A stretch of DNA of 64,000 bases from Collinsella aerofaciens. GTDB lineage: Bacteria; Actinomycetota; Coriobacteriia; Coriobacteriales; Coriobacteriaceae. The stretch covers positions 29,962-93,961 of the forward strand of contig DBGBCW010000015.1 of the NCBI GenBank assembly GCA_048478035.1. Direction: 5' to 3'. The position numbers were made by a program, and so were the translations under genes. Positions within the stretch are counted from its first letter, which is position 1. Every line of letters begins with the position of its first letter. Shown in pieces: positions 1 to 64,000 of this stretch. The notes beneath the pieces are model-generated. The model made no database searches. It was not told the origin of the DNA and saw only the letters and a program-made list of their open reading frames with translations.

Positions 1-11
1 ACTTCGACCGG

Positions 12-476
12 TTGCTCAATGGACTCGACCATATCTATTCGGAGTTCTCGCGCGCCTGCGGTCTTTCGGACTGCGCTTATTGGATGCTCGTCGACACCAG
101 CACGGCGGGCGGCAGTATTGCCGTAAGCCGTCTGACAAGCGAATGGTTCTACAGCAAGCAGACCATCAACTCGGCAATTAAAACCTTGACGGCGCGGGGC
201 TTCGCAACGTTGGAGTTTGCCGAAGGCAGTCGTAAGAACAAGGTTGTGAGCCTGACCGAAGAGGGCGGGCAATTTGCCGAGCGTTATGCGCTGCCGGCAC
301 TCAAGGCCGAGCAGCGAGCCTTTGGCGCGCTTGAGCCGTGTGAGCAGCGCGAGATTATGCGCTTGATCGGCAAATTCTCTCAGGTGCTCGGCGAGGAGTG
401 CGATGCCTTTAAGCAGCATATCGCTGCCGAGAGCCAAGCCGAGAATCAAGGTGAGGGGGAGTCGTGCGACTGCTAA
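12..476 (+). CDS. MarR family transcriptional regulator. The frame is open to the left window edge, so the true start may lie upstream.
   Basis: 154-aa ORF with a winged-helix MarR-like core (SKQTINSAIKTLTARGFATLEFAEGSRKNKVVSLTEEG). Its stop overlaps the start of the downstream ABC gene (TAATG at 474-478). Confidence 0.8.
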   Translation: MLNGLDHIYSEFSRACGLSDCAYWMLVDTSTAGGSIAVSRLTSEWFYSKQTINSAIKTLTARGFATLEFAEGSRKNKVVSLTEEGGQFAERYALPALKAEQRAFGALEPCEQREIMRLIGKFSQVLGEECDAFKQHIAAESQAENQGEGESCDC

Positions 477-2200
477 TGAGGTTTCTAAAGCCATATCGAG
501 GGCTTGTCGCAGTGACGCTGCTGGTGCTGCTGGTGGATAACGTCGGTACGCTGCTGGTTCCCACGATGCTGGCGAACATGGTCAACACCGGTATTACCAC
601 GGGCGATGTCGACTACATTTTACGCAACGGCCTATACATGTTTATTGCGACCAGCATGGCTAGCGGCGGCACGGTGCTGGGCTGCTATCTTTCGGCGCGC
701 CTGGCCGCCAACGTGGCTTGCGATATCCGCAATGCCGTGTACGACAAATCGCTCGAGCTCGCGGCCAGCGATTTTGAGCGCTTTGGCACCGGATCGATGA
801 TCACGCGCTCGCTCAACGACATCAACGTGATTCAGCAGGCGATTCTGCAGACGATTCAGCTGGTGCTGCCCGTGCCGTTTTTGGCTGTGGCGGGCATCAT
901 CTTCGCCTGGTTTATCGATCCCGCCATGGGCACGCTTCTGGGCGTAGTCGTTGCGATTGTGCTGGTGGCGGCGGTCTTTACGGTTGCCAACGCGGCGCCG
1001 ATTTTTATGCGCCTACAGGGCTTTATCGACCGCATGAACGTGGTGCTGCGCGAGAACATCGTGGGCGTTCGCGTCATCCGCGCTTTCAATAAGGAGCGCC
1101 ACGAGGAGCAGCGCCTGGATGAGGTATTTAGCGATTACGCGGACAACGCCATTAAGGTCAACCACCTGTTTGTGGGGCTCGACAGTTCCAGCTTCTTTTT
1201 GATGAACATCGCCGAGGTGGCGGTGCTGTGGGTTGGCGGCAACCGCGTGGGCGCCCATGCGATGCAGATCGCGAGCATCTCCGCGGTGCTGGAGTACGCG
1301 ATCCTGATCCTGTTCTTTGTGATGATGGCGCAGATGGTGGTGCTAACGCTGCCACGCGCCGCGGCGTGCCTAAGCCGTGCACAGCAAGTGCTGGAGATTG
1401 AGCCGAGCATCGTCGATGGCGAGCGCACGCTGGATGACGGGGCGCGCGAGCCCCAAGACGAAGCCGATGCGGTTGCCGCGTTCGACCATATGTCGTTTCG
1501 TTTTGACGACGCCGACGAGGACACGCTGTGCGATCTGAACTTTACCTGTCGTCGCGGTCAGACGACCGCGATCGTCGGCTCGACGGGTTCGGGCAAGTCG
1601 ACGGTGGCCAAGCTCCTGCTGCGCTTCCACGACGCCACCAAGGGCGCCATTCGCCTGGACGGCGTCGACCTGCGCGAGCTTTCGCAAGGCGAAATTCGCG
1701 GGCGTATTGCCTATGTGCCGCAGAAGGCGTGGCTGTTCTCGGGCACCGTGGCAAGCAACCTGCGCTTTGGCAACGAAGACGCGACCGAGGCCGACATGCT
1801 TCATGCACTCCAGGTTGCCCAGAGCACCTTTGTGCTCGATCAGCCGCAGGGGCTCGATACCCCGGTGGCGCAGGGCGGCACGAACTTTTCGGGCGGCCAG
1901 CGCCAGCGTTTGGCTATCGCCCGTGCGCTCATGAAGCATGCCGATCTATATATCTTCGATGACAGTTTCTCGGCCCTGGACTTTAAGACCGATGCCGCCC
2001 TGCGCCATGCGTTGCAAGACGAGACGCGTGACGCTGCGGTGCTCATCATCGCGCAGCGCATCTCGACAATCTTGCACGCCGACCAGATCGTCGTGCTCAA
2101 GGACGGCGAGGTTGTGGACCTGGGCACGCATGGCGAGCTTATGGAAACCTGCGAGGTGTACCGTGCCATCGCGGAATCGCAAATGAAGGGAGGTGAGTAG
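464..2200 (+). CDS. ABC exporter, fused permease/ATPase half-transporter (pair 1, subunit A)
   Basis: Six N-terminal TM helices. Walker A GSTGSGKST, signature FSGGQRQR, Walker B LYIFDDSFSALD. Alternative start is ATG 476. Confidence 0.9.
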   Translation: MRLLMRFLKPYRGLVAVTLLVLLVDNVGTLLVPTMLANMVNTGITTGDVDYILRNGLYMFIATSMASGGTVLGCYLSARLAANVACDIRNAVYDKSLELAASDFERFGTGSMITRSLNDINVIQQAILQTIQLVLPVPFLAVAGIIFAWFIDPAMGTLLGVVVAIVLVAAVFTVANAAPIFMRLQGFIDRMNVVLRENIVGVRVIRAFNKERHEEQRLDEVFSDYADNAIKVNHLFVGLDSSSFFLMNIAEVAVLWVGGNRVGAHAMQIASISAVLEYAILILFFVMMAQMVVLTLPRAAACLSRAQQVLEIEPSIVDGERTLDDGAREPQDEADAVAAFDHMSFRFDDADEDTLCDLNFTCRRGQTTAIVGSTGSGKSTVAKLLLRFHDATKGAIRLDGVDLRELSQGEIRGRIAYVPQKAWLFSGTVASNLRFGNEDATEADMLHALQVAQSTFVLDQPQGLDTPVAQGGTNFSGGQRQRLAIARALMKHADLYIFDDSFSALDFKTDAALRHALQDETRDAAVLIIAQRISTILHADQIVVLKDGEVVDLGTHGELMETCEVYRAIAESQMKGGE

Positions 2201-2201
2201 C

Positions 2202-4217
2202 ATGACCGAGGAGCTCAGGAAACAAGGCGGCCTTGTCGATACCGCCGCTGCGGACGCTGCCGATAAAACCGTCGACCAGGCTGCCGTAGCACCCGAGCTA
2301 GATGAGGCCGCCAAGGCTGCAGCCGCGCGCGAGGCTCGCCGCCAGGCGCTCTATGAGGAAAACGAGCGCGCGGAGGATGAGCGCGCCCGAGCCGAGGCGG
2401 AACGCATGCGCGACGTGGACGATGAAGACGAGGACGAGACGCCTCGGGATACCTGGGCGACGGTGCGCCGCCTGTGGAGCGAGGCTGCCGGCGACCATTG
2501 GCGCTTCTATATCGTGTTCGCGAGCATTGTGTTCTATGCCATCTTTAACACCGCTGCGCCGGCATATAGCGCCCGCGTGATCGATGAGCTGTGGGGCCAC
2601 ATTCAGGTGGCGTTTGCCAACGAAACCACCTTCAACATCACCTGGGAGAACTGCGGCAGGACCATCTTCATCTACTTTATGATTTGGACCGCCGCCGCCT
2701 CGTTCTACGCGCTCCAGAGCTTTTTGATGTCGAGTGTGGCCGAACGCCTCAACCTGCGCCTACGCAACCGCATCGCACAAAAGCTCAACCGTCTGCCGCT
2801 TGCCTTCTTTGATGCGCATCGTCCCGGTGAGGTCGTCAGCCGCGCGACCAACGACTTGGACAAGATGTCCGAGAGCATGCAGCGCGGCTTGCTGCAGCTT
2901 CTGGTGTCGATCGGTACCGTGGTGGGCGCCGTGAGCGTGATGTTCGTGTTTAGCGTGCCGCTCACGCTCGTCTTTTTGTTCTTTACGGCGTTGTCGCTGC
3001 TAGTGACCAAGGTGGTCTCGCGCCGCACGCATGACGTAACCGGTGAGCGCCAAGAGTGGGTGTCCAAGATTACGAGTGCGGTCGAGGAAGGCTACTCGGG
3101 CCGTCTGGTGATTCGCGCGTTTAACCGCGAGCGCCAAAGTTCTGCCGAGGTACACCAGGCCTCGGGCGAGCTGGCACGCGTGAGTGCCAAGGCCGACTTT
3201 ATGATTAACGCCGTCGGCCCCGCGGTGCGCTTTATCGGCCGCCTGGCACAGATCGTGATTGCGATTGTGGGCTGCAGTATGCTGGTTGCCGGCCACATGA
3301 CAGTCGGCGTGTTCCAGGCATTCTTCCAGTTTATCTACGAGGCATCTGAGCCCATGACGCAGCTGTCGTTTACCTTCAACTCGCTGCAGAGCGCGCTGGC
3401 GAGTGCGGAGCGCGTGTTCGACCTGCTCGATGAACCCGAGATGGAGGCCGATCCGCTGCCGGACGAGGCCGCCAAGCTGCCGGGTCGCGTGGAGGGCCGT
3501 GTCGCTTTTGAGCACGTGCGCTTTGGCTATGCGCCCGACAAGCCGCTCATGCGTGACGTGTCGTTTACCGCCGAGCCGGGCCAGAAGATCGCCGTGGTGG
3601 GAACCACGGGCGCGGGCAAAACTACGCTCATCAACCTGCTCATGCGCTTCTACGAGATTGACGGCGGGCGCATTACGCTCGACGGCGTGGACACGAGCCG
3701 CATGGATCGTGGCGAGCTGCGCCAGCAGTTTGGCATGGTGTTGCAGGATGCCTGGCTGTTCGACGGAACGATTGCCGAGAATATCGCCTATGGCTGCCCC
3801 GAGGCGACGCGCGAGGAGATCGTGGCGGCCGCACGCGCCGCGCAGGTCGACTTCTTTGTGCGCACCATGCCGCAGGGCTATGACACGCGCGTGGCCAACG
3901 ATGCCGAGAGCATTAGCCAGGGTCAGCGCCAGCTGCTGACCATTGCGCGCGTGCTGCTCAACAACCCGGCGATTCTCATCCTGGATGAGGCGACCTCAAG
4001 CGTGGACACGCGCACCGAGCTTGCCATCGGCCGTGCCATGGACGCGCTCATGCATGGGCGCACGAGCTTTGTGATCGCGCATCGCCTGTCGACGATCGTG
4101 GATGCCGACCTGATCTTGGTCATGGACCACGGCAATATCATCGAGCAGGGTACGCACAAGGAGCTACTGGCTGCCGAGGGTGCCTACGCCGACCTCTACC
4201 TAAGCCAGTTCGCATAA
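2202..4217 (+). CDS. ABC exporter, fused permease/ATPase half-transporter (pair 1, subunit B) with a ~95-aa acidic/Ala-rich N-terminal extension
   Basis: GAAGGGAGG RBS 8 nt before ATG 2202. Walker A GTTGAGKTT, signature ISQGQRQL, Walker B ILILDEATSSVD. Overlaps the stop of subunit A. Confidence 0.9.
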   Translation: MTEELRKQGGLVDTAAADAADKTVDQAAVAPELDEAAKAAAAREARRQALYEENERAEDERARAEAERMRDVDDEDEDETPRDTWATVRRLWSEAAGDHWRFYIVFASIVFYAIFNTAAPAYSARVIDELWGHIQVAFANETTFNITWENCGRTIFIYFMIWTAAASFYALQSFLMSSVAERLNLRLRNRIAQKLNRLPLAFFDAHRPGEVVSRATNDLDKMSESMQRGLLQLLVSIGTVVGAVSVMFVFSVPLTLVFLFFTALSLLVTKVVSRRTHDVTGERQEWVSKITSAVEEGYSGRLVIRAFNRERQSSAEVHQASGELARVSAKADFMINAVGPAVRFIGRLAQIVIAIVGCSMLVAGHMTVGVFQAFFQFIYEASEPMTQLSFTFNSLQSALASAERVFDLLDEPEMEADPLPDEAAKLPGRVEGRVAFEHVRFGYAPDKPLMRDVSFTAEPGQKIAVVGTTGAGKTTLINLLMRFYEIDGGRITLDGVDTSRMDRGELRQQFGMVLQDAWLFDGTIAENIAYGCPEATREEIVAAARAAQVDFFVRTMPQGYDTRVANDAESISQGQRQLLTIARVLLNNPAILILDEATSSVDTRTELAIGRAMDALMHGRTSFVIAHRLSTIVDADLILVMDHGNIIEQGTHKELLAAEGAYADLYLSQFA

Positions 4218-4218
4218 G

Positions 4219-4245
4219 GTGACAAGGGGGCAGCTTCTTTGTCAC
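4219..4245. repeat. Degenerate copy of the conserved GTGACAAAGGG...CCCTTTGTCAC palindrome family
   Basis: gtgacaagggggcagcttctttgtcac lies immediately after the ABC stop codon. Related to 34307, 51819 and 62957. Confidence 0.55.
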
Positions 4246-4254
4246 ATCACAAAT

Positions 4255-4289
4255 AAGGCGCGCCGGGGATGAATTCCCTGGCGCGCCTT
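4255..4289. terminator. Bidirectional hairpin between the convergent ABC operon and cysE
   Basis: aaggcgcgccgggg / ccctggcgcgcctt, 13 of 14 bp stem. T-rich tail on the minus strand (ttatttgtg). Confidence 0.55.
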
Positions 4290-4325
4290 TGCGTTGACGT
4301 CAATGTCGTCGGTGGTCGTCCGCTT

Positions 4326-5030
4326 CTAACGCTCGTCCACGAGCTTGGCGACGAGGGCCTTAAGCTCGGCCACCTCTTGCTCGAGCTCCTTGACGCGGCG
4401 GGCGTTCTCGGTGATGCCTTGACGATTGAGCGCGGACTGCTCGGCGGCGGCGTCGGGCATGTACTCGCGATGCTGCTTGGCATCGAAGCTCTCCTCGAAC
4501 ACGCGGCAGCCGTTGCGCTTGATGATGCGTCCCGGCACGCCCACGACGGTGCAGTTGTCGGGTACGTCCTTGACGACGACCGAATTGCCGCCGATTTTGA
4601 CGTTGTTGCCGATGCGAATGTTGCCGAGCACTTTAGCGCCTGTGCCCACGGTGACGTTGTTGCCCAGGGTGGGGTGGCGCTTGCCGGTCTCGTTGCCGGT
4701 GCCGCCAAGCGTGACGCCCTGGTAGAGCACGCAGTTGTCGCCCACAATGGTGGTTTCGCCGATGACGACGCCCATGGCGTGGTCGATAAAGAAATGCTTG
4801 CCGATCTGTGCAGCGGGATGAATCTCGACGCCGGTAATGTGGCGGGTGATTTGCGAGAGCACACGGGCGAGCGAGCGATGGCCATGCTCCCAGAGCCAGT
4901 GCTCTGGCACGTGGTTCCACTTGGCGTGCAGGCCGGGATAGGAAAGGAAGATGACCAGACCGTTTTGCGCGGCGGGGTCCTGCGCCTGGACGGTCTTGAT
5001 GTCCTCGCGAATGGTATTGATAAAGCTCAC
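4326..5030 (-). CDS. cysE: Serine O-acetyltransferase with a C-terminal coiled-coil tail
   Basis: Hexapeptide-repeat core ([46 protein letters not shown]...[11 protein letters not shown]). GGGAGGG RBS upstream of GTG at 5030. The ORF-track start 5105 is probably too long. Confidence 0.85.
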
Positions 5031-5253
5031 CGACCGCCCTCCCTTAGCGCCATGGCAATGCGATTCAATAAAGTATAGCGATTCGCTAGGGATTAGGAAG
5101 GACAATCTTGGCGGCTTTGCACGACAGGTGTCAGTTATGCAAACTTGCTGGTAATGGAGTCATGCTTTTGTGGGGTTGCGCACGAGGGGGTGCTGCAACC
5201 GTATACTGGTCAACTTGGACGTGTCCGCGCCCACAACTGAGAGGTTTTACTTC

Positions 5254-5892
5254 ATGGGTTTCATCAATTTTATCGCCGAGCTGCTCAAAGACCCGCGCAC
5301 CGCGATTGCCAGCTGGATCGCCGCCGGCCCGCTTATGGCCTACGGCTGCGTGTTCCTGATCATCTTTATCGAGACGGGCGTGGTGTTCTTCCCATTCCTT
5401 CCCGGCGATTCGCTGCTGTTTGCTTCGGGCTTCTTTGCCCACAACGGTGGCTTTAACATCGTGGCCCTGCTGGCCGTCGCATGGACTGCTGCCATCTTGG
5501 GTGATCAGTGCAACTTTATGATCGGCCACTTCTTTGGCCGCAAGATCATCGCCTCGGGCAAGGTAAAGGCCATGACGCCCGAGCGCATCAAAAAGTCCGA
5601 GGACTTCTTGGACAAGTGGGGCCACCTGGCCATCTTCCTGGGCCGCTTCTTCCCGTTTATTCGCACCTTTGTGCCCTTTATCGCCGGCATGGGCGGCATG
5701 CACTGGCGTAACTTCGTTATCTTTAACGTGCTGGGTGGCATTACCTGGTCAACGCTCTTTACACTGCTGGGCTACTTCTTTGGTGGCATCCCCTTTGTGC
5801 AGGAGCACTTTGAGCTGCTGATCGTCGGCATTGTCGCCGTGTCGATCATCCCGACCGTGGTCGGTCTGGTTAAGGCCAAGCTGGGCAAATAG
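5254..5892 (+). CDS. DedA family membrane protein
   Basis: DedA signature region (IETGVVFFPFLPGDSLLFASGFF ... FGRFFPFIRTFVPFIAGMGGM). GAGAGG RBS before ATG 5254. Confidence 0.85.
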   Translation: MGFINFIAELLKDPRTAIASWIAAGPLMAYGCVFLIIFIETGVVFFPFLPGDSLLFASGFFAHNGGFNIVALLAVAWTAAILGDQCNFMIGHFFGRKIIASGKVKAMTPERIKKSEDFLDKWGHLAIFLGRFFPFIRTFVPFIAGMGGMHWRNFVIFNVLGGITWSTLFTLLGYFFGGIPFVQEHFELLIVGIVAVSIIPTVVGLVKAKLGK

Positions 5893-5930
5893 AACGCGTA
5901 GCTCGAGCCAGCGCGCAAACCGTGCCGTTG

Positions 5931-5960
5931 AGGCCCGTCACCGCTTACGGTGGCGGGCCT
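5931..5960 (+). terminator. Hairpin downstream of dedA
   Basis: aggcccgtcaccg / cggtggcgggcct stem. Weak T tail. Confidence 0.45.
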
Positions 5961-6190
5961 CTTCAGCTTCGGTCAAATGAAAATACTTTAGTTAGTTAAA
6001 GAAAAACGTTTTATCCGACGCGCGTGCGGAGTACAATCTCGTGCATGCGAATCGACGTACCATCGGCTTTGATGCTGTTCGCGTGTCCCGTCCGGCTCTA
6101 CGCTCCGGGCGTGCGACGTTGCGACGCGGTCGGCCTCGGTCCTTGCGTGCGGGTTCGCGAGTATGCAACTGTGTATGTAAGGAGCGACAT

Positions 6191-7243
6191 ATGACTGTCG
6201 AGAAGAAGGATATCGATTGGGGTAGCCTCGGCTTTGGCTACATGAAGACCGATTACAGCTACGAGGCCCATTGGAAGGACGGCGAGTGGGACGAGGGTGG
6301 CCTGACCACCGACCACACCCTGCATGTCTCCGAGTGCGGCGGCATCTTCCATTACTGCCAGGAGGTCTTTGAGGGCCTGAAGGCCTACACCGCCGAGGAC
6401 GGCAGCATCGTCTGCTTCCGCCCCGACATGAACGCCGAGCGTATGTACAACTCTGCGCAGCGCCTCGAGATGCCCCCGTTCCCCAAGGACAAGTTCGTCG
6501 AGGCTGTCAAGCAGGTCGTTTCTGCAAACGCCGCCTGGGTTCCGCCCTTCGGTTCCGGTGCGACCCTGTACGTGCGTCCGTTTATGATCGGCTCCGGTGA
6601 CGTGATTGGCGTGGCTCCCGCTCCTGAGTACACGTTCCGCATTCTCGTGACCCCGGTCGGTCCGTACTTTAAGGGTGGCCTTAAGCCCGTTAAGCTGCGC
6701 GTTTCCGAGTACGACCGTGCCGCACCGCACGGCACCGGCAATATCAAGGCCGGCCTGAACTACGCCATGTCCCTCAAGCCCACGATGGAGGCCCATCGCG
6801 AGGGCTATGCCGAGAACCTGTATCTCGACTCCGAGTCCCGCACCTATGTCGAGGAGACCGGCGGCGCCAACGTCCTGTTCGTGAAGGAGGACGGTACGCT
6901 CGTCGTTCCGCAGTCGCACACCGACTCCATCCTGCCTTCCATCACCCGTCGTTCGCTCGTTCAGGTTGCTCAGGACCTGGGTATGACCGTCGATCAGCGC
7001 CCCGTCGAATGGGCCGAGGTCAAGGCCGGCACCTTTGTGGAGTGCGGCCTGTGCGGCACCGCTGCCGTCATCTCCCCGGTTGGCGAGATCGACAACAAGG
7101 TTTACGGTGCCGACGAGACCGTGACCTTCCCGGCTGGCTACACCGAGATCGGGCCTGTGATGAAGAAGCTCCGCGAGACCCTGACTGGTATCCAGTCTGG
7201 TGCTGTCGAGGATAAGCACAACTGGGTTTACACCGTCGCGTAA
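6191..7243 (+). CDS. ilvE: Branched-chain amino acid aminotransferase
   Basis: Class IV aminotransferase motifs (EVFEGLKAY, RPDMNAERM, GTGNIKAGLNYA, EETGGANVLFV). AAGGAG RBS 7 nt before ATG 6191. Confidence 0.9.
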   Translation: MTVEKKDIDWGSLGFGYMKTDYSYEAHWKDGEWDEGGLTTDHTLHVSECGGIFHYCQEVFEGLKAYTAEDGSIVCFRPDMNAERMYNSAQRLEMPPFPKDKFVEAVKQVVSANAAWVPPFGSGATLYVRPFMIGSGDVIGVAPAPEYTFRILVTPVGPYFKGGLKPVKLRVSEYDRAAPHGTGNIKAGLNYAMSLKPTMEAHREGYAENLYLDSESRTYVEETGGANVLFVKEDGTLVVPQSHTDSILPSITRRSLVQVAQDLGMTVDQRPVEWAEVKAGTFVECGLCGTAAVISPVGEIDNKVYGADETVTFPAGYTEIGPVMKKLRETLTGIQSGAVEDKHNWVYTVA

Positions 7244-7310
7244 TCTGTCTTACGGATATGTCCGGCCCGAGGGCACCTTCCTTTCCGGCGCGTCCTCGGA
7301 CATGAAAGAG

Positions 7311-7347
7311 CCCCCGCTGCGCACTTCGTGCGGCGGGGGTTCTTTCG
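7311..7347 (+). terminator. Rho-independent terminator of ilvE, embedded in a larger palindrome (7262-7387)
   Basis: GC-rich hairpin cccccgc...gcggggg followed by ttctttcg. Confidence 0.55.
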
Positions 7348-7733
7348 TCCTGCGGAGTGCGCCGGAAAGGAAGGTTACCCTCGGGCCTGCGTTACCTCGG
7401 CGTTGCCGTTACGGGCAATATAGATCTGAATTAAAGATGGCGCGCGGCCTTTTAGGCCGCGCGTGTGTTTTTGCTTCGCGCCATGTGGGGGTGATGGCGA
7501 CGTGCATCTTTGCGAGTATTCTGCAATCGAAGGCCCCTGCATACCGACCTCGGGCAAAAAATCGGGATTTCTCGATGTTTTCTACGGATGATGGGCGGGG
7601 TTATGGGCTGACAGCGTTTGATTTGCAGGGATATTCGCGGTCTTTGGCATTTATCGTGGCGCCCGAAGCTCTTGGTTATGTTGAATACTCCTAAAAATGC
7701 ACGGCGCTTAGAGGGGGACCTTCGCGAAAAAGG

Positions 7734-7772
7734 AAACTGCCCCGTCGAAGTATGCATTCGACGGGGCAGTTT
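7734..7772 (-). terminator. Rho-independent terminator of lemA
   Basis: 16-bp perfect stem aaactgccccgtcgaa / ttcgacggggcagttt, followed on the minus strand by cctttttcg. Confidence 0.7.
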
Positions 7773-7808
7773 ATGCATTTGGCCGATTAAGGATGCGCTG
7801 CCAAACTA

Positions 7809-8360
7809 CTAGAACTTGACGGTCGGGGCCTGACGGGCTGCTTCGGCGGCCTCGAAGCCCTGGCGCTCCTTAAACTGGAAGATGCCGGCAAAGATGACAG
7901 CCGGGAACGTCTGAATGGCGTTATTGTAGCTGAGCACGCAATCGTTGTAGCTCTGGCGTGCATAGCTAATCTTGTTCTCGGTATCCTCGAGCGATGCCTG
8001 CAGCTGCGTAAAGTTGGTGTTTGCCTTAAGATCGGGATAGGCCTCGGCTACGGCGAAGAGCTGACGCAGCGCACCGGTCAGCACGTTGTCGGCTTCCATC
8101 TTGGCCTCGGGCGTGGTGGCCTTGACGGCGGTGTTACGCGCGCTGATCACGGCGGAGAGCGTCTCCTGCTCGTGCTTGGCGTAGCCCTTGACGGTCTCGA
8201 CCAGGTTGGGGATCAGGTCGTTGCGGCGCTGCAACTGCGTATCGATGTTCTGCCAGGCGTTATCGATGCGGTTACGCTTGGTGACCATGTTGTTGTAGAT
8301 GCCGGCGATGGCGCAGGCAATCACAATGACAACAACGATGCCGATGATGACGGGAAGCAT
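7809..8360 (-). CDS. lemA: LemA family protein
   Basis: N-terminal TM helix, then a LemA core (RNRIDNAWQNIDTQLQRRNDLIPNLVETVKGYAKHEQETL...AYPDLKAN). GGAG RBS before ATG 8360. Confidence 0.85.
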   Translation of the reverse strand: MLPVIIGIVVVIVIACAIAGIYNNMVTKRNRIDNAWQNIDTQLQRRNDLIPNLVETVKGYAKHEQETLSAVISARNTAVKATTPEAKMEADNVLTGALRQLFAVAEAYPDLKANTNFTQLQASLEDTENKISYARQSYNDCVLSYNNAIQTFPAVIFAGIFQFKERQGFEAAEAARQAPTVKF

Positions 8361-8559
8361 GATGTCTCCGTTTCGAATGGCCGCGGCGGCATGCGCCAGC
8401 TGCCGTTGGTATAACGCTACTAGTATACCCGCAACGTTTTGCCGTGCCGAACTTTCCGGTAAGCGTTGTGTTTTCGGCGGGGTTGGCACCGGGGCAAAGC
8501 GCGCGAGGTACAGGTGTAAGATATGCGACAGATTGACGAGTGTTGTCTTTGCCCTGAGG

Positions 8560-9156
8560 ATGGCGATACCAGTGGACCTTCGCATTAAGAAAACCTACCG
8601 CGCCCTGTTCGATGCCTTCACCGAGCTTCTCGAGGAGCATCGTTTTGAGGACCTGACGGTTGCCATGCTGTGCGACCGCGCCATGATTCGCCGCACGACG
8701 TTCTACAAGCACTTTCGCGACAAGAACGATTACTTTGCCTTTTATATCGATGAACTCATGTCGGGCTTGCCGCAAAAACAGCCCGATGAGGCCGGCGCAG
8801 TGTCTGCCGAGGACGTGCGCGCGCTTCGGCACGCGATTTTGGACGATGCCATGGATTTAATTCTGGCGCACGAGCAGCTCATGGATAACATTTTGGCAAG
8901 CAGCATGTCGGGCATGTTGACCAACGTTATTTGCGACCGTATTGCCCGCTCCATCCGCGAGCGCGTGATGAACGTGCTTGCCGAGGATGCCCTGGCCCCC
9001 GTGTCACTCGAGACGACGTCTGAGTTTGTCGCCGGCGGTATTATTCGACTTTTCACGATATGGTGGGAATCGGGCCACGATCTTGAGCGTCGACCTGAGA
9101 TAGCCGACGTGGTCGATGCACTGTTTGAGCGGACCATGACACCGGTGAATCACTAA
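8560..9156 (+). CDS. TetR/AcrR family transcriptional regulator
   Basis: N-terminal TetR HTH (IKKTYRALFDAFTELLEEHRFEDLTVAMLCDRAMIRRTTFYKHFRDKNDYF). Start at ATG 8560. Confidence 0.8.
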   Translation: MAIPVDLRIKKTYRALFDAFTELLEEHRFEDLTVAMLCDRAMIRRTTFYKHFRDKNDYFAFYIDELMSGLPQKQPDEAGAVSAEDVRALRHAILDDAMDLILAHEQLMDNILASSMSGMLTNVICDRIARSIRERVMNVLAEDALAPVSLETTSEFVAGGIIRLFTIWWESGHDLERRPEIADVVDALFERTMTPVNH

Positions 9157-9158
9157 AG

Positions 9159-9248
9159 TGGCGGAGAGAGGGGGATTCGAACCCCCGGAACGCTCTCGCG
9201 CTCAACGGTTTTCAAGACCGCCGCATTCAACCGCTCTGCCATCTCTCC
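9159..9248 (-). tRNA. tRNA-Ser, anticodon UGA, long variable arm, CCA encoded
   Basis: The reverse complement is GGAGAGATGGCAGAGCGGTTGAATGCGGCGGTCTTGAAAACCGTTGAGCGCGAGAGCGTTCCGGGGGTTCGAATCCCCCTCTCTCCGCCA. It folds into a cloverleaf with anticodon loop CT-TGA-AA and T-loop GGTTCGAATCC. Confidence 0.9.
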
Positions 9249-9299
9249 GTGAGTCGTAATGATAGCATCGTTTTGAATTTGCAACAGGGAAGGCGAACG

Positions 9300-11081
9300 A
9301 TGACGATCACCGAAATCGACGAGAAGTTCATGCGCGAGGCGCTGGCGGAGGCGCGAGCCGCCGCGGCGGTGGGCGAGGTGCCCATCGGAGCCGTAGTGGT
9401 GCGCGACGGTGAGATCGCCGCGAGGGCGCACAATCGGCGCGAACTCGACCAGGACCCTTCGGCTCATGCCGAGTTTGCGGCCGTGTGCGCCGCTGCCCAG
9501 GCGCTCGGTCGCTGGCGCCTTTCCGACTGTACGGTCTATGTGACGTTGGAACCCTGCTGCATGTGCGCAGGCCTTATGGTTAACGCGCGCGTGGGGCGCT
9601 GCGTGTATGGCGCGAGCGACGCCAAGGCGGGCGCGTTGGGATCCCTATACGATTTGAATGCCGACTCGCGCCTGAATCATCGGTTTAACGTGACGGCTGG
9701 GGCCTTGGCGGATGAATGCCGTGAGCTGCTGAGTAGCTATTTTGACGGTCTGCGCGGAGCGGGCGGCGCTGATTGCGGCTGTGGGGCCGATCTTGAAGCA
9801 CACGCCGCTCACGCCGCAGCGCTCGCGGGTGCCGAAGAGGATGCTGGCGCGGCGGTTGATTTTGGCCCCGTGCAGCGCCGGCCCCGCCGTGTGCTGTTGG
9901 CGATCGACTCCTTTAAGGGCAGCGTTTCGAGTGCGCAGGCGGAGGCGGCGGTTGCCGAAGGCGTGCGCCGCGTTTGGCCCGATGCCGAGGTGTGCACATT
10001 GCCGCTGGCGGATGGCGGTGAGGGGACGCTCGATGCCGTTGCCGCGTGCGGCGGTGAGATTGTGACCTGCGAGGTGGCAGGTCCCTTGGGCGACCGCGTG
10101 TCTGCCCGGATGCTGGTTGATGTCGAGCGCGAGTCCTCGGTCATCGAGATGGCCGAGGCGGCCGGCATTGGGTATTCGCCTTGCACGGAGTCGTCGGCGC
10201 TGGCTGCTACAACCTATGGCGTGGGCGAGCTCATGCTTCGCGCGGTTCGCATGGGCGCAAAGACTATCTATATTGGCTTGGGCGGCAGTGCCACCAACGA
10301 CGGTGGCGCCGGCATGCTGCAGGCGCTGGGCGCGCGTGTGGTCGATGATCAGGGCTGCGATGTCGCCCCCGGTCTTGCCGGACTTGAGCGGGCGGCGAGC
10401 GTTGATTTGGCGCCAGCGCTTCGGGCTTTGGATGGCACTCGTATTGTTGTGCTTTCGGATGTCGATAATCCGCTCGTAGGGCGTCGCGGCGCGCTTGCGG
10501 TGTTCGGCGGACAGAAGGGTCTGCCGGCGGGCGACATCGAGACGCTGCGCAGGTGCGACAGCTGGATGGTCGGCTACGGTCGCTTGCTCGACGCCGCGAT
10601 TGCCGGAGCTCGAGCCCAGGGGTTGTTGCGCACACCCGAGGGCGCGCGGACATTTGGCTCGGTGCTCGGCGTGCCCGGCGCGGGCGCTGCCGGTGGCTTG
10701 GGCGCGGCGTTGCTGGCGCTCGGCGCGGAGCTACGCTCGGGTGTGGAGACGGTGCTCGATCTCGTGGGGTTTGACGAGCGTGTACGCGATGTCGACCTGG
10801 TCATAACGGGCGAGGGCAATATGGATGAGCAGTCCGCCGCCGGTAAGGCACCGGTGGGCGTGGCCCGCCGCGCGAAGCGATATGGCAAGCCGGTGGTCGC
10901 CGTCGTGGGCGGTCGTGCCGACAACCTGGATGCGGTGTACGAGCAGGGTATCGACTTGGTGCTTCCGATCTGCCGCAAGCCCATGCCCCTCGACCAGGCG
11001 CTCAACCCTCAGGAAGCCACAACCAACCTCATCTGCGCCGGCGAAGCAGCCGCCCAATCCTACGACCTCGCTCGCCTCTAG
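9300..11081 (+). CDS. tadA: Single ORF fusing tRNA adenosine(34) deaminase TadA (N-terminal) to glycerate kinase (C-terminal)
   Basis: TadA motifs HAE (SAHAEFAAV) and PCxxC (LEPCCMCAG). An Ala/Gly linker follows. Glycerate kinase motifs are LLAIDSFKGS, LADGGEGT and VITGEGNMDEQS. There is no stop codon between the two domains. Confidence 0.8.
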   Translation: MTITEIDEKFMREALAEARAAAAVGEVPIGAVVVRDGEIAARAHNRRELDQDPSAHAEFAAVCAAAQALGRWRLSDCTVYVTLEPCCMCAGLMVNARVGRCVYGASDAKAGALGSLYDLNADSRLNHRFNVTAGALADECRELLSSYFDGLRGAGGADCGCGADLEAHAAHAAALAGAEEDAGAAVDFGPVQRRPRRVLLAIDSFKGSVSSAQAEAAVAEGVRRVWPDAEVCTLPLADGGEGTLDAVAACGGEIVTCEVAGPLGDRVSARMLVDVERESSVIEMAEAAGIGYSPCTESSALAATTYGVGELMLRAVRMGAKTIYIGLGGSATNDGGAGMLQALGARVVDDQGCDVAPGLAGLERAASVDLAPALRALDGTRIVVLSDVDNPLVGRRGALAVFGGQKGLPAGDIETLRRCDSWMVGYGRLLDAAIAGARAQGLLRTPEGARTFGSVLGVPGAGAAGGLGAALLALGAELRSGVETVLDLVGFDERVRDVDLVITGEGNMDEQSAAGKAPVGVARRAKRYGKPVVAVVGGRADNLDAVYEQGIDLVLPICRKPMPLDQALNPQEATTNLICAGEAAAQSYDLARL

Positions 11082-11317
11082 AACTTATTTCCCCGGGAGT
11101 CCGGTTTGGCCGAGTAGTCAAAATAGCCCCACCCCAAATTAGCTACTTTGTGGGTTGTGGGGGATAAAGATTGCCGGTCGAGTTGTCCTACTGGGGTATG
11201 TCGATGGCGCGAGTGGTTCGATTTTGAGCCTGAGTGGCAACCCGAGGCGAAATTTCAGGTCACCCAAATTGCTACAATTTTAAGCATATAGCGATGTCCT
11301 GCCTTGCGCTTCTGCGC

Positions 11318-11326
11318 GGGGGGGGG
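11318..11326. repeat. Homopolymeric G9 tract upstream of the adhesin promoter region
   Basis: gcgc-ggggggggg-cgtatatttgcatt. Lies 13 nt or more upstream of promoter-like hexamers TTGATG(11339)-16-TATAAT(11361). Confidence 0.9.
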
Positions 11327-11407
11327 CGTATATTTGCATTGATGGGGACGACGACACATATATAATGAGCCGCTGCTTGCCGTCCTCATGGATTGGGGAG
11401 GGCCTTC

Positions 11408-11956
11408 ATGAATCGCGTGTGTGCGAGAGCTCGAGAAAAGCTGAAGCCTTTTGGCGAAAAAACCAATACAGTCAAGCGCGCTCTAAGGATTTTGACCGTC
11501 CCGCTGGCGGCATGTGCGCTCATGTTTGGTGCGACAAGCGCATCGGCCGACCAGACAGTTCTCTTTAGCAACCATACCGTGAAGACGGTGAATCCTATTG
11601 GCACCACGGTCAATCTGTTCGACTACTGGGTCGTGGATGGCGATAACGACAGCTCGAGGAACATAAACAACAAGAATGGCAATAACAACACCGGCATCAA
11701 CAAAGGTCACCAGCTCAAGTTCAATGGTGGTGCCGGCACGGGCATTAACAAGTGGACGGGCAGAAGCGATACCAAGGGTTTTGGACGTCTTTCATTTGTG
11801 AAGAACACGCTGGTAAATGGTTATCCGGAGATTGATGGCACCTACGCCTCCAATAACACGCACGGTACGTACGAAGACGAGTCGCTCGATTATCTCTTTA
11901 ACAATGACAAACAGGACGGCAAGGCCGTTTACAACAACGTGCAAGGCCTTTTCTAG
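11408..11956 (+). CDS. N-terminal fragment (signal peptide plus Asn/Gly-rich region) of the giant adhesin. Ends at an in-frame TAG.
   Basis: GGGGAGG RBS before ATG 11408. Signal peptide is ...ILTVPLAACALMFGATSASA-DQ. Same reading frame as 11957-18826. Confidence 0.65.
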   Translation: MNRVCARAREKLKPFGEKTNTVKRALRILTVPLAACALMFGATSASADQTVLFSNHTVKTVNPIGTTVNLFDYWVVDGDNDSSRNINNKNGNNNTGINKGHQLKFNGGAGTGINKWTGRSDTKGFGRLSFVKNTLVNGYPEIDGTYASNNTHGTYEDESLDYLFNNDKQDGKAVYNNVQGLF

Positions 11957-12031
11957 CTCAAAGGCGGCTATTACGTTTATGACTCGTATGGCAAGAGCGA
12001 TGACTCGTCTGGCAAGAGCGGCAACTATGCT

Positions 12032-15000
12032 GTGTATAACCCAACGACGAATTCCTTTAACGTCTACAATTCTGCGGGCGTATATAAGAGCAAGGTATTA
12101 GATACAAATTTGGGTCAGTTCTTTCCCTTTGACTCGGCTGGCAAGGTTTTTAAAGAGGAGAACGGTCAGCTCTCTCCTATAGGAATAACGGACGATGAGA
12201 ACGATAAGCTCAACCACCACTTTGGCATGTCCATGACCACGGAGTTTGTCCAGCCTAACGGTGGCAAGACCACCAAAAACGAGGATATGATCTTTGAGTT
12301 CTCGGGCGACGACGACGTTTGGGTGTACATCGATGGCGTACTCGTGGGCGATCTGGGTGGCATCCACGAGAAGGCGACGCTCAAGATCAACTTCGCCACC
12401 GGTGGCGTGCATGTCGGGCATGTTGACAATGCAAATGATCCCGAAAAGACAATTCAAGACACCACCATTAGGGCGATGTTCGAAGCCGCCGGCGCAGATG
12501 CCACCAACTTCTCCGGCAACACCTTCCTCGGCAGCACCAAGCACACGCTGAGCTTCTTCTATCTGGAGCGTGGCGCGGGTGCATCGAACATGTCGCTCAA
12601 GTTTAACCTCACCACCCTGCCGTCGTCCGAGGTCGCGAAGGTCGACCAAAACGGCGAGGCAGTCAATGACGCAACCTTCGGGCTGTACCGGTCCGGTGGA
12701 CCAGATTGCGACTGGAATACGGGTGAGCTCGTCGCTCGGGGCACGACGGAAAACGGGGGCCAGCTGATACTTCGAAAGTTAAAGCCGGGCGACTCCGAGC
12801 CGAGCGACTCCGTCCTCTCGTTTGACGAAGAGCACAACAAAAATCATTGCGACTACTTTGTACTCAAAGAAGAAAACCTGCCCGCGGGATATCGCTCGAG
12901 CCTGACCTCATCAACCACCGCAACTCCAGGCGAGTTGCATTTGCAGTACAAGCCAGCCGCGGCAACCGGCTCGGGTGGCGTGGTAGTTGCGCCGCAGACA
13001 ACGGTTGAAACAGCCGACGGCGAACAATGGAAGGGTAGCCGCATGTGGCTGAACGGCGGCTATCTGGCCGCTAAGGAGACCATTTCCCTACATAAAGATA
13101 CGCAAGACAATAAAGGCCACGTTATTAGTTCGGGTACGACCTTCGCCGTTGTGCTCAAGCGCACCGATGAAAACAAGAGCGACACGGACGAAAATGCGTG
13201 GACGGCGGTCACAGGCAACCCGCTCAAAGGCTATAAGCTGTGCTCCAAACACGGCATTGAGGGCGCGGTCGAGGCTGCCAGATCGGCAGATACGAGCGTC
13301 TTCGGCGTCAACACCAATGACGACTATGAGGTAACGGTCGGGTCGCTGCCCGGAGATATCGAGAAGTACGCCGCCATGATGACGGACATGTCAAAGGCGG
13401 AATATACCGTGGCGGTGTATCACACCACGGCATCGTCTCTGGCGGGGGCAACCAAAGACAACACCTCCATGGTCCAATATCGAGCGACAAACAGGCAGTT
13501 CTCTACGGTGATCCACCTCACCAACGTTCAGAACCGTCTGTTTGTGCAGAAGGTTGACGACCTGGGCAAGCCCGTGAACGGCGCGACGTTTGAGCTGTAC
13601 AAGGCCGAGGACGTTACCGGCGATAGCCCCAGCACGTATGCCATTGAAGTCGGCGCCACGCCGTATGACACCGTGCAGGCAAACGGCATGACCTATCCGT
13701 ATGACATTGAGGGTGCTGCATGCTTCCCACTCGATTCGAAAAATCACAAACCCCTTATCAAGGGTACGTACTACCTGCGTGAGTCAGAAAGCCCGGATGG
13801 CTATGAGATCAACAACACTATCACCAAGGTGATCGTGGACGATTCGGGTGTGTATGTGGATGCCGGCGAGATGAGCGACGGTGTGCGCAGCATGAGCGGC
13901 CCGGGTTCGCTGATTGCTTCCCTAGCGCAGTTTGGCTCTCCCGATTCCATCGACAACACGCTTACGCACATCAAGGGCAAGCTGCAGAGTGCAGTCGTTG
14001 ACGCCAACGGAAACCTGACATGGGGCCCGACAAGTCCTGCGGACAACTGGATGCATATGCGCTATGACAAGACGACGCAGGGCACCAAGACCGTCTTGTG
14101 CTATGTCGAGAACGGTGGCGAGCGCGACGGCAAACTGGCGACCATCTTTGCCGATACGGGCATCAACCGCATGGCTCTTTATCAAGACGATGATGCCACC
14201 AATGGTACCGATCTGGGCACACTCCAGCTCAACCATCTCTTTACCACGGCAACGGCCGTGCAGTATACCGATGCGGCCAAGGTCTCGGTGCCCGTCGAGA
14301 AGAAGTGGGTCGGCCCGGCGGCCGCCAAGGCCACCGTGCGCCTGCTCGCCGACGGAAAGGACACCGGCAAGTCGATCGAGCTCAACGAGTCCAATAACTG
14401 GAAGGGCTCCTTCAAGGACCTGGCCAAGTACTCGAAGTCCGGCTCCGAGGTCGCCTACACCGTGGCCGAGGACGCCGTCGAGGGCTACAGCTCGAAGGTC
14501 ACCGGCGACGCCGGGCGCGGCTTCACCGTGACCAACACCGTGAAGACGGGCGAGCTCGACGTCTCCAGGACCGTCGTGGCGCGCGAGGGCCTGGCGGTCG
14601 ACGCGGACAAGATATTTAAGTTTGTGGTTGAGGCCACCGATGCCATGGGCCGCAAAGTATCCGGCACCTACGGTGACGCGACGTTCGAGGACGGCGGGGC
14701 GACCCTCAAGCTCAAAGATGGCCAGACGGCGAGGATCACGGGGCTGCCCGCGGGAACTGCCTACACGGTGACCGAACGTGCCGCCGATGGCTACAAAGCT
14801 GCGGTGAACGGAGCCGAGGGATCCAGGGCTGATGGTTCCATCTCGGCCGACCAGGTCGCCGCCGCCGCTTTCACCAACACCTTCGACCCTGCTCCCGCCA
14901 CGGCGTCCGTCCCCGAGCTCACCAAGGTGCTCGCAGGCGGCCGCAAGCCCGGCCTCCAGGAGGGGGAATTCACCTTTGTGCTCTCCCTCACCGACGGTGC

Positions 15001-18000
15001 GGGCAATGTGCTCGAAGGCTACCCAATCGAGGCGAAGAATAACAAGGACGGCAAGGTTTCCTTTGGCGAGCTCAGCTTCACCAATCTGGGTACCTACCAC
15101 GCGACCGTGACCGAGAAAGCAAACGGCGATGTCCTGATTGAGGACGATGCGCATGCCTACACCTTCGACATCACAGTGACTCAGACTGGTGCCGGTCTTA
15201 AGGCCGAGATCTCCAACGAGCGGGGCAAGAAGACTTTCACCAACACCTTCACGCCGCACGACAACACCAAGACCGTCACCAAGGCGGACGCCTCGGGCGC
15301 CAGGGTCGATGTGGACGGCAAGCCGGTGGGCGTGGGCGATACTCTCACCTATACCATCGGCTGGGCCAATAACAGCGTCGACGACAGGGGCGCCGCGCAG
15401 GCGGCCGACGTGACGGTGACCGATGTCCTGCCCAAGGGCGTTGACTACGTCGAGGGCTCTGCCGACGGCGCCGCCTACGACGCCGCGACGCGCACTCTTA
15501 CCTGGTCGCTCGGCGAGCAGACTGCGGGCGCCGCGGGCACGCTCAGCTTCGACGTGAAGGTCTCCGCCGAAGCCGCCGTGGTCGACGACATCGCCAACAC
15601 CGCCACGGTCGAGGTGGGCGAGAACGAGTCGCAGACCAACACGACCCACAACAGCGTGCCCCGCGAGGGCAGCCTCACCGTCAAGAAGACGGTCGTCGGC
15701 GGCGACAGCCAGCGCGAGTTCGGCTTTGCGGTCACGCTGACCGATGGGGACGGCGAGCCCGTCTCCGGCACCTTCGGCAAGGGCGAGAACGCCGTGACGT
15801 TCGCGGACGGCAAGGCGACCTTCACGCTCAAGGACGGCGGGGAGAAGGTCATCGCCGGCCTGCCCGTGGGCGTGCACTACACCGTGACCGAGGACGCCGC
15901 CGAGGGCTACACGACCGCGGTCAACGGGGCTGATGGCTCCAAGGCCGAAGGCGCCGTGACTGAGGACGGCGCGACCGTCGCGTTCACCAACACGTACGGA
16001 ACGGCCGCCGAGGGCAGGGACGTCTCCACCGCGGGGCTCTTCACCAAGACGCTCGAGGGCCGCGACTGGGCCGAGGGCGACAGCTTCCAGTTCGCGCTCG
16101 CGGGCGAGGGCGGCGCCCCCATGCCCGAGGGGTCTGCCGACGGCTCCAAGACCGTTAGCGTGACGGCCGCCGCCGGCACCAAGGCGGGCGATAGGGTCGC
16201 CTTCGACTTTGGCTCCATTCGCTACACGCTCGATGACATCAAGGACGCCGGGTTCGCCGAGGTCGGCGGCAAGCGCGTGCGCGCCAAGACCTTCACCTAC
16301 GAGGTGCGCGAGGTCAGGCCCGATGACGGTTCTGCCATCGCCGGTGTGGACTACGACGGCCACGCCGCCACGATGACGGTGACCGTGACCGACGACGGCT
16401 CCGGCAACCTCACGGCCACGACGCCCGCGATCGCGCAGGTGAGCGGCGGCGACTTCGTCAACACCTACACGACCGAGCTCGACTACTCGGCCCGCGCGGG
16501 CGTGCGCCTGTCCAAGACGCTCTCCGGCCGCGCCATGGAGGCGGGGCAGTTCGCCTTCACCGTGACCGCGGACGCCGAGACGGCCGCCAAGCTCGGCCTC
16601 AAGACCGGCAAGGACGCCTACGCCGTGGCCGCTGCCGATGACGGAGAGGCCGACCTGGGCGACCTCGTCGGCGGTGCCGCGGAGAGCGACGTGAAGTTTA
16701 CCGACGCCGATGCGGGCAAGATCTACAGCTTCACCGTCACCGAGACCAAACTCGGCGGCGAGGGCTACACCAACGACACCACGCCGCGCACGGTGACCAT
16801 CGCGCCCGGCTACGACGCCGCGACGGGCAGGCTCACGGTCACGACCACGGTTGCCAAGGACGGCGCCGAGGTCGCCCGCAGCGAGGTCTCCACGGCCGAT
16901 GACGCCATGGCGACGCCCGCGCCCGTGACGGTCGCGTTCCAGAACTCCTACGAGGCCACCGGAACGCTCGGCGGCGAGGGCAACGTGGCCATCAACGCCA
17001 CCAAGACGCTGACGGGCCGCGCCGCGGCGGCGGGCGAGTTCTCGTTCTCCGTCCGCGATGCCCGGGGCAATGTGGTCGCGACCGCGACCAACCAGGCCTC
17101 CGGCGACGGCGAGGCCGCGGGGCTCGCGTTCTCGCCCATCGCCTACACCATCGACGCTCTCGAGCGGATGGTGGCGGACGGCACCGCCACCAGGGCCGCC
17201 GACGGCTCATGGGTCATTCCCTATACCGTATCCGAGGACGGCACGGACCGGCTGCCCGCGGGCGTGACGGCGACCGCCTCGAGCTTCGACATCACGGTCA
17301 AGGTGGCAGATGACGCCAAGGGCGGGCTGGACGTTAGCGTGGTCTACCCCGAGGGCTCCGGCGGCACGCTGCCGTTCGTGAACGGCTATAGCGCCGGCGA
17401 GGCGACGGTCAATCTTGCGGGCACCAAGACGCTGGCGCTCGGCCAGGCCGGACTCGGCCTCACGCAGGCCGACATCGCGGGCAAGTACACCTTTAAGATT
17501 GAGCCGCTGGACGGCGCGCCCGCGCCGGTCGACGCCTTGGGCAAGACGGTGACCGAGGCGACCAACGACGCCGCCGGCAACGTCGAGCTGGGCCATGTCA
17601 CGTTCAGGCAGCCGAGCGACCTCGATGACGTCGAGATCGACCGCGACGGCCTGCGCACCAAGACGTTCGCCTACCGGGTGAGTGAGTCCGGCTCGGTCGA
17701 CGGGGTGGTCAACGACGCGACGGCGACCAAGACCTTCACGGTCAGCGTCGTCGAGGACACCAACGCGGGCACGCTTGTCGCGAAAGTCCTGCCCGCAGAG
17801 GGCACGCCCGAGGGCAAGGGTGCGTTCGAGTTCACCAACACCTACGGCGTGAACCCGACGCCGAGCTCCGTCACCGACCAGATCACGGTGAACAAGAAGC
17901 TCAAGGGCCGTGACTTGGTCGAGGGCGAGTTCGAGTTCCAGCTGGTCGAGATTGCCGCCGACGGCAGTGAGAGCGTCGCGGCAACGGGCGGGAACGCCGC

Positions 18001-18826
18001 CGACGGCACGGTCGCTCTCAGCCCCGTCACCTACACCGCGCCCGGCACGCACGGCTATGAGCTGCGCGAGGTCACCGGCACGGCGGGCGGCGTGACGTAC
18101 GACAGGGCGACGTACCGCGTGCGCACGACGGTCACCGATGCCGGAAACGGCATGCTCACCGTCAGGCACGAGCTGGCGGATGCCGAGGGCAATCCCACGG
18201 GCGGCGACTCGGTGACGTTCACCAACGGCTACGAGGCCGCGCCCGTCACCCTCAAGCTGGGCGCCGCCAAGGTGCTCAAGGGCGCCGAGCTCAAGGCGGG
18301 CCAGTTCAGCTTTGAGCTCAAGAGCCGGGACGGCAAGGTCATGTCGACCGCCAGGAACGCCGCGGACGGCGGCGTCACGTTCGATGCGCTGACGTTCAAG
18401 CAGGCCGGCACCTACACCTTCACGGTGAGCGAGGTCGACGACGGCCAGGCGCACGTGACCTACGACAAGGCGGTGCGCAAGATCGTCGTCACGGTGAGCG
18501 ACGAGGCGGCAGACGGCACCAGGACGGGCTACCTGTCGGCGAGGGTCTCCTACGAGGGCGACGCCAACCTGCCGCCGGTCTTCACCAACAGCTACGCCGA
18601 GAATCCCGGGACCCCCGGCACCCCCGAGAACCCCGGCACGCCGGGCGGCGGCTCAGGCGGCGGTTCAGATAACGGCTCCGGCAGCGGCTCCGGCGGCGAC
18701 GGCTCCAAGGGCGGCATGCCCGACACCGGCGACCGCAGCCTGCCGGTCGAGGCGCTCGCGGCCATGGCCGGCATCGGCGCGCTGGCCGTCGCGGGCGGCG
18801 CGGCCCTGTACCGTAGGCGCCGCTAG
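12032..18826 (+). CDS. Giant cell-wall-anchored adhesin: fibro-slime/PA14-like domain, Cna-B/SpaA-type and pilin-isopeptide-like repeats, LPxTG-variant anchor. The frame is open from 11957.
   Basis: FEFSGDDDVWVYIDGVLVGDLGGIH (fibro-slime/PA14-like). VEKKWVGP...YTVAEDAVEGY (Cna-B). Many GEFxF...TFTNTY repeats. Gly/Ser/Pro spacer, then MPDTG, a hydrophobic helix and an RRRR tail. Confidence 0.85.
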   Translation: MYNPTTNSFNVYNSAGVYKSKVLDTNLGQFFPFDSAGKVFKEENGQLSPIGITDDENDKLNHHFGMSMTTEFVQPNGGKTTKNEDMIFEFSGDDDVWVYIDGVLVGDLGGIHEKATLKINFATGGVHVGHVDNANDPEKTIQDTTIRAMFEAAGADATNFSGNTFLGSTKHTLSFFYLERGAGASNMSLKFNLTTLPSSEVAKVDQNGEAVNDATFGLYRSGGPDCDWNTGELVARGTTENGGQLILRKLKPGDSEPSDSVLSFDEEHNKNHCDYFVLKEENLPAGYRSSLTSSTTATPGELHLQYKPAAATGSGGVVVAPQTTVETADGEQWKGSRMWLNGGYLAAKETISLHKDTQDNKGHVISSGTTFAVVLKRTDENKSDTDENAWTAVTGNPLKGYKLCSKHGIEGAVEAARSADTSVFGVNTNDDYEVTVGSLPGDIEKYAAMMTDMSKAEYTVAVYHTTASSLAGATKDNTSMVQYRATNRQFSTVIHLTNVQNRLFVQKVDDLGKPVNGATFELYKAEDVTGDSPSTYAIEVGATPYDTVQANGMTYPYDIEGAACFPLDSKNHKPLIKGTYYLRESESPDGYEINNTITKVIVDDSGVYVDAGEMSDGVRSMSGPGSLIASLAQFGSPDSIDNTLTHIKGKLQSAVVDANGNLTWGPTSPADNWMHMRYDKTTQGTKTVLCYVENGGERDGKLATIFADTGINRMALYQDDDATNGTDLGTLQLNHLFTTATAVQYTDAAKVSVPVEKKWVGPAAAKATVRLLADGKDTGKSIELNESNNWKGSFKDLAKYSKSGSEVAYTVAEDAVEGYSSKVTGDAGRGFTVTNTVKTGELDVSRTVVAREGLAVDADKIFKFVVEATDAMGRKVSGTYGDATFEDGGATLKLKDGQTARITGLPAGTAYTVTERAADGYKAAVNGAEGSRADGSISADQVAAAAFTNTFDPAPATASVPELTKVLAGGRKPGLQEGEFTFVLSLTDGAGNVLEGYPIEAKNNKDGKVSFGELSFTNLGTYHATVTEKANGDVLIEDDAHAYTFDITVTQTGAGLKAEISNERGKKTFTNTFTPHDNTKTVTKADASGARVDVDGKPVGVGDTLTYTIGWANNSVDDRGAAQAADVTVTDVLPKGVDYVEGSADGAAYDAATRTLTWSLGEQTAGAAGTLSFDVKVSAEAAVVDDIANTATVEVGENESQTNTTHNSVPREGSLTVKKTVVGGDSQREFGFAVTLTDGDGEPVSGTFGKGENAVTFADGKATFTLKDGGEKVIAGLPVGVHYTVTEDAAEGYTTAVNGADGSKAEGAVTEDGATVAFTNTYGTAAEGRDVSTAGLFTKTLEGRDWAEGDSFQFALAGEGGAPMPEGSADGSKTVSVTAAAGTKAGDRVAFDFGSIRYTLDDIKDAGFAEVGGKRVRAKTFTYEVREVRPDDGSAIAGVDYDGHAATMTVTVTDDGSGNLTATTPAIAQVSGGDFVNTYTTELDYSARAGVRLSKTLSGRAMEAGQFAFTVTADAETAAKLGLKTGKDAYAVAAADDGEADLGDLVGGAAESDVKFTDADAGKIYSFTVTETKLGGEGYTNDTTPRTVTIAPGYDAATGRLTVTTTVAKDGAEVARSEVSTADDAMATPAPVTVAFQNSYEATGTLGGEGNVAINATKTLTGRAAAAGEFSFSVRDARGNVVATATNQASGDGEAAGLAFSPIAYTIDALERMVADGTATRAADGSWVIPYTVSEDGTDRLPAGVTATASSFDITVKVADDAKGGLDVSVVYPEGSGGTLPFVNGYSAGEATVNLAGTKTLALGQAGLGLTQADIAGKYTFKIEPLDGAPAPVDALGKTVTEATNDAAGNVELGHVTFRQPSDLDDVEIDRDGLRTKTFAYRVSESGSVDGVVNDATATKTFTVSVVEDTNAGTLVAKVLPAEGTPEGKGAFEFTNTYGVNPTPSSVTDQITVNKKLKGRDLVEGEFEFQLVEIAADGSESVAATGGNAADGTVALSPVTYTAPGTHGYELREVTGTAGGVTYDRATYRVRTTVTDAGNGMLTVRHELADAEGNPTGGDSVTFTNGYEAAPVTLKLGAAKVLKGAELKAGQFSFELKSRDGKVMSTARNAADGGVTFDALTFKQAGTYTFTVSEVDDGQAHVTYDKAVRKIVVTVSDEAADGTRTGYLSARVSYEGDANLPPVFTNSYAENPGTPGTPENPGTPGGGSGGGSDNGSGSGSGGDGSKGGMPDTGDRSLPVEALAAMAGIGALAVAGGAALYRRRR

Positions 18827-18837
18827 CGATATGGACG

Positions 18838-18872
18838 AGTGGGGCGAATCCATCCGATGGGTTCGCCCCACT
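18838..18872 (+). terminator. Hairpin downstream of the adhesin gene
   Basis: agtggggcgaa / ttcgccccact, 11-bp stem with a 13-nt loop. No clear U tract. Confidence 0.4.
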
Positions 18873-18909
18873 TGCCGTGGCGGGCGGGAGCAGGTAAGAT
18901 ATACCGAGC

Positions 18910-19024
18910 GCCTAGCGCGTTCGATGGGTTCGGATGACGACATGTTCCGAATCTGGTCAGGTCCGGAAGGAAGCAGCCATAAGGAGCCTCTGTCGGGCAT
19001 CCGAATCCATCGAGCGCACGGGCT
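18910..19024 (+). ncRNA. ffs: Signal recognition particle RNA (small bacterial 4.5S-type)
   Basis: Contains the universally conserved domain IV sequence TGGTCAGGTCCGGAAGGAAGCAGCC. Flanking arms pair (tcgatgggttcggatg / catccgaatccatcga). Followed by a T-rich tract. Confidence 0.8.
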
Positions 19025-19032
19025 TTCTTTTT

Positions 19033-19192
19033 GCGCGGTTTTACCAAACCGCGCAATGCTCGACGCTGCGCGCCACCCAGAGCGACAATTTGTCATTCAA
19101 AAGGCAAGGCATGACCAGAAGGTCTATGCCTCGCCTTTTTCATGCCAACTTGTTCGCTCTGGGTGGCGCTCGCTGGCTTTGCCAAAACATCG
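19033..19192. repeat. Q element copy 1: ~160-nt multi-hairpin repeat (candidate ncRNA or MITE)
   Basis: Homologous to 61169-61331. Shared blocks are gctcgacgctgc, ccagagcg, ggcatgaccagaaggtc, tcgctctgg and gccaaaacatcg. Stems are conserved through compensatory changes. Confidence 0.6.
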
Positions 19193-19445
19193 ATGGCTAC
19201 GCGGTCCAGGAGGCGGCGAAGTGTTTGGCGTCTCGCTGGTCCTCGGCTTTGCCTGCGGGATCGCTCGACTACCAAACAGCCCGCCGGCACCGGAACCGCA
19301 TCGTCCAAAAATCACCCGTAAAGGCGCGTTAGCCTAATTAAATCTATCCCTTAAGGAATGCTGCTCGTTGGCGTTGTCTGGGCATTGATGGCTATGTGGT
19401 TCAAGAGGCGGCGGTGCTGTTGCTTGAATTTTTGCAGTTAAAGAG

Positions 19446-19484
19446 GCCCGTTTCCCTGGGTTGGGGAAACGGGCTTCTTTTTGT
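19446..19484. terminator. Hairpin terminator (T tract on the plus strand) next to the 3' end of the minus-strand surface-protein gene
   Basis: gcccgtttccc / ggggaaacgggc stem followed by ttctttttgt. Confidence 0.65.
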
Positions 19485-19525
19485 CTCTGGGCTTGTGGAT
19501 TGGCGAAGACAATAGCCGCTGGCGG

Positions 19526-20575
19526 CTATTTTGAGTTCTTGAGGCGGCGTGTGGCTGTGGCGGTTATTCCGAGGCCTGCGGCGGCGATTCCTGCTAGTGC
19601 GATTGCGCTCGGCGCTGCATCGCCCGTGTTCGCGAGCTTGCCGGCGGTCGTATCTGCTTGCTTGCCGCTGCTCATGTTCGCCTGCTTGGTGGAGCTCGAT
19701 GGAGCGTATTTGCCGGTCGCGGGCGAGCTGGCGGGCTGTGCCGTTTCGGTCGGCTGCGCTGAGCTGGAGGGTTTTGTCGTCTCGGCGGGTTTCGTTATCT
19801 CGGGCGAGGTGGCCTTGTCTGCCGCGGCCTTTGCCTCTTCGTATGCCTTGCAGGCGTCGTCATAGGCCGCTTGCGCCTTTTCCAAATCGCTAAGGAGCGC
19901 ATTTCGCTTGGCTATGTCCTCGTCGATGTGGGCTTTAGCTTCCTCTGCCTCACTTTCGAAATACTGAACCTGTTTTTCCTGGCTTTCGAGCCGGCGTTGG
20001 TAGCGGTGAAGATCATCTTCACAAGATTCTTCTCGCCTTTCTGCCGACATGATCTCACTGCGCAACTGCTTTATTTGCTCCTTAATAGCTGTGCTGGGCT
20101 CCTCGTCGCCGAGTGCTTCAAGTGCCTTATCTAATTCTGCCTGAAGGCCGCCTGTCCGGTTGTGGGCCTCATCGTATTTGGCTTGGGCTGCATCGACGTT
20201 CGCTTGCATGGCGGGAAGGGGTTCCCTCCGTTTGGCGGCTTCCGCCACCACCATGTCGTAGAGTTCTTGAAATGCGGCAATGTCATCATCGATTTCCGCA
20301 AGTTTCTCGGGACTTGCGGCGTCTTTTGCGGCCTCGAGGTTTTTGAGCGCTTCCTGCATGGCTGCATACGCTTTTTCTTTTGCGGCGGCCGCATCTTCCG
20401 TCTGCAGGGTGCCCGAATTGCCGCTGGTGGCGCTCGTCTGCGAAACGGCCGCACCGGTGGGGGAACTGGTTTCTGCCGCGATCGCCGTTGCGGGGGCGAT
20501 TCCCGCGACAAGTGCCGCGGAAAGGGCGATGCCCACGGTTGCTCGTCTTGCTCTTCTTGCGAGAATGTCGTTCAT
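19526..20575 (-). CDS. LAxTG-anchored coiled-coil surface protein
   Basis: Signal peptide (VGIALSAALVAGIAPATAIA). Long Ala/Glu/Lys heptad-like region. Pro/Thr/Ser-rich stalk. C-terminal LANTG, hydrophobic helix and RRLKNSK. Confidence 0.8.
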   Translation of the reverse strand: MNDILARRARRATVGIALSAALVAGIAPATAIAAETSSPTGAAVSQTSATSGNSGTLQTEDAAAAKEKAYAAMQEALKNLEAAKDAASPEKLAEIDDDIAAFQELYDMVVAEAAKRREPLPAMQANVDAAQAKYDEAHNRTGGLQAELDKALEALGDEEPSTAIKEQIKQLRSEIMSAERREESCEDDLHRYQRRLESQEKQVQYFESEAEEAKAHIDEDIAKRNALLSDLEKAQAAYDDACKAYEEAKAAADKATSPEITKPAETTKPSSSAQPTETAQPASSPATGKYAPSSSTKQANMSSGKQADTTAGKLANTGDAAPSAIALAGIAAAGLGITATATRRLKNSK

Positions 20576-20790
20576 CTCGGCACCTCATTTCAAGGGTCGG
20601 CGACTAACTTGGTAGCACTAATGTAAGTATATCAGGCGGTTTGCCCGACACTGGCTGGGTGTGCGCGTGCCTTTCCGCTTCTTTGGAAACCGAATCCCAT
20701 TAGAAATGACGAGTTGTTTACGCTTCTTTTGGGCTCACCGTACTATCATGATTCGAATTGAATGTGGATGATGATAGGGAGCGCCTTTTT

Positions 20791-22635
20791 ATGATTGAGC
20801 TGCTTAGGCGTTTTGGTGGTAAGTTTCGCCGGTATATGGTGATCGGCCCTGCGTGTAAGCTGATCGAAGTGATCTTTGACCTGCTGACGCCGCTGGTGAT
20901 TGCCCAGATGATCGACAAGGGCATTGGCTCGCACGACGTGAGCGCCGTTATCCACTACGGTATGCTACTTGCCGCCATGGCCGTGATCGGCATCTCGTTT
21001 ACGCTCGTCTGCCAAAAGATGGCGGCGCTCACCTCGCAGGGCATGGGCACCGACATTCGCGGCGCGCTCTACGAGCACATCAACAAGCTGAGCTATGCTG
21101 AGCTCGACCGCTTTGGCACGCCGTCGCTCATCACCCGCATCACCAACGACGTTAACCAGGTCCAGCTCGCTGTGGCGCTGGGCGTGCGCATGCTCATCCG
21201 CTGGCCCTTTCTAGCGGTGGGCTCCATGTGCGCGGCCCTTGCCATCGACCTTAAGCTCGGCATCATCTTTTTGATCTGCACGCCCGCCATTGGCCTGGTG
21301 TTCTGGGTTGTCATGGCGCGCTGCATTCCGTACTACAAGCAGCTGCAGGCAAAGCTCGACCGCATCGCGCTTATCTGCCGCGAGGGCCTTTCGGGCGCCC
21401 GCGTGGTTCGCGCCTTCGTGCGCGAAGATCACGAGCGCGAGCGCTTTGCGCAGGCCGCCGACGACCAGGCCAATACTGCCATCGCGGTGGGCAAGCTCTC
21501 GTCGATTCTCAACCCCGTCACGTTTTTGGTGATGAACCTGGGCGTGTGCGCCATCCTGTGGGTGGGCGGCATTCAGGTCAACGTGGGCGAGCTCACGCAG
21601 GGCCAGGTCATGGCGTTCGTCAACTACATGACGCAGACCCTGACCTCCATCGTGTATGTCGCCAACCTGGTCGTGGTCTTTACCAAGGCGAGCGCCAGTG
21701 CGTCGCGTCTCAACGAGGTGCTCAATTGCGTGCCGAGCATCACCGACGAGGGCAACCAGCCGGTCGCGCTGCCCAAGCCGGGCAATGTCGCTCCCGTTCC
21801 TGCGCTGAGCTTGAGCCATGCGAGCTTCTCGTTTGGCGCCGGCGCGGCCAATGCTGTCAACGATGTGACGCTGGAACTCCCACTGGGCAAGACGCTCGGC
21901 ATTATTGGCGGTACGGGCAGTGGTAAGTCCACGCTCGTCTCGCTCATCCCGCGCCTGTACGACACGGGCGCCGGCAGCGTGTGCGTGATGGGTGCCGACG
22001 TGCGCGCTTGGCCGCTCGACCAGCTGCGCCATGTGGTTGCGACTGTTCCGCAGCGCGCGTCGCTCGTGAGCGGCACGATCCGCAGCAACCTAACCTGGCG
22101 CGACGAGTCGGCGGCCGACGAGGAGCTTTGGGCGGCGCTCGATATGGCGCAGGCCAGCGAGTTCGTGCGCAACAAGCCGCAGGGGCTCGACGCCCCGGTC
22201 GAGGCGGGCGGCAAGAACTTCAGCGGCGGTCAGCGCCAGCGCCTGACCATTGCGCGTGCCCTGGTGGGCTCGCCGCAGGTTCTGATCATGGACGATTCCG
22301 CCTCGGCGCTCGACTTTAAGACCGACGCGGCGCTTCGCCATGCCATCCGCGAGCGCAGCGCACGCGGGGCCGCCGCGGGCGGACTCCCGCTGACCACGGT
22401 GATCGTGAGCCAGCGCGTCTCGACCGTGCGCGATGCCGACATGATCTGCGTGCTCGACCACGGCTCGGTCGCGGGCCTGGGTACGCACGACGATCTGTAT
22501 ACGACCTGCCAGCTCTATCGCGAGATTTGCCAGTCGCAGCTGCGCCGCGAGGAGCTCGAGGGCCAGCAGGGGAGCGCGACGCCCGCATCCGCCCCGGCTG
22601 CCCCGGCATCCACGTGCGCAAGGGAGGGCTGCTAA
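20791..22635 (+). CDS. ABC exporter, fused permease/ATPase half-transporter (pair 2, subunit A)
   Basis: AGGGAG RBS before ATG 20791. Walker A GGTGSGKST, signature FSGGQRQR, Walker B VLIMDDSASALD. Confidence 0.9.
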   Translation: MIELLRRFGGKFRRYMVIGPACKLIEVIFDLLTPLVIAQMIDKGIGSHDVSAVIHYGMLLAAMAVIGISFTLVCQKMAALTSQGMGTDIRGALYEHINKLSYAELDRFGTPSLITRITNDVNQVQLAVALGVRMLIRWPFLAVGSMCAALAIDLKLGIIFLICTPAIGLVFWVVMARCIPYYKQLQAKLDRIALICREGLSGARVVRAFVREDHERERFAQAADDQANTAIAVGKLSSILNPVTFLVMNLGVCAILWVGGIQVNVGELTQGQVMAFVNYMTQTLTSIVYVANLVVVFTKASASASRLNEVLNCVPSITDEGNQPVALPKPGNVAPVPALSLSHASFSFGAGAANAVNDVTLELPLGKTLGIIGGTGSGKSTLVSLIPRLYDTGAGSVCVMGADVRAWPLDQLRHVVATVPQRASLVSGTIRSNLTWRDESAADEELWAALDMAQASEFVRNKPQGLDAPVEAGGKNFSGGQRQRLTIARALVGSPQVLIMDDSASALDFKTDAALRHAIRERSARGAAAGGLPLTTVIVSQRVSTVRDADMICVLDHGSVAGLGTHDDLYTTCQLYREICQSQLRREELEGQQGSATPASAPAAPASTCAREGC

Positions 22636-24495
22636 ATGAATCCGTACACTTCGTCCGGTTCGGTCGCCACGATGACGGCCAATGTGTCCGGCAACGACAA
22701 GCTCAACGACCTGGGCGACGGCCCACGCCAGCCTGGCGACCCTGAGCGCTATCCCGTGGGCGCGGTGACCCGCCGCCTGATGGGCTACGTCCGTCCGCAC
22801 CGTATTTCGTTTACGGCGTCGTTTGTGAGCGCCGCCATCTCGGTGATCTTGCAACTCTATACGCCCATCCTCATCGGCGAAGGCATCGACCTGATCGTCG
22901 CCGCCGGACAGGTGGACTTCGATGCGCTGCTGCCGCTTGTCACCAAGCTCGCGATTGTCGTCGTAGGTGCTGTGGCCTTCCAGTGGCTGCAGGGCTACTG
23001 CGTTAACCGCCTGTCCTACGAGACAGTGCGCGACATGCGCGTGGAGGCGAGCGACAAGCTCAGCCGCATGCCGCTCAGCTTTATCGACAGCCATGCCCAC
23101 GGCGACCTTATGAGCCGCGTGGTCAACGATGTCGACCAGGTTGGCGATGGCTTGCTGCAAGGCTTCACGCAACTCTTTACCGGCGTTATCACCATTGTGG
23201 GCACGCTCGCGTTTATGCTCTCCATCAACCTGACCATGACGCTCGTGGTGGTGCTCGTCACGCCGCTTTCCATTTTTGCAGCCGGCGCCATCGCTAAGCT
23301 TTCCAACAAGAGCTTTACGGCACAGCAGCGCATTCAAGGTCAGCTCGGTGGCCATATCGAGGAGTATGTGGGCGAGCAAAAACTGGTGGATGCGTTTGCC
23401 TACGGCCCGAACGCCCAAGCGCGCTTCGACGCCCTCAACGCCGAGCTCTATACGGCAGGCGAGCGCGCGCAGTTTATGGGTTCGCTCTCCAACCCCGGCA
23501 CGCGCTTTATCAATAACATCATCTATGCCGTGGTCGCTGTGATCGGCTGCGTGGGCGTGATCACGGGCGTGCCCGCGGCGCTTACGGTGGGCGGCGTGCA
23601 GATTTTCCTGTCCTATGCTAACCAGTACACCAAGCCGTTCAACGAGGTTACCAACGTCATTACGCAAATCCAGACGGCGTATGCCTCGGCGCGCCGCATG
23701 TTTGCACTGCTCGACGCCCGCGAGCAGGAGCCCGATGCGCCAGACGCCGTGGAGCTTGCCGCCCCGCGTGGCGAGGTGACTTTTGAACACGTGGACTTTA
23801 GCTATGTGCCCGACCGCAAGCTGCTGCAGGATATCTGCATCGAGGCCAAGCCCGGCATGCGTTTTGCCCTGGTCGGCCCCACGGGCTGCGGAAAGACAAC
23901 GCTCATCAATTTGCTGCTGCGGTTTTACGATATCGATGCCGGACGCATCATGGTCGATGGCCGGTCTTCGCGTGGCTACACGCGCGCAAGCCTGCGCCGC
24001 GCCTTTGGCATGGTGCTGCAGGATACGTGGCTGTTCGAGGGCACGGTGGCGGAAAATATCGCTTACGGTTGCCCGGATGCCACGCGTGAACAGGTTATCG
24101 AAGCCGCCAAGCGCGCGCACGCGCACAAGTTTATCGTGCAGCTGCCAAGCGGCTACGATACGGTCATCGGCGAGGACGGCAGCATGTTTAGCCAGGGTCA
24201 AAAACAGCTGCTGTGCATCGCGCGCGTCATGCTCACCGACCCGGCGATTCTGCTGCTGGACGAGGCGACGTCGAGCATCGATACCCGCACCGAGCTGCAG
24301 GTGCAGGCGGCATTCGACGAGCTTATGGCCGGCCGTACGAGCTTTGTGGTGGCGCATCGCCTGAGCACCATCCGCAACGCCGACTGCATTCTGGTGATGC
24401 GCGACGGCGAGATTATCGAGCGCGGCACGCACGACGAGCTGCTAGCGACAGGCGGCTTCTACGCCGAACTCTACCGCAGCCAATTCGCCCAGTGA
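22636..24495 (+). CDS. ABC exporter, fused permease/ATPase half-transporter (pair 2, subunit B)
   Basis: The ATG directly abuts the upstream TAA. Walker A GPTGCGKTT, signature FSQGQKQL, Walker B ILLLDEATSSID. Confidence 0.9.
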   Translation: MNPYTSSGSVATMTANVSGNDKLNDLGDGPRQPGDPERYPVGAVTRRLMGYVRPHRISFTASFVSAAISVILQLYTPILIGEGIDLIVAAGQVDFDALLPLVTKLAIVVVGAVAFQWLQGYCVNRLSYETVRDMRVEASDKLSRMPLSFIDSHAHGDLMSRVVNDVDQVGDGLLQGFTQLFTGVITIVGTLAFMLSINLTMTLVVVLVTPLSIFAAGAIAKLSNKSFTAQQRIQGQLGGHIEEYVGEQKLVDAFAYGPNAQARFDALNAELYTAGERAQFMGSLSNPGTRFINNIIYAVVAVIGCVGVITGVPAALTVGGVQIFLSYANQYTKPFNEVTNVITQIQTAYASARRMFALLDAREQEPDAPDAVELAAPRGEVTFEHVDFSYVPDRKLLQDICIEAKPGMRFALVGPTGCGKTTLINLLLRFYDIDAGRIMVDGRSSRGYTRASLRRAFGMVLQDTWLFEGTVAENIAYGCPDATREQVIEAAKRAHAHKFIVQLPSGYDTVIGEDGSMFSQGQKQLLCIARVMLTDPAILLLDEATSSIDTRTELQVQAAFDELMAGRTSFVVAHRLSTIRNADCILVMRDGEIIERGTHDELLATGGFYAELYRSQFAQ

Positions 24496-24570
24496 GCAAG
24501 CCCGTGGGGCAAATTAATCAGGTTTGTTTGTCCCATAGAGCGATCTTGTTATATAGCGTTCTACCAGCGC

Positions 24571-24662
24571 GTGAAACATTTTGACGATACTCCGTGACAC
24601 AATTTGACGGCGTTTTGTGAAACAGTTTTTCGGCCATTCGTGAAACGTTCTGCGGCGGTTTC
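24571..24662. repeat. Four phased 23-bp direct repeats (iteron-like) in a low-GC spacer
   Basis: GTGA(A/C)AC starts at 24571, 24594, 24617 and 24640, exactly 23 nt apart. Consensus is GTGAAACAnTTTGaCGGCnnTTc. Confidence 0.7.
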
Positions 24663-24812
24663 AATCCGAAGTACATACTGTTCGAAATCTGTCCAAAGAT
24701 GTCGTCTGCGTCGCCAATCGACAGACGGTGGTTTACATCTGTTACGTTAGTACTAAGATATTCATCTAATAAATTGCAATAGTGGCTTTAGTTTTGGGGG
24801 AAACGAGGCAAC

Positions 24813-25370
24813 GTGACTATGACGTGCTCTTTGGTGGTTAACAGCAAGAGCGGTAATACCAGGATGGTTTCGGGTGCGATCAAGCGCGCTCTGCAGGCTG
24901 CGGGCGTTGAGTTTGTCCACGCTGCGGCGTTGAGCGACGATGCGGACGCAGATCAGGTTGCGCTCGAGGCGCAGGGCGCCTGCGCGGCCGACACGGTGCT
25001 CGTCGGTTTTTGGTGCGACAAGGGTGCGTGCACGCCTTCGGTCGCGGCGTTGCTCTCCGCCTTGCACGGCAAGCGCGTCTTCTTGTTTGGCACCTGCGGT
25101 TTTGGCGCCGACCAGAGCTATTACCAGCAGATTATCGACCGCGTGACCTCCAATTTGGCCAACGATGCCGAGCTTGCGGGCTGGGCGATGTGTCAGGGCA
25201 AGATGGGCCCCGCGGTCAAGCAGCGCTACGAGGCCATGCTCGAGCAAGATCCCGACAATGTCCGCTTTAAGATGCTGCTCGATAACTGGGTCGCTGCAAA
25301 GGATCACCCCACCAAGGAAGATCTGGACAACATGGCTGCAGCCGCCAAAAAGGCCGTGCTGGGGGAGTAG
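24813..25370 (+). CDS. Flavodoxin-like protein
   Basis: N-terminal flavodoxin-type phosphate-binding loop (LVVNSKSGNTRMV) and a conserved FGTCGFG segment. GTG 24813 with an upstream GAGG. Confidence 0.65.
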   Translation: MTMTCSLVVNSKSGNTRMVSGAIKRALQAAGVEFVHAAALSDDADADQVALEAQGACAADTVLVGFWCDKGACTPSVAALLSALHGKRVFLFGTCGFGADQSYYQQIIDRVTSNLANDAELAGWAMCQGKMGPAVKQRYEAMLEQDPDNVRFKMLLDNWVAAKDHPTKEDLDNMAAAAKKAVLGE

Positions 25371-25412
25371 CTCCCATCGCTGACGGCGGTCGGTCCATCT
25401 TTCTAAATGAAA

Positions 25413-25541
25413 CGTCCTCCCGGGCGTCGGGGCACGAAGTTCCCTGCTCTACAGTCCTGCGCAAGACGAAGGCCACATTAAGTGGCCTTCTTTGTGTGCG
25501 GAACTCGCGATGAACTTCGTGCCCCGCCGTCCGGGAGGACG
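25413..25541. repeat. P element copy 1: ~130-nt palindromic structured element
   Basis: 30-nt arms 25413-25442 and 25512-25541 pair at 28 of 30 positions. Central hairpin gaaggccacattaagtggccttc (25468-25490). Homologous to the inverted copy at 30789-30919. Confidence 0.7.
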
Positions 25542-25584
25542 CCTCTTTATTGATGGGAGGCCTGATAGGTCGATGGTTCCGTGC

Positions 25585-26049
25585 CCGGATGCGTCCAAAG
25601 TGGGACGGGCTTTCCGGATGGTCAGGCTTTCGAAAAATGCGTCCCGGAATTTGCCTTTGGAATGGGACGTAGTTTCCCGTTGAGGTGCTTTGCGGAAAGT
25701 GCATCCCACTCTGGGCGGTCGAAGTGGGACACACTTTCCCAAAGGCGCTCCAACGGGAAATTGCGTCCCATTATTCGGTCAAGAAACGGGATGCATTTTC
25801 CCAATGAGAGCAAAACCGGAAAATGCATCCCACAATCAGCCCTCAAAGTGGGACGCCGTTTCCCAATGAGGCTCAAGCGGAAAATGCATCCCGGAATTTG
25901 CGCTCAAAGTGGGATGCGGTTTCCGGTTGAGGGTCTAAGGGGAAAGTGCGTCCCAGAATCGACGCTTGAAATGGGATGCAGTTTCCCGATGAGGCACTCG
26001 ACGGAAAATACATCCCAGAAATGGCCTTTGAGCTGGGATAAGATTTCCG
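25585..26049. repeat. Array 1: BIME-like tandem array, 8 units, 62-nt period
   Basis: Arms tGGGAYRCNNTTTCCc start at 25601, 25663, 25725, 25787, 25849, 25910, 25972 and 26034. They alternate with inverse arms cGGAAANTGCRTCCC. Confidence 0.85.
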
Positions 26050-26135
26050 CGGCATCTCGGATTCTCAAAAATGAGACACGCCGTTGGCGAAAATGAGACA
26101 CGTGATATCGGGTATCGGATGTATCATTTGCAAAA

Positions 26136-29100
26136 ATGAGTCCACTCCACTCGAATAAAGCGAGGTCCCTCATGTACGTTCCACACCCCCGTATCCGTAG
26201 GCTGTCGAAAATCCCGCTTGTTGGGACGGCGGCGCTTGCTGCGTTGATCGCCACGAGCGTCGCCTGCTTCACGGCCACGCCCCAGGTTGCCCAGGCGGCA
26301 GACGCGCCCGCAATCACCGATATGACCGAGCAGGATTATCAAGCCCTGGGTCTGGGCACGAGCGAGGACATTCCGGCCGATACCATTGGCCCCTATTCCA
26401 CTGATACCCCCACGACGTTTGCCACGCGCAGCGAGGTCTATATGGCAGCTAACGGTAGCCATGGCAATCGCTACACTCTGCGCGACAAGCTCGAGAACGT
26501 CGAGCGCGGTGACATTGGCGGCAGCAGCAAACTCACCGATGGCTATGGAAGTGTGTGGGGCGCCGCAAAGTTCTGGCAAAACGTCAACAACTTCGATACG
26601 AACAGCGATCTCTACAAGCATAGCGACTACGGTGGCGGCACCTGGTCGTACCTAAGCAACAATGAGTCCTCAACAGTACTCGCCAACGACAACAACGGTT
26701 TCTCGGGCATTCACGCCACGAGTGTTGAGTTCTGCAGCGACGCCAGCACGGGCAAAAAGAGCCGCGTTGCCGAGCTCCGTGCCTACGGCGACAGTTCCTC
26801 CACGACGATTGACGGCAAGTCATACGCCGGAAAGGTTGAGCTGGTCCTCTACTCGTTTAGCAACGGGCGTACGCGCACTCTCGACACACACCTGCCGGTG
26901 ACGGTCAACACTAATATGATGTACGAAGGCCGTTTTAAGTACCTGGATGCCGGTTACCTGCAAGAGCACGACGCCGTCTTTGATGTCGAGGCGGGCGATG
27001 TCGATGGCGACGGCATCGACGAGCTTTTTGTCTACGCGGGCTGCTATGTCGACGAGAACGGCGTGCGCAAGGCTGTAGTCGACATGTATGACTTGGAGGG
27101 CGGCAACTGGAAGCAAAGCGTCGTCAAGATCGATGCCGGTAACGCCGTGGACTACACCACGCACAACAAGGGCGGGAACGACTCCTGGACGCAGCTTCAG
27201 TCAGCTCCTGTCGTTTCGCTAGCGGCCGGCGACCTCGATCGCGATTTTTGCGATGACCTCGCCATCGTGGTCTCGGCACCCTACGGCAAGAAGAATATTG
27301 ATAAGTCGACGCATTGCGAGCTGTTTTCGTGGGATGCATCCAAGGGTGCGCTCGTCCATGTCGATGCTCTGGGCGACGCGGGCGCAATCTCCCTCTCCGC
27401 GAACGGCAAGACCATGGTCGCTGCGAATGCGACGTTCGGCACGTTTGCCGCCTACGATGAAGAAGGAAAGAAGACGGGTGAAACCGTCACGGGCCTTATT
27501 CTTGCGGGCTATGACTGGCAACGCAGCGCTTTTGATTACGGCGCTTCTGACGGCAGCAAGGGGCTGTACGGCGCGCTGTACCGCTACGCGTATTTTGACT
27601 CGGAGTCTGGCGAGTTCAAGCTTTCCGATTGCAAGGAATACAGAGACGGGCTCCTCGCCTCCTATGGGCTGATGCATGTGCCCAACAGCGCATGGAAGGA
27701 TAGCGCTCAGGATAAGCGCTATCCGTGCACCTTGGCGCCTATTGCCCTTGCCACTGCCAACCTTGACGGCCTGTCCGAGCAGCTGGCGGTCGACGAGGTG
27801 CTCGTGGGCGGCGATGTGTTCCGCGACTTTGCCTGCAACACGGCACAGAGCGGGGCTCAGGGCTTGGGGTCCATGGTCGGAACCATGAGCATGAGCGGTC
27901 AGCAATACAACAGCAGCAACAAGCATGACCACAAGGGTATAGAGCAGGTGTGGATCAGCGACGTCAAAGCGGGCAGCGTCTCGGGTTCGGACCGCTATAA
28001 CGAGAGCTTTATCGCTGTGGTGGGCAAACACCGCGACGAGGACCTGCGCAAGAACGATGACTACTATTGGATGACCGCCTCGCATTTTTCGCTCGACGAG
28101 AACGGAAAGGTGCGCCGCGGCGAGGAGCAGGTGATTAGCGAGAGCAACCGTCGCGGCACTACCTACGGCACATTTATCTCGCTCGCGCTGCCCGATGTCG
28201 ACAACGACAGCGTCAAGATCACGTACAAGGATCGCTACAAGGTCTATACCAACCCGCGCGTGCTTGCCGTGCTGCAGGATGCGCCCTATGTTGAGGATCT
28301 GGAGCAGGCATACGGCTATCTGGTGTTGGGCGGCACGTCATACGGAGAGGAAAAGGGCACGGGGACATCCCAGGGCTATACCATTGGCGCCGAGTTGGGC
28401 GTTGCCGTCGAGGTGCAGACCGGTCCGCCCCTGGTCGCGATGAATGCTTCAGTCGATTTTGCCGCCGAGGGATGCTATGACTACCGGAGCGAGCGCACGG
28501 TCAGCGCAAGCGTAAGCTATGAGTCGCATGCCGGCGAGGGTGACAAGGCCGTGCTCTACACGATTCCGATGGTCTATTACGAGTATGAGATCGAAAATGA
28601 GGAAACTGGTGGCAAGGGCGTGATGGCGGCGCCCGTGTCGCTCGGCGCGCAGACCTCGGTCGTTAATGTCGAGGCCTATGACCGCATTGCCAAACAGCAC
28701 AATATGACGCCGCTCAGCTACTTTTTGACCAACCGGTCGGGAGAACCCGGAACCTATCAAACGACGCTCAACGGCGAGACTCCCGTTGGGGATTCCTTTG
28801 GCCTGGGCAAGCCTGGCGTAACGCGCGCCTACACGCACGATGGGTTTAACGGCGCCGCCGCGCAGTCGGGGGCGAGCATTGAGCAGACCATCGAAGTCGA
28901 AGAGGGCAAGGAGCAGGAGCTCGAGCTCGGCTTGACGCTGAACGGCAGCGTTGTCATGGGCGCGAAGCTCGCAAAGCACGAGTTGTTTGGCGGCCTGTGC
29001 TTTGGTGCCAACGCCGGCTTTACTACGGGTAACTCCTCGAGTGAATCGACCGAATACGGCGGCACCGTCGACAACCTGCCCGAGGCCGCGCAGGGCAAGT

Positions 29101-30260
29101 ACGGTTTTGTGTGGCGTCTGGGCGTCAACGCGGTGGATGTCGACAAGTTCGAGGCAGACTCGGGCGACAAGCTCGGCACCAAGGACACCGACCAGTTCTG
29201 GATCGTGGGCTATGACGTTAAGGACGTCGAGATGCCCGACGCGCCGGCCGTGACGGGCTTTACGGCAAACGCTGTTGATTCGACAAGCATTACCTTTAGC
29301 TGGGACGATGTGCTCTCAAAGAAGGACGGCTTTAGCTACGGCGTGGGCATGCTGCAGAGTAATGCAGCGGACGCGGTTGTGAACAGCTGGAAGATCGCCG
29401 ACAACACGCAGGCCTCGCTTAAGTGGGATGGGCTGTTGCCGAATACGGAGTATCGATTCGCCATCGCCGCCGTTAAGAATGATTCAACGGCCGAAACGGG
29501 TATTCGCTCGGCGATCATCACGGTCAAGACCATGCCCGATGGCATGACGATGACCGTGAGCGGACCTGCGGCGGATACAGCGGAGGGGTCGGATCTTGGA
29601 TACGACTCTTCGGTTGAGCGCGCGGCGGGAAGCTACCTGACGCTCTCGGCGATTGGCCATGTGAAGCAACTCGGTGCCGACGATAGCGAAACAGGGCTGG
29701 CACCGACCTATATGTGGTACCGCAAGGGCCGCGGCGAGACAGAGTTTAAGCTCGTGGGTGCCGATGGCAACCTCGCGGCTGGAACGGCCTCAAAGCTCGA
29801 GATTGACCTGACCGCAGACGATGACGGTGCGCAGTATTACTGCCACGTGGGATACAACGACGTGGGCCTCGACACCGGCACGACGCTCGTGAATATCGAG
29901 GCCGAGGAGACGGCGCCCACAACGGTGAACGCCACCCCGATCCGCACGCGCCGCCTGTTCTCACAGGCAAGTGCGGGCGCCAAGAAGTTCCTGGACCATA
30001 CGCTGGTAAACACCGCCGGCCCAACCGATTCCGAAGGCTCAAAGGACCCCGAGACTCCTGAGACCCCGACGAACCCGGACAAGCCCAAGTCCGACAACGG
30101 AGCTAAGACCGACACCAAGGTCAAGACTACGACCACAGCGAAGAACCTCGCAAACACCGGCGACCAAACATTCGCCCTAGTCGCCACCGCAGCAGCAGCG
30201 GGAGCAACGCTCGTAGTGATAGCCCTCATCATGCTGATCAAGCGCCGCAAGACCCACTAG
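26136..30260 (+). CDS. Large LAxTG-anchored surface protein with FG-GAP/VCBS-like repeats and an FN3-like domain
   Basis: Signal peptide (LVGTAALAALIATSVACFTATPQVAQA). Asp-rich repeats DVDGDGIDELFV and AAGDLDRDFCDDLAIV. FN3-like segment SITFSWDD...LPNTEYRFAIAAV. C-terminal LANTG, TM helix and KRRK. Alternative start is ATG 26172. Confidence 0.85.
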   Translation: MSPLHSNKARSLMYVPHPRIRRLSKIPLVGTAALAALIATSVACFTATPQVAQAADAPAITDMTEQDYQALGLGTSEDIPADTIGPYSTDTPTTFATRSEVYMAANGSHGNRYTLRDKLENVERGDIGGSSKLTDGYGSVWGAAKFWQNVNNFDTNSDLYKHSDYGGGTWSYLSNNESSTVLANDNNGFSGIHATSVEFCSDASTGKKSRVAELRAYGDSSSTTIDGKSYAGKVELVLYSFSNGRTRTLDTHLPVTVNTNMMYEGRFKYLDAGYLQEHDAVFDVEAGDVDGDGIDELFVYAGCYVDENGVRKAVVDMYDLEGGNWKQSVVKIDAGNAVDYTTHNKGGNDSWTQLQSAPVVSLAAGDLDRDFCDDLAIVVSAPYGKKNIDKSTHCELFSWDASKGALVHVDALGDAGAISLSANGKTMVAANATFGTFAAYDEEGKKTGETVTGLILAGYDWQRSAFDYGASDGSKGLYGALYRYAYFDSESGEFKLSDCKEYRDGLLASYGLMHVPNSAWKDSAQDKRYPCTLAPIALATANLDGLSEQLAVDEVLVGGDVFRDFACNTAQSGAQGLGSMVGTMSMSGQQYNSSNKHDHKGIEQVWISDVKAGSVSGSDRYNESFIAVVGKHRDEDLRKNDDYYWMTASHFSLDENGKVRRGEEQVISESNRRGTTYGTFISLALPDVDNDSVKITYKDRYKVYTNPRVLAVLQDAPYVEDLEQAYGYLVLGGTSYGEEKGTGTSQGYTIGAELGVAVEVQTGPPLVAMNASVDFAAEGCYDYRSERTVSASVSYESHAGEGDKAVLYTIPMVYYEYEIENEETGGKGVMAAPVSLGAQTSVVNVEAYDRIAKQHNMTPLSYFLTNRSGEPGTYQTTLNGETPVGDSFGLGKPGVTRAYTHDGFNGAAAQSGASIEQTIEVEEGKEQELELGLTLNGSVVMGAKLAKHELFGGLCFGANAGFTTGNSSSESTEYGGTVDNLPEAAQGKYGFVWRLGVNAVDVDKFEADSGDKLGTKDTDQFWIVGYDVKDVEMPDAPAVTGFTANAVDSTSITFSWDDVLSKKDGFSYGVGMLQSNAADAVVNSWKIADNTQASLKWDGLLPNTEYRFAIAAVKNDSTAETGIRSAIITVKTMPDGMTMTVSGPAADTAEGSDLGYDSSVERAAGSYLTLSAIGHVKQLGADDSETGLAPTYMWYRKGRGETEFKLVGADGNLAAGTASKLEIDLTADDDGAQYYCHVGYNDVGLDTGTTLVNIEAEETAPTTVNATPIRTRRLFSQASAGAKKFLDHTLVNTAGPTDSEGSKDPETPETPTNPDKPKSDNGAKTDTKVKTTTTAKNLANTGDQTFALVATAAAAGATLVVIALIMLIKRRKTH

Positions 30261-30290
30261 TAGCCAGTCGAACATATCGACAACCCAAAA

Positions 30291-30330
30291 ACCCGGGTAG
30301 CCAAAAAACAGGCCACCCGGGTTTTCTGTT
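30291..30330 (+). terminator. Rho-independent terminator of the surface-protein gene
   Basis: acccgggtagcc / ggccacccgggt stem followed by tttctgtt. Confidence 0.8.
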
Positions 30331-30348
30331 GAGTGGAGACTCCGCAAG

Positions 30349-30703
30349 CGGAAACTGCATCCCGCAATTAGCGCCCGGAACGGGACACATTTTCCGTCAA
30401 GCCCTCATCCGGAAAATCCATCCCAGTTTGAGCGCCCAGACCGGGACGCACTTTCCCAAAGGGTTCTCAACGGGAAACTGCGTCCCATAATTAGGCCGAG
30501 AAATGGGATGAACTTTCCCAATGAGAGCCAACCGGAAACCACGTCCCAGAATCAGCCCCCAAAGTGGGACGCACTTTCCCAACGAGCCTCAACCGGAAAA
30601 TACATCCCGGAATCCAGCTGAATAGTGGGACACACTTTCCCAATCGGGTCCCAAGCGGAAACTGCATCCCATTCCAGACAAGAATTCTGGGACACGGTTT
30701 CCG
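30349..30703. repeat. Array 2: BIME-like tandem array, 6 units, 61-62-nt period
   Basis: R arms start at 30381, 30442, 30504, 30565, 30626 and 30688. L arms start at 30349, 30410, 30472, 30533, 30594 and 30656. Same consensus as array 1. Confidence 0.85.
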
Positions 30704-30788
30704 GATGCAAAAAGGCCACATGACGTGGCCTTCAACTTATATATGTTCAGCAGATGTCCCCATGACAAGCCGCGTTTCAACACTGAGG

Positions 30789-30919
30789 CGTCTGCCCGGC
30801 GACGCGGAACGTAAGGTTCATCGCGAGTTCCGCACGAGCCGGAGAGCACTTAATGTGCTCTCCGTGCGAGCAGGACTGTCCGAGCAGGGAACCTTACGTT
30901 CCGCGCCGCCGGGCAGACG
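30789..30919. repeat. P element copy 2, inverted relative to copy 1
   Basis: 31-nt arms 30789-30819 and 30889-30919 pair at 30 of 31 positions. Central hairpin ggagagcacttaatgtgctctcc (30841-30863). Shares gtgcggaactcgcgatgaac with copy 1 on the opposite strand. Confidence 0.7.
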
Positions 30920-30938
30920 AACCAGTTAAGACGCGCCG

Positions 30939-33239
30939 CTACTTGATCTTGGTCGTACCCGGCGCCAAGTTGGGGTCGGTCTCGTTGGCCTCGGTCTGGA
31001 AGTGCTCGGTGTACACGTTCTTGCCGTCGCGGAACATCTCGTAGTACTGCATCTTGGCGTAATCCTCGCGCGCCTTGGTGGCGGCTGCGGCTTCGGCGTC
31101 GTCACCGGTGACGTTGGAGGAGAGCGCCCAACGCAGGCTGGCGTCCTCGTAGCCCACGGAGTTGATAGCGGGCAGCGACTCGCGCAGCGTCACGTGCGCT
31201 TTCTGGTAGTCGGTCAGCGGTGCGCCGATCAGCTGCATCAGCTGCGTGGACAGGTAGTTGGTGGACAGGTCGTCGACCTCGCTTGTCTGGTCGCAGCCGG
31301 CAACGTCGTAGTTGGCCCAGATGATGTAGTCGGTCTGCCACAGACGTTCCTGGTGCGTGGCGTCGTCTTCGCCGGTAAACCACTTGTCGTTGAACTTGGA
31401 CGGGAAGAACGGCTGGTGGTCGCCCCAGAACACCACGACTACCTTACGGTCGAGCTTGCTCAGGGCGTTTAGGAAGTAGCGAAGCGCCTGGTCGGACTGC
31501 TCGATGCACGAGACATACTCGTCGACATCGGAGAGCGTGCCGTCCTCGACGGTCTTGGCATCCAGATCGGTCGTGTCGATATTCAGGTGCATCTGCTTAT
31601 CGACCGGCAGCAGACCCGTATCGTAGCCCGAGTGGTTCTGCATGGTCACGTCGAAGATAAACTGCGGATCGGCGTTCTGGTCGAGCAGCTCAAGAATCTT
31701 GTCGTAGGTAGCCTGGTCGGTCACCATGCCGCGCAAGGTGTCGGCTCCCTGGAAATCGTTGATGGACAGGAACTGGTCAAAGCCAAAGTCCTTGTAGACG
31801 TTCTCGCGGTTCCAGTTGGTTGCGTGATTGGGGTGCATAGCCGTGGTGGAATAGCCGAGCGATTTGAACTGCTCTGCCAGGTTCCCGGTCGTTTCCATGT
31901 TGTAGATGGTGTAGGGGTACACGCCCGAGCCGAGGTTGGCCATGGAGTTGCCGGTCATAAACTCAAACTCGGTATTGGCGGTGCCGCCGCCGTAGGCGCT
32001 CACGTAGAGCTTGCCGCGGCTGAGGCAGTTGGACAGGCTCTTAAAGTACTGCGGGCCCTCGTAGCCGGCGCGCATGTTCTGATAGATCGACAGATCCGAG
32101 AAGGTCTCGTTCATGATGGCGATGACCGTGGGCTTCTCGCTGTCGAACTGCTCCTTTGCGGCGGTGCGCTCGTCACTCTTGGCTGCGTCGGACTTGTCGT
32201 AGGTCTTGGCGTACTTTTTGAGCGTGGCCTTGGCATCGTCGACGGAGTAGTCGGCGGGTTTGGGCGGCTTGATGGACTGCGCTGCACTAATAAAGGCGGG
32301 CAGGTAGCCCTCGCGCCAGTAGCTCTCGAGCGGGCGCCAGGTATAGACGGTGATGCCGAGGGTGTTGTAGTAGTCGATGAGCGTGACGTGCGCGGTCACG
32401 CCGCCCAGGCACAGCACGGCGACGAGCAGATTGGTGAGCAGCATGCGCTTGGCGTTGGCGGCGCCCTTCTGACGGTGCGGTGCCACCAGGCCGGCGTACT
32501 CGCACAGCAGCATAGCGATGGCGGTAAAGCCCATGGACAGCACGCAGAACAGCGAGATGGAGAAGGTGTAGCCGGTGCCGGCGACCGCGGCGGCGGTGGA
32601 GATGGCCGAAAGGTCGCCCGGCTGGATGGGCATGGATTTAAACGTGATGACGAAGAACTCGGCAATGCCCAGGACAAAGAGGGCAAAGGCCAGGACCGCG
32701 GGAGCTGCGCCGTGGCGCTGGAACAGGAAGAACAGGCCGACCATGAGCGTGGTGATGATGGCCCACTCGAGCAGGATGCACAGGGGGTAGACCCAGGTAA
32801 AGTCGTGGTTGGACGAGACCTCCATGCCCAGCAGCGCAAAGACGCCGGCGAGCAGCAGGCACAGGACGGCGGCGACGAGCGGTTTGCCCACAAAGGCGCC
32901 GCGCAAACGAGCGAGCTTGCCGGTGGGGGTGGGCGCATCGGCCGAGGCGAACGCAAAGACGCGCGGGGCGATGCGGTCGCGGGCGATACTGGCCCAAGCG
33001 CAGCCGGTGAGGATGGCGTTGGTCAGGATGAGCATCACAAAGGCGAGCGGCTCGTTTTGGGCGACGAGGCCAATGGCGCCCCAAATGGTCAAAAAGAGCT
33101 GGAACAGGCCGAAGGCGACGCTCCACCCAAGAGCGCTTTTGGCAACGGTGCCCGACTGAGCGCGAATGGTCTTGGCCTCGCGCAAAACAAGGTAGACGGT
33201 CGCCGCAAGACCGACGAGCGAGATGGCGGCAGCGAACAT
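30939..33239 (-). CDS. LTA synthase family protein (multi-TM N-terminus plus extracellular sulfatase-type domain)
   Basis: About 9 TM helices, then a sulfatase/LtaS-like core (VIAIMNETFSDL, GGGTANTEFEFMTGNS, TAMHPNHATNWNR, MQNHSGY). GAGGAG RBS before ATG 33239. Confidence 0.85.
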   Translation of the reverse strand: MFAAAISLVGLAATVYLVLREAKTIRAQSGTVAKSALGWSVAFGLFQLFLTIWGAIGLVAQNEPLAFVMLILTNAILTGCAWASIARDRIAPRVFAFASADAPTPTGKLARLRGAFVGKPLVAAVLCLLLAGVFALLGMEVSSNHDFTWVYPLCILLEWAIITTLMVGLFFLFQRHGAAPAVLAFALFVLGIAEFFVITFKSMPIQPGDLSAISTAAAVAGTGYTFSISLFCVLSMGFTAIAMLLCEYAGLVAPHRQKGAANAKRMLLTNLLVAVLCLGGVTAHVTLIDYYNTLGITVYTWRPLESYWREGYLPAFISAAQSIKPPKPADYSVDDAKATLKKYAKTYDKSDAAKSDERTAAKEQFDSEKPTVIAIMNETFSDLSIYQNMRAGYEGPQYFKSLSNCLSRGKLYVSAYGGGTANTEFEFMTGNSMANLGSGVYPYTIYNMETTGNLAEQFKSLGYSTTAMHPNHATNWNRENVYKDFGFDQFLSINDFQGADTLRGMVTDQATYDKILELLDQNADPQFIFDVTMQNHSGYDTGLLPVDKQMHLNIDTTDLDAKTVEDGTLSDVDEYVSCIEQSDQALRYFLNALSKLDRKVVVVFWGDHQPFFPSKFNDKWFTGEDDATHQERLWQTDYIIWANYDVAGCDQTSEVDDLSTNYLSTQLMQLIGAPLTDYQKAHVTLRESLPAINSVGYEDASLRWALSSNVTGDDAEAAAATKAREDYAKMQYYEMFRDGKNVYTEHFQTEANETDPNLAPGTTKIK

Positions 33240-33453
33240 GCTGAGACTCCTCACAAACTTAAAACCTACGAAAGCGGGGGTTTACCCGATTGTTACCTAA
33301 ATATGCGCTGCATTTGCGGGCTGCGCACAACAACCAGCCATATTAACGCGCATGTGCGGCGGTGTGGCTCAATGCAGTGGCGACCTGCGCGATAATGGAC
33401 GGGAATTACACGGAAACGTAAAGGCTTCTTAAAGAATTAGCGAGGATGAGGCG

Positions 33454-34302
33454 ATGAACGAGCAGGTTTGCACCAAGGCTGTGGATACGTGTGGCTATCC
33501 GGTCGAGACCACGGGCAATGCGGTGCTGGACACGTTGGAGCACCGTTCCTCCACGCGTGCCTTCGCGCGTGATGACGACGATCGTCCCGTGGCGGTGACC
33601 GACGAGCGGCGGGCGGCGATTCTGCATGCGGCGAGCCGTGCGCCGTCGGCAGGCGCCATGATGATGTATTCCATCGTGAGCATTCGCGAGCAGGCTACGC
33701 TGGATCGTCTGGCCGACCTGTGCGACCACCAGCCCATGATCGCCAAGGCGCCCTGGGCACTAATATTTGTGGTCGATTATGCCAAGTGGATCGATCTGTT
33801 TGAGCACGTGGGCTGCTTTGAGCCCGAGTTTGTCGAGCGCACGGGTAAGGCGCCCCGCCGCGCGCCGGGTTTGGGCGACTTTGCCATCGCGGCCCAGGAC
33901 GCCGTGATCGCCGCGCAAAACGCCGTGGTCGCCGCCGAGGCCCTGGGGCTGGGGAGCTGCTACATCGGCGATGTTATCGAGAATGCCGAGGAAGTTGCCG
34001 GGCTGCTGGACTTGCCGCCCTATACCATGCCGCTGTCGATGCTCATCATCGGCACGCCCCGTAAGGAGCGTCCGGCCATTGCGCATCCCGTGGTGAACCT
34101 GGTGCACGAGGAGCGCTACTGCCGCGCCGATGCCGCGACCATGGACGCGCAGGTGGCCGAGATGGACGCGATGTTCCGTCCGCATGCCCGCGTGGTGGGG
34201 GAGCGCGTCGTGGACATCTATACCCGCAAGCACACGAGTCCCTTTATGGCCGAGATGAGCCGCTCCATGGAGTGGTGGTTCAAAAATTGGCTCGGAAAAT
34301 GA
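33454..34302 (+). CDS. Nitroreductase family protein
   Basis: Nitroreductase motifs (HRSSTRAF, APSAGAMMMYSIV, AAQNAVVAAEALGLGSCYIG). Confidence 0.8.
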   Translation: MNEQVCTKAVDTCGYPVETTGNAVLDTLEHRSSTRAFARDDDDRPVAVTDERRAAILHAASRAPSAGAMMMYSIVSIREQATLDRLADLCDHQPMIAKAPWALIFVVDYAKWIDLFEHVGCFEPEFVERTGKAPRRAPGLGDFAIAAQDAVIAAQNAVVAAEALGLGSCYIGDVIENAEEVAGLLDLPPYTMPLSMLIIGTPRKERPAIAHPVVNLVHEERYCRADAATMDAQVAEMDAMFRPHARVVGERVVDIYTRKHTSPFMAEMSRSMEWWFKNWLGK

Positions 34303-34306
34303 CGGA

Positions 34307-34335
34307 TGCGACAAAGAGACAGTCCCTTTGTCACA
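34307..34335. repeat. Conserved palindrome family copy
   Basis: tgcgacaaagagacagtccctttgtcaca, 5 nt after the nitroreductase stop codon. Confidence 0.7.
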
Positions 34336-34461
34336 TTCCATATCGCCGAGGTGGCTTAAAGGCCGTATAAATGTTTATCTAGCTGGGAAAACAGTGCCAT
34401 TCAAACATGGGCCGATTACCTATAATTCCTTCGAACATTAAAGTTGGGAGGAAACCGGCTT

Positions 34462-36489
34462 ATGGAACAAAAGGCCAAGGAGGCAGCTTCGCACGCTGCG
34501 ATTCCTGTGAGCATCTCGGCGATGCTCGTCACGCTGGGCGTGGTGTATGGCGATATCGGCACCAGCCCTATGTATGTAACCAAGGCGCTCGTTGCCGGCA
34601 ACGGCGGCATCGGAAGCGTCACGGAGGAGTTCGTGCTCGGCGCGCTCTCCCTTGTCGTGTGGACGGTCACGTTGCTGACCACCATCAAGTATGTGCTCAT
34701 CTCGCTGCGCGCCGATAACCATGGCGAGGGCGGTATCTTTGCCCTGTACAGCCTGGTCAAGCGCTGCGGCAAGTGGCTTATCATCCCCGCCATGCTGGGT
34801 GGCGCCGCGCTGCTCGCCGACGGCATCCTGACGCCGGCCGTTACCGTTACCACGGCCATCGAGGGCCTGCGCACCATCCCGGCGGTCCATGCCGTGCTGG
34901 GCGATGACCAGGGCCGCGTCGTCGCCATCACGCTCGCCATCATCATCGTGCTCTTCTTGGTACAGCGCATCGGTACGGCCAAGATCGGTCACGCCTTTGG
35001 CCCCATCATGACGCTGTGGTTCCTGTTCCTGGGCGGCACGGGTCTGTTCTTTGTCTTCCAGCACCCCGCCGTGCTGCTGTGCCTCAACCCGGTGCGCGGC
35101 ATCGCCTTTTTGCTGAGCCCCAACAACCACGCGGGCATCATGATTCTGGGCAGCTGCTTCCTCGCCACCACCGGTGCCGAGGCGCTCTACTCCGACATGG
35201 GCCACGTCGGCCGCGGCAACATTTACGCCACCTGGCCGTTCGTTAAGTGCTGCCTGCTGCTTTCCTATATGGGCCAGGGCGCTTGGCTTATGAACAACGC
35301 TGCCAACCCCGAGCTCATGGGCATTGCCGACCTCAACCCGTTCTACCAGATGCTCGCCCCGGGCCTGCGCCCGTTTGCCGTTGGCCTTTCCACCGTCGCG
35401 GCCATCATTGCCTCGCAGGCGCTCATCACCGGCGCGTTTTCGCTGGTGTCCGAGGCCAGCCGTCTGGACCTCATGCCGCACATGCAGGTCTTCTACCCTG
35501 CCGAGACCAAAGGCCAGCTCTACATCCCCATGGTCAACAACGTCATGCTTGTGGGCTGCGTCATCGTGGTGCTGCTGTTCCAGAACTCGGCGCATATGGA
35601 AGCCGCCTACGGCCTGGCCATTACGCTGACTATGATGTGTACCACGCTGCTGCTCTTCTTCTACCTGCATGAGGAGCGCAAGCTCAAGGTTGCTCCGTGG
35701 ATCTTCGCGGCCTTCTTCCTTTTGCTCGAAGGCTTCTTCTTCGTGAGCTCGCTCACCAAGTTCTTCCACGGCGGCTACTTCACCATCCTCATGGCTGCAC
35801 TCATCATGGGCATTATGGTGTGCTGGTACAACGGCACGGCGGTCGAGCAGCGCCAGTTTACGCTGCTGCCGCTGCGCAGCTACCTGCCGCAGCTCAAGCG
35901 CCTGCGCGACGACGACCGTTACGAGCGCATGAGCGACAACGTCGTGTACCTGACCAAGGACACCCATACCGACTACATCGACCGCGATATCGCCTATTCG
36001 ATCTTGGACAAGCATCCCAAGCGCGCCCGCGCCTGGTGGTTCGTGAATGTCGAGACCATGGACGAGCCGCATACCTTTGCCTATTCGGTCGAGACGTTCG
36101 GCACCGACTACGTGTTCCGCGTGCATCTGTACCTGGGCTACAAGATCAACCAGCGCGTCAATGCCTACCTGCGTCAGGTTGTTCAGGACCTGGCTGCCAC
36201 CGGCGAGCTGCCGCCGCAGACGCATGACTACTCGGTCTACAAGGATCCGGGTAACATCGGCACGTTCAAGTTCGTCCTGATCCGTAAGCTTCTGGCGCCC
36301 GAGAGTGACGTGGAGCCGAGCGAGCGCACGGCTATCACGCTCAAGTACATCATCCGCCGCGCCGCCGGCACGCCTGCACGCTGGTACGGCCTGGAGAACT
36401 CCAACGTGAGCTTTGAGTATGTGCCGCTGTTCACCAAGTTCAAGGCCGTGAACAAGATGCAGCGCTTGGCCCCCAACGAGCGGCCGTAG
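34462..36489 (+). CDS. kup: KUP/HAK/KT family potassium transporter
   Basis: Hallmark N-terminus (LGVVYGDIGTSPMY, NHGEGGIFALY) and 12 TM helices. GGAGG RBS before ATG 34462. Confidence 0.9.
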   Translation: MEQKAKEAASHAAIPVSISAMLVTLGVVYGDIGTSPMYVTKALVAGNGGIGSVTEEFVLGALSLVVWTVTLLTTIKYVLISLRADNHGEGGIFALYSLVKRCGKWLIIPAMLGGAALLADGILTPAVTVTTAIEGLRTIPAVHAVLGDDQGRVVAITLAIIIVLFLVQRIGTAKIGHAFGPIMTLWFLFLGGTGLFFVFQHPAVLLCLNPVRGIAFLLSPNNHAGIMILGSCFLATTGAEALYSDMGHVGRGNIYATWPFVKCCLLLSYMGQGAWLMNNAANPELMGIADLNPFYQMLAPGLRPFAVGLSTVAAIIASQALITGAFSLVSEASRLDLMPHMQVFYPAETKGQLYIPMVNNVMLVGCVIVVLLFQNSAHMEAAYGLAITLTMMCTTLLLFFYLHEERKLKVAPWIFAAFFLLLEGFFFVSSLTKFFHGGYFTILMAALIMGIMVCWYNGTAVEQRQFTLLPLRSYLPQLKRLRDDDRYERMSDNVVYLTKDTHTDYIDRDIAYSILDKHPKRARAWWFVNVETMDEPHTFAYSVETFGTDYVFRVHLYLGYKINQRVNAYLRQVVQDLAATGELPPQTHDYSVYKDPGNIGTFKFVLIRKLLAPESDVEPSERTAITLKYIIRRAAGTPARWYGLENSNVSFEYVPLFTKFKAVNKMQRLAPNERP

Positions 36490-36558
36490 TCGACACTCGA
36501 GATTTGTCTACGAACGGGCGGGCTTGTAATGACGGGGATTGAGTCCTGGGAGGAAACC

Positions 36559-36753
36559 ATGGATGCAAAGGTGCTTGACGGTTGCGATCTTGCTGCCGAC
36601 CTGGTGCGTGAAGCGCGCGTCGACGCCGCCGAAGATCGGTTCTTTACGAATCGTGCCAACATGGACATGGCCGACCGCGTGATCTCGATCGTGGCACTGG
36701 TATTTGGAGCGGTGTGCGTGTGTGCCCTGCTCGCGCACGTGCTGTTTGTCTAG
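36559..36753 (+). CDS. Small hypothetical protein (64 aa) with a C-terminal TM helix
   Basis: GGGAGG RBS 6 nt before ATG 36559. C-terminal helix VISIVALVFGAVCVCALLAHVLFV. Followed by a strong terminator. No recognisable family. Confidence 0.45.
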   Translation: MDAKVLDGCDLAADLVREARVDAAEDRFFTNRANMDMADRVISIVALVFGAVCVCALLAHVLFV

Positions 36754-36799
36754 CGACCGCCGGTTGCAAAGGCTATACACTTGGAACCACCACAAGGGA

Positions 36800-36845
36800 A
36801 ACCACCACAAAGGTGCCTGTCCCTTTGTGGTGGTTTTTGTTTTCG
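36800..36845 (+). terminator. Rho-independent terminator with a duplicated 5' arm, 20 nt upstream of the kinase start
   Basis: aaccaccacaaagg / cctttgtggtggtt perfect 14-bp stem plus tttttgtttt. An extra copy of the 5' arm lies at 36785-36798. Confidence 0.75.
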
Positions 36846-36864
36846 AGAGAGGGGCGGGGCGCTG

Positions 36865-38490
36865 ATGGACGTCCGTACGGACGGCGATATTGCCGATAAC
36901 TTTTGGTGGCGGCGCACAACGCTGACGCGCCGCACTCCTCTGTATGACGCCTGCGTATCGGTGGGGCTGCTGGTCGCGGCGACGATTGTGGGCGCGCTGC
37001 TCGACCATCCGGGTCTCGCGCCGAGCATCATGATCGTCTATGTGTTCGCCGTTCAGCTGTGCGCATTCTTTACCTGGAGTCGCCTGTATTGCCTGTTGAG
37101 TTCGGCTGCCGCCGTGGCGCTCTACAACTTCTTGTTTGTCGACCCGCGCTACTCGCTGTCGCTTATCGACCGCGGCTATCCCGGCATGTTCTTCATCATG
37201 TTTGTGGTCTCGCTTGTGTCGAGCTCGATTGCGTTGGCCCTGCGCCGCGCCTTGGCACAAGCTGCCGCCAGCGACCGTCGCACGCATATGGTGCTCGAGA
37301 CCAACCGCATGCTGCAGCGGTGCGCCGATCAGCAGCAGATTGTCCATGCCATGGCAACGCAGCTGGCGCGTCTTTCGGGCTGCCCGGTCGTGTGGTACAG
37401 CGCCGACGCCGAGGGCGATGACCTGCTGCCGCGTGCGACGTACACAGCTGTGGGCGATGCGGCACCGGTGCACGAACTGGCGCCGCAGATGCCGCCGCGG
37501 CTCTCGGCGTCCGCCTATGTGGGAACGCCACTCGATGCCACCTATGGCGGCTCGGCGTTTTATGGCATCTACCTGACGGTTCGCACAGGCGACGGCTTCG
37601 TGCGCTCGGGCGACCCCGCCTCGGTGGTGGGCGTGCTGGCTATCGTTGCCGAGCCCGACGTGCTGACGCACGAAGAGCGGACACTTGCCGATGCCATCGT
37701 GAGCGAAGGCGAGCTGGCACTCGATCGCGCCCGCGCCATGGAGGCCCGCGAGGAGGCGGCGGTGCTTGCCAAAAATGAGCAGCTGCGCGCCAACCTGCTG
37801 CGCTCCATCTCGCACGACCTGCGCACGCCGCTCACCAGTATTTCGGGTAATGCCGATGTGCTGCTCGACCAGGGCTCGACCGGCACCGCCGTGCTCGACG
37901 CCCAAACGCGCCGCGGCCTGCTCTTGTCCATTCGCTCGGATGCGCAATGGCTCAACGCCACCGTCGAGAACCTGCTCGCCATCACCAAGCTCGAGGGCGG
38001 CGGTATGCGCCTGTCGACCACGCTCGAGCTCATGGACGATATCGTGGAGGAGGCGCTGCGCCACGTGAACCCTGCCGTGCGCGAGCACGACCTTAAGGTG
38101 GTGGCGTGCGATGAGCCGGCGCTCGTCAACGTCGATGCGCGCCTGATGGTGCAGCTGGTGGTCAATCTGGTGAACAACGCCATCACCTATACGCCCGCAG
38201 GCTCGCATATCATGATTTCGATTAGCGTCGACGATGGACGCGTGGCGTGCTCGGTGGCCGATGATGGTCCAGGCATCGCACCCGAGGATCGCGAGCGCAT
38301 CTTCGAGTCGTTCTATACCGCCAACCATGGCCTGGCCGACAGCCACCGTAGTGTGGGCCTGGGGCTTTCGCTCTGCCGCTCCATTGCGCTGGCGCATGGC
38401 GGTAGCATAGAGGTTGCCGCGGCGGACCCGCACGGCTCGGTCTTTACGATTGAGCTTCCCGTCGCCGACGTTTCGTTTGATAAGGAGTAG
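36865..38490 (+). CDS. Sensor histidine kinase, KdpD-like C-terminal half (DUF4118 membrane domain plus HisKA/HATPase). Lacks the KdpD N-terminal/Usp domains.
   Basis: DUF4118-like TM block (LYNFLFVDPRYSL). H-box SHDLRTPLTSI. HATPase motifs (NLVNNAITYT, DDGPGI, GLGLSLCRSI). Confidence 0.85.
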   Translation: MDVRTDGDIADNFWWRRTTLTRRTPLYDACVSVGLLVAATIVGALLDHPGLAPSIMIVYVFAVQLCAFFTWSRLYCLLSSAAAVALYNFLFVDPRYSLSLIDRGYPGMFFIMFVVSLVSSSIALALRRALAQAAASDRRTHMVLETNRMLQRCADQQQIVHAMATQLARLSGCPVVWYSADAEGDDLLPRATYTAVGDAAPVHELAPQMPPRLSASAYVGTPLDATYGGSAFYGIYLTVRTGDGFVRSGDPASVVGVLAIVAEPDVLTHEERTLADAIVSEGELALDRARAMEAREEAAVLAKNEQLRANLLRSISHDLRTPLTSISGNADVLLDQGSTGTAVLDAQTRRGLLLSIRSDAQWLNATVENLLAITKLEGGGMRLSTTLELMDDIVEEALRHVNPAVREHDLKVVACDEPALVNVDARLMVQLVVNLVNNAITYTPAGSHIMISISVDDGRVACSVADDGPGIAPEDRERIFESFYTANHGLADSHRSVGLGLSLCRSIALAHGGSIEVAAADPHGSVFTIELPVADVSFDKE

Positions 38491-38494
38491 CGCT

Positions 38495-39208
38495 GTGCCG
38501 AACTCTGCCGTAAAACCGCTCATCTTGGTCGTTGAGGACGACCCCGCTGTCCGCAATCTTATTGTTGCCGCGCTCGAGGCGCACGGCTTGCGTCATATGG
38601 CCGTGGAGACCGCCCATGCCGCCATCGCTGCCGCCTCATCGCAGGCACCGAGCATTGTGCTGCTCGACCTGGGTCTGCCCGATATGGACGGCGTCAAGGT
38701 GGTGGAGTCGGTGCGCGCATGGTCGGGCATGCCGATTATCGTGGTATCGGCGCGTAGCGAGGATGCGGACAAGATTCGCGCACTCGATGCCGGCGCCGAC
38801 GACTACCTGACCAAGCCGTTTTCGGTCGAGGAGCTGCTCGCGCGCATTCGCACGACGCTCAGGCGCCTTTCGTATGCGCAATCGGGCGGCGTTGCCTCCG
38901 AGGGCACGTTCGATGCCGGTGAGCTGCATATCGACTTTGATGCCGGCATTGCCACGATGGATGGCGAGGAGCTGCATCTGACGCCGATTGAGTACAAGCT
39001 CTTGTGCCTGCTGGCACATAACGCCGACAAGGTACTAACGCACCAGTTTATCCTGCACGAGATTTGGGGCACGGCAACTAAGAGCGACCTGGCGAGCCTG
39101 CGCGTCTTTATGGGCACGCTGCGCAAGAAGATCGAGTCCGACCCCGCGCATCCGCGCTATATCCAGACGCACGTGGGCATCGGTTACCGCCTGGTCACCC
39201 AAGGGTAG
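38495..39208 (+). CDS. OmpR-family response regulator, KdpE-like
   Basis: AAGGAG RBS before GTG 38495. Receiver motifs (ILVVEDD, LLDLGLPDMDG, SARSEDADKIRALDAGADDYLTKPF). Winged-helix C-terminus (YIQTHVGIGYRL). Confidence 0.85.
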   Translation: MPNSAVKPLILVVEDDPAVRNLIVAALEAHGLRHMAVETAHAAIAAASSQAPSIVLLDLGLPDMDGVKVVESVRAWSGMPIIVVSARSEDADKIRALDAGADDYLTKPFSVEELLARIRTTLRRLSYAQSGGVASEGTFDAGELHIDFDAGIATMDGEELHLTPIEYKLLCLLAHNADKVLTHQFILHEIWGTATKSDLASLRVFMGTLRKKIESDPAHPRYIQTHVGIGYRLVTQG

Positions 39209-39302
39209 GACGGCGTCCGCCATCCCACTATGAGTTGCGGTGAAATACGGTCTATATTTGCCTAATTCCAGGTAAAACAGTCCGTATTCCACCGCAACTT
39301 TG

Positions 39303-41870
39303 TTATTTGCCCTTGGGCTTGCTGGCGTAGAACTTCTTCTTTTTGGACTTGCCGGCAGGGGAGGGTTTGCCGGCAAAGTTTGATTTGCCGTTGCCGGCCT
39401 GCGTGGGCGCGGGCGCTGCTGCACGAGGCTTGCGCGCCTCGGGGTTGCGCAGCTCCTCGGTTCGCTCGGCAATTTCCTCGGCGCTAAAGCCGACTTCTGC
39501 CATGGCGTCCTCGATGGGCAGGCGGCGCACGATATAGCAATGATGCACCTTCTGGTTGCGCGCGAAGTCCTCGGGGATGGTCTGCGCCGTAATGTCCTGT
39601 AGCACCACGCCCGCACGCGCGAGCTTGCGCGTCTCGGGGCGGAAGCCGCGCAGGTTGCAGCTAAAGATGGCGTGTCCGCCCTGCGTGAGCAGGCGCGATA
39701 CGCCGGCCAAAAGCTCAACATGGTCACGCTGGACATCCCAGGTGCGACGGCCCATCTTGGACGAGTTCGAGAACGTGGGCGGGTCGACAAAGATCAGGTC
39801 CCAGCGGTTGCGCGTCTGGCGCTGGTCACGAATCCAGGCGAGCACGTCATCGCGCACAAAGTGATGCTGCGGCCCCACAAAGCCGTTCTGACGCATATTG
39901 CGCTCGGCCCAGTCCAGATAGGTGTTGGAGAGGTCGACCGTCACGGTCTCCTCTACGCCGCCGTCTGCCGCGTAGCAGGTGGCAGTGCCGGTGTAGGCAA
40001 ACAGGTTGAGGAAGCGGCGCGCCTGCTTGGCGTGCTCGCGCACCAGGTTGCGGGTGACGCGGTGATCCAGGAAGATGCCCACATCCAGGTAGTCGTCAAA
40101 GTTGACGGCAAAGGTGAGCCCGCCCTCTTCGATGAGCGGCAGACGCCGGCGCGCGATGTTGGCGCGCTCGCCCGATCCGCCCTTGCCGGCGCCCTGCTTG
40201 CCGTACTGCGAGCCGCCACGCGAACGCATGCGGGCCTTGGCGTGCACGTGCTCGGCCGGAACATCAAGGATGCGCGGCGAGATGGCCAAGATGTCGAGCA
40301 TGCGGGCCTGGGCCAGCGCGGGGTCGATGGTCTTGGGCGCGGCGTATTCGGCGATGACGAGCCAGCGGCCCGGCGTCTGCGGGCAACCCTCGTACAGGTC
40401 GATGGCAGCGGAGTAGTCGGGCAGGTCGGCATCGTAGACGCGATAGCAGCTCACGCCCTCGCGCTTGGCCCACTTGCGGCGCAGACGGGCATTCTTGCGC
40501 AGGCGGTTGGCGAACTGCTCGGACTCCGGGATGAGCACGGGCAGCGGCTTGCCGTCGCCCAAGTCGAGCGTGGCGGCAGGTTCGGGCATGGAGGAAGCGG
40601 CGGCTTCGTCGTTGGCTTCGTTGGCATCCGCAACCTCGGCCTCGGCATCCGCGCTGGTCGCAGCCTCAAACACTGCGGCGGCGTGGTCGAGCGAAGGCCA
40701 GACTTCGACGGTTGCCTCCTCGTTGTTGGGCATGATGGCGATCGAGCGTTCGGGCTCGGCGTGGAGCGCGCGGGCCAGCAATCCGTCGCGGGTGAGCGCG
40801 GCGACCGGTGCCGAAGCGAGCTCGGGCGCGCGGCGCAGCTCGCCGACCAGCGTCATGGCGTCGTGCATGAGTGAAAGCGGTGTCTCGGTGGTGTCTGCGA
40901 CTACGGCGGCTCCGGCGACGGCGCCAGCATGGTCCAGCACGGTGGCGGACTTGGCGGCGCAAAAGTCGACAAAACGCTTGTAGCCGGCGCACTTGACCAT
41001 GCGCTCGGCAGTCTTGCGGGCGGCGGGGTCGATGTCTACGGCCACGATGCGCGCCTGGCGCTCGCGCGCTGCCGTCTCGCGCTCGCGCGCCTCGGCAAGC
41101 AGCTGCTCCCACAGGGCGGCGTCGTGTAGCTGCCAGCCCTCAAAGCCCCAGCGCTCGCGTGCGGCGCCCGGGGCGCGGTTGGTCAGAATGTTCACGGCCT
41201 CCAGCAGCAGACCGCCGCCGGCGCACGAGGCATCGATCAGCGTGGGAAGGGCTTCATTCTCGTAATCGTCAGCCGTTAACTCGCGCTCGCACAGTGCGGT
41301 CCAGCCGACCTGTGCCAGCACCAGGGCGGCGTAGTCGGGGCGCAGCACGTGCGTACCCTCGCCGGCGCGGGTCGCTGCGGGCGGCAGACGCTTGAACAGC
41401 GGATCGCCCGAAAGGTCCAGGCTGATGCTCGCGCGGCGCTGACGCAGCGAAAGCAGCAGGTGAACATCGGGATCGGTGGCGTTGACATCGGCGCGACGGC
41501 CCGTGGTTTCGGCCAAGCGGTCGCACAATGCGTCCTTGGCGCGCAGGGCCGAGAAGCGCGTGTTGCGCAGCTGCTCGGTCACGCCGCGGGCGGTGATGGC
41601 GATGGTGGCGCCGGGGCGGATGACGGTCTCCCAGGCGATGTCGTAAACGCTGTCGTACAGTTCATCGGCATCCTGCGCCTCAAAGCGCCCGAGTACCACG
41701 AACACGCGGCTCGCCAGGCGCGACCACAGACAGGCGCGGTAGCCTTGCTCGAGCTCGCCCTCAAATGTAGCGCGGCCCTTCAGCCGGCGAACATGCGAAA
41801 GCCCGAGGCGTTTAAGCTCATCGGCGAGTGCGGACTCAAAGCCCTCGGGGCAGCTTGCGTAAAATTCCAT
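39303..41870 (-). CDS. rlmKL: Bifunctional 23S rRNA methyltransferase RlmK/RlmL with a Lys-rich C-terminal tail
   Basis: Collinear with E. coli RlmKL motifs (CLWSRLASR, ANRLRKN...YRVYDADLPDY, GIFLDHR, FLNLFAYTG, IFVDPPTFSNS, DVQRDH). An extra ~75-aa basic tail follows. Confidence 0.85.
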   Translation of the reverse strand: MEFYASCPEGFESALADELKRLGLSHVRRLKGRATFEGELEQGYRACLWSRLASRVFVVLGRFEAQDADELYDSVYDIAWETVIRPGATIAITARGVTEQLRNTRFSALRAKDALCDRLAETTGRRADVNATDPDVHLLLSLRQRRASISLDLSGDPLFKRLPPAATRAGEGTHVLRPDYAALVLAQVGWTALCERELTADDYENEALPTLIDASCAGGGLLLEAVNILTNRAPGAARERWGFEGWQLHDAALWEQLLAEARERETAARERQARIVAVDIDPAARKTAERMVKCAGYKRFVDFCAAKSATVLDHAGAVAGAAVVADTTETPLSLMHDAMTLVGELRRAPELASAPVAALTRDGLLARALHAEPERSIAIMPNNEEATVEVWPSLDHAAAVFEAATSADAEAEVADANEANDEAAASSMPEPAATLDLGDGKPLPVLIPESEQFANRLRKNARLRRKWAKREGVSCYRVYDADLPDYSAAIDLYEGCPQTPGRWLVIAEYAAPKTIDPALAQARMLDILAISPRILDVPAEHVHAKARMRSRGGSQYGKQGAGKGGSGERANIARRRLPLIEEGGLTFAVNFDDYLDVGIFLDHRVTRNLVREHAKQARRFLNLFAYTGTATCYAADGGVEETVTVDLSNTYLDWAERNMRQNGFVGPQHHFVRDDVLAWIRDQRQTRNRWDLIFVDPPTFSNSSKMGRRTWDVQRDHVELLAGVSRLLTQGGHAIFSCNLRGFRPETRKLARAGVVLQDITAQTIPEDFARNQKVHHCYIVRRLPIEDAMAEVGFSAEEIAERTEELRNPEARKPRAAAPAPTQAGNGKSNFAGKPSPAGKSKKKKFYASKPKGK

Positions 41871-41945
41871 GGGTGACCTCTCTGGTTGCGTCGCTCCATT
41901 ATATGATGGATGCTTCGTTTACTCTCGCCCCCGAAAGGAACCCAT

Positions 41946-42773
41946 ATGATTGATGCGTGCCCCGATTCCGCCGTGCTCTTTTTTGACGTGGACGGCACGC
42001 TGACGTCGTTCGATCCCGACAACATGACCGACAAGGACTTTTCGGCGGTTCGCCCCTCGCAGGCGGTCGTCGAGGCGTTTCATCGCCTGCGCGACGCGGG
42101 ACACCAGGCATTTATCTGCACGGGTCGTCCCTTGTGGCTGATTGCCGATGGCCTGCGCGCGCTGAACCCGGCGGGTGTCGTTGCCATGGCGGGAGCGACG
42201 CTCGAGGTCGAGGGCCGCGTGGTGCACGAGGACTGCTTTGACGAGGACGTTATCGAGGAGCTTGCACGCCGTATGGCCGCGGCAGGGATTGAAGCCTTTT
42301 TCGAGACCAACGTTGCTACTTTTGCCCTGGAGCCTGTGGGCGTTGAGCAGTCGTCTCTGATCGGCACTTCTGTGGTGCACAGCGACGAGGAAATGCGCGT
42401 CGACGGCCGTTTGCGCGTGGGCAAGGTGTGCATCGTCGCGAGCGACCTGGCTCGCGTAGCCAACGATGATGGCTTTATCGACCGCGAGTTTGAGCTGTGC
42501 AACACCGGTGGTCAGAATCGCGAGCTGAGCCCCAAGGGCATCGACAAGGGCGTGGGCGTGGCGCGAGCGCTGGAATACCTGGGTCGCACCGGCAACGCGC
42601 GCACCTTTGGCTTCGGCGATTCGGGTAACGACCTGGGCATGCTCGCTGCGGTCGAGACGGCTGTCGCCATGGGCAACGCCATGCCTGAGGTCAAGGCGGT
42701 CGCCGACTACGTGACCGACGATGTCGCACACGACGGCACCGTCACAGCGATGCGCCATTTTGGGTTGATTTAA
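41946..42773 (+). CDS. Cof-type HAD-IIB family hydrolase
   Basis: Motif I FFDVDGTL. C-terminal motif FGDSGNDLGML with NAMPEVKAVADYVT. Confidence 0.8.
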   Translation: MIDACPDSAVLFFDVDGTLTSFDPDNMTDKDFSAVRPSQAVVEAFHRLRDAGHQAFICTGRPLWLIADGLRALNPAGVVAMAGATLEVEGRVVHEDCFDEDVIEELARRMAAAGIEAFFETNVATFALEPVGVEQSSLIGTSVVHSDEEMRVDGRLRVGKVCIVASDLARVANDDGFIDREFELCNTGGQNRELSPKGIDKGVGVARALEYLGRTGNARTFGFGDSGNDLGMLAAVETAVAMGNAMPEVKAVADYVTDDVAHDGTVTAMRHFGLI

Positions 42774-42818
42774 TAAATGGCCGGGTCGCCCGCAGTGGGG
42801 GCGACCCGGCCATTTGAG

Positions 42819-43610
42819 CTATTTTGCAATATAGAGCTTGGGATGACTGCGACTGCTCTCGATCGCCGCCGTCATGATGCCCTCGTCGTCTCCATCAACG
42901 ATGATGCCGTCGAGGTCATCGATCTGCGCGGACTGATAAAAACTGGTCTTATTGAACTTTCCCTGGTCAACCATCATGTAGCCCTGGTTTGAGTTGGTAA
43001 GGTACATATGCTTGATCATGGCCGAGAAGTCGTGCTCGACGGTAAAACCGTGGTCGGGGTGGAATCCGTCGGCACTGACAAACGCCTTGTCGGCATGTAG
43101 TTTGCTCATGCAGTCGAGCGTTAGTGCGCCCGCGAGATAGAGGTGGCCCTTGCGCACGGAGCCGCCCAGCAGCACTACCGAAGCATTGGGGAGATTGAAG
43201 CTGGCGTAGTTCGCGATTGCAAGATCGCCGGTGATAATGGTGATCTCACGCTTGTCCATGAGGGCCTTAGCGAAGTAAAAGCCTGTGGTGCCGATATCAA
43301 TTACCAGAACATCGCCATCATCAACAAGAGTTGCTGCGGTTGCGGCGATGGCTTCCTTGGCCTCGACTTGGACATTGATGCGCTCCTCGGGATACGAGAT
43401 TGCGTTGGAGCGAGAAAGCGATACCGCTCCGCCGCGTACGCGACGCAGCTTGCCTTCGGATTCCAGCGAGATGAGGTCGTGTCGTGCGGTGACTTCCGAA
43501 ACCGAAAAACGGCGAACGATGTCGGATACCGAGATATTTGGCTTTTCGGCCAGCCAATTCATGATAAATCGCTGACGCTCGGCCGGTGAAAGGTCTGAAG
43601 TAGATGCCAT
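42819..43610 (-). CDS. DeoR/GlpR family transcriptional regulator
   Basis: N-terminal DeoR HTH (ERQRFIMNWLAEKPNISVSDIVRRFSVSEVTARHDLISLE) and a DeoR C-terminal sensor domain. GGAG RBS before ATG 43610. Confidence 0.85.
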   Translation of the reverse strand: MASTSDLSPAERQRFIMNWLAEKPNISVSDIVRRFSVSEVTARHDLISLESEGKLRRVRGGAVSLSRSNAISYPEERINVQVEAKEAIAATAATLVDDGDVLVIDIGTTGFYFAKALMDKREITIITGDLAIANYASFNLPNASVVLLGGSVRKGHLYLAGALTLDCMSKLHADKAFVSADGFHPDHGFTVEHDFSAMIKHMYLTNSNQGYMMVDQGKFNKTSFYQSAQIDDLDGIIVDGDDEGIMTAAIESSRSHPKLYIAK

Positions 43611-43958
43611 ATGCCGCTCCTTTTGAACAAAAGGTAAAAGATGCGCCTTTCGTAATCGAAATATAACGTATCGATATGAAAAGAACAAGGCAAATTCGAA
43701 TGAATCAAAAGAACGGAATGGCATGTCACAAATGCATGCGTAGCAGATAGTTCGCACGTAAACGGGCTATAAAGAGTCTCATTCTGAAGGTGCCGCCCAA
43801 AAGAAGTACGTTCACGCCCGATATTCGACCGTTCACAGAAAGTTGACAATTGAGCTTTCGATAGCTTTTGAAATGGTTTATAAAAGAAAACCGAAAAGCT
43901 TTTGAAACAAAGAAGAAGGCTTTCGATAGCAATAGTGTTAGATGAGAAAGGACCGAAC

Positions 43959-44669
43959 ATGGCGATCAAGGTGTTTGCCGACGGCGCTAACCTCGAGGGT
44001 ATGCTTGACATGCATGACAATGGCAACGTTCAGGGCTTCACGACCAATCCTTCCCTTATGAAGGCCGGCGGCGTGACCGACTACCGCGCTTTTGCCAAGA
44101 CGGTTCTTGAGCACATTACTGATGTGTCGGTCTCTTTTGAGGTATTCGCCGACGACGAGGCGGGTATGGAAGCCGAGGCTCGCGAGATCGCAACCTGGGC
44201 AGACAACGTCTACGTTAAGATCCCGGCGCTCAACACCAAGGGTGAGTCCACTGCCGCGCTGGTCAAGCGCCTTTCTGCCGACGGCATCAAGGTGAATGTC
44301 ACCACTATCTTCACGCCCGAGCAGGTCGACGAGTTTGTCGATGCCGTCTCTGCTGAGACCCCCTCTATTCTGTCCATCTTTGCCGGTCGCATTGCCGATA
44401 CCGGCGTCGATCCGCTGCCCCTCATGGCGGAGTCCGTAAAGAAGGCTGCCGTTAAGCCTGCTGCCGAGGTTCTCTGGGCGTCTACGCGCGAGGTCCTCAA
44501 TATCTTCCAGGCGGAGTCCGTTGGCTGTCAGATCATTACGGTCCCCAATGCCCTTCTTGCCAAGCGCAAGAATTTCGGGAAAGATTTGCTTGAGTACTCG
44601 CTTGATACGGTCAAGGGCTTTGCCCGCGACATTCAGGCGCTTGGTTTTCATATCCTGCCCGAGGAGTAG
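43959..44669 (+). CDS. Transaldolase / fructose-6-phosphate aldolase family protein (paralog 1)
   Basis: VFADGANL, GFTTNPSL, VKIP and TTIF motifs. About 80% identical by eye to 47263-47967. Confidence 0.85.
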   Translation: MAIKVFADGANLEGMLDMHDNGNVQGFTTNPSLMKAGGVTDYRAFAKTVLEHITDVSVSFEVFADDEAGMEAEAREIATWADNVYVKIPALNTKGESTAALVKRLSADGIKVNVTTIFTPEQVDEFVDAVSAETPSILSIFAGRIADTGVDPLPLMAESVKKAAVKPAAEVLWASTREVLNIFQAESVGCQIITVPNALLAKRKNFGKDLLEYSLDTVKGFARDIQALGFHILPEE

Positions 44670-44678
44670 GGGACGAGC

Positions 44679-45125
44679 ATGCTGACCGATCTTCTTAAGC
44701 CCGAGCTTGTTGCCTGCCACGTCGAGGCCTCCGACTGGGAGGAAGCGATCAAGGCATGCGGTAAGTTGCTCGTAGACGCTGGCAAATGCGACCAGAGCTA
44801 TGTTGACGCCATGATTTCATCGGTTCACAAATTCGGCCCCTATATGGTCTTGGAAGAGGGCATCGCCATGCCCCACGCTCAGGCAGATGGCAATGTGAGT
44901 GAAGCGGGGATCTGTATCGTCACGCTTGACCCTGCCATTGCGTTTGGACACGAGGATTTCGATCCGGTTCACGTGCTCGTGGGTATTTGCGCACCCGACC
45001 CCAAGGCTCATCTTGGCTGCTTGGCGGAGCTTTCGCAGATGTTCGAGGACGAGGACTGCGTTGCCAAGCTCAGCGCATGCGATACGCCCGAGCAGGTTTT
45101 GGAGACCATGCGTTCATTCTTTTAG
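44679..45125 (+). CDS. PTS sugar transporter subunit IIA (ascorbate/UlaC-type, EIIA-2 fold)
   Basis: Collinear with UlaC, including the GIAMPHA phosphorylation-site region and LFEDE-like MFEDED. Confidence 0.85.
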   Translation: MLTDLLKPELVACHVEASDWEEAIKACGKLLVDAGKCDQSYVDAMISSVHKFGPYMVLEEGIAMPHAQADGNVSEAGICIVTLDPAIAFGHEDFDPVHVLVGICAPDPKAHLGCLAELSQMFEDEDCVAKLSACDTPEQVLETMRSFF

Positions 45126-45200
45126 GCCTTAATGGCACGGCGATGCGTCGCCGCTTTTGGATAGACGGAAAACCGTCACGTGTAGGAGAGGAAGGTTGCC

Positions 45201-45476
45201 ATGCATATCATCACCGTATGCGGAAACGGCATCGGGTCCAGCCTGATGCTCGCTGGCAAAGTCGAGGAGCTTTGCGAGGAGGAGGGCATCAAGGCCGACG
45301 TTGAGTCTATGGACCTGAACGGTGCTTCTTCCGCAAATCCGGATCTGTTCATCACCGTTAAAGAACTCGCCCCCGAGCTCCACGGCAACGTTGTGATCGT
45401 TCGCAGCTATGTGAACAAGAAGAAGATCCGCGAAGACGCCCTCGAGGCAATCAAGGCGGCCGCCGCTAACGCCTAA
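45201..45476 (+). CDS. PTS subunit IIB (UlaB/SgaB-type)
   Basis: Active-site loop ITVCGNGIGSS at the N-terminus. 91 aa. Confidence 0.85.
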   Translation: MHIITVCGNGIGSSLMLAGKVEELCEEEGIKADVESMDLNGASSANPDLFITVKELAPELHGNVVIVRSYVNKKKIREDALEAIKAAAANA

Positions 45477-45547
45477 AGCGGCACAAAAAAGGGCGGTTCC
45501 CTGTGGAAGAGGGAAACGCGCCCACGTTAGAGAGAAAGGAAGCGCAG

Positions 45548-46939
45548 ATGCAAGCCATCCTTCCCATACTTGAGTTTATCCAATCGATTCTGACCAAGCC
45601 AGCGTGGATTATGGGTCTATTTGCCTTTGTGGGCCTTGTCGCGCTTAAGCGTCCTGCCCACAAGGTGATGACGGGCACCCTGAAGCCCATTCTTGGTTAC
45701 ATCATGCTGTCCGCCGGCGCCGCTGTTGTTCAGGAGAACCTTGCTCCGCTGGGTACCTTCATCGAGACCGGTTTCCACATCACCGGCGTCGTGCCCAACA
45801 ACGAGGTCGTTGTTTCGATGGCTCAGAGCGTCCTCGGCGTTCAGACCATGATGATCCTGATTCTCGGCTATGTCGTGAACATTATCATTGCCCGCTTTAC
45901 CAAGTTTAAGTACATCTTCCTGACGGGCCATCACAGCATGTTTATGGCCTGCCTGCTGTCTGCCGTTCTGCAGGCATCTGGCTTCCAGGATGTCCAGCTT
46001 GTCATCGTGGGCGGCATGTTCCTGGGCCTCGTGAGCGCTATGCTTCCCGCCGTTGGTCAGCGTTTCACCGAGAAGGTTACCGATGGCGATGAAATCGCCA
46101 TGGGCCACTTCGGTTCACTCGCCTATTACATCTCCGCTGCAGTCGGTACGCTTTTTGCTAAGGACGCCGAGGAGAACAGCACCGAGAAGATCGAGGTTCC
46201 CGAGAAGTTCGCCTTCCTGCGCGACACTACCATCTCCACGGCTCTTACCATGGCCTTCTTCTACCTGGTTACCGCTTTCGCCGCTTACATCGCAGATCCT
46301 GCGGTCGTTACCAAGACCGCTGGCGGCGACAACGTGATTGTCTATGCCCTGACCTGTGCCCTGTCCTTTGCCGTTGGTGTCACCATCGTCTATAACGGCG
46401 TTCGTATGATCCTTGCCGACCTGGTCCCGGCTTTCCAGGGCATCTCCAACAAGCTGATCCCCGGTGCCATCCCCGCCGTCGACTGCGCCGTCTTCTTCCC
46501 CTATGCTCCCACCGCCGTCATCCTCGGCTTTGTCGCATCCTTCATCGGTGGCGTGGTCGGTATGTTCATCGTGGGCGCTACCCTGGGCATCTTCATCATC
46601 CCGGGCATGGTTCCCCACTTCTTCTGCGGTGCTACCGCAGGCATCTACGGCAATGCTACCGGCGGTCGCAAGGGCGCAGCTCTTGGCGCTTTCGTCAACG
46701 GCCTGCTCATCACCTTCGCCCCGGCCCTGCTCCTGCCCGTTCTTGACGTCTTTGGCTTCAAGAACACTACGTTCGGCGACTTCGATTTCTCCGTCATTGG
46801 TATTACGCTTGGCCGCGCTGCCGAGGCCTTCGGTACCACCGGTGTCTACGCGATTCTTGCTGTCCTTCTGATCGTCGCCTTCGTCCCCAACTTCATCCAC
46901 ACCAAGGGTGCTGTGATTAACCACGTTGAGGAAGAGTAA
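45548..46939 (+). CDS. PTS ascorbate-family subunit IIC (UlaA/SgaT-type)
   Basis: About 10-11 TM helices. SgaT-like N-terminus (ILEFIQSILTKPAWIMGLFAFVGL). GAAAGGAAG RBS before ATG 45548. Confidence 0.85.
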   Translation: MQAILPILEFIQSILTKPAWIMGLFAFVGLVALKRPAHKVMTGTLKPILGYIMLSAGAAVVQENLAPLGTFIETGFHITGVVPNNEVVVSMAQSVLGVQTMMILILGYVVNIIIARFTKFKYIFLTGHHSMFMACLLSAVLQASGFQDVQLVIVGGMFLGLVSAMLPAVGQRFTEKVTDGDEIAMGHFGSLAYYISAAVGTLFAKDAEENSTEKIEVPEKFAFLRDTTISTALTMAFFYLVTAFAAYIADPAVVTKTAGGDNVIVYALTCALSFAVGVTIVYNGVRMILADLVPAFQGISNKLIPGAIPAVDCAVFFPYAPTAVILGFVASFIGGVVGMFIVGATLGIFIIPGMVPHFFCGATAGIYGNATGGRKGAALGAFVNGLLITFAPALLLPVLDVFGFKNTTFGDFDFSVIGITLGRAAEAFGTTGVYAILAVLLIVAFVPNFIHTKGAVINHVEEE

Positions 46940-46997
46940 TCCAGGCATACGTTAAGCCCTAATCGGGCGGAGCTCCGATAACCGGCTCCTACACGGA

Positions 46998-47040
46998 AGC
47001 GGTGGCGTCTCAAATGAGGCGTCACCGCTTTTGTTTTGGA
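46998..47040 (+). terminator. Rho-independent terminator of the PTS operon
   Basis: agcggtggcgtctc / gaggcgtcaccgct stem (two G-U pairs) followed by tttgtttt. Confidence 0.75.
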
Positions 47041-47262
47041 GTGGTTGTGAAAACGTACCGGTGAAGCGCTGTCTCTGCGCCGCGAACGGAATCAACCGCG
47101 ATGATCAGCAAAAACGTTTTGCCGCTGGGGTGTCGATATAAAAATGGTAAAACTGCAAAACCGTTCGCCGAGAAGATGAAAACCCGCAGCTCACGCCTTG
47201 ATAAACGTAGGTAAAGTGTTTAGCAGTTTATCGCCCATGTGCAAGCGAAAGGAATCAGGCAG

Positions 47263-47967
47263 ATGGCAATCAAGGTGTTCGCTGACGGTGCAAATCTCGA
47301 GGGCATGCTCGACATGTACGAGAACGGCAACGTTCAGGGTTTCACGACCAACCCGTCCCTTATGAAGAAGGGCGGCGTGACGGATTACCGCGCGTTTGCC
47401 AAAGAGGTCTTGACCCACATCACCGATGTATCCGTGTCGTTTGAGGTCTTTGCCGACGACGTCGAGACCATGGAGGTCGAGGCGCGCGAGATCGCTACCT
47501 GGGCCGAGAACGTCTATGTCAAGATTCCGTGCGTGACTACCAAGGGCGAGTCCACCGCCGAGCTGGTCCGCAAGCTTTCGGCCGACGGCATCAAGGTCAA
47601 CGTCACCACCATCTTTACGCCTGCGCAGGTCGACGAGATGGTCGAGGCCGTTGACGCCGAGACGCCGTCAATCATCTCGCTCTTTGCCGGCCGCATCGCC
47701 GACACCGGCGTCGACCCCATTCCGTTTATGACGGAGTCGGTCAAGAAGGCCGCCGCCAAGCCCAACTGCGAGGTCCTGTGGGCGTCCACGCGTGAGCTTA
47801 TCAATATTTACCAGGCGGAAGGATGCGGTTGCCAGATCATCACGGTGCCCAACAGCATCCTGGCCAAGCGTAAGAACATCGGCCGTGACCCGTACGAGGT
47901 CTCGCTCGATACCGTGCGCGGTTTTGCCAAGGATATCGCCTCGCTCGGTTTCCATATCCTGCCGTAA
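47263..47967 (+). CDS. Transaldolase / fructose-6-phosphate aldolase family protein (paralog 2)
   Basis: Same motifs as paralog 1. GAAAGGAA RBS before ATG 47263. Confidence 0.85.
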   Translation: MAIKVFADGANLEGMLDMYENGNVQGFTTNPSLMKKGGVTDYRAFAKEVLTHITDVSVSFEVFADDVETMEVEAREIATWAENVYVKIPCVTTKGESTAELVRKLSADGIKVNVTTIFTPAQVDEMVEAVDAETPSIISLFAGRIADTGVDPIPFMTESVKKAAAKPNCEVLWASTRELINIYQAEGCGCQIITVPNSILAKRKNIGRDPYEVSLDTVRGFAKDIASLGFHILP

Positions 47968-47997
47968 CGCGAACGCTGGCTACATCGCGGGTTGTTC

Positions 47998-48069
47998 GCC
48001 CCGGCCTTTCCTTTCCCTATCGCTCACGCGCTTCGCGAGGGTCGCGCTAGGCAAAGGAAAGGCCGGGGC
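47998..48069. repeat. Palindromic element between two copies of the 16-mer ttccatatcctgccgt
   Basis: Arms gccccggcctttcctttcc / ggcaaaggaaaggccggggc give 17-18 bp. The flanking 16-mers lie at 47950-47965 and 48106-48121. Confidence 0.65.
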
Positions 48070-48204
48070 TGCCGACACGAACTTGCCGGTAGGTTGGTGA
48101 TAGGCTTCCATATCCTGCCGTGGACAAAGGTACCCCCGCCTGCGCCGTGCAAAATTGAGAGTATTCAGCAAGGTAAAGGCTTTTACCAGCTGGGTGAAGC
48201 ATGG

Positions 48205-48262
48205 AACAGCCCCCGTTTTGGCTCTGATGACGCTAAAACGGGGGCTGTTTCTTGCTTTTTCG
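48205..48262 (+). terminator. Rho-independent terminator
   Basis: aacagcccccgtttt / aaaacgggggctgtt perfect 15-bp stem followed by tcttgcttttt. Confidence 0.65.
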
Positions 48263-48347
48263 TCTCTGAGGGGCATCCGGAACGGTGGAATTTGCAGAAT
48301 ACTCGCGATTTTGCACGTCGCGAGAGGGGGGACCCTTGCTTGGCGGT

Positions 48348-50495
48348 TTACTTCCCCTGCACCATGGTGAGGGAGATCTTCTTGCGGTCGCGATCGACCT
48401 TTTCAACCCACACCTTGACCGTGTCACCGACGCGCACCACGTCGCTGGGGTGCTTGACGAAGCGGTTGGCCAGCTTGGAGATGTGCACGAGGCCGTCCTG
48501 GTGCACGCCCACGTCGACGAAGGTGCCAAAGTCGACGACGTTGCGCACCGTGCCCTTGAGTTCCATGCCGGGCTCCAGGTCGTCGATCGAAAGCGCCGAG
48601 CGGCTAAAGACTACCTCGGGCGCGTCGTCGCGCGGGTCGCGGCCGGGCTTCTTGAGCTCGTTGACAATGTCGATGAGCGTGAGGGTGCCGCAGTCTAGGT
48701 TGCTTGCCAGCGCCGAGATGCTGCCCAGACGGCGCTCGATGTCGGGCACGCCGCCGCGGCTGAGCTCGCTTGCCGCAACGCCGGCGCGTTCCAGGACGGA
48801 CGTGGCCACCTCGTAGCTTTCGGGGTGGACGCTTGTCGCGTCGAGCGGGTTCTTGCCGCCGCTGATGCGCAAAAAGCCCGCGGCGTTGAGATACGCCTTG
48901 GGTCCCAGCTTGGGGACCTTCTTAAGCTGGCGGCGATCGGTAAAGGCGCCGTTTTCCTCGCGGTAGGCCACGATGTTTTTGGCCACGCTTGGCGTAATGC
49001 CCGACACGTAGCCCAGCAGGCTCGCGCTTGCGGTGTTTACATCGACGCCCACGCGGTTGACGACGTCCTCCACCACGTGGCCCAGGGTACGCGAAAGCTC
49101 TGCCTGGTCAAGGTCATGCTGGTATTGGCCCACGCCGATGGACTGGGGCGGAATCTTGACGAGCTCTGCCAGCGGGTCCTGCAGGCGACGACCCAAGCTC
49201 ATGGCGCCGCGCACGGTGACATCCAGATCGGGATACTCCTGGCTCGCGAGCTCGGAGGCGGAGTACACCGACGCGCCCGCCTCGTTGACGATGGTGTAGC
49301 GAAGGCTGGGCGCCTGCTCGGCAATAAACTCCGAGACGACTTCCTCGGTCTCGCGGCTGGCGGTGCCGTTGCCGATGACGATGGTGTTGACGCTGTCCTT
49401 CTTGACGAGGCGGGCGAGCTCGCGCTTGGTGCCGGCGACGTCGTGGCGCGGCTTGGTGGGATAGACCACGCCGTGGTCGAGTAGCTTGCCGGTCTCGTCC
49501 ATGACGGCGACCTTGCAGCCGGTGCGGTAGCCCGGATCGAGCGCGAGCACGCGGGCGCCGCGCACGGGGCGCGCCGAGAGCAAGCCCTCGAGATTCTTGG
49601 CAAAGACGTTGATGGCCTCGGTCTGGGCGCGAACGGTGAGTTTGGCGCGGGCCTCGCGCTCCAGCGAGGGAGCCATGAGGCGTTTGTAGCCGTCGGCGAT
49701 GGCGGCATCGAAGATGGGAGCAAACACGCCCTGGCGTCGGGGCCAACGGCTGCCGAGGCGCGCCGTGGCGGCAACGCCGTCGACGTTCACGCGCACGCGG
49801 AGCTTGCCCTCGCGCTCACCGCGGTCGATAGCCAGCACGCGGTGGTTGGGTATACGGCGCAACGGCTCGTCAAAGTTGTAGTAGGGCTCGTAGGGGGTCT
49901 TCTCGGCGGGGTCGGTGGCCTCGACGACGATGTCGGCGGTGTTTTGCGTAAAGGCGCGCAGGTCGGCGACGTTCTCGGGGTCCTCGGCCACCGTCTCGGC
50001 CACGATGTCCGCCGCGCCGGCGAGCGCCTTTTCGGGCGTGTCGAAGCCGGCCTCCTCGTTGACGTATGCCGCGGCGGCGTCGAGTGCGCTGCCCTTGGCC
50101 GACGCCTGCATGATGATCATGTTGGCAAGCGGCTCCAGGCCGGCCTCGCGGGCCTTCTGTGCGCGGGTCATGCGCTTTTTGCGGTAGGGCTTGTAGAGGT
50201 CCTCGACACGCTGGAGTTGCGTGGCCTCGCGAATTTGCTGTTCGAGCTCGGGCGTAAGTTTGCCCTGGGCATCGATGAGCAGGATAACGTCCTCTTTGCG
50301 CTGCTCAAGATTGCGCAGGTAAGACAGGCGCTCGTCGAGCGCGCGCAGGGCGACGTCGTCCATGCCGCCCGTGGCTTCCTTGCGGTAGCGCGAGATAAAG
50401 GGGATGGTGTTGCCCTCGTCGATGAGCTTGAAGGCCGCCTCGATGTTGGCGGCCTTAAGGTTGAGCTCGTGGGCGAGCTGGGCGATAAGATCCAT
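48348..50495 (-). CDS. tex: Tex family transcription accessory protein with a C-terminal S1 domain
   Basis: Tex N-terminus (TIPFISRYRKEATGG), a YqgF/RuvC-like region, HhH, and a C-terminal S1 domain (GTVRNVVDFGTFVDVGVHQDGLVHISKL). AAGGAG RBS before ATG 50495. Confidence 0.9.
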   Translation of the reverse strand: MDLIAQLAHELNLKAANIEAAFKLIDEGNTIPFISRYRKEATGGMDDVALRALDERLSYLRNLEQRKEDVILLIDAQGKLTPELEQQIREATQLQRVEDLYKPYRKKRMTRAQKAREAGLEPLANMIIMQASAKGSALDAAAAYVNEEAGFDTPEKALAGAADIVAETVAEDPENVADLRAFTQNTADIVVEATDPAEKTPYEPYYNFDEPLRRIPNHRVLAIDRGEREGKLRVRVNVDGVAATARLGSRWPRRQGVFAPIFDAAIADGYKRLMAPSLEREARAKLTVRAQTEAINVFAKNLEGLLSARPVRGARVLALDPGYRTGCKVAVMDETGKLLDHGVVYPTKPRHDVAGTKRELARLVKKDSVNTIVIGNGTASRETEEVVSEFIAEQAPSLRYTIVNEAGASVYSASELASQEYPDLDVTVRGAMSLGRRLQDPLAELVKIPPQSIGVGQYQHDLDQAELSRTLGHVVEDVVNRVGVDVNTASASLLGYVSGITPSVAKNIVAYREENGAFTDRRQLKKVPKLGPKAYLNAAGFLRISGGKNPLDATSVHPESYEVATSVLERAGVAASELSRGGVPDIERRLGSISALASNLDCGTLTLIDIVNELKKPGRDPRDDAPEVVFSRSALSIDDLEPGMELKGTVRNVVDFGTFVDVGVHQDGLVHISKLANRFVKHPSDVVRVGDTVKVWVEKVDRDRKKISLTMVQGK

Positions 50496-50747
50496 GGGAC
50501 TCCTTGCGTTTAAGGTGCGTTTGCAGCACAGGGCTACCAAGGATACCACCCGCCACTCCACTCAAGTAGTCATTTTGGGACGGGGCTCTTTTAGCCACTT
50601 TTGCCGCCCCGTCCCAGAAAAATCGCCGGCAAGGTACCAAAAAGCCCCGCGGGCAGGAGGCTGCTCGCGGGGCAAAGAAGAGGGGCTTGTTGGTGGCGGA
50701 CCGAAGGGTTCGACATGGGGGTTTCTGCCGCGGTCGCTCTTAAGGCA

Positions 50748-51788
50748 TTACAGCTCGACGAGCTGGCCGGTCTCGGCGGCCTCCTTGATAGCGTTAAGCA
50801 GCGTGAGCGTCTTGACGTTATCGGCGGGGGTCACGACGGGCTCGACCTCGCGGCGGACGACCTTCACAAAGTGCTTGAGCTGCATCTTGTGCGGCAGCGC
50901 CGGGTCCACGGCCGGGATCTCCATCTGCAGCGGCTTGTGCCAGTTAGAGGCGCCGTCGTAGGAGAACTGGTGCAGGCGGGGCAGCGACAGGGCGCCCTTA
51001 GTGCCGCCGATAAAGTAGGCGTCGGCGTCGAAGGGGCGGTACTGCGGATCCTCGCGAGCGGTTGCCTCCCAGTTCCAGGGGCTGGCGGTGGCGTCGGAGA
51101 TGGTCATGCTTGCGAGCGCGCCATCGGCAAAACGGACGTTGACCACGGCGGAGTCCTCGGTCTCAAAACCGCGGGCGGCGCTGGACTGCATACCCTGGAC
51201 GGCAACGGGCTCGCCCAGCAGGTAGCGGAGCAGGTCGACGTCGTGTACCAGGTTGACCAGGATCGGGCCGGCACCCTTCTTGCGGCGCCACTCGACATCG
51301 AAATACTCGTCGTTCTTATAGATCATGTAGTGGAAGCTCGAAACAGTAAGCTTGCCCAGCTCGCCGGACTCGATGATCTCCTTGGCCTTGTTGACGAAGG
51401 GGTTGTGGCGACGGTGCTGGCCCACGAGCACGGGCACGCCGGCGGTCTCGGCCTCGGCGGCGAAGGCCTGGGCATCCTCAAGATCGTTGGAGATCGGCTT
51501 TTCGACCAGCGGCACGATGTTGCGCTTCACAGCCTCGCGGGCAACGCCCAGGTGCAGGTCGTTGGGCGTGGCGATGATGACGGCGTCGGGCTTGACCTCG
51601 TCCATCATCTGGGCGGGATCGGTGTAAAACGGCACGCCGGCGGCCTCGGCCGTGGCGCGGGCGCCCTCAAAGGCGTCGGCGATGGCGACGAGCTCGGCCT
51701 CGGGCTCTTCGGTGACAAAGCGGATGTGGTTGCGGCCCATGGCGCCGGCGCCGATAACGGCAATGCGGACGGGGTTGAGCTCAGACAT
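50748..51788 (-). CDS. Gfo/Idh/MocA family oxidoreductase
   Basis: N-terminal Rossmann fold VRIAVIGAGAMGRNH, and the EKP motif (PLVEKPIS). Confidence 0.85.
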   Translation of the reverse strand: MSELNPVRIAVIGAGAMGRNHIRFVTEEPEAELVAIADAFEGARATAEAAGVPFYTDPAQMMDEVKPDAVIIATPNDLHLGVAREAVKRNIVPLVEKPISNDLEDAQAFAAEAETAGVPVLVGQHRRHNPFVNKAKEIIESGELGKLTVSSFHYMIYKNDEYFDVEWRRKKGAGPILVNLVHDVDLLRYLLGEPVAVQGMQSSAARGFETEDSAVVNVRFADGALASMTISDATASPWNWEATAREDPQYRPFDADAYFIGGTKGALSLPRLHQFSYDGASNWHKPLQMEIPAVDPALPHKMQLKHFVKVVRREVEPVVTPADNVKTLTLLNAIKEAAETGQLVEL

Positions 51789-51818
51789 TTCGACTCCTTA
51801 ATGGTGGTGGCGATGGAG

Positions 51819-51847
51819 TGTGACAAAGGGACAGTCCCTTTGTCACA
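51819..51847. repeat. Conserved palindrome family, perfect archetype
   Basis: tgtgacaaagggac-a-gtccctttgtcaca: 14-bp arms with a 1-nt centre. Sits in the 69-nt gap between the MFS and oxidoreductase genes. Confidence 0.8.
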
Positions 51848-51857
51848 TTGGCAATTG

Positions 51858-53114
51858 CTAAGCGGACTTCTTCTTGCTGTCGGAGACCATCATGTAGACG
51901 GTGAGCACGACGGCGATGGCGGCGATCACGATGGCGCCGTAGAAGGACTGCTGGTAGGCGGCGCTGCCAGCCTCGGCGTGATACAGCACGGCGGTGATGG
52001 GCTGGCTGATCCAGGTGGAGGCGGCGTAGCCCAAAAACATGATGCCGTAGTTGACGCCGATGTTGCTGGTACCAAAGGCGCCACCGGTGAGCGGCGGGTA
52101 GATGACGAGCAGGGCGCCAAAGCTAAAGCCAAGCAGGGCGAGTGCGACAAAGAACATGCTCTGCGTAAAGCTCATCGACATGATGACGAGCGCGACGATG
52201 GTGACGACAAGGCTGATGAGCAGCGACTTGTAGGCACCGAGCTTGTCGATGATCTGACCAAAGGACAGACGGCCGACCAGGTTGGCGCAGGTGTTGACGG
52301 AGACGACCACACCGCCGAGGGCGACGGCTGCGGCGCTCGTGGGATCGGCGAAGAGCTGGACGGCGGCGATGGAGGCAACCTTGCCGACGAGCAGGGTGCC
52401 GGCGGTGGCGGCAAAGGCGAAGGTGACGATGAGGACCCAGAAGCGCGGGGTCTTGACCATCTCGTCCGGGGTGAGGTCGCCGAAGGTGCCGGCGTGCGCG
52501 CCGCCCTTGGGGGCCTCGAAGCCCTCGGGCAGCCAACCGGCTTCGGGAGCCTTCAGGAACAGGGCGGAGGCGGCGATCGTCACAAAGAAGATGACGCCGA
52601 GTGCCTTAAGAGCACCGAAGATGCCAAGGCTCGGGATGAGCAGCGAGGCGAGCACCGGGGACAGCACGGCGGGGCCGGCGGTCGAAGCAGCGAGGGTGAT
52701 GCCAGAGGCGAGGCCCTTCTTGTCGATGAACCACTTTTGGCCGGTGGTGAGCGCCGGGTTGTAGCCCAGACCGTTGCCGACGGCGGCAACGAGCGAGAAC
52801 CACAGGTAGAACTGCCACGGCTCGGTGACGGTGCCGGACATGAACCAGCCCACGCCGTAGCACACGGCGGCGGCGATCACGACGTTGCGGGGGCCGATTT
52901 TATCGGAGATGCGGCCGGCGAAGATGCCCGTCACGGCCATGATGGTCTGAAAGACGGGGAAAGCCCAGGTAAGGGCACTCGACCACTCGGGGTAGACGGC
53001 GAGCAGGTTCTTGCTCACGACAGAATACAGCGCGATGGAGCTGATGAAGAACATGGTGACGCACGCGGCGGAAAGCACGACGGCGCGACCCTTGTTGGAG
53101 TTGCTGGAAGCCAT
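51858..53114 (-). CDS. MFS transporter (oxalate/formate antiporter-like)
   Basis: 12 TM helices. MFS loop motif GRISDKIGPR. Confidence 0.85.
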   Translation of the reverse strand: MASSNSNKGRAVVLSAACVTMFFISSIALYSVVSKNLLAVYPEWSSALTWAFPVFQTIMAVTGIFAGRISDKIGPRNVVIAAAVCYGVGWFMSGTVTEPWQFYLWFSLVAAVGNGLGYNPALTTGQKWFIDKKGLASGITLAASTAGPAVLSPVLASLLIPSLGIFGALKALGVIFFVTIAASALFLKAPEAGWLPEGFEAPKGGAHAGTFGDLTPDEMVKTPRFWVLIVTFAFAATAGTLLVGKVASIAAVQLFADPTSAAAVALGGVVVSVNTCANLVGRLSFGQIIDKLGAYKSLLISLVVTIVALVIMSMSFTQSMFFVALALLGFSFGALLVIYPPLTGGAFGTSNIGVNYGIMFLGYAASTWISQPITAVLYHAEAGSAAYQQSFYGAIVIAAIAVVLTVYMMVSDSKKKSA

Positions 53115-53179
53115 TGGACTCTTTCTAATCGATGTGGGAGAGGAGCGGTCGTATCCGCGGGTCTCCCTGTTAGGTTGGT

Positions 53180-54061
53180 TTACTGGTCAGTCGGCTTGGC
53201 GACGCCGGACTCATCGGACCAAAGCTCGACACCCTTGTTCTTAAGGTAGCTGTCGGCATAGGCGCGACGGCCGCCGGGCTTGGCGGTGAGGTCGCCCATC
53301 ATGTTGGAGAAGCCGCCGTCGACCTTGATGGCGTCGCCGGTGGTAAAGTCCGAGCGCTTGGACGCCAGGAACATGACGGCGTTGGCGATATCGCTGACCT
53401 CGCCGATGCGACGCGTGGCGATCAGACGGCTGCGGCTCTTTTCGACCTCGGGGTCGGCGTAGAAGTTGGCCGACATCGGGGTCTTAACGAAGCAGGGCTC
53501 GACGCAGTTGGAGCGCACGCCATAGGGGCCCCACTCGGCGGCGAGCATCTTGGACATCATGTTGACGCCCGCCTTGGTGGAGCTGTACACGCCCGAGAAC
53601 GTCTCGGGAGAGTGGCTGGCGACGGTTGAGATGTGCACCAGACGACCTTGGCCGGCCTTGATCATCTCGCGACCAAAGCGCTGCGAGGTGATGAAGTAGC
53701 CGGTGAGGTTGACGTTGAGCACCTGCTCCCAGTCGCTCAGCGGCAGGTCCTCCATGGCGGCGAAGCGCAGAATGCCGGCGGTGTTGACGAGAACGTCGAC
53801 GCGGCCGAAGTCGGCAATGGTGGCATCGACGGCGGTCTGAACCTCGGCCTCGTCGGTGGCGTTCATCTTGTAACCCTCGGCGTGGATGCCAAACTCGGCG
53901 GCGAGGTCGGCGGCTGCGGCCTTGACCTTCTCCTCGTCCAGGTCGAGCAGGACGACGTTGGCGCCGTTGCGGGCGAACTCGCGGCAAATCTCGACGCCCA
54001 TACCGCCGAGCGCGCCAGTCACGGCGCAGACATCGCCCTCGAGCTTAAGCCAATTGCTCAT
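53180..54061 (-). CDS. SDR family oxidoreductase
   Basis: TGALGGMG cofactor motif, NTAG, and the catalytic YSSTK. Confidence 0.85.
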   Translation of the reverse strand: MSNWLKLEGDVCAVTGALGGMGVEICREFARNGANVVLLDLDEEKVKAAAADLAAEFGIHAEGYKMNATDEAEVQTAVDATIADFGRVDVLVNTAGILRFAAMEDLPLSDWEQVLNVNLTGYFITSQRFGREMIKAGQGRLVHISTVASHSPETFSGVYSSTKAGVNMMSKMLAAEWGPYGVRSNCVEPCFVKTPMSANFYADPEVEKSRSRLIATRRIGEVSDIANAVMFLASKRSDFTTGDAIKVDGGFSNMMGDLTAKPGGRRAYADSYLKNKGVELWSDESGVAKPTDQ

Positions 54062-54261
54062 AGGAACTTCCCTTCTTGTGCCTCCCGGTGGGTCGCTCCC
54101 ATTAACCGACCCACGTGGTTTTCGCTGGTTATCGTATGCTTTGCATTTGCGCAGGTGAATTGCATATTTGTTAGAATGGCGTTAACCGTAGGTTTACACT
54201 GTGCGATGCAGTTTATTCTCAATTGAGTGCGTGACCTGCGAAAACAACCCCCTGTGGCGCC

Positions 54262-55173
54262 ATGCGTTCACAGGCGCGAAAACGGGAGATTGACGTGTAC
54301 GATCGACGACTTGTGGCCATATCGGCCGCTGCGGAGTTGGGAAGCTTCTCGCGTGCGGCGGCAAAATTGCGCGTGTCGACCCCGGCGCTCGTCAAGCAGG
54401 TGTCGGGCTTCGAGGCCGAGTTTGGCGTCACGTTGTTCGAGCGCTCGCATTCTGGTGTTAAGGTGACGCCGGCAGGTGCTCTGCTGGTGGACGATGCACG
54501 CTCGATCATGCGGCAGTCCGAGGACGCGCTACGCCGTGCCCGACGCGCGGCGGGCGATGGCGGGGCCGTGCGTCTGGGCGTGTCGATGATGTGTCCGGGG
54601 CGCCAGACGCTGTCGATGTGGACGGGCGTACACGAGCTGGAACCGTCGCTGCGATTTGAGATCGTGCCGGTGAGCGACCTCTACGACGAGCGCGAGACCG
54701 TCATGCGCAGCTTGGGCCGCGAGGTGGATGTAGTGCAGTCGAGTTTTTCGACCCCGCGCTGGGGCGACGCCTGCCAAAAGCTCCGCATCGTTAACGTGCC
54801 GTTTTATATCGACCTGCCGCGCACGAGCCCGCTGGCGCGCAAGAATCGCATTACGGTCGCCGACTTGGAGGGCATGCGCCTACGCGTGCTCCGTCACGGC
54901 AACGACGCAATGGACAGCCTGCGTATCGACCTTCTGGCCGACGGCGGCGTTGACGTGATCGACGTGGACAGCTTTGACTTTGCGCTCTTTAACGAGGCAG
55001 AGGAAAAGGGCGACGCGGTGCTCACCTGCGGCGCGTGGTCGGGGGTGCACCCGGCCTTTGTGGGCGTGCCGTTCCTGTGCGGGCGAGAGGCGCCGGTCTT
55101 TCTGCACTACCCGCTCGAGCCCACCCTCCAAGTCCAAAAATTCGTCAACGCCATGGCCCAACTCCTCAACTAG
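54262..55173 (+). CDS. LysR family transcriptional regulator, divergent from the SDR-MFS-oxidoreductase operon
   Basis: LysR HTH (AAAELGSFSRAAAKLRVSTPALVKQVSGFEAEFGVTLFERS). The start codon is uncertain by a few codons. Confidence 0.85.
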   Translation: MRSQARKREIDVYDRRLVAISAAAELGSFSRAAAKLRVSTPALVKQVSGFEAEFGVTLFERSHSGVKVTPAGALLVDDARSIMRQSEDALRRARRAAGDGGAVRLGVSMMCPGRQTLSMWTGVHELEPSLRFEIVPVSDLYDERETVMRSLGREVDVVQSSFSTPRWGDACQKLRIVNVPFYIDLPRTSPLARKNRITVADLEGMRLRVLRHGNDAMDSLRIDLLADGGVDVIDVDSFDFALFNEAEEKGDAVLTCGAWSGVHPAFVGVPFLCGREAPVFLHYPLEPTLQVQKFVNAMAQLLN

Positions 55174-55216
55174 CTCATTTGGGACGGGGCTTTTTTGACT
55201 ACCCTTTGCTACGGGT

Positions 55217-56308
55217 TTAGCGATCCTCGCGTTGCGGCCCGGCCGCCTCGGCTGTCTTTACGCGGTTCTTATCGACGTACATGTTCTTGTCGGCCTGGGA
55301 AAAGAGTTCGCGCATGGTAGGCGGCTCGTCAAAATCACTGGAAAGCGCATAGCCCACCGCATAGCTGATAGGCATGTCGGGGTGAGCCTCGGAATACTCG
55401 TTCACGTTCGCACGAACCCGAGCGAGACAGGACTCCACGGCAACTCGATCGGCATCCCACAGCACCGCGATAAACTCATCGCCGCCGTCGCGGCCCACAA
55501 AGCAGGCCTCGGACGCCACGCGCCCCAGCTGCTGGGCAAAAGAACGGATGTATTCGTCACCCTTCTCGTGGCCAAAGGTGTTATTGACCGTATGCAGGTT
55601 GTTAAGATCGAAGACGCACACCACAACGGGCGCCTCCGCGGAGACAGGCTGCTCCTGCCCCAAGACCTCCTCGCACTTGTTCTTGTTGGGCAGTCCTGTG
55701 GCTTCGTCGAGATAGACTTTGCTCTGCAGTTCGCGATTGAGCGCGGCAGTTCGCACCGCGCGAACAAGTTCGACCGCAAAGGTCGCCACCAAGCCCACGA
55801 TGTCGATGATCACCAAGCCCTCGAGATAGTTGAGCGCCGACGCCTTCTCCTGAGAGTAGTCCTCTGCGAGTCGTGTGGCATCGTCACAAATACCAAAGAA
55901 CTCCTCGCTCATCGCGATGATATCGGTGTTCTCGTAGCCGACTTCGCACACGCGGGCAATCTCGGCGCGAAGCTCGTCAAAATAGTTCGCGAGTTCGGTC
56001 ATCTTTGCCTGGTACTCATCGTCATCGAGACGGACGAGATTGAGGTCGTCACTTCCGTAACGCAAACCGTTGATGTATGAATCCACGGCTTTGAGCAGGT
56101 CATCTTGAGGCTGGCCCGCATCCTCGAGCTTAACGATTCGCTGCGTGGTACCGCGCACCAGACCGGCGTAGTTGACCACACGCGCCGTGCCCTGGATATC
56201 GGAGACGAGCAGCATAACATTGATGAAGAAGAAGATGAGAACTGCCGTGAGCACCATCATGAGCAGGCGCACCGCCTGGCCGGCCTTCTTGGCGACAGAA
56301 GTATTCAC
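55217..56308 (-). CDS. Diguanylate cyclase (GGDEF) with an N-terminal membrane-flanked PilJ/NarX-like sensor domain
   Basis: TM helix, YAGLVRGTTQRIVKL sensor-type motif, second TM helix, then a GGDEF domain (LPNKNK..., GHEKGDEYI, GRDGGDEFIAV). GTG start with an AGGGGAG RBS. Confidence 0.85.
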   Translation of the reverse strand: MNTSVAKKAGQAVRLLMMVLTAVLIFFFINVMLLVSDIQGTARVVNYAGLVRGTTQRIVKLEDAGQPQDDLLKAVDSYINGLRYGSDDLNLVRLDDDEYQAKMTELANYFDELRAEIARVCEVGYENTDIIAMSEEFFGICDDATRLAEDYSQEKASALNYLEGLVIIDIVGLVATFAVELVRAVRTAALNRELQSKVYLDEATGLPNKNKCEEVLGQEQPVSAEAPVVVCVFDLNNLHTVNNTFGHEKGDEYIRSFAQQLGRVASEACFVGRDGGDEFIAVLWDADRVAVESCLARVRANVNEYSEAHPDMPISYAVGYALSSDFDEPPTMRELFSQADKNMYVDKNRVKTAEAAGPQREDR

Positions 56309-56498
56309 AAGTTCACTCCCCTAAATGACAAAAGAACAGGTAGCACGCAGTGTGCTGAAATTCATGGGTGGTTAACTCTACCATATGGGCCAGCAGCCTC
56401 AAACTGCAGCAGACGCTCGTCCAAATTGGCGTGACGCTTGCCTTGTTGTTCTTGACCTGGCCGCGCTATCGGACATGCTTCTGGTCTTGGATCACCAT

Positions 56499-56670
56499 GG
56501 GAAAGCTCATCCCGTTTTGTGCGTCTAGAGTGGGATGCGGCTTCCCAAAGGTGCCGTTAGGGGAAACCACATCCCGGTTTATGCCCTTGAAATGGGATGC
56601 CGTTTCCCGGAGGGGGCCCAGCGGGAAACGGCATCCCATTTTGGGCCCGAAAAGTGGGATACGGTTTCCG
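56499..56670. repeat. Array 3: BIME-like tandem array, 3 units, 62-nt period
   Basis: R arms start at 56531, 56593 and 56655. L arms start at 56499, 56561 and 56623. The unit at 56593-56637 is a perfect 15-bp inverted pair. Confidence 0.8.
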
Positions 56671-56682
56671 GCCGGCATGAAT

Positions 56683-56717
56683 AAAGCCTCCGCAGCTCGT
56701 GTGGCTGCGGAGGCTTT
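56683..56717 (-). terminator. Rho-independent terminator of ABC operon 3
   Basis: aaagcctccgcagc / gctgcggaggcttt perfect 14-bp stem. U-rich tail on the minus strand (tttattcat). Confidence 0.75.
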
Positions 56718-56841
56718 ATTCGTTGCGGCGCATTGTGTTTGGGTCGTTGAGATGAGTCGATTTGCCCCGAAAGAGGAGGGCATTGACCTTAGGGTCATGC
56801 CCGACGAATGAGCGGCAAATCGGCCATCTCGGCGAGCCGAA

Positions 56842-58761
56842 CTACTCCAGCTCAAACGCCCCGGTATAGAGCTGATAGTAGTATCCGCGCTTGGCGATCA
56901 GCTCGTCGTGGTTGCCACGCTCGATAATGCGGCCGTGGTCCAGGCAGATGATCGCGTCGGAGTTGCGCACGGTGGACAGGCGGTGCGCGATGACAAACGT
57001 CGTGCGGCCCTCCATGAGCTTATCCATGCCCGCCTGCACGATGGCCTCGGTGCGGGTGTCAATGGAGCTCGTGGCCTCGTCCAGGATCATTGCCGGCGGA
57101 TCGGCGACGGCAGCACGTGCGATCGAAATCAGCTGGCGCTGGCCCTGCGACAGCTGCGCGCCGTTGCCGGTGAGCATCGTGTCGTAGCCGTCGGGCAGGC
57201 GGGTGATAAAGTCGTCGGCGCCCGCGAGCTTGGCTGCCGCGATGCACTCCTCGTCGGTGGCGTCCAGGTTGCCGTAGCGGATGTTGTCCATCACGGTGCC
57301 GGTGAACAGGTTCACGTCCTGCAGTACGACGCCCAGCGAGCGGCGCAGATCGGCCTTGCGGATCTTGTTGACGTTGATGCCGTCGTAGCGGATCTTGCCG
57401 TCGGCGATGTCGTAGAAGCGGTTGATGAGGTTGGTGATGGTCGTCTTGCCCGCACCGGTGGCGCCGACAAACGCGACCTTCTGGCCCGGCTTGGCAAACA
57501 CGGACACGCCGTGCAGCACCTCGTGGTCGGGCGTGTAGCCAAAGTCGACGTTGTCCATGACCAGGTCGCCGCGCAGCGGTACGTACTCGATCTCGCCGGT
57601 TGCGCGGTGCGGGTGTTTCCATGCCCACATGCCGGTGTGGTGGTCGGCCTCCTCGAACTCCCAAGTCTCGGGGTTCACCTGCGCGTTGACGAGCGTCACG
57701 TAGCCTTCGTCGGTCTCGGGCTTCTCGTCGATGAGCTCAAAGATGCGGTCGGCGCCGGCGAGGCCCATGACCACGGCGTTGATCTGCTGCGAGATCTGAC
57801 CGATCTGTCCGCAGAACTGCTTGGTCATGTTGAGGAACGGCACCACGACGGCGATGGACAGCGTCATGCCCGAGATGCTCAGGTTGGGCACGCCCAGCGC
57901 CAGGAAAATGCCGCCGGCAAGGGCCACCAACACGTAGAGCAGGTTGCCCAGGTTCATAAGGATAGGCATGAGGATGTTGGCGTACATGTTGGCCTTCTGC
58001 GAGACCTCGAAGAGCTTTTCGTTGCGCTCGTCAAAATCGGCCTCGGCGGCAGACTCGTGGCAGAATGCCTTGACGACCTTCTGGCCGTTCATGACTTCCT
58101 CGATATGGCCCTCGACCACGCCGAGCTCGGACTGCTGCGCAATAAAGAAACGCGCAGAGTTGGAGCCGAGCAGCTTGGTCATAAAGGTCATAAAGACGAC
58201 GCCGGCCACAATGACCAGGCACATCCACACGCTGTAGTACAGCATGATAAAGAATACCGTGACGATGACGATGGTCGTCATGAGCAGGTTGGGCAGCGAC
58301 TGGCTGATCATCTGGCGCAGCGTGTCGATGTCGTTGGTGTAGTGGCTCATGATGTCGCCGCGCTGGTGCGTGTCGAAGTAGCGAATCGGCAGGTCCTGCA
58401 TGCGGTTGAACATCTTCTCGCGCAGCTTCTCGAGCGAGCCCTGCGTGACGATGGCCATGGCGCGGTTCCAGAAGAGCGAAGACAGGATGCCGACGCCGTA
58501 GATGCAGGCGAGGGTAGTCACGAGCTGTGCGATCTTGGGCTGTGCGGCTTCCCAATCGCCCGACTGCCACGATTCGCTAATAATCTGCAGGGCGCTCTGA
58601 AGGAAGGTCGCGCCGATGGAGTTGATGATGGCGCAGAGCACCACGCCGACGACGACGAGGGGCAAAAGCACGGGGTAGAAGCCAAAGAGCGTCTTGATGA
58701 GGCGCGACATGGTGCCGCCCTTGCGGTTGAGCGCGCGCTCGGCGGTCGTTGCCTTACTCAT
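56842..58761 (-). CDS. ABC exporter, fused permease/ATPase half-transporter (pair 3, subunit B)
   Basis: Start ATG 58761 overlaps the upstream stop (ATGAGTAA). Walker A GATGAGKTT, signature LSQGQRQL, Walker B MILDEATSSID. Confidence 0.9.
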   Translation of the reverse strand: MSKATTAERALNRKGGTMSRLIKTLFGFYPVLLPLVVVGVVLCAIINSIGATFLQSALQIISESWQSGDWEAAQPKIAQLVTTLACIYGVGILSSLFWNRAMAIVTQGSLEKLREKMFNRMQDLPIRYFDTHQRGDIMSHYTNDIDTLRQMISQSLPNLLMTTIVIVTVFFIMLYYSVWMCLVIVAGVVFMTFMTKLLGSNSARFFIAQQSELGVVEGHIEEVMNGQKVVKAFCHESAAEADFDERNEKLFEVSQKANMYANILMPILMNLGNLLYVLVALAGGIFLALGVPNLSISGMTLSIAVVVPFLNMTKQFCGQIGQISQQINAVVMGLAGADRIFELIDEKPETDEGYVTLVNAQVNPETWEFEEADHHTGMWAWKHPHRATGEIEYVPLRGDLVMDNVDFGYTPDHEVLHGVSVFAKPGQKVAFVGATGAGKTTITNLINRFYDIADGKIRYDGINVNKIRKADLRRSLGVVLQDVNLFTGTVMDNIRYGNLDATDEECIAAAKLAGADDFITRLPDGYDTMLTGNGAQLSQGQRQLISIARAAVADPPAMILDEATSSIDTRTEAIVQAGMDKLMEGRTTFVIAHRLSTVRNSDAIICLDHGRIIERGNHDELIAKRGYYYQLYTGAFELE

Positions 58762-60568
58762 GTGCCTCGCCTCCTTCCTGGGTCTGAGCCTGCGTTGCGG
58801 ATGCCTCGGTGTCGGCCTCGACGGCCCCTTCGCCCTCGGCAGACATCTTGTTTTGCGAGGTAAAGGTCTCGCGGTAGATCTCGCTCGTCTTAAGCAGCTC
58901 GTCATGGTTGCCGATCTGCGCGATACGGCCGCCCTCCATGACGATGATGCGGTCTGCATCCTGTACGGAGCTAATGCGCTGGGCGATGATGAGCTTGGTC
59001 GTGTTGGGCAGATAGCTTGCCAACCCTGCGCGAATCTTGGCGTCGGTCTTGGTGTCGACGGCGCTAGTGGAGTCGTCCAGGATCAAGATCTTGGGGCGAC
59101 GCAGCAGGGCACGCGCAATGCACAGGCGCTGCTTCTGACCGCCGGAAACATTGGAGCCGCCCTGCTCGATCCAGGTGTCGTAACCCTTGGGGAAGCCGTC
59201 GACAAACTCATCGGCGCAGGCCAGATGTGCCGCCTCGCGGACTTCCTCGTCGGTGGCGTTCGGGTCGCCCCAGCGCAGGTTCTCGGCGATGGTGCCGCTA
59301 AACAGCACGTTTTTCTGTAGTACCATGGCCACTTGGTGACGCAGTGCGTCCAGGTCGTAGTCGCGCACGTCCATGCCGCCCACGCGCACGGTGCCTTCGG
59401 TGGCGTCGTACAGGCGGGCGATGAGGTTTACGAGCGTGGACTTGGCCGAGCCGGTGCCGCCGATGATGCCGATGGTCTCGCCGCTCTTAATGTGCAGGTC
59501 GATATCGTCGAGCGCCTGGCGCTTCGCATGCGCGGAATACTTAAAGCTCACGTGGTCAAAGTCGATGGAGCCGTCGGCAACCTCGAGCACGGGCTCGGCG
59601 GGATCGGCGATCGTGGGCTCGGCGGCCAGCACCTCGGTAATGCGGTGCGCCGATTCGTCGGCCATGGTCACCATGACAAAGATCATCGACAGCTGCATCA
59701 GGCTCATGAGGATCTGAAAACCGTAGGTAAAGATCGAGGAGAGCTGGCCCACGTCGAACAGCGTGCCCTGGCTCGTGATGATGAGCTTGGAGCCCAGGTA
59801 GATGATGACGACAAACGCGCCGTTGACGCAGATGTTCATCATGGGGTTGTTAAAGGCGAGCAGCTTCTCGGCGCGGGTGAAGTCCATCTGGACGTCGCGT
59901 GCGGCGGTCGCGAACTTCTCCTTCTCAAAGTCTTCGCGCACATAGCTCTTGACCACGCGCATGCCGGTGACGTTTTCCTCGACGGACTCGTTAAGGGCGT
60001 CGTACTTGTGGAACACGCGCGAGAAGATGGGGCGCACCTTAAAGATGATAAAGAACAGTCCAAAGCCCAGTAGCGGAATGATGGCCAGGTAGACCATGGC
60101 GACGCTGCCGCCCATGATAAACGCCATGGTAAAGGCGAAGATCAATACCAGCGGCGCGCGCACGGCGATACGGATAATCATCATAAAGGCCTGCTGAACG
60201 TTGTTGATGTCGGTGGTCAGGCGCGTGACGAGCGAGGAGCTCGAGAACTCATCGATGTTGGCAAAGCTGAACGTCTGGATCTTGTAGAACAGGTCGTGAC
60301 GCAGGTTCTTGGCGAAGCCGCAACTCGCATGGCTGCAGGTGACGCCGGCAGCGGCGCCAAAAGCAAGCGACGTAAGCGCGATGAGCACCAAAAAGCCCGC
60401 GGTGGGAAGCATCTCGGCTACGGTGGCACCGTCTTTGATGGCGTCGATTAGGTTGGCGGTGATAAATGGAATCAGCATCTCGCAGAGCACCTCGCCAAGC
60501 ACGAGCAACGGCGTGGCAACGGTGACTTTCATATAGTCGCGGATGCTTCCCATGAGGGTTTTAATCAT
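58754..60568 (-). CDS. ABC exporter, fused permease/ATPase half-transporter (pair 3, subunit A)
   Basis: GGGAGG RBS. Walker A GGTGSAKST, signature VSGGQKQR, Walker B ILILDDSTSAVD. The start overlaps the MarR stop (ATGATTAA). Confidence 0.9.
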   Translation of the reverse strand: MIKTLMGSIRDYMKVTVATPLLVLGEVLCEMLIPFITANLIDAIKDGATVAEMLPTAGFLVLIALTSLAFGAAAGVTCSHASCGFAKNLRHDLFYKIQTFSFANIDEFSSSSLVTRLTTDINNVQQAFMMIIRIAVRAPLVLIFAFTMAFIMGGSVAMVYLAIIPLLGFGLFFIIFKVRPIFSRVFHKYDALNESVEENVTGMRVVKSYVREDFEKEKFATAARDVQMDFTRAEKLLAFNNPMMNICVNGAFVVIIYLGSKLIITSQGTLFDVGQLSSIFTYGFQILMSLMQLSMIFVMVTMADESAHRITEVLAAEPTIADPAEPVLEVADGSIDFDHVSFKYSAHAKRQALDDIDLHIKSGETIGIIGGTGSAKSTLVNLIARLYDATEGTVRVGGMDVRDYDLDALRHQVAMVLQKNVLFSGTIAENLRWGDPNATDEEVREAAHLACADEFVDGFPKGYDTWIEQGGSNVSGGQKQRLCIARALLRRPKILILDDSTSAVDTKTDAKIRAGLASYLPNTTKLIIAQRISSVQDADRIIVMEGGRIAQIGNHDELLKTSEIYRETFTSQNKMSAEGEGAVEADTEASATQAQTQEGGEAHE

Positions 60569-61067
60569 CCAGTTCCTCCCAGGTTACACGGATTTTATCG
60601 AGCATTTCGGCGAGGTCCTCACGCTCGTCGTGGGTGAGCGCGCTAAAGGCCCGTTTTCTAAAGCGGATGCGGGCCGCCTGGTCGATGCGGGCGTTTTCCC
60701 GGCCGGTTTCGGTCAGGCGAATGGTGAGTTGCCGTCGATCCTTGGGGTTACGGCTGCGCTCGATGAGACCGTTGACCTCGAGCTTGGACAGGATCTCGGA
60801 AAGCGACCCCGGCTTGAGGTCAAAGTGCATGCCGAGTTCCTGCTGCGACATCTCGCCGCCGGGCTGCTTGGCCAGCAGGCAGATGATGGGCGCCTTGCCG
60901 GACACGCCTCCGCCATGAAAATGCATGTAATGGCCGCAAAAACCCAGGCCGCTCAGGATGCGCTTGGCAAGCTTGTCTTCCGAGCTAACCGCTTCGGGTA
61001 CATCCGCCGGCTGTGACGGGTCGCCGCCGGGCTCGTGCGAACAAAGGCTAAGAGGTTCATCGCACAT
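60561..61067 (-). CDS. MarR family transcriptional regulator, first gene of ABC operon 3
   Basis: MarR winged helix (MSQQELGMHFDLKPGSLSEILSKLEVNGLIERSRNPKDRRQLTIRLTETG). Confidence 0.85.
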   Translation of the reverse strand: MCDEPLSLCSHEPGGDPSQPADVPEAVSSEDKLAKRILSGLGFCGHYMHFHGGGVSGKAPIICLLAKQPGGEMSQQELGMHFDLKPGSLSEILSKLEVNGLIERSRNPKDRRQLTIRLTETGRENARIDQAARIRFRKRAFSALTHDEREDLAEMLDKIRVTWEELDD

Positions 61068-61091
61068 GAATTAGTGCCGCTCCTTTCTTTA

Positions 61092-61121
61092 GTTAGGTAG
61101 TGGAATTGTTTTGTGCCTAAC
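61092..61121. promoter_or_regulatory. Candidate MarR operator: imperfect inverted repeat upstream of the MarR gene
   Basis: GTTAGGTA-N14-TGCCTAAC (7 of 8 positions complementary), 25-55 nt upstream of the MarR start codon. Confidence 0.25.
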
Positions 61122-61168
61122 CAATCTAGGAGCATGAGAAATGAATGTCAAGGTACCAAACTTATTAA

Positions 61169-61331
61169 GTTACGGCGTTTTGCCAAACGCCGTAACCGCT
61201 CGACGCTGCAAACCCGCCAGAGCGGCAATCTGCCTTTCAACTTCGGCGGCATGACCAGAAGGTCAATGCCACCTTGTTTCAAGGCACCTTGCTCGCTCTG
61301 GCGGGTTTTCGCTGACTTCGCCAAAACATCG
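61169..61331. repeat. Q element copy 2
   Basis: 12-bp hairpin gttacggcgttt-tgcc-aaacgccgtaac, then the same block order as 19033-19192. Confidence 0.6.
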
Positions 61332-61343
61332 GCGTTGTCCGAC

Positions 61344-61464
61344 TAGTCGTTTTGGCACTTGGGGACACTCCTTGTGCTGATAGTCGTTGGGGACGTTCTT
61401 GTTTGCCTAGTCATTTAAGAACGTCCCCAACGACTAACTTAAGAACGTCCCCAACGACTAACTT
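61344..61464. repeat. Nested palindrome built from four copies of a 20-mer (two forward, two reverse)
   Basis: tagtcgttggggacgttctt (61381-61400) pairs perfectly with aagaacgtccccaacgacta (61417-61436). A perfect tandem 24-mer lies at 61417-61440 and 61441-61464. A disrupted forward copy lies at 61344-61373. Confidence 0.8.
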
Positions 61465-61616
61465 AAAACTATGCCGGATTACGGGGCTGAACGACGGATT
61501 GCCGACCATGCCGAAATTGGTAAAAAGAAAACCGCAGGTAGAAGGCTCGCTATGATTTGAAAATAGGGGGTGTGGTTGGCTCATTCAGGTTCAGCCCCGT
61601 AATCCGGCATAGTTTT
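61465..61616. repeat. Perfect 28-bp inverted repeats flanking a 96-bp AT-richer core (MITE or inverton candidate)
   Basis: aaaactatgccggattacggggctgaac (61465-61492) is the exact reverse complement of 61589-61616. Confidence 0.85.
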
Positions 61617-61798
61617 GAAATGGCACTGAATAAGTGGCGGCAAATGAGCCGCAATGAAGCAAGCTAGCCCCTCGTTTCCGAAACCTTTCCGCAACAATCT
61701 GCTCTTCGCACTGCTCGACTCCGCTCGCAACGTCCCCTGCGCTACACTTAGTTGCACTGTGGCGCCGTTGCGCCGCGCCCGACCCAAGGGGGACACTC

Positions 61799-62623
61799 AT
61801 GAAGAACACTCAGCTGCTGCTGATCAACGATATGTGCGGATACGGCAAGGTCGCGCTTTCCGCCATGCTGCCGGTGCTGTCGCACATGGGTTACCGTATC
61901 CATAACCTGCCGACGGCACTTGTGTCCGATACGCTCAACTATCCCAAGTTCTACATCCACGACACCACCGAGTACGTGCGCCAAAGCCTCGCTATCTGGG
62001 AGGAGCTCGGCTTTGAGTTCGACGCCATCTCGACCGGCTTTATCGTGACCGAGGAAGAGACGCGCATCATCTCGGACTTTTGCCACCGCCGTGCGCAAAA
62101 GGGCACCAAGGTGTTCGTTGACCCCATCATGGGCGACAACGGCAAGCTCTATGCGGGCGTGCCCGAGTCCACAATCGGTCTCATGAGGCACCTGCTCGAG
62201 TGCGCCGACTACGCGGTTCCCAACTACACCGAGGCCTGTTTGCTCACCGACACGCCTATCGTCGAGCAAATTACGCCCGATGAGGCCCGCGCCCTTGTGG
62301 ACGCTGTGCGCGAGCTGGGTGCCAAGTCGGTGGTCATTACGAGCGCCGTAGTCAATGGCACGAACGCGGTTATTGGTTACGACCATGTGGCGGGGGAGTA
62401 CTTTACGATTCCCTTTGAGCTCATTCCGGTCTATTTCCCGGGCACGGGCGACACGTTCTCGGCGGTGCTCGTCGGCCGCGTTATGGCAGGCTGGAGTCTG
62501 CAGCGCGCGACGTCCGATGCCATGCGCGTGGTGGCAGAGCTTATCGAACGCAATGCCGACCAAGAGGACAAATCGGCCGGCCTTCCCATCGAGGCTTGCC
62601 TGGATGTGGTTGACCATGAGTAA
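61799..62623 (+). CDS. pdxK: Pyridoxal/pyridoxamine kinase family protein
   Basis: Ribokinase-fold PdxK/PdxY features (LLINDMCGYGKVALSAMLPVLS, DPIMGDNGKLY, GTGDTFSA). Confidence 0.8.
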   Translation: MKNTQLLLINDMCGYGKVALSAMLPVLSHMGYRIHNLPTALVSDTLNYPKFYIHDTTEYVRQSLAIWEELGFEFDAISTGFIVTEEETRIISDFCHRRAQKGTKVFVDPIMGDNGKLYAGVPESTIGLMRHLLECADYAVPNYTEACLLTDTPIVEQITPDEARALVDAVRELGAKSVVITSAVVNGTNAVIGYDHVAGEYFTIPFELIPVYFPGTGDTFSAVLVGRVMAGWSLQRATSDAMRVVAELIERNADQEDKSAGLPIEACLDVVDHE

Positions 62624-62945
62624 CGCCGACGAGAGCAGCACCGAGGCAGCGGGCGAGAACAGGCCGCTCGGCGCGCCGCGTGGCAAGCGTCCGCGTATCC
62701 GTATTAGCTGCGTGGACCAGCTGGGTGCGTGCCGTTGTCACCACGGGCACAAGCCGGGCGATGTCTTCGACTTCGATCGCGATCGCGGCAAGATGTGCGC
62801 CATGGCCTGCCACGTGGGCTTTCCCTATATCGATATCCTGCGCTATGGCGGGACCGTGCCTGGCAACGAGCCCGGCACGGCAAAGTTCTGCTGCCCCGAA
62901 GTCGATACACTGAACGTCTGGCTTGCCAAGATCGTTGACGAGTAG
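62616..62945 (+). CDS. Small Cys/His-rich protein, TIGR04076-like
   Basis: The start overlaps the pdxK stop (ATGAGTAA). Cys pattern is CxxxxxxCxC, CxxxC and CC (LGACRCHHGHKPGDVFDF, MCAMACHVGFPYIDILRYGG, FCCPE). Family assignment is from memory only. Confidence 0.6.
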   Translation: MSNADESSTEAAGENRPLGAPRGKRPRIRISCVDQLGACRCHHGHKPGDVFDFDRDRGKMCAMACHVGFPYIDILRYGGTVPGNEPGTAKFCCPEVDTLNVWLAKIVDE

Positions 62946-62956
62946 TCGAGCGCAAT

Positions 62957-62985
62957 GTGTCAAAGGGACAGCCCCTTTGACACAT
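62957..62985. repeat. Conserved palindrome family copy with a compensatory arm change
   Basis: tgtgtcaaagggacagcccctttgacaca. Relative to 51819, A to T in the left arm is matched by T to A in the right arm. Confidence 0.7.
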
Positions 62986-63127
62986 TCGCCGGTGGTGCCC
63001 CTTCTTTTGCTTATAATCTCAAATCTCTGCATTTCATCCGATTTTAGGTTCTAAAAATTCTGCGTTTCATCGATAATCAAGCATATAAAACTTTGCATTT
63101 CATTCGATAACACCGAGGGGAGAGCCT

Positions 63128-64000
63128 ATGCTGCGCAGGAAAATAGCGGCAGAGCTGGAGCGTTGGCTGAAGTCTTCCGAGCAAAAGGCCTTGTTCATTA
63201 CGGGTTCTCGCCAGATTGGCAAAAGCTATTCGATTCGCGCATTTGGCAAAGCCAACCATGCAACCTACATCGAGCTTAACCTCATGGAAAACCGCCAGGC
63301 AAAAGATGCTCTTCTCGAGGCGCGGAATGCCGATGATTTCATCAGCAGGGTGACGCTTCTTTCGGGAAAGTCGATTGCACCAGGCAAAACGCTCGTGTTT
63401 ATCGATGAGGTCCAAGAGGCTCCCGACATCATGACGATGGCAAAGTTCCTTGTTGAGGACGGGAGGTGCCGCTGGGCGTTTTCGGGGTCAATGCTCGGGA
63501 CTCAGTTCAAGGGCGTCAGGTCCTATCCCGTGGGGTATGTTCGCGAGCTTAGGATGTTCCCGCTCGATTTTGAGGAGTTTTGCTGGGCAATCGGGGTGAG
63601 CGAGGGGGCTCGTCAAACGATACGTGACGCGTGTATCAGCGAGAGGCCCATTCCTGATTACATTCATGACGCGATGATGGCAAACTTCAGGACCTATACC
63701 GTTGTCGGCGGAATGCCGGAGGTCGTGCAGCGTTTCCTTGACACGCAGGGCGACCTTGCCTCTGTTCGTCAGCTACAGTCAGAGCTCAACGAACAGTACC
63801 GGCGGGATATCTCCAAGTATGCAAGCGGGCGAGCCCTTCAGGTGCAGAGCATCTACGATCAGCTCCCTATTATGCTCGAGGGCGAAAACAAGCGCTTCGT
63901 GCTCAATTCCATTGACCCCAAGGCTTACTACGAGAAGTATCAGCGAGATTTTGTATGGCTTGTCGATGCCGGCGTTGCTCTCAAAGCCGATATCGTAACC
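63128..64000 (+). CDS. AAA family ATPase (COG1373 / DUF4143-type), 3' end beyond the window
   Basis: Hand translation of the open frame from ATG 63128 gives Walker A ITGSRQIGKS, Walker B LVFIDEVQ, and a DUF4143-like continuation (RRDISKYA). There is no stop before 64000, so it is absent from the ORF track. Confidence 0.8.
   Translation, partial: MLRRKIAAELERWLKSSEQKALFITGSRQIGKSYSIRAFGKANHATYIELNLMENRQAKDALLEARNADDFISRVTLLSGKSIAPGKTLVFIDEVQEAPDIMTMAKFLVEDGRCRWAFSGSMLGTQFKGVRSYPVGYVRELRMFPLDFEEFCWAIGVSEGARQTIRDACISERPIPDYIHDAMMANFRTYTVVGGMPEVVQRFLDTQGDLASVRQLQSELNEQYRRDISKYASGRALQVQSIYDQLPIMLEGENKRFVLNSIDPKAYYEKYQRDFVWLVDAGVALKADIVT

Follow-up and report, generated by a model that had tools for sequence, protein, structure and literature searches.

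Alternating 14-nt box arrays at a hypervariable cassette site of Collinsella: a probable BIME-like substrate of homology-driven rearrangement

Collinsella is an abundant, strain-rich genus of the human gut, and the variation of its cell surface is little known. Repeats of the REP/BIME type are targets of IS elements and join points of rearrangements, and the minimal mobile elements of Neisseria hold alternative cassettes between the same conserved flanking genes from strain to strain. BIMEs are defined by short units in alternating orientation, regular spacing, and few linker types (PMC2817692), and REP families by a terminal GTAG or CGTC tag, an 8–9-bp stem, and a 4–5-nt loop (PMC3733652), while the dRS3/NIME arrays of Neisseria flank variable regions (PMC1797815). 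Here we compare with these systems a locus within a window of 64,000 nucleotides, the whole stretch of Collinsella aerofaciens DNA that was analysed, and we consider it probable that this locus, a cassette site, has been shaped by rearrangements that homology drives at repeats of a new, BIME-like family.

Two convergent core genes, encoding a BilS-type flavodoxin and an LtaS-like protein, enclose an interval that in this window holds the gene of a predicted sortase-anchored surface protein. The features are as follows.

24819..25370, plus strand: left core gene, flavodoxin (Flavodoxin_3; NCBIfam BilS equivalog)
25411..25549, plus strand: P1, an imperfect palindrome of ~135 nt, 42 nt past the flavodoxin stop and sense to the flavodoxin
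25602..26048, no strand: array 1 (units A1–A15), 15 boxes, the last degenerate, upstream of the surface-protein gene
25797..25805, no strand: left copy of TTTCCCAAT in array 1, crossover tract of genome L026
26050..26171, plus strand: region upstream of the surface-protein gene; AAAATGAG(A/T)C occurs in it as three direct copies, and ATG 26172 is preceded by a GAGG ribosome-binding site
26172..30260, plus strand: surface-protein gene (cargo), 1362 aa; the longest ORF runs from 26136
30288..30338, plus strand: intrinsic terminator of the surface-protein gene, a hairpin followed by UUUUCUGUU
30350..30702, no strand: array 2 (units B1–B12), 12 boxes, downstream of the surface-protein gene
30636..30644, no strand: right copy of TTTCCCAAT in array 2, crossover tract of genome L026
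30712..30732, minus strand: small hairpin, a GC-rich stem followed by UUUUUG in the minus-strand reading
30781..30921, minus strand: P2, an inverted P copy, 18 nt past the LTA-synthase-like stop and sense to that gene
30939..33254, minus strand: right core gene, a membrane sulfatase-domain protein (LtaS-like; Sulfatase domain), with its stop at 30939
56500..56669, no strand: third array (6 boxes), flanked by the stop of an ABC-transporter gene on one side and by the start of a GGDEF gene on the other

All nine features that a first-pass annotation of the locus had listed are present, either in place or within a few bases. In related contigs the surface-protein gene is called from the equivalent of ATG 26172, and its product then has 1362 aa, with an fn3 domain, a weak match to FG-GAP, and a C-terminal LANTG, hydrophobic stretch, and RRK. 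With an N-terminal hydrophobic segment and a C-terminus reading ...LANTG-DQTFALVATAAAAGATLVVIALIMLI-KRRKTH, it presents the attributes of LPXTG-type sortase-anchored surface proteins (a predicted signal peptide, an LPXTG-like motif, a hydrophobic segment, and a positive tail), and as judged from its sequence the product of 26172..30260 is a secreted protein with a signal peptide, predicted to be anchored by a sortase; class E sortases have LAXTG as their motif. Searches of PDB and NCBIfam returned no relative. The gene is compositionally native, with GC content (0.597), GC3 (0.75), and codon usage all inside the range of the neighbouring genes, and it is intact in most strains, with 1-nt frameshifts in a few. 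The region 26050..26171 would act as its promoter, and the hairpin of its terminator (30288–30326) folds at −31.1 kcal/mol (z −5.4).

The unit of the arrays is a 14-nt box, GGAAANNRCRTCCC, in strictly alternating orientation, with start-to-start spacings of 32 bp from plus to minus and 30 bp from minus to plus (410 and 321 cases, respectively, in the tally over boxes), and hence a period of 62 bp; the 61–62-bp period reported by TRF represents two boxes of opposite orientation. The window contains GGAAANNRCRTCCC with at most one mismatch 33 times against 1.3 expected, a count reached by 0 of 100 shuffles. Ten box positions are nearly invariant and the centre is variable, giving the pattern GGAAA-N5-TCCC, and the inter-box "spacers" are themselves conserved between units. 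The architecture of this box family is unusually strict. Arrays 1 and 2 are colinear paralogues in direct orientation, in which A5–A10 each find their best match in B4–B9 on one diagonal at 78–87% identity; over all units, within and between arrays, identity is only 50–87%. At the variable positions of adjacent boxes, Watson–Crick pairing equals the shuffled expectation (0.35 against 0.36 and 0.49 against 0.48, for example), and G–T equals A–C across 565 box pairs, with no G–U versus A–C strand asymmetry. Because adjacent boxes do not co-vary, what is conserved in the box appears to be its sequence rather than a hairpin. Conserved sequence, fixed spacing, and absent covariation together suggest that the box is most likely a putative binding site for a protein, recurring on the same face of the helix.

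Like REP/BIME, the box family is extragenic and apparently confined to one genus; it occupies many sites, most of them flanked by convergent or co-directional genes, in clusters of variable copy number, and the arrays share with BIMEs the alternating units and the regular spacing within extragenic clusters. However, a REP unit is an imperfect palindrome of 20–40 nt, whereas the 14-nt box is not self-complementary; CGTC lies inside the box instead of forming an unpaired tag by an 8–9-bp stem; neighbouring boxes do not co-vary; and there is no sequence similarity to REP families. Among the window ORFs examined, there was no Y1-transposase gene of the RAYT type. A REPIN-type doublet, in which two inverted units form one hairpin replicator, was rejected, since pairing is at the shuffled expectation. 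CRISPR arrays also share short repeats, regular spacing, and a period of ~61 bp, as well as strain differences through loss of unit blocks by repeat–repeat recombination, which lend themselves to "spoligotype"-like unit typing; this class was rejected too, the boxes being 14-nt and alternating as opposed to direct repeats of 23–55 nt, the spacers being related, cas genes being absent nearby, and the arrays being many, small, and scattered across the Collinsella genome. The box arrays could be used as a strain-typing marker in the manner of spoligotyping.

The repeat is not specific to the surface-protein gene, as is evident from the third array in the window, which has orthologues in four other genomes. 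The family is dispersed over ~18 distinct sites sampled, all of them intergenic, mostly between convergent or co-directional gene pairs and in some cases between divergent ones, without a clear rule. Of the stretches listed by the genome scan, at least 120, all but one are labelled as Collinsella, Coriobacteriaceae, or an unnamed MAG, and the exception is a "Ruminococcus" MAG, the genes of which are 97–98% identical to Collinsella genes; among the matches listed the family appears restricted to Collinsella, a restriction that is not proven. Many genomes that are assigned to separate species keep arrays at orthologous positions. They are a genome-wide repeat family and not a device of the surface-protein gene, and we found no published description of this box family.

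With the flavodoxin as the anchor in every strain comparison (its exact protein occurs in 235 blocks of public assemblies), ~90 related contigs were compared, and the states of the flavodoxin to LTA-synthase interval were counted in ~63 classifiable metagenome contigs: 23 carry the surface-protein gene, 17 are empty with one merged array, 21 hold a SipW/TasA-like surface cluster, and one holds a sugar-utilisation cluster (GntR-GH4-PTS). As a cassette site the interval is hypervariable, in other strains alternative cargos lie within the same boundaries, and some contigs contain two cargos in tandem, in either order. Cultured isolates occur both with the gene (L093) and with an alternative cargo (L114), while for the empty sites MAGs or metagenome contigs are the only source, and no cultured isolate has one; their flanks are fully colinear with both core genes, and their unit strings are of at least six different kinds. 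In other strains array 2 has 12, 8, 6, 5, 4, 2, or 0 boxes, and the variation in presence of the gene that we see is between strains. The arrangement recalls the dRS3/NIME arrays of Neisseria, intergenic arrays of short units bounded by inverted repeats that flank variable regions and surface-protein genes, but phylum and sequence are different, the period of 62 bp is strict in the Collinsella arrays, and dRS3, ATTCCC-N8-GGGAAT, is a palindrome of 20 bp that is assigned to the CGTC-1 REPs. We know of no exchange by natural transformation in Collinsella. Recombination at repeat arrays beside a cell-envelope gene would offer a route by which surface and biofilm-matrix modules are removed or swapped between strains, and the arrays probably give rise to assembly breaks and to differences in gene content in Collinsella MAGs.

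The gene-less genome L026 carries one array in which A2–A7 are fused in register to B10–B12. Its left part matches array 1 at 30–31 of 31 bases per sliding window and its right part array 2 at 31 of 31, the join falls inside the common 9-nt tract TTTCCCAAT, and the left part is colinear (95%) with the gene-carrying contigs L143 and L159. L173 represents another type of empty site, in which an 18-nt tract forms the junction between B12 and the final box of a single array. Recombination between arrays 1 and 2 would remove the gene (4.8 kb) and leave one hybrid array; the hybrid of L026 fits insertion of a gene-plus-array segment as well as deletion, and the direction is not proven. A likely route would be Campbell-type integration of such a segment, with the reverse reaction yielding the empty site, and the two flanking arrays may have arisen by duplication of one array.

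Whole periods are also lost within arrays, at identity tracts of 7–20 nt, as in the deletions of 123 bp at a 17-nt tract and of 307 bp at a 19–20-nt tract, each found in three contigs. Other in-register deletions span 184, 247, and 124 bp, the 247-bp one being a loss of A2–A9 and the 124-bp one a loss of A5–A8 in strain variants of array 1; out of register, 223 bp were lost with 4 nt of homology and 215 bp with 0 nt. Crossover tracts lie in plus boxes, minus boxes, and spacers, with no fixed cleavage point. For efficient RecA recombination in Escherichia coli, ~25 nt of identity is usually quoted, and the junction tracts of 9–20 nt are shorter, so RecA, slippage, and single-strand annealing are all candidate mechanisms. 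Read from these junctions, the arrays are evidently substrates for homology- or microhomology-driven recombination or replication slippage, and they evidently gain or lose whole 62-bp periods. They also accumulate IS insertions, two different elements having been found in array 1: a 1284-bp IS that replaces window positions 25843–30649 (L001) and an IS3-type element beside box A1, at ~25599–25601, with a target duplication of 3 bp (L010). Contig L202 joins two cassettes without any array. With some junctions located outside the arrays or involving an IS, rearrangement also takes routes other than the arrays. A composite transposon or IS-bounded element was considered and rejected: the locus in the window is free of IS elements, those of L001 and L010 being secondary insertions confined to some strains, and the arrays are direct, not inverted.

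The palindromes P would constitute a small family of ~135-nt structured elements separate from the arrays. P1 folds at −95.7 kcal/mol (z −12.6; covariance-model match of 151.7 bits) and P2 at −116.2 kcal/mol (z −9.9; 146.9 bits), with no clear sense-strand bias in folding energy. Compensatory double changes affect 21 of the 53 pairs, and the internal and apical loops are invariant; the arm haplotypes of P2 are fully compensated, and the arms are broken in chimeric copies. A terminator scan finds the apical hairpin of P1 (25468–25490) with TTTGTGTG terminator-like. P2 lies between the LTA-synthase-like stop and the small hairpin at 30712–30732, the stem of which resembles the P1 apex (repeat D6, 91% identity) and which, with its stem and UUUUUG on the minus strand, looks terminator-like for the LTA-synthase-like transcript. 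From its placement downstream of the flanking genes in sense orientation, P is probably a 3'-UTR hairpin or terminator, and its centre may be a further recombination breakpoint. Empty sites keep P2 with the LTA-synthase flank, and most, including L026 and L091, have a canonical terminator in place of P1; in tandem-cassette contigs P1 is also present after a different gene. As a class, integrons share with this locus the exchangeable cassettes at one site, and P recalls attC as an imperfect palindrome right after stop codons with a conserved structure; an integron was rejected for lack of an integrase at the locus, for P copies that are inverted and without core motifs, and for heterogeneous crossovers. 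Furthermore, P is not at every cassette end, and junctions track local homology.

The first-pass interpretation finds partial support: the possibilities of deletion and of cargo are backed by related genomes, amplification was not seen, and the P elements do not form a bracket. It had predicted presence and absence of the gene in related genomes with a single merged array, which L026 and L173 display, and deletion by direct arrays, for which the A2–A7 to B10–B12 join of L026 speaks; the cargo reading also holds, since the site has alternative cargos in other strains. On/off variation of a surface antigen is borne out as presence or absence between strains, switching within a strain was not seen, and none of ~35 gene-carrying contigs has a tandem amplification. 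The P copies do not behave as two ends of a bracket, since only P2 stays with its flank. As for the arrays as the route of rearrangement, array-to-array junctions do occur, but several others are out of register, have 0–4 nt of homology, or are IS-associated.

Homology-driven rearrangement has to be weighed against explanations in which the arrays have other roles. It is possible, if rather doubtful, that they are functional protein-binding arrays, in which a Collinsella-specific protein (nucleoid-associated, regulatory, or insulating) reads GGAAA-N5-TCCC every three helical turns, as suggested by the ten near-invariant positions around a variable centre, the near-invariant spacing of 32 and 30 bp (about 3 × 10.5 bp), the lack of co-variation between adjacent boxes, the persistence at orthologous sites in many genomes classed as separate species, and a polymorphism lower in the box core than in the spacers (7.4% against 10.8%, a comparison biased by ascertainment through box detection); however, no candidate protein has been identified, contexts may be convergent, tandem, or divergent without a clear rule, and box number is free, from 0 to 17 at one site. 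This explanation overlaps the inferred part of the preferred one and adds a selected function, with recombination as a side effect. Less credible are transcribed hairpin arrays, REP/BIME-like in 3' UTRs, that stabilise or terminate the flanking transcripts: neighbouring inverted boxes are able to pair, the genes on either side of most arrays are convergent or co-directional, and the minus strand of array 1 folds somewhat better than shuffles (z −2.6), but the folding of array RNA is otherwise unremarkable, with a plus strand like its shuffles (z −0.7), the 565 box pairs reveal neither covariation nor G–U versus A–C asymmetry, dedicated terminators already flank the arrays, and some arrays separate divergent genes. 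No Rfam entry matches them, as only SRP RNA and one tRNA exceeded the gathering threshold in the window, and a permissive scan of 25300–31000 gave only weak microRNA-type hairpin noise.

Very unlikely, in our estimate, is a dedicated, site-specific, integron-like exchange at boxes or P, with the surface-protein gene and the SipW cluster as mobile cassettes. Different contents at the same site in both orders, cassette boundaries that coincide with array boxes or P, and the attC-reminiscent features of P (compensated variable stems, conserved unpaired bases, position after stop codons) would accord with it, yet crossovers occur at varied box and spacer positions and track the longest local identity, some with 0–4 nt of homology; no integrase gene lies beside the locus in the window; the P copies are mutually inverted, with attC cores (RYYYAAC/GTTRRRY) not found at their ends; and L202 joins two cassettes without an array. 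We give hardly any credence to assembly artefacts, that is, repeat collapse in short-read metagenomes, as the source of the presence/absence and array-length differences: most contigs are indeed short-read MAG or metagenome contigs, some of low coverage, and L201 has many 1-nt indels, but unit identity of only 50–87% and junction tracts of at most 20 nt are far below the k-mer sizes that assemblers use, independent samples and assemblers repeatedly yield the same variants, isolate genomes are in different states, and empty-site flanks are fully colinear with both core genes.

Beyond the preferred explanation, homology-driven rearrangement, we regard it as improbable that the boxes, and possibly P, are recognition sites of a Collinsella protein and the arrays active, programmable boundaries of cassette exchange; if this were true, a gut actinobacterium would possess an integron-like or insulator-like system in place of passive repeats. 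In a weaker form of this idea, P may represent a new class of structured 3'-UTR RNA. One more copy of P is located at an unrelated locus.

The interval between the convergent flavodoxin and LtaS-like genes is hypervariable among related Collinsella genomes and contigs (designated here by L numbers). In the window, all of the features that the first-pass annotation had named within 25413-30919 are present (sequence read over 24800-26400 and 30100-31300, with ORFs listed); A1-A15 and B1-B12 denote the units of the two arrays, and P1 and P2 the two copies of P, a palindrome of about 135 nt:

24819-25370, plus strand: Flavodoxin_3 gene (ATG start at 24819), NCBIfam BilS equivalog
25411-25549: long palindrome P1 (fold -95.7 kcal/mol, z -12.6)
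25602-26048: array 1, 15 boxes
26136-30260, plus strand: surface-protein ORF of 1374 codons, with fn3, a weak FG-GAP match, and a C-terminal LANTG anchor
3' of the surface-protein gene: strong terminator (-31 kcal/mol and a U-tract)
30350-30702: array 2, 12 boxes
30712-30732: small hairpin, terminator-like on the minus strand
30781-30921: P2, the inverted second palindrome (fold -116 kcal/mol, z -9.9)
stop at 30939, minus strand: convergent sulfatase-domain (LtaS-like) gene

The flavodoxin scores 168.5 bits, above the NCBIfam BilS cut-off of 155; BilS is the flavodoxin that partners bilirubin reductase. In related contigs the surface protein is called from ATG 26172, which gives 1362 aa, and between array 1 and the start of this gene lie three direct copies of AAAATGAG(A/T)C (26061-26140), which may be promoter or regulator sites. 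A comparison of the composition of 26136-30260 with that of its neighbors, proposed in the first-pass annotation for a gene that might be inserted cargo, shows that the gene is not compositionally foreign, and its neighbor-like GC (0.597), GC3 (0.75), and codon usage (distance 0.17, against 0.15-0.25 for neighbors) led us to reject a foreign origin. The gene is intact in most strains, with 1-nt frameshifts in a few; homopolymer phase variation was rejected, given that these frameshifts are few, the runs short, a single allele recurs (four contigs), and some changes are perhaps assembly errors.

The exact flavodoxin protein is present in many public assemblies, and the comparison covered ten contigs with 10-kb flanks, 80 metagenome contigs, and the orthologous subset of the genome matches; contigs were mapped for genes, boxes, and P, and array units were typed against A1-A15 and B1-B12 of the window. 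Of the roughly 63 metagenome contigs that could be classified, 23 have the surface-protein gene; 17 are empty, with the order flavodoxin, single array (5-7 boxes), P2, and LtaS-like gene; 21 hold a different cluster straight after the array, namely a SipW-type signal peptidase, SipW-dependent (TasA/BsaA-like) proteins, and an 1820-aa protein; and one holds a GntR-GH4-PTS-beta-lactamase-fold cluster. The surface-protein gene and the SipW cluster also occur in tandem, in either order (L148, L154, and L162 versus L202), and among cultured isolates L093 (C. aerofaciens D52st1) is in the gene state and L114 in the alternative-cargo state. Presence or absence of the gene with a single merged array, as had been predicted from the window alone, is therefore borne out by the gene-carrying and empty contigs and by the hybrid array of L026 described below, whereas the amplification proposed alongside it found no counterpart, no duplicated copy of the gene being seen in the compared contigs. 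What was observed is variation from strain to strain; the on/off switching proposed for the surface antigen would be a within-strain event.

Judged by the identity of its flanks, the locus is a recombination mosaic. The left flank (24000-25842) is 99.8% identical to the window in L001 and L010, contigs that encode an identical flavodoxin, whereas the right flank (30650-33832) is just 92-95% identical in L001, L003, L007, and L010; L026 is the opposite, with 97.9% identity on the right and about 94% on the left. The gene-less L026 has one array, the left part of which matches A2-A7 (30-31 of 31 bases in sliding windows) and the right part B10-B12 (31 of 31 bases), the join point being TTTCCCAAT, which is found in the window at both 25797-25805 and 30636-30644; left of the junction, L026 is colinear (95%) with gene-carrying contigs that are without P1 (L143, L159). 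A second type of empty site, represented by L173, has the one array found in the alternative-cargo state, fused to the tail of B12 within an 18-nt identity tract, and the empty sites as a group show six or more different unit strings. Collapse of repeats by the assembler is an unlikely source of these junctions, because no junction tract exceeds 20 nt and the array units are mutually just 50-87% identical, and the same variants, moreover, recur across independent samples.

Smaller rearrangements within the arrays were mapped by gapped alignment. Array 2 has lost 123 bp at a 17-nt tract in three contigs, 307 bp at a 19-20-nt tract in three contigs, 184 bp, and 123 plus 122 bp in one contig, and there are also losses of 223 bp and 215 bp that are out of register, with homology of 4 and 0 nt, respectively. 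Array 1 occurs in register minus 247 bp (A2-A9) or minus 124 bp (A5-A8), and in L205, another contig of the comparison, it is gone entirely at an ATGAC microhomology. The crossover tracts are found in plus boxes, in minus boxes, and in spacers, and they track the longest local identity, a pattern that speaks for events driven by homology or microhomology and against a site-specific enzyme.

Array 1 lies in the same orientation as array 2 and is colinear with it, each of A5-A10 best matching B4-B9 on a single diagonal (78-87% identity), and where a site is empty or has the alternative cargo, its single array starts with A1/A2-like and finishes with B11/B12-like units, from which we infer that one ancestral array was probably duplicated around the surface-protein gene. 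One crossover joining an array on the chromosome to a segment made of the gene plus an array would place the gene between two arrays, and the reverse of that crossover would leave a hybrid single array; the event in L026 may have been either loss or gain of the gene.

Insertion sequences contribute to the variation in two strains. In L001, a 1284-bp IS (11025-12308) with terminal repeats GGGACTGCGGAC, an rve-type transposase, and CCC on either side stands in place of window 25843-30649, a stretch that starts within array 1 and finishes within array 2; the two ends are out of array register, which is compatible with either a deletion caused by the IS or a recombination event involving two of its copies. 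In L010, a different, IS3-type element (10785-12224) adjoins box A1 with a 3-bp duplication (AAG). The two elements are unrelated, both rve-type, and both in array 1 of their different strains. Derivation of the arrays from the ends of the L001 IS was dismissed as too weak, only GGGAC and a nearby TTTCC being held in common.

The box itself defines a new family of interspersed repeats, one that drives structural variation at a surface-gene site. TRF assigns the arrays periods of 61-62 bp; the true unit is a box of 14 nt, GGAAANNRCRTCCC, whose orientation alternates strictly and which has 33 matches in the window against 1.3 expected when one mismatch is permitted. One further array is present in the window:

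56500-56669: third array, 6 boxes, between an ABC-transporter gene stop and a GGDEF diguanylate-cyclase gene start

This array is kept in four other genomes, with 5-6 boxes in each. Scanning one genome per species for the pattern gave at least 120 stretches, and among the matches listed all labels are Collinsella, Coriobacteriaceae, or unnamed MAG, bar one 'Ruminococcus' MAG, the genes of which are 97-98% identical to Collinsella genes. Start-to-start spacing among these matches is 32 bp from plus to minus (410 cases) and 30 bp from minus to plus (321 cases), and the arrays represent at least about 18 distinct genomic sites, intergenic without exception and, by crude gene calls, mostly between convergent or co-directional and in few cases divergent gene pairs. 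Paired arrays recur at a second locus, around accessory genes beside a xanthine-dehydrogenase gene (L033, L040, L050, L054), where they lie 1.5-3.2 kb apart with varying content between them and flank a 332-aa protein of unknown function, accompanied in some genomes by an ATPase_2/DUF234 gene; a DUF4143/AAA_14 gene lies near the arrays in L050.

Neighboring inverted boxes could pair, and we therefore examined 565 adjacent non-identical box pairs (298 plus/minus, 267 minus/plus). The Watson-Crick fraction at variable box positions equals the shuffled expectation (0.35 versus 0.36, 0.49 versus 0.48, and 0.45 versus 0.50), G-T and A-C mismatches in adjacent boxes are equally frequent, and the arrays fold little better than shuffles (z -0.7 on the plus strand, -2.6 on the minus strand), so that selection for hairpins in the arrays was rejected. 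A known RNA or CRISPR was likewise discarded, Rfam giving no match with the gathering threshold applied or under permissive settings and the array architecture being unlike CRISPR. The box center (positions 7-10) is almost wholly Y-R-Y-R (TGCA 20%, CGCA 18%, TGCG 14.5%, CGCG 4.7%, with TGTG and CGTG also among the variants), the pattern expected of transitions at two CpGs; it looks like transition decay from an ancestral CGCG, which may be a sign that this organism carries 5-methylcytosine at CpG. Taken together, the missing covariation, the unremarkable folding, the lack of an Rfam match, and the Y-R-Y-R center indicate that it is the sequence of GGAAA and TCCC, spaced by roughly one turn of the helix, that is conserved. 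Polymorphism is 7.4% at box core positions against 10.8% in spacers, a comparison subject to bias from the box detection itself. Given the constant 30/32-bp phasing, all boxes lie on about the same helix face, and we regard the arrays as putative protein-binding arrays.

Our search of the literature on Collinsella repeats found no description of these boxes. The nearest architecture is that of BIME/REP clusters, with regularly spaced units of alternating orientation (PMC2817692), but the Collinsella box is not itself palindromic, carries no GTAG or CGTC tag (PMC3733652), and does not act like a hairpin doublet, a structure that does not fit membership of the CGTC-type REPs. The closest biological parallel is offered by the dRS3/NIME arrays of Neisseria with their 'minimal mobile elements' (PMC1797815), whereas the locus fails the defining tests of CRISPR, integrons, and composite transposons alike.

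The P palindromes, read in the first-pass annotation as an outer bracket of the gene, have a different role: P forms a small family of its own and does not bracket the cassette from outside. Both P1 and P2 are sense to the gene upstream and start 18-42 nt past its stop, with P2 separating the LtaS-like gene stop from the small terminator-like hairpin; where the two cargos stand in tandem, a copy of P1 type comes after the final SipW-cluster gene. L026 and L091 are without P1 and have an ordinary terminator instead, and in L091 P2 is reduced to an internally deleted remnant. An exact-core search had suggested that P is confined to this locus, but a covariance model matched copies elsewhere, namely one with unrelated arms at a different locus (L098, 4339-4475; -102.6 kcal/mol), together with a shorter variant 3' of the SRP RNA. 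Nine arm haplotypes fold into one 53-pair structure, 21 pairs of which show compensatory double changes, while the apical loop does not vary, nor do the internal loops (CCUGCUC..ACAGUCCUGC and GUGCGGAACUCGCGAUGAAC); chimeric copies, whose two arms belong to differing haplotypes, fold poorly, so crossovers fall in the conserved center. Folding energies do not differ consistently between strands (sense lower in 28 of 64 copies, antisense in 35), and no attC-like cores were found at the P ends. Our preferred guess is that P would act as RNA, either a 3'-UTR hairpin or a terminator.

Collinsella seems rich in such 'super-hairpins': long intergenic hairpins occur at window 19070-19168 and about 19200-19300, at L092 5167-5272, and at the L098 site, and a near-perfect palindrome of about 100 nt accompanies the P-like variant downstream of the SRP RNA gene. 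A second repeat family in the window is a near-perfect palindrome of about 30 nt, TGTGACAAAGGGACAGTCCCTTTGTCACA, whose TGTGA...TCACA ends resemble a CRP-type site; one of its four copies lies immediately 3' of a nitroreductase stop, between convergent genes:

4218-4251: TGTGACAAAGGGACAGTCCCTTTGTCACA palindrome
34307-34340: TGTGACAAAGGGACAGTCCCTTTGTCACA palindrome
51819-51852: TGTGACAAAGGGACAGTCCCTTTGTCACA palindrome
62956-62989: TGTGACAAAGGGACAGTCCCTTTGTCACA palindrome

Less than 10 kb from the locus, a large gene at about 14400-18600 with many internal direct repeats (families D3, D9, D14, and D17) encodes a second large surface protein, and in L008 a 2264-aa SpaA/Cna_B/DUF5979 surface protein is annotated upstream of the same ABC-transporter pair. 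In L003, and in that strain only, an inserted DUF4143 gene (8403-9272) separates the ABC-transporter pair from the flavodoxin gene. The window holds three paralogous ABC_membrane and ABC_tran exporter gene pairs (1500-4300, 20758-24495, and 56842-59500), which share 70-79% nucleotide identity over several hundred bases.

Follow-up and report, generated by a model that had tools for sequence, protein, structure and literature searches.

We found that a 64,000-nucleotide stretch of Collinsella aerofaciens DNA (hereafter the window) contains three arrays of a new family of interspersed repeats, which matches no REP, BOX, ERIC, CRISPR or Rfam family and is in its layout of a known, REP/BIME-like kind. 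Upon considering the conservation and the geometry of the repeat units, we give roughly even chances to the reading that these are non-coding arrays of the Collinsella lineage which work on DNA itself, offering a putative protein a platform of phased binding sites. A preliminary description, made from the letters of the window, had likewise recognised no REP, BOX, ERIC or CRISPR repeat, to which Rfam can now be added, and it had placed the DNA in a high-GC Gram-positive genome, in agreement with the host, Collinsella (Actinomycetota).

Upon searching the window with a profile HMM built only from 276 units of other genomes (nhmmer, E<=10), we detect exactly three arrays, at 25590-26050, 30344-30707 and 56495-56671, all of them intergenic; the recurrence at a second and a third site that had been reported earlier is thereby reproduced, and the unit boundaries hold under the profile search. 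The arrays are built from a 14-nt arm, GGGAYRNNNTTTCC, which alternates in orientation with a period of 61-62 nt, a period also detected by TRF (Tandem Repeats Finder). A regular-expression scan for GGGAYRNNNTTTCC on both strands returned three clusters and nothing convincing elsewhere in the 64 kb, and a looser arm pattern gave 20 matches against 3.5 ± 1.8 in shuffled sequences, with none of the 100 shuffles reaching 20. Array 1 (25590-26050, no strand assigned) consists of a half unit and seven full 62-bp units and holds 15 arms, eight of them '+' (GGGAYRNNNTTTCC) and seven '-'. The '+' arms match without mismatches and start at 25602, 25664, 25726, 25788, 25850, 25911, 25973 and 26035, the '-' arms start at positions from 25632 to 26003, and the arms together extend over 25602-26048. 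This array was recovered by the arm scan, TRF, repeat families and nhmmer with the other-genome profile, and it is conserved unit by unit in loci L037, L092 and L083; its neighbours are a flavodoxin gene's terminator on one side and, on the other, the 5' region of a surface-protein gene. Array 2 (30344-30707, no strand assigned) has six units and 12 arms (arm extent 30350-30702) and is flanked on both sides by the terminators of two convergent genes. Array 3 (56495-56671, no strand assigned) has three units and six arms (arm extent 56500-56669) and is flanked by two minus-strand genes, an ABC-transporter gene (56842-58959) with its 3' hairpin and a GGDEF gene (55217-56308) with its upstream region. 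Overall, the three arrays contain 17 '+' arms, and the arm scan confirmed this number together with the coordinates and spacings of the preliminary description.

Next, we investigated the anatomy of the unit, using statistics drawn from 129 arrays. The repeat of 61-62 bp comprises a 46-bp quasi-palindrome, in which the arm GGAAAnnnYRTCCC, an asymmetric 18-bp core (approximately gGAATnnnnGCTCAgAaT) and the arm GGGAYRnnnTTTCC follow one another, and a linker of 15-16 bp. The core, or L1 linker, is 18 nt long and strongly asymmetric, with a consensus of 14 bits and an orientation that can be called in 94% of the copies, and the second linker, L2, is 15-16 nt long, weaker and quasi-palindromic (approximately TTGAGnnCTCAA). 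Because most arrays have (c/g)GGAAA at their start and TTTCC(g/c) at their end, we regard the L1-centred 46-bp palindrome, recurring every 62 bp, as the natural unit. The flipping 31-nt module proposed earlier is thus correct as to the alternation and not as to the unit, since the two linkers differ.

The spacing is kept with few exceptions: a '-' arm is followed by the next '+' arm after 32 nt in 379 of 383 cases, a '+' arm by the next '-' arm after 30 nt (257 cases) or 29 nt (53 cases), and only 13 of ~710 arm-to-arm steps within arrays are spaced as though an arm had been missed. L1 measures exactly 18 nt in 379 of 382 copies, yet its 213 distinct sequences are only 53% identical pairwise; pairwise identity is 45% for L2 and 73% for the arms, whose apparent conservation is inflated by their definition through a pattern with at most one mismatch. 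Among 90 distinct 76-nt units, the columns GGAAA, TCCC, GGGA and TTTCC show conservation of at least 90% or no variation at all, and all else varies. Linker divergence with hardly any change in length indicates that selection acts on the arm blocks and on their spacing. The centres of the four conserved blocks within a unit lie ~9.5, 22, 9.5 and 21 bp apart, which is close to one, two, one and two helical turns, and from these coordinates we infer that the blocks would all be placed on one face of B-DNA.

The arms themselves show limited self-complementarity (GGRA...TYCC), and palindromes arise only from pairs of arms. Solitary arms do not occur above chance, with 28 seen against roughly 50 expected by our own estimate. 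As in a MITE, the arms could act as 14-bp terminal inverted repeats of the 46-bp unit, and 79 pairs of flanks show no evident target duplication. The tetranucleotide GTAG is not conserved in the unit consensus or in the array flanks; GTGG is confined to copies whose L1 core ends in AAGT. Consecutive L1 copies share their orientation in 144 of 197 cases, with flips occurring within arrays, often towards the ends, and the orientation of L2 is independent of that of L1.

Upon folding the arrays as single strands, we observe energies far better than those of shuffled sequences (RNA z about −11 on both strands, DNA z about −5), an automatic consequence of the invariant blocks being complementary. 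At the variable arm positions Watson-Crick pairing equals expectation, and whether the hairpin is centred on L1 or on L2, the real units are equalled or surpassed in pairing by 496-500 of 500 shuffles. A second element, a long hairpin beside arrays 1 and 2, served as a positive control, with 19 of 48 pairs compensatory across its nine copies. Selection for a hairpin was therefore rejected, as the variable arm positions display neither excess pairing nor covariation for either hairpin, and a chain of hairpins, as pictured earlier, is not supported as the form in which the array is maintained. Linkers are found in both orientations inside arrays, and since such flips are the expected leftovers of hairpin or cruciform events, the arrays may occasionally pass through a single-strand phase.

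We also examined the genes around the arrays. Gene orientation at array sites is convergent in 51, tandem in 39 and divergent in 6 cases, whereas the array-free spacers of the same loci count 47, 246 and 96, respectively; this convergent enrichment and divergent depletion gives a chi-square of 83 (p = 8e-19), a figure inflated by orthologous loci, the distinct sites numbering ~59. At tandem sites the polarity of the array is the same as that of the genes in 12 cases and opposite in 14, and a polarity relative to transcription was rejected. The neighbours are functionally unrelated and include a xanthine-dehydrogenase-like gene, patatin-like genes, a PTS component, an MmeI-type restriction-modification gene, orphan ATPases and surface proteins.

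Within the window, every array lies beyond the terminator-like hairpin of a gene that reads towards it. Upstream of array 1, the terminator scan places a hairpin with a T-rich tail at 25468-25490 (plus strand, GAAGGCCAC/GTGGCCTTC), which ends the flavodoxin transcription unit. The surface-protein gene is followed, upstream of array 2, by a hairpin at 30288-30329 (plus strand, AAACCCGGGTAGCC...GGCCACCCGGGTTTT, tail TTCTGTT) that was read from the sequence and that the simple terminator scan overlooked because of a bulge; RNAfold gives −24.0 kcal/mol for it in five orthologous loci (L002, L018, L037, L041, L042). The convergent gene, of 771 amino acids, has its own hairpin, likewise read from the sequence, at 30703-30732 (minus strand, AAGGCCAC-GTCAT-GTGGCCTT, minus-strand tail TTTGCAT), abutting the right end of array 2, and its orthologue in the right-hand gap of locus L006 folds at −14.1 kcal/mol (RNAfold). 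Across loci, a strong hairpin with a T-rich tail occurs in 73 of 125 gaps between stop codon and array (58%) versus 55% of control gaps tested on both strands, a crude test in which the control was not beaten. No consistent promoter-like site was found. Since terminator-like hairpins precede the arrays, convergent sites are enriched, polarity is random and the neighbouring genes are unrelated, these data speak for an element that works on DNA, in spacers with little or no transcription, and against a strand-specific RNA element.

We compared the arrays between genomes. Between genomes with 97-99% protein identity, almost every unit of an array agrees closely with its orthologue, and the differences between the arrays are clean deletions of one to four units with junctions within arms or linkers (L042, L041, L002, L075, L065) as well as CG to CA/TG transitions at the YR dinucleotide of the arm. 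The orthologues of array 2 have 4, 8, 10 or 12 arms as a result of clean unit deletions, and arm counts are 4/8/8/8/10/12 at one site and 11/11/19 at another; the comparison of unit counts between genomes that had been suggested earlier thus reveals variation by clean whole units. No linker flips were seen between orthologous arrays, and active linker inversion was rejected on this ground; no pair of empty and filled sites was seen. Because orthologues differ by unit deletions, with neither flips nor empty and filled pairs, the arrays behave as old, vertically inherited, minisatellite-like loci, in which recombination between units removes or adds whole units, and not as active transposons. 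Variation by whole units among close relatives makes the number of units a ready-made marker for strain typing.

A 4.1-kb gene for a sortase-anchored surface protein (26172-30260, plus strand) stands between arrays 1 and 2; it starts at an ATG at 26172 with a GAGG ribosome-binding site, the longest open reading frame beginning at 26136. From this ATG, the product has a signal peptide, and its LANTGD sorting signal precedes a membrane anchor, in agreement with the surface protein proposed earlier for the gene downstream of array 1; the product also shows fn3 and weak FG-GAP matches, and an exact-protein look-up returned no record. Presence/absence maps show that some related genomes have the gene and that others are without it. 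Arrays 1 and 2 are paralogous and colinear; nine of their linkers align at 65% identity, with a score about twice the best between unrelated arrays. In some relatives lacking the gene, the flanking genes are the same as in the window and a single hybrid array stands between them. At locus L046, from which the gene is gone, linkers 1-6 of array 1 are joined to linkers 10-11 of array 2, six of the eight linkers being 100% identical to the window, and at locus L006 an older equivalent joins linkers 1-2 of array 1 to linkers 10-11 of array 2. Because a hybrid array is the expected product of recombination between arrays 1 and 2, this comparison shows that such recombination deleted the surface-protein gene in related genomes. 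It offers a concrete route to the loss of a sortase-anchored surface protein and is relevant to how gut strains vary at their surface. In other genomes the same core gene and array stand beside different cargo, for example other LPXTG-type proteins. At a second locus (c195), arrays interleave with single accessory genes and are not mutually paralogous. The general rule that flanking arrays are duplicates was rejected, as it fits arrays 1 and 2 moderately and fails at c195.

Upon scanning species-representative genomes with one palindromic unit (GGAAANNNYRTCCC-N18-GGGAYRNNNTTTCC), we found the family at at least 120 loci, nearly all titled Collinsella or Coriobacteriaceae, which confirms that further copies exist in relatives. 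By accession prefix these loci come from ~110 assemblies, and they represent at least ~59 distinct gene-pair sites in ~110 species-level Collinsella genomes; a few of the bins listed are titled 'uncultured bacterium' or 'Ruminococcus', and those compared have genes 97-99% identical to the window. A BLAST search of PLSDB (72,556 plasmid records) returned one matching record, a 900-kb C. aerofaciens 'plasmid', which is really chromosome since it has rpoBC, tuf and ribosomal-protein genes. A consensus array finds ~9 BLAST places in this record, whose first 150 kb, with dense core operons, are without arrays; the array at 560.4 kb is unannotated in this, the one annotated public record examined. 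In IMG/VR only two contigs match, both aligning to a Collinsella chromosomal site. A phage or plasmid origin was rejected, as these two contigs align to the Collinsella chromosome and the only PLSDB match is a mislabelled chromosome fragment. The family is chromosomal, of modest copy number and, among the matches listed, essentially specific to Collinsella; by extrapolation, a genome would hold tens of arrays.

Searches of the literature on Collinsella repeats found no description of the family, in keeping with the earlier remark that no such arrays were described, and a sequence search of the first 200 of the 408 supplement files of a paper on structured RNAs of the human microbiome (PMC8040213) gave no match in these files. 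Rfam at the gathering threshold reports only SRP RNA and tRNA over the whole window; at E<=10, region 25300-31000 gives only chance miRNA-like hairpin matches and the Collinsella-named motifs are unmatched.

In the reading that we prefer, the double-stranded arrays would offer a sequence-specific DNA-binding protein a platform of several phased sites. Taking BIME-2 and DNA gyrase as an analogy, one may guess that the putative binder handles supercoiling or insulates neighbouring transcription units. The original dispersal to many loci was probably due to a transposition-like step that is no longer visible, and gene loss by recombination between arrays would be a side effect of the platform. 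A more far-reaching version, to which we give a rather small chance, is that the arrays are sites for a dedicated, putative Collinsella DNA-binding protein. They would then form chromosome-wide phased platforms in untranscribed spacers, where they would insulate or topologically buffer genes, and they would also place portable stretches of homology on either side of accessory cassettes, driving the loss and exchange of these cassettes. The cassettes meant are surface proteins, restriction-modification genes and orphan ATPases. If true, a major gut actinobacterium would possess a chromosomal organiser of a new kind, and not just one more REP family.

The same arrays might alternatively be REPIN/REP-type selfish or domesticated mobile hairpins, whose 46-nt palindrome would fold in single-stranded DNA and be moved by a Y1 (RAYT or IS200/IS605-type) or another transposase, with the arm blocks as recognition sequence and growth by local duplication. 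This would suit the BIME-like layout, the sharp, terminus-like array ends ((c/g)GGAAA...TTTCC(g/c)), the strong single-strand folding potential, the flips of the loop-type linkers within arrays and a bias towards gene 3' ends that is the same as in REPs, and dispersal to at least ~59 sites requires some means of spread. However, tblastn found no RayT/IS200-like sequence in 1.11 Mb of Collinsella DNA (the window, 120 loci of the family and part of the C. aerofaciens record), with E. coli RayT (from NC_000913) and a weaker probe, an IS608 TnpA sequence, as queries. In PLSDB, E. coli RayT matches 41 records at E<=10, and these do not include the 900-kb C. aerofaciens sequence, although the search did detect Y1 transposases in several distant phyla. 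The REP/RAYT mechanism raised in the preliminary description is thus not supported, there being no conserved GTAG and no RayT-like gene in the window, in ~1.1 Mb of Collinsella DNA or in the 900-kb record. In addition, the stem lacks covariation, orthologous arrays are static save for unit deletions, with no site both empty and filled, and the ends of an IS30-family element (L123), the only IS ends compared, are unrelated to the arms. We consider this origin doubtful, with a modest chance of being correct. A small chance falls to the arrays being functionless, neutral minisatellite DNA whose conserved blocks reflect recent amplification or gene conversion. Unit number does differ among genomes, no gene or phenotype is known to be associated, and density is low at ~9 BLAST places in 900 kb, but neutral decay or recent amplification would affect arms, linkers and lengths alike, whereas linkers have diverged to ~45-53% identity within an array while the arm blocks and the 18-nt L1 (379 of 382) are kept, and the bias in context is strong.

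We regard as very unlikely that the arrays are transcribed and act as RNA, be it in mRNA 3'-end stabilisation, in termination or as a repetitive small RNA that sequesters an RNA-binding protein. The very negative folding z-scores on both strands, the location downstream of genes and the GGA-containing motifs in every arm would fit such a role; against it, the arrays lack the covariation of the adjacent structured element, polarity is random relative to gene direction, terminator-like hairpins separate the genes from the arrays, on both sides in the case of array 2, Rfam yields only chance miRNA-like hairpin matches, and a consistent promoter-like site was not found. The earlier suggestion of mRNA 3'-end stabilisation is accordingly not supported, as the arrays lie beyond terminator-like hairpins with a polarity unrelated to gene direction. 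Reading the region as coding repeats, or as an array of CRISPR type, is almost certainly wrong. Long open reading frames do traverse the arrays (e.g. 25581-26096) and the repeats are regularly spaced, but the period of 61-62 nt is not a multiple of three and GC3 is 0.55-0.56 in the array frames versus 0.75-0.87 in neighbouring genes, so that frame and composition refute a coding reading; the earlier non-coding claim is upheld, and the arrays are extragenic and dispersed. As to CRISPR, arm orientation alternates, the 'spacers' of 15-18 nt are semi-conserved family-wide, and nine array-adjacent proteins scanned against Pfam revealed no cas domain. For annotators, the long spurious open reading frames of the arrays are a warning.

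Overall, the arrays present a clean case in which sequence blocks and helical phasing are conserved and base pairing is not, a pattern that points to a platform for protein on DNA. Proteobacteria are the best-known hosts of interspersed palindromic repeat arrays, and here such arrays are found in Collinsella, an abundant and very diverse actinobacterium of the human gut.

Finally, we compared the arrays with known systems. CRISPR identity was rejected, as the arms alternate instead of being direct repeats, the linkers are semi-conserved across loci and not unique spacers, and the nine array-adjacent proteins scanned gave no cas domain. REPINs with their RAYTs, in Pseudomonas and others, resemble the Collinsella arrays in having two short inverted repeats around a spacer, in occurring singly or in clusters, and in vertical inheritance and long persistence (PMC3116915, PMC3337134). 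REPIN populations, however, have a master sequence with near-identical copies and flank a single-copy RAYT, whereas the Collinsella copies differ greatly from one another outside the blocks, and the DNA sampled yielded no RAYT. E. coli REPs are self-palindromes of ~35 nt with a conserved GTAG and a cognate RayT gene, mostly transcribed within 3' UTRs; the Collinsella arrays differ in their 14-nt arms that are not self-palindromic, their strict 61-62-bp period, the conservation of 4-5-bp blocks only, the lack of GTAG and, in the DNA sampled, of RayT, their position beyond terminator-like hairpins and their actinobacterial host. Of the features of enterobacterial REPs, extragenic 3'-end bias and strict alternation are present, whereas the self-palindromic ~35-nt unit and GTAG are not.

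Plasmid centromeres and iterons share with the Collinsella family phased tandem arrays of fixed spacing in which only a short, protein-binding inverted repeat is conserved. In the F plasmid the centromere sopC consists of 12 units of 43 bp with an inverted repeat in each. Such arrays, however, are single plasmid loci beside par or rep genes, whereas the Collinsella arrays occupy tens of chromosomal loci with no par or rep neighbour. Phasing is present, but the many chromosomal loci lie beside unrelated metabolic, transport, surface-protein and restriction-modification genes. The STAR elements of Staphylococcus aureus are intergenic, with a short conserved motif at regular intervals, variable spacers, a copy number that varies between strains and no assigned function. 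They differ in being direct repeats instead of alternating inverted arms, in their unrelated sequence and in the phylum of their host. In layout the arrays match E. coli BIME-2, whose clusters of REP/PU sequences are extragenic, have inverted units with two linker types (S and s), are dispersed over many loci in tandem arrays of up to ~10 units whose number varies between strains, and prefer gene 3' ends and convergent pairs. The BIME interpretation of the preliminary description accordingly stands as far as the inverted arms, the two linker types and the tandem arrays of variable unit number are concerned, and not for the REP self-palindrome and GTAG. BIME-2 is a reported site of DNA gyrase, which fits a DNA-level reading of the Collinsella arrays.

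Besides the arrays, we observe a second family of repeats, whose members are long hairpins (~135-150 nt). In the window it occupies 25400-25552 on the minus strand and 30785-30924 on the plus strand, with copies outside it at the array-bearing loci L006, L018, L037, L038, L065, L073, L086 and L095 of other genomes. The inner boxes, TTCATCGCGAGTTCCGCAC ... GCAGGACTGTnnGAGCAGGGAAC, are invariant, and 19 of 48 pairs, in the outer stem and the terminal hairpin, display compensatory changes. The genes that flank arrays 1 and 2 carry this element at their 3' end, and the inner hairpin has the look of their terminator. Because the element has no entry in Rfam, we regard it as a candidate for a new, structured 3' element in Collinsella.

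The motif (TAGTCG)TTGGGGACGTTCYTT(AA) is the third repeat that we note. It occurs four times at 61330-61466, in two direct and two inverted copies that include a perfect 24-nt tandem repeat, and outside the window in L022 (1979-2020), L071, L080, L101, L103 and L104. Across ~1 Mb of Collinsella DNA, 13 of the 18 copies are no more than 400 nt away from an array, several of the loci possibly being orthologous, and the sequence that near to an array constitutes only 10.5% of this DNA. Array-near copies are typically 40-76 nt from the array end. The interval that separates array 1 from where the sortase-anchored surface-protein gene starts holds, in addition, three direct repeats, (A)AAAATGAG(A/T)C(A/C)C (family D3; 26061-26140), which are kept in L037 and may serve this gene as operator or promoter elements.

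When comparing the arms of arrays 1 and 2 with those of L037, L092, L083, L029 and L042, we find few substitutions between orthologous arrays. Several of them convert CG to CA or TG at the arm's YR dinucleotide (GACGC becoming GATGC or GACAC), the pattern that deamination of methylated cytosine would be expected to leave. Long ORFs of 121-171 aa also run through each array (25581-26096, 30564-30929 and 56368-56811); GC3 in these ORFs is low (0.55-0.65). They are artefacts, but gene-calling software could list them as hypothetical proteins.

The locus L123 and its neighbours lie on NZ_OY725717.1, a 900-kb record labelled in PLSDB as 'plasmid 6' of C. aerofaciens TSDC17.2-1.1. We reject this identity, since the record carries rpoB, rpoC, tuf, recA and ftsK together with ribosomal-protein operons; this gene content and the length of the record indicate that it is a chromosome fragment.

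Finally, in L067 (27-3443), L112 (547-4071) and L090 (6091-7983) arrays alternate with accessory genes, one gene at a time: an array, an ATPase_2/DUF234 gene, an array, a 332-aa gene without a Pfam match and a further array follow one another, the whole block being adjoined by a conserved xanthine-dehydrogenase-like gene. Although the arrays flanking these accessory genes are not paralogous to each other, the layout of the block is reminiscent of gene cassettes.
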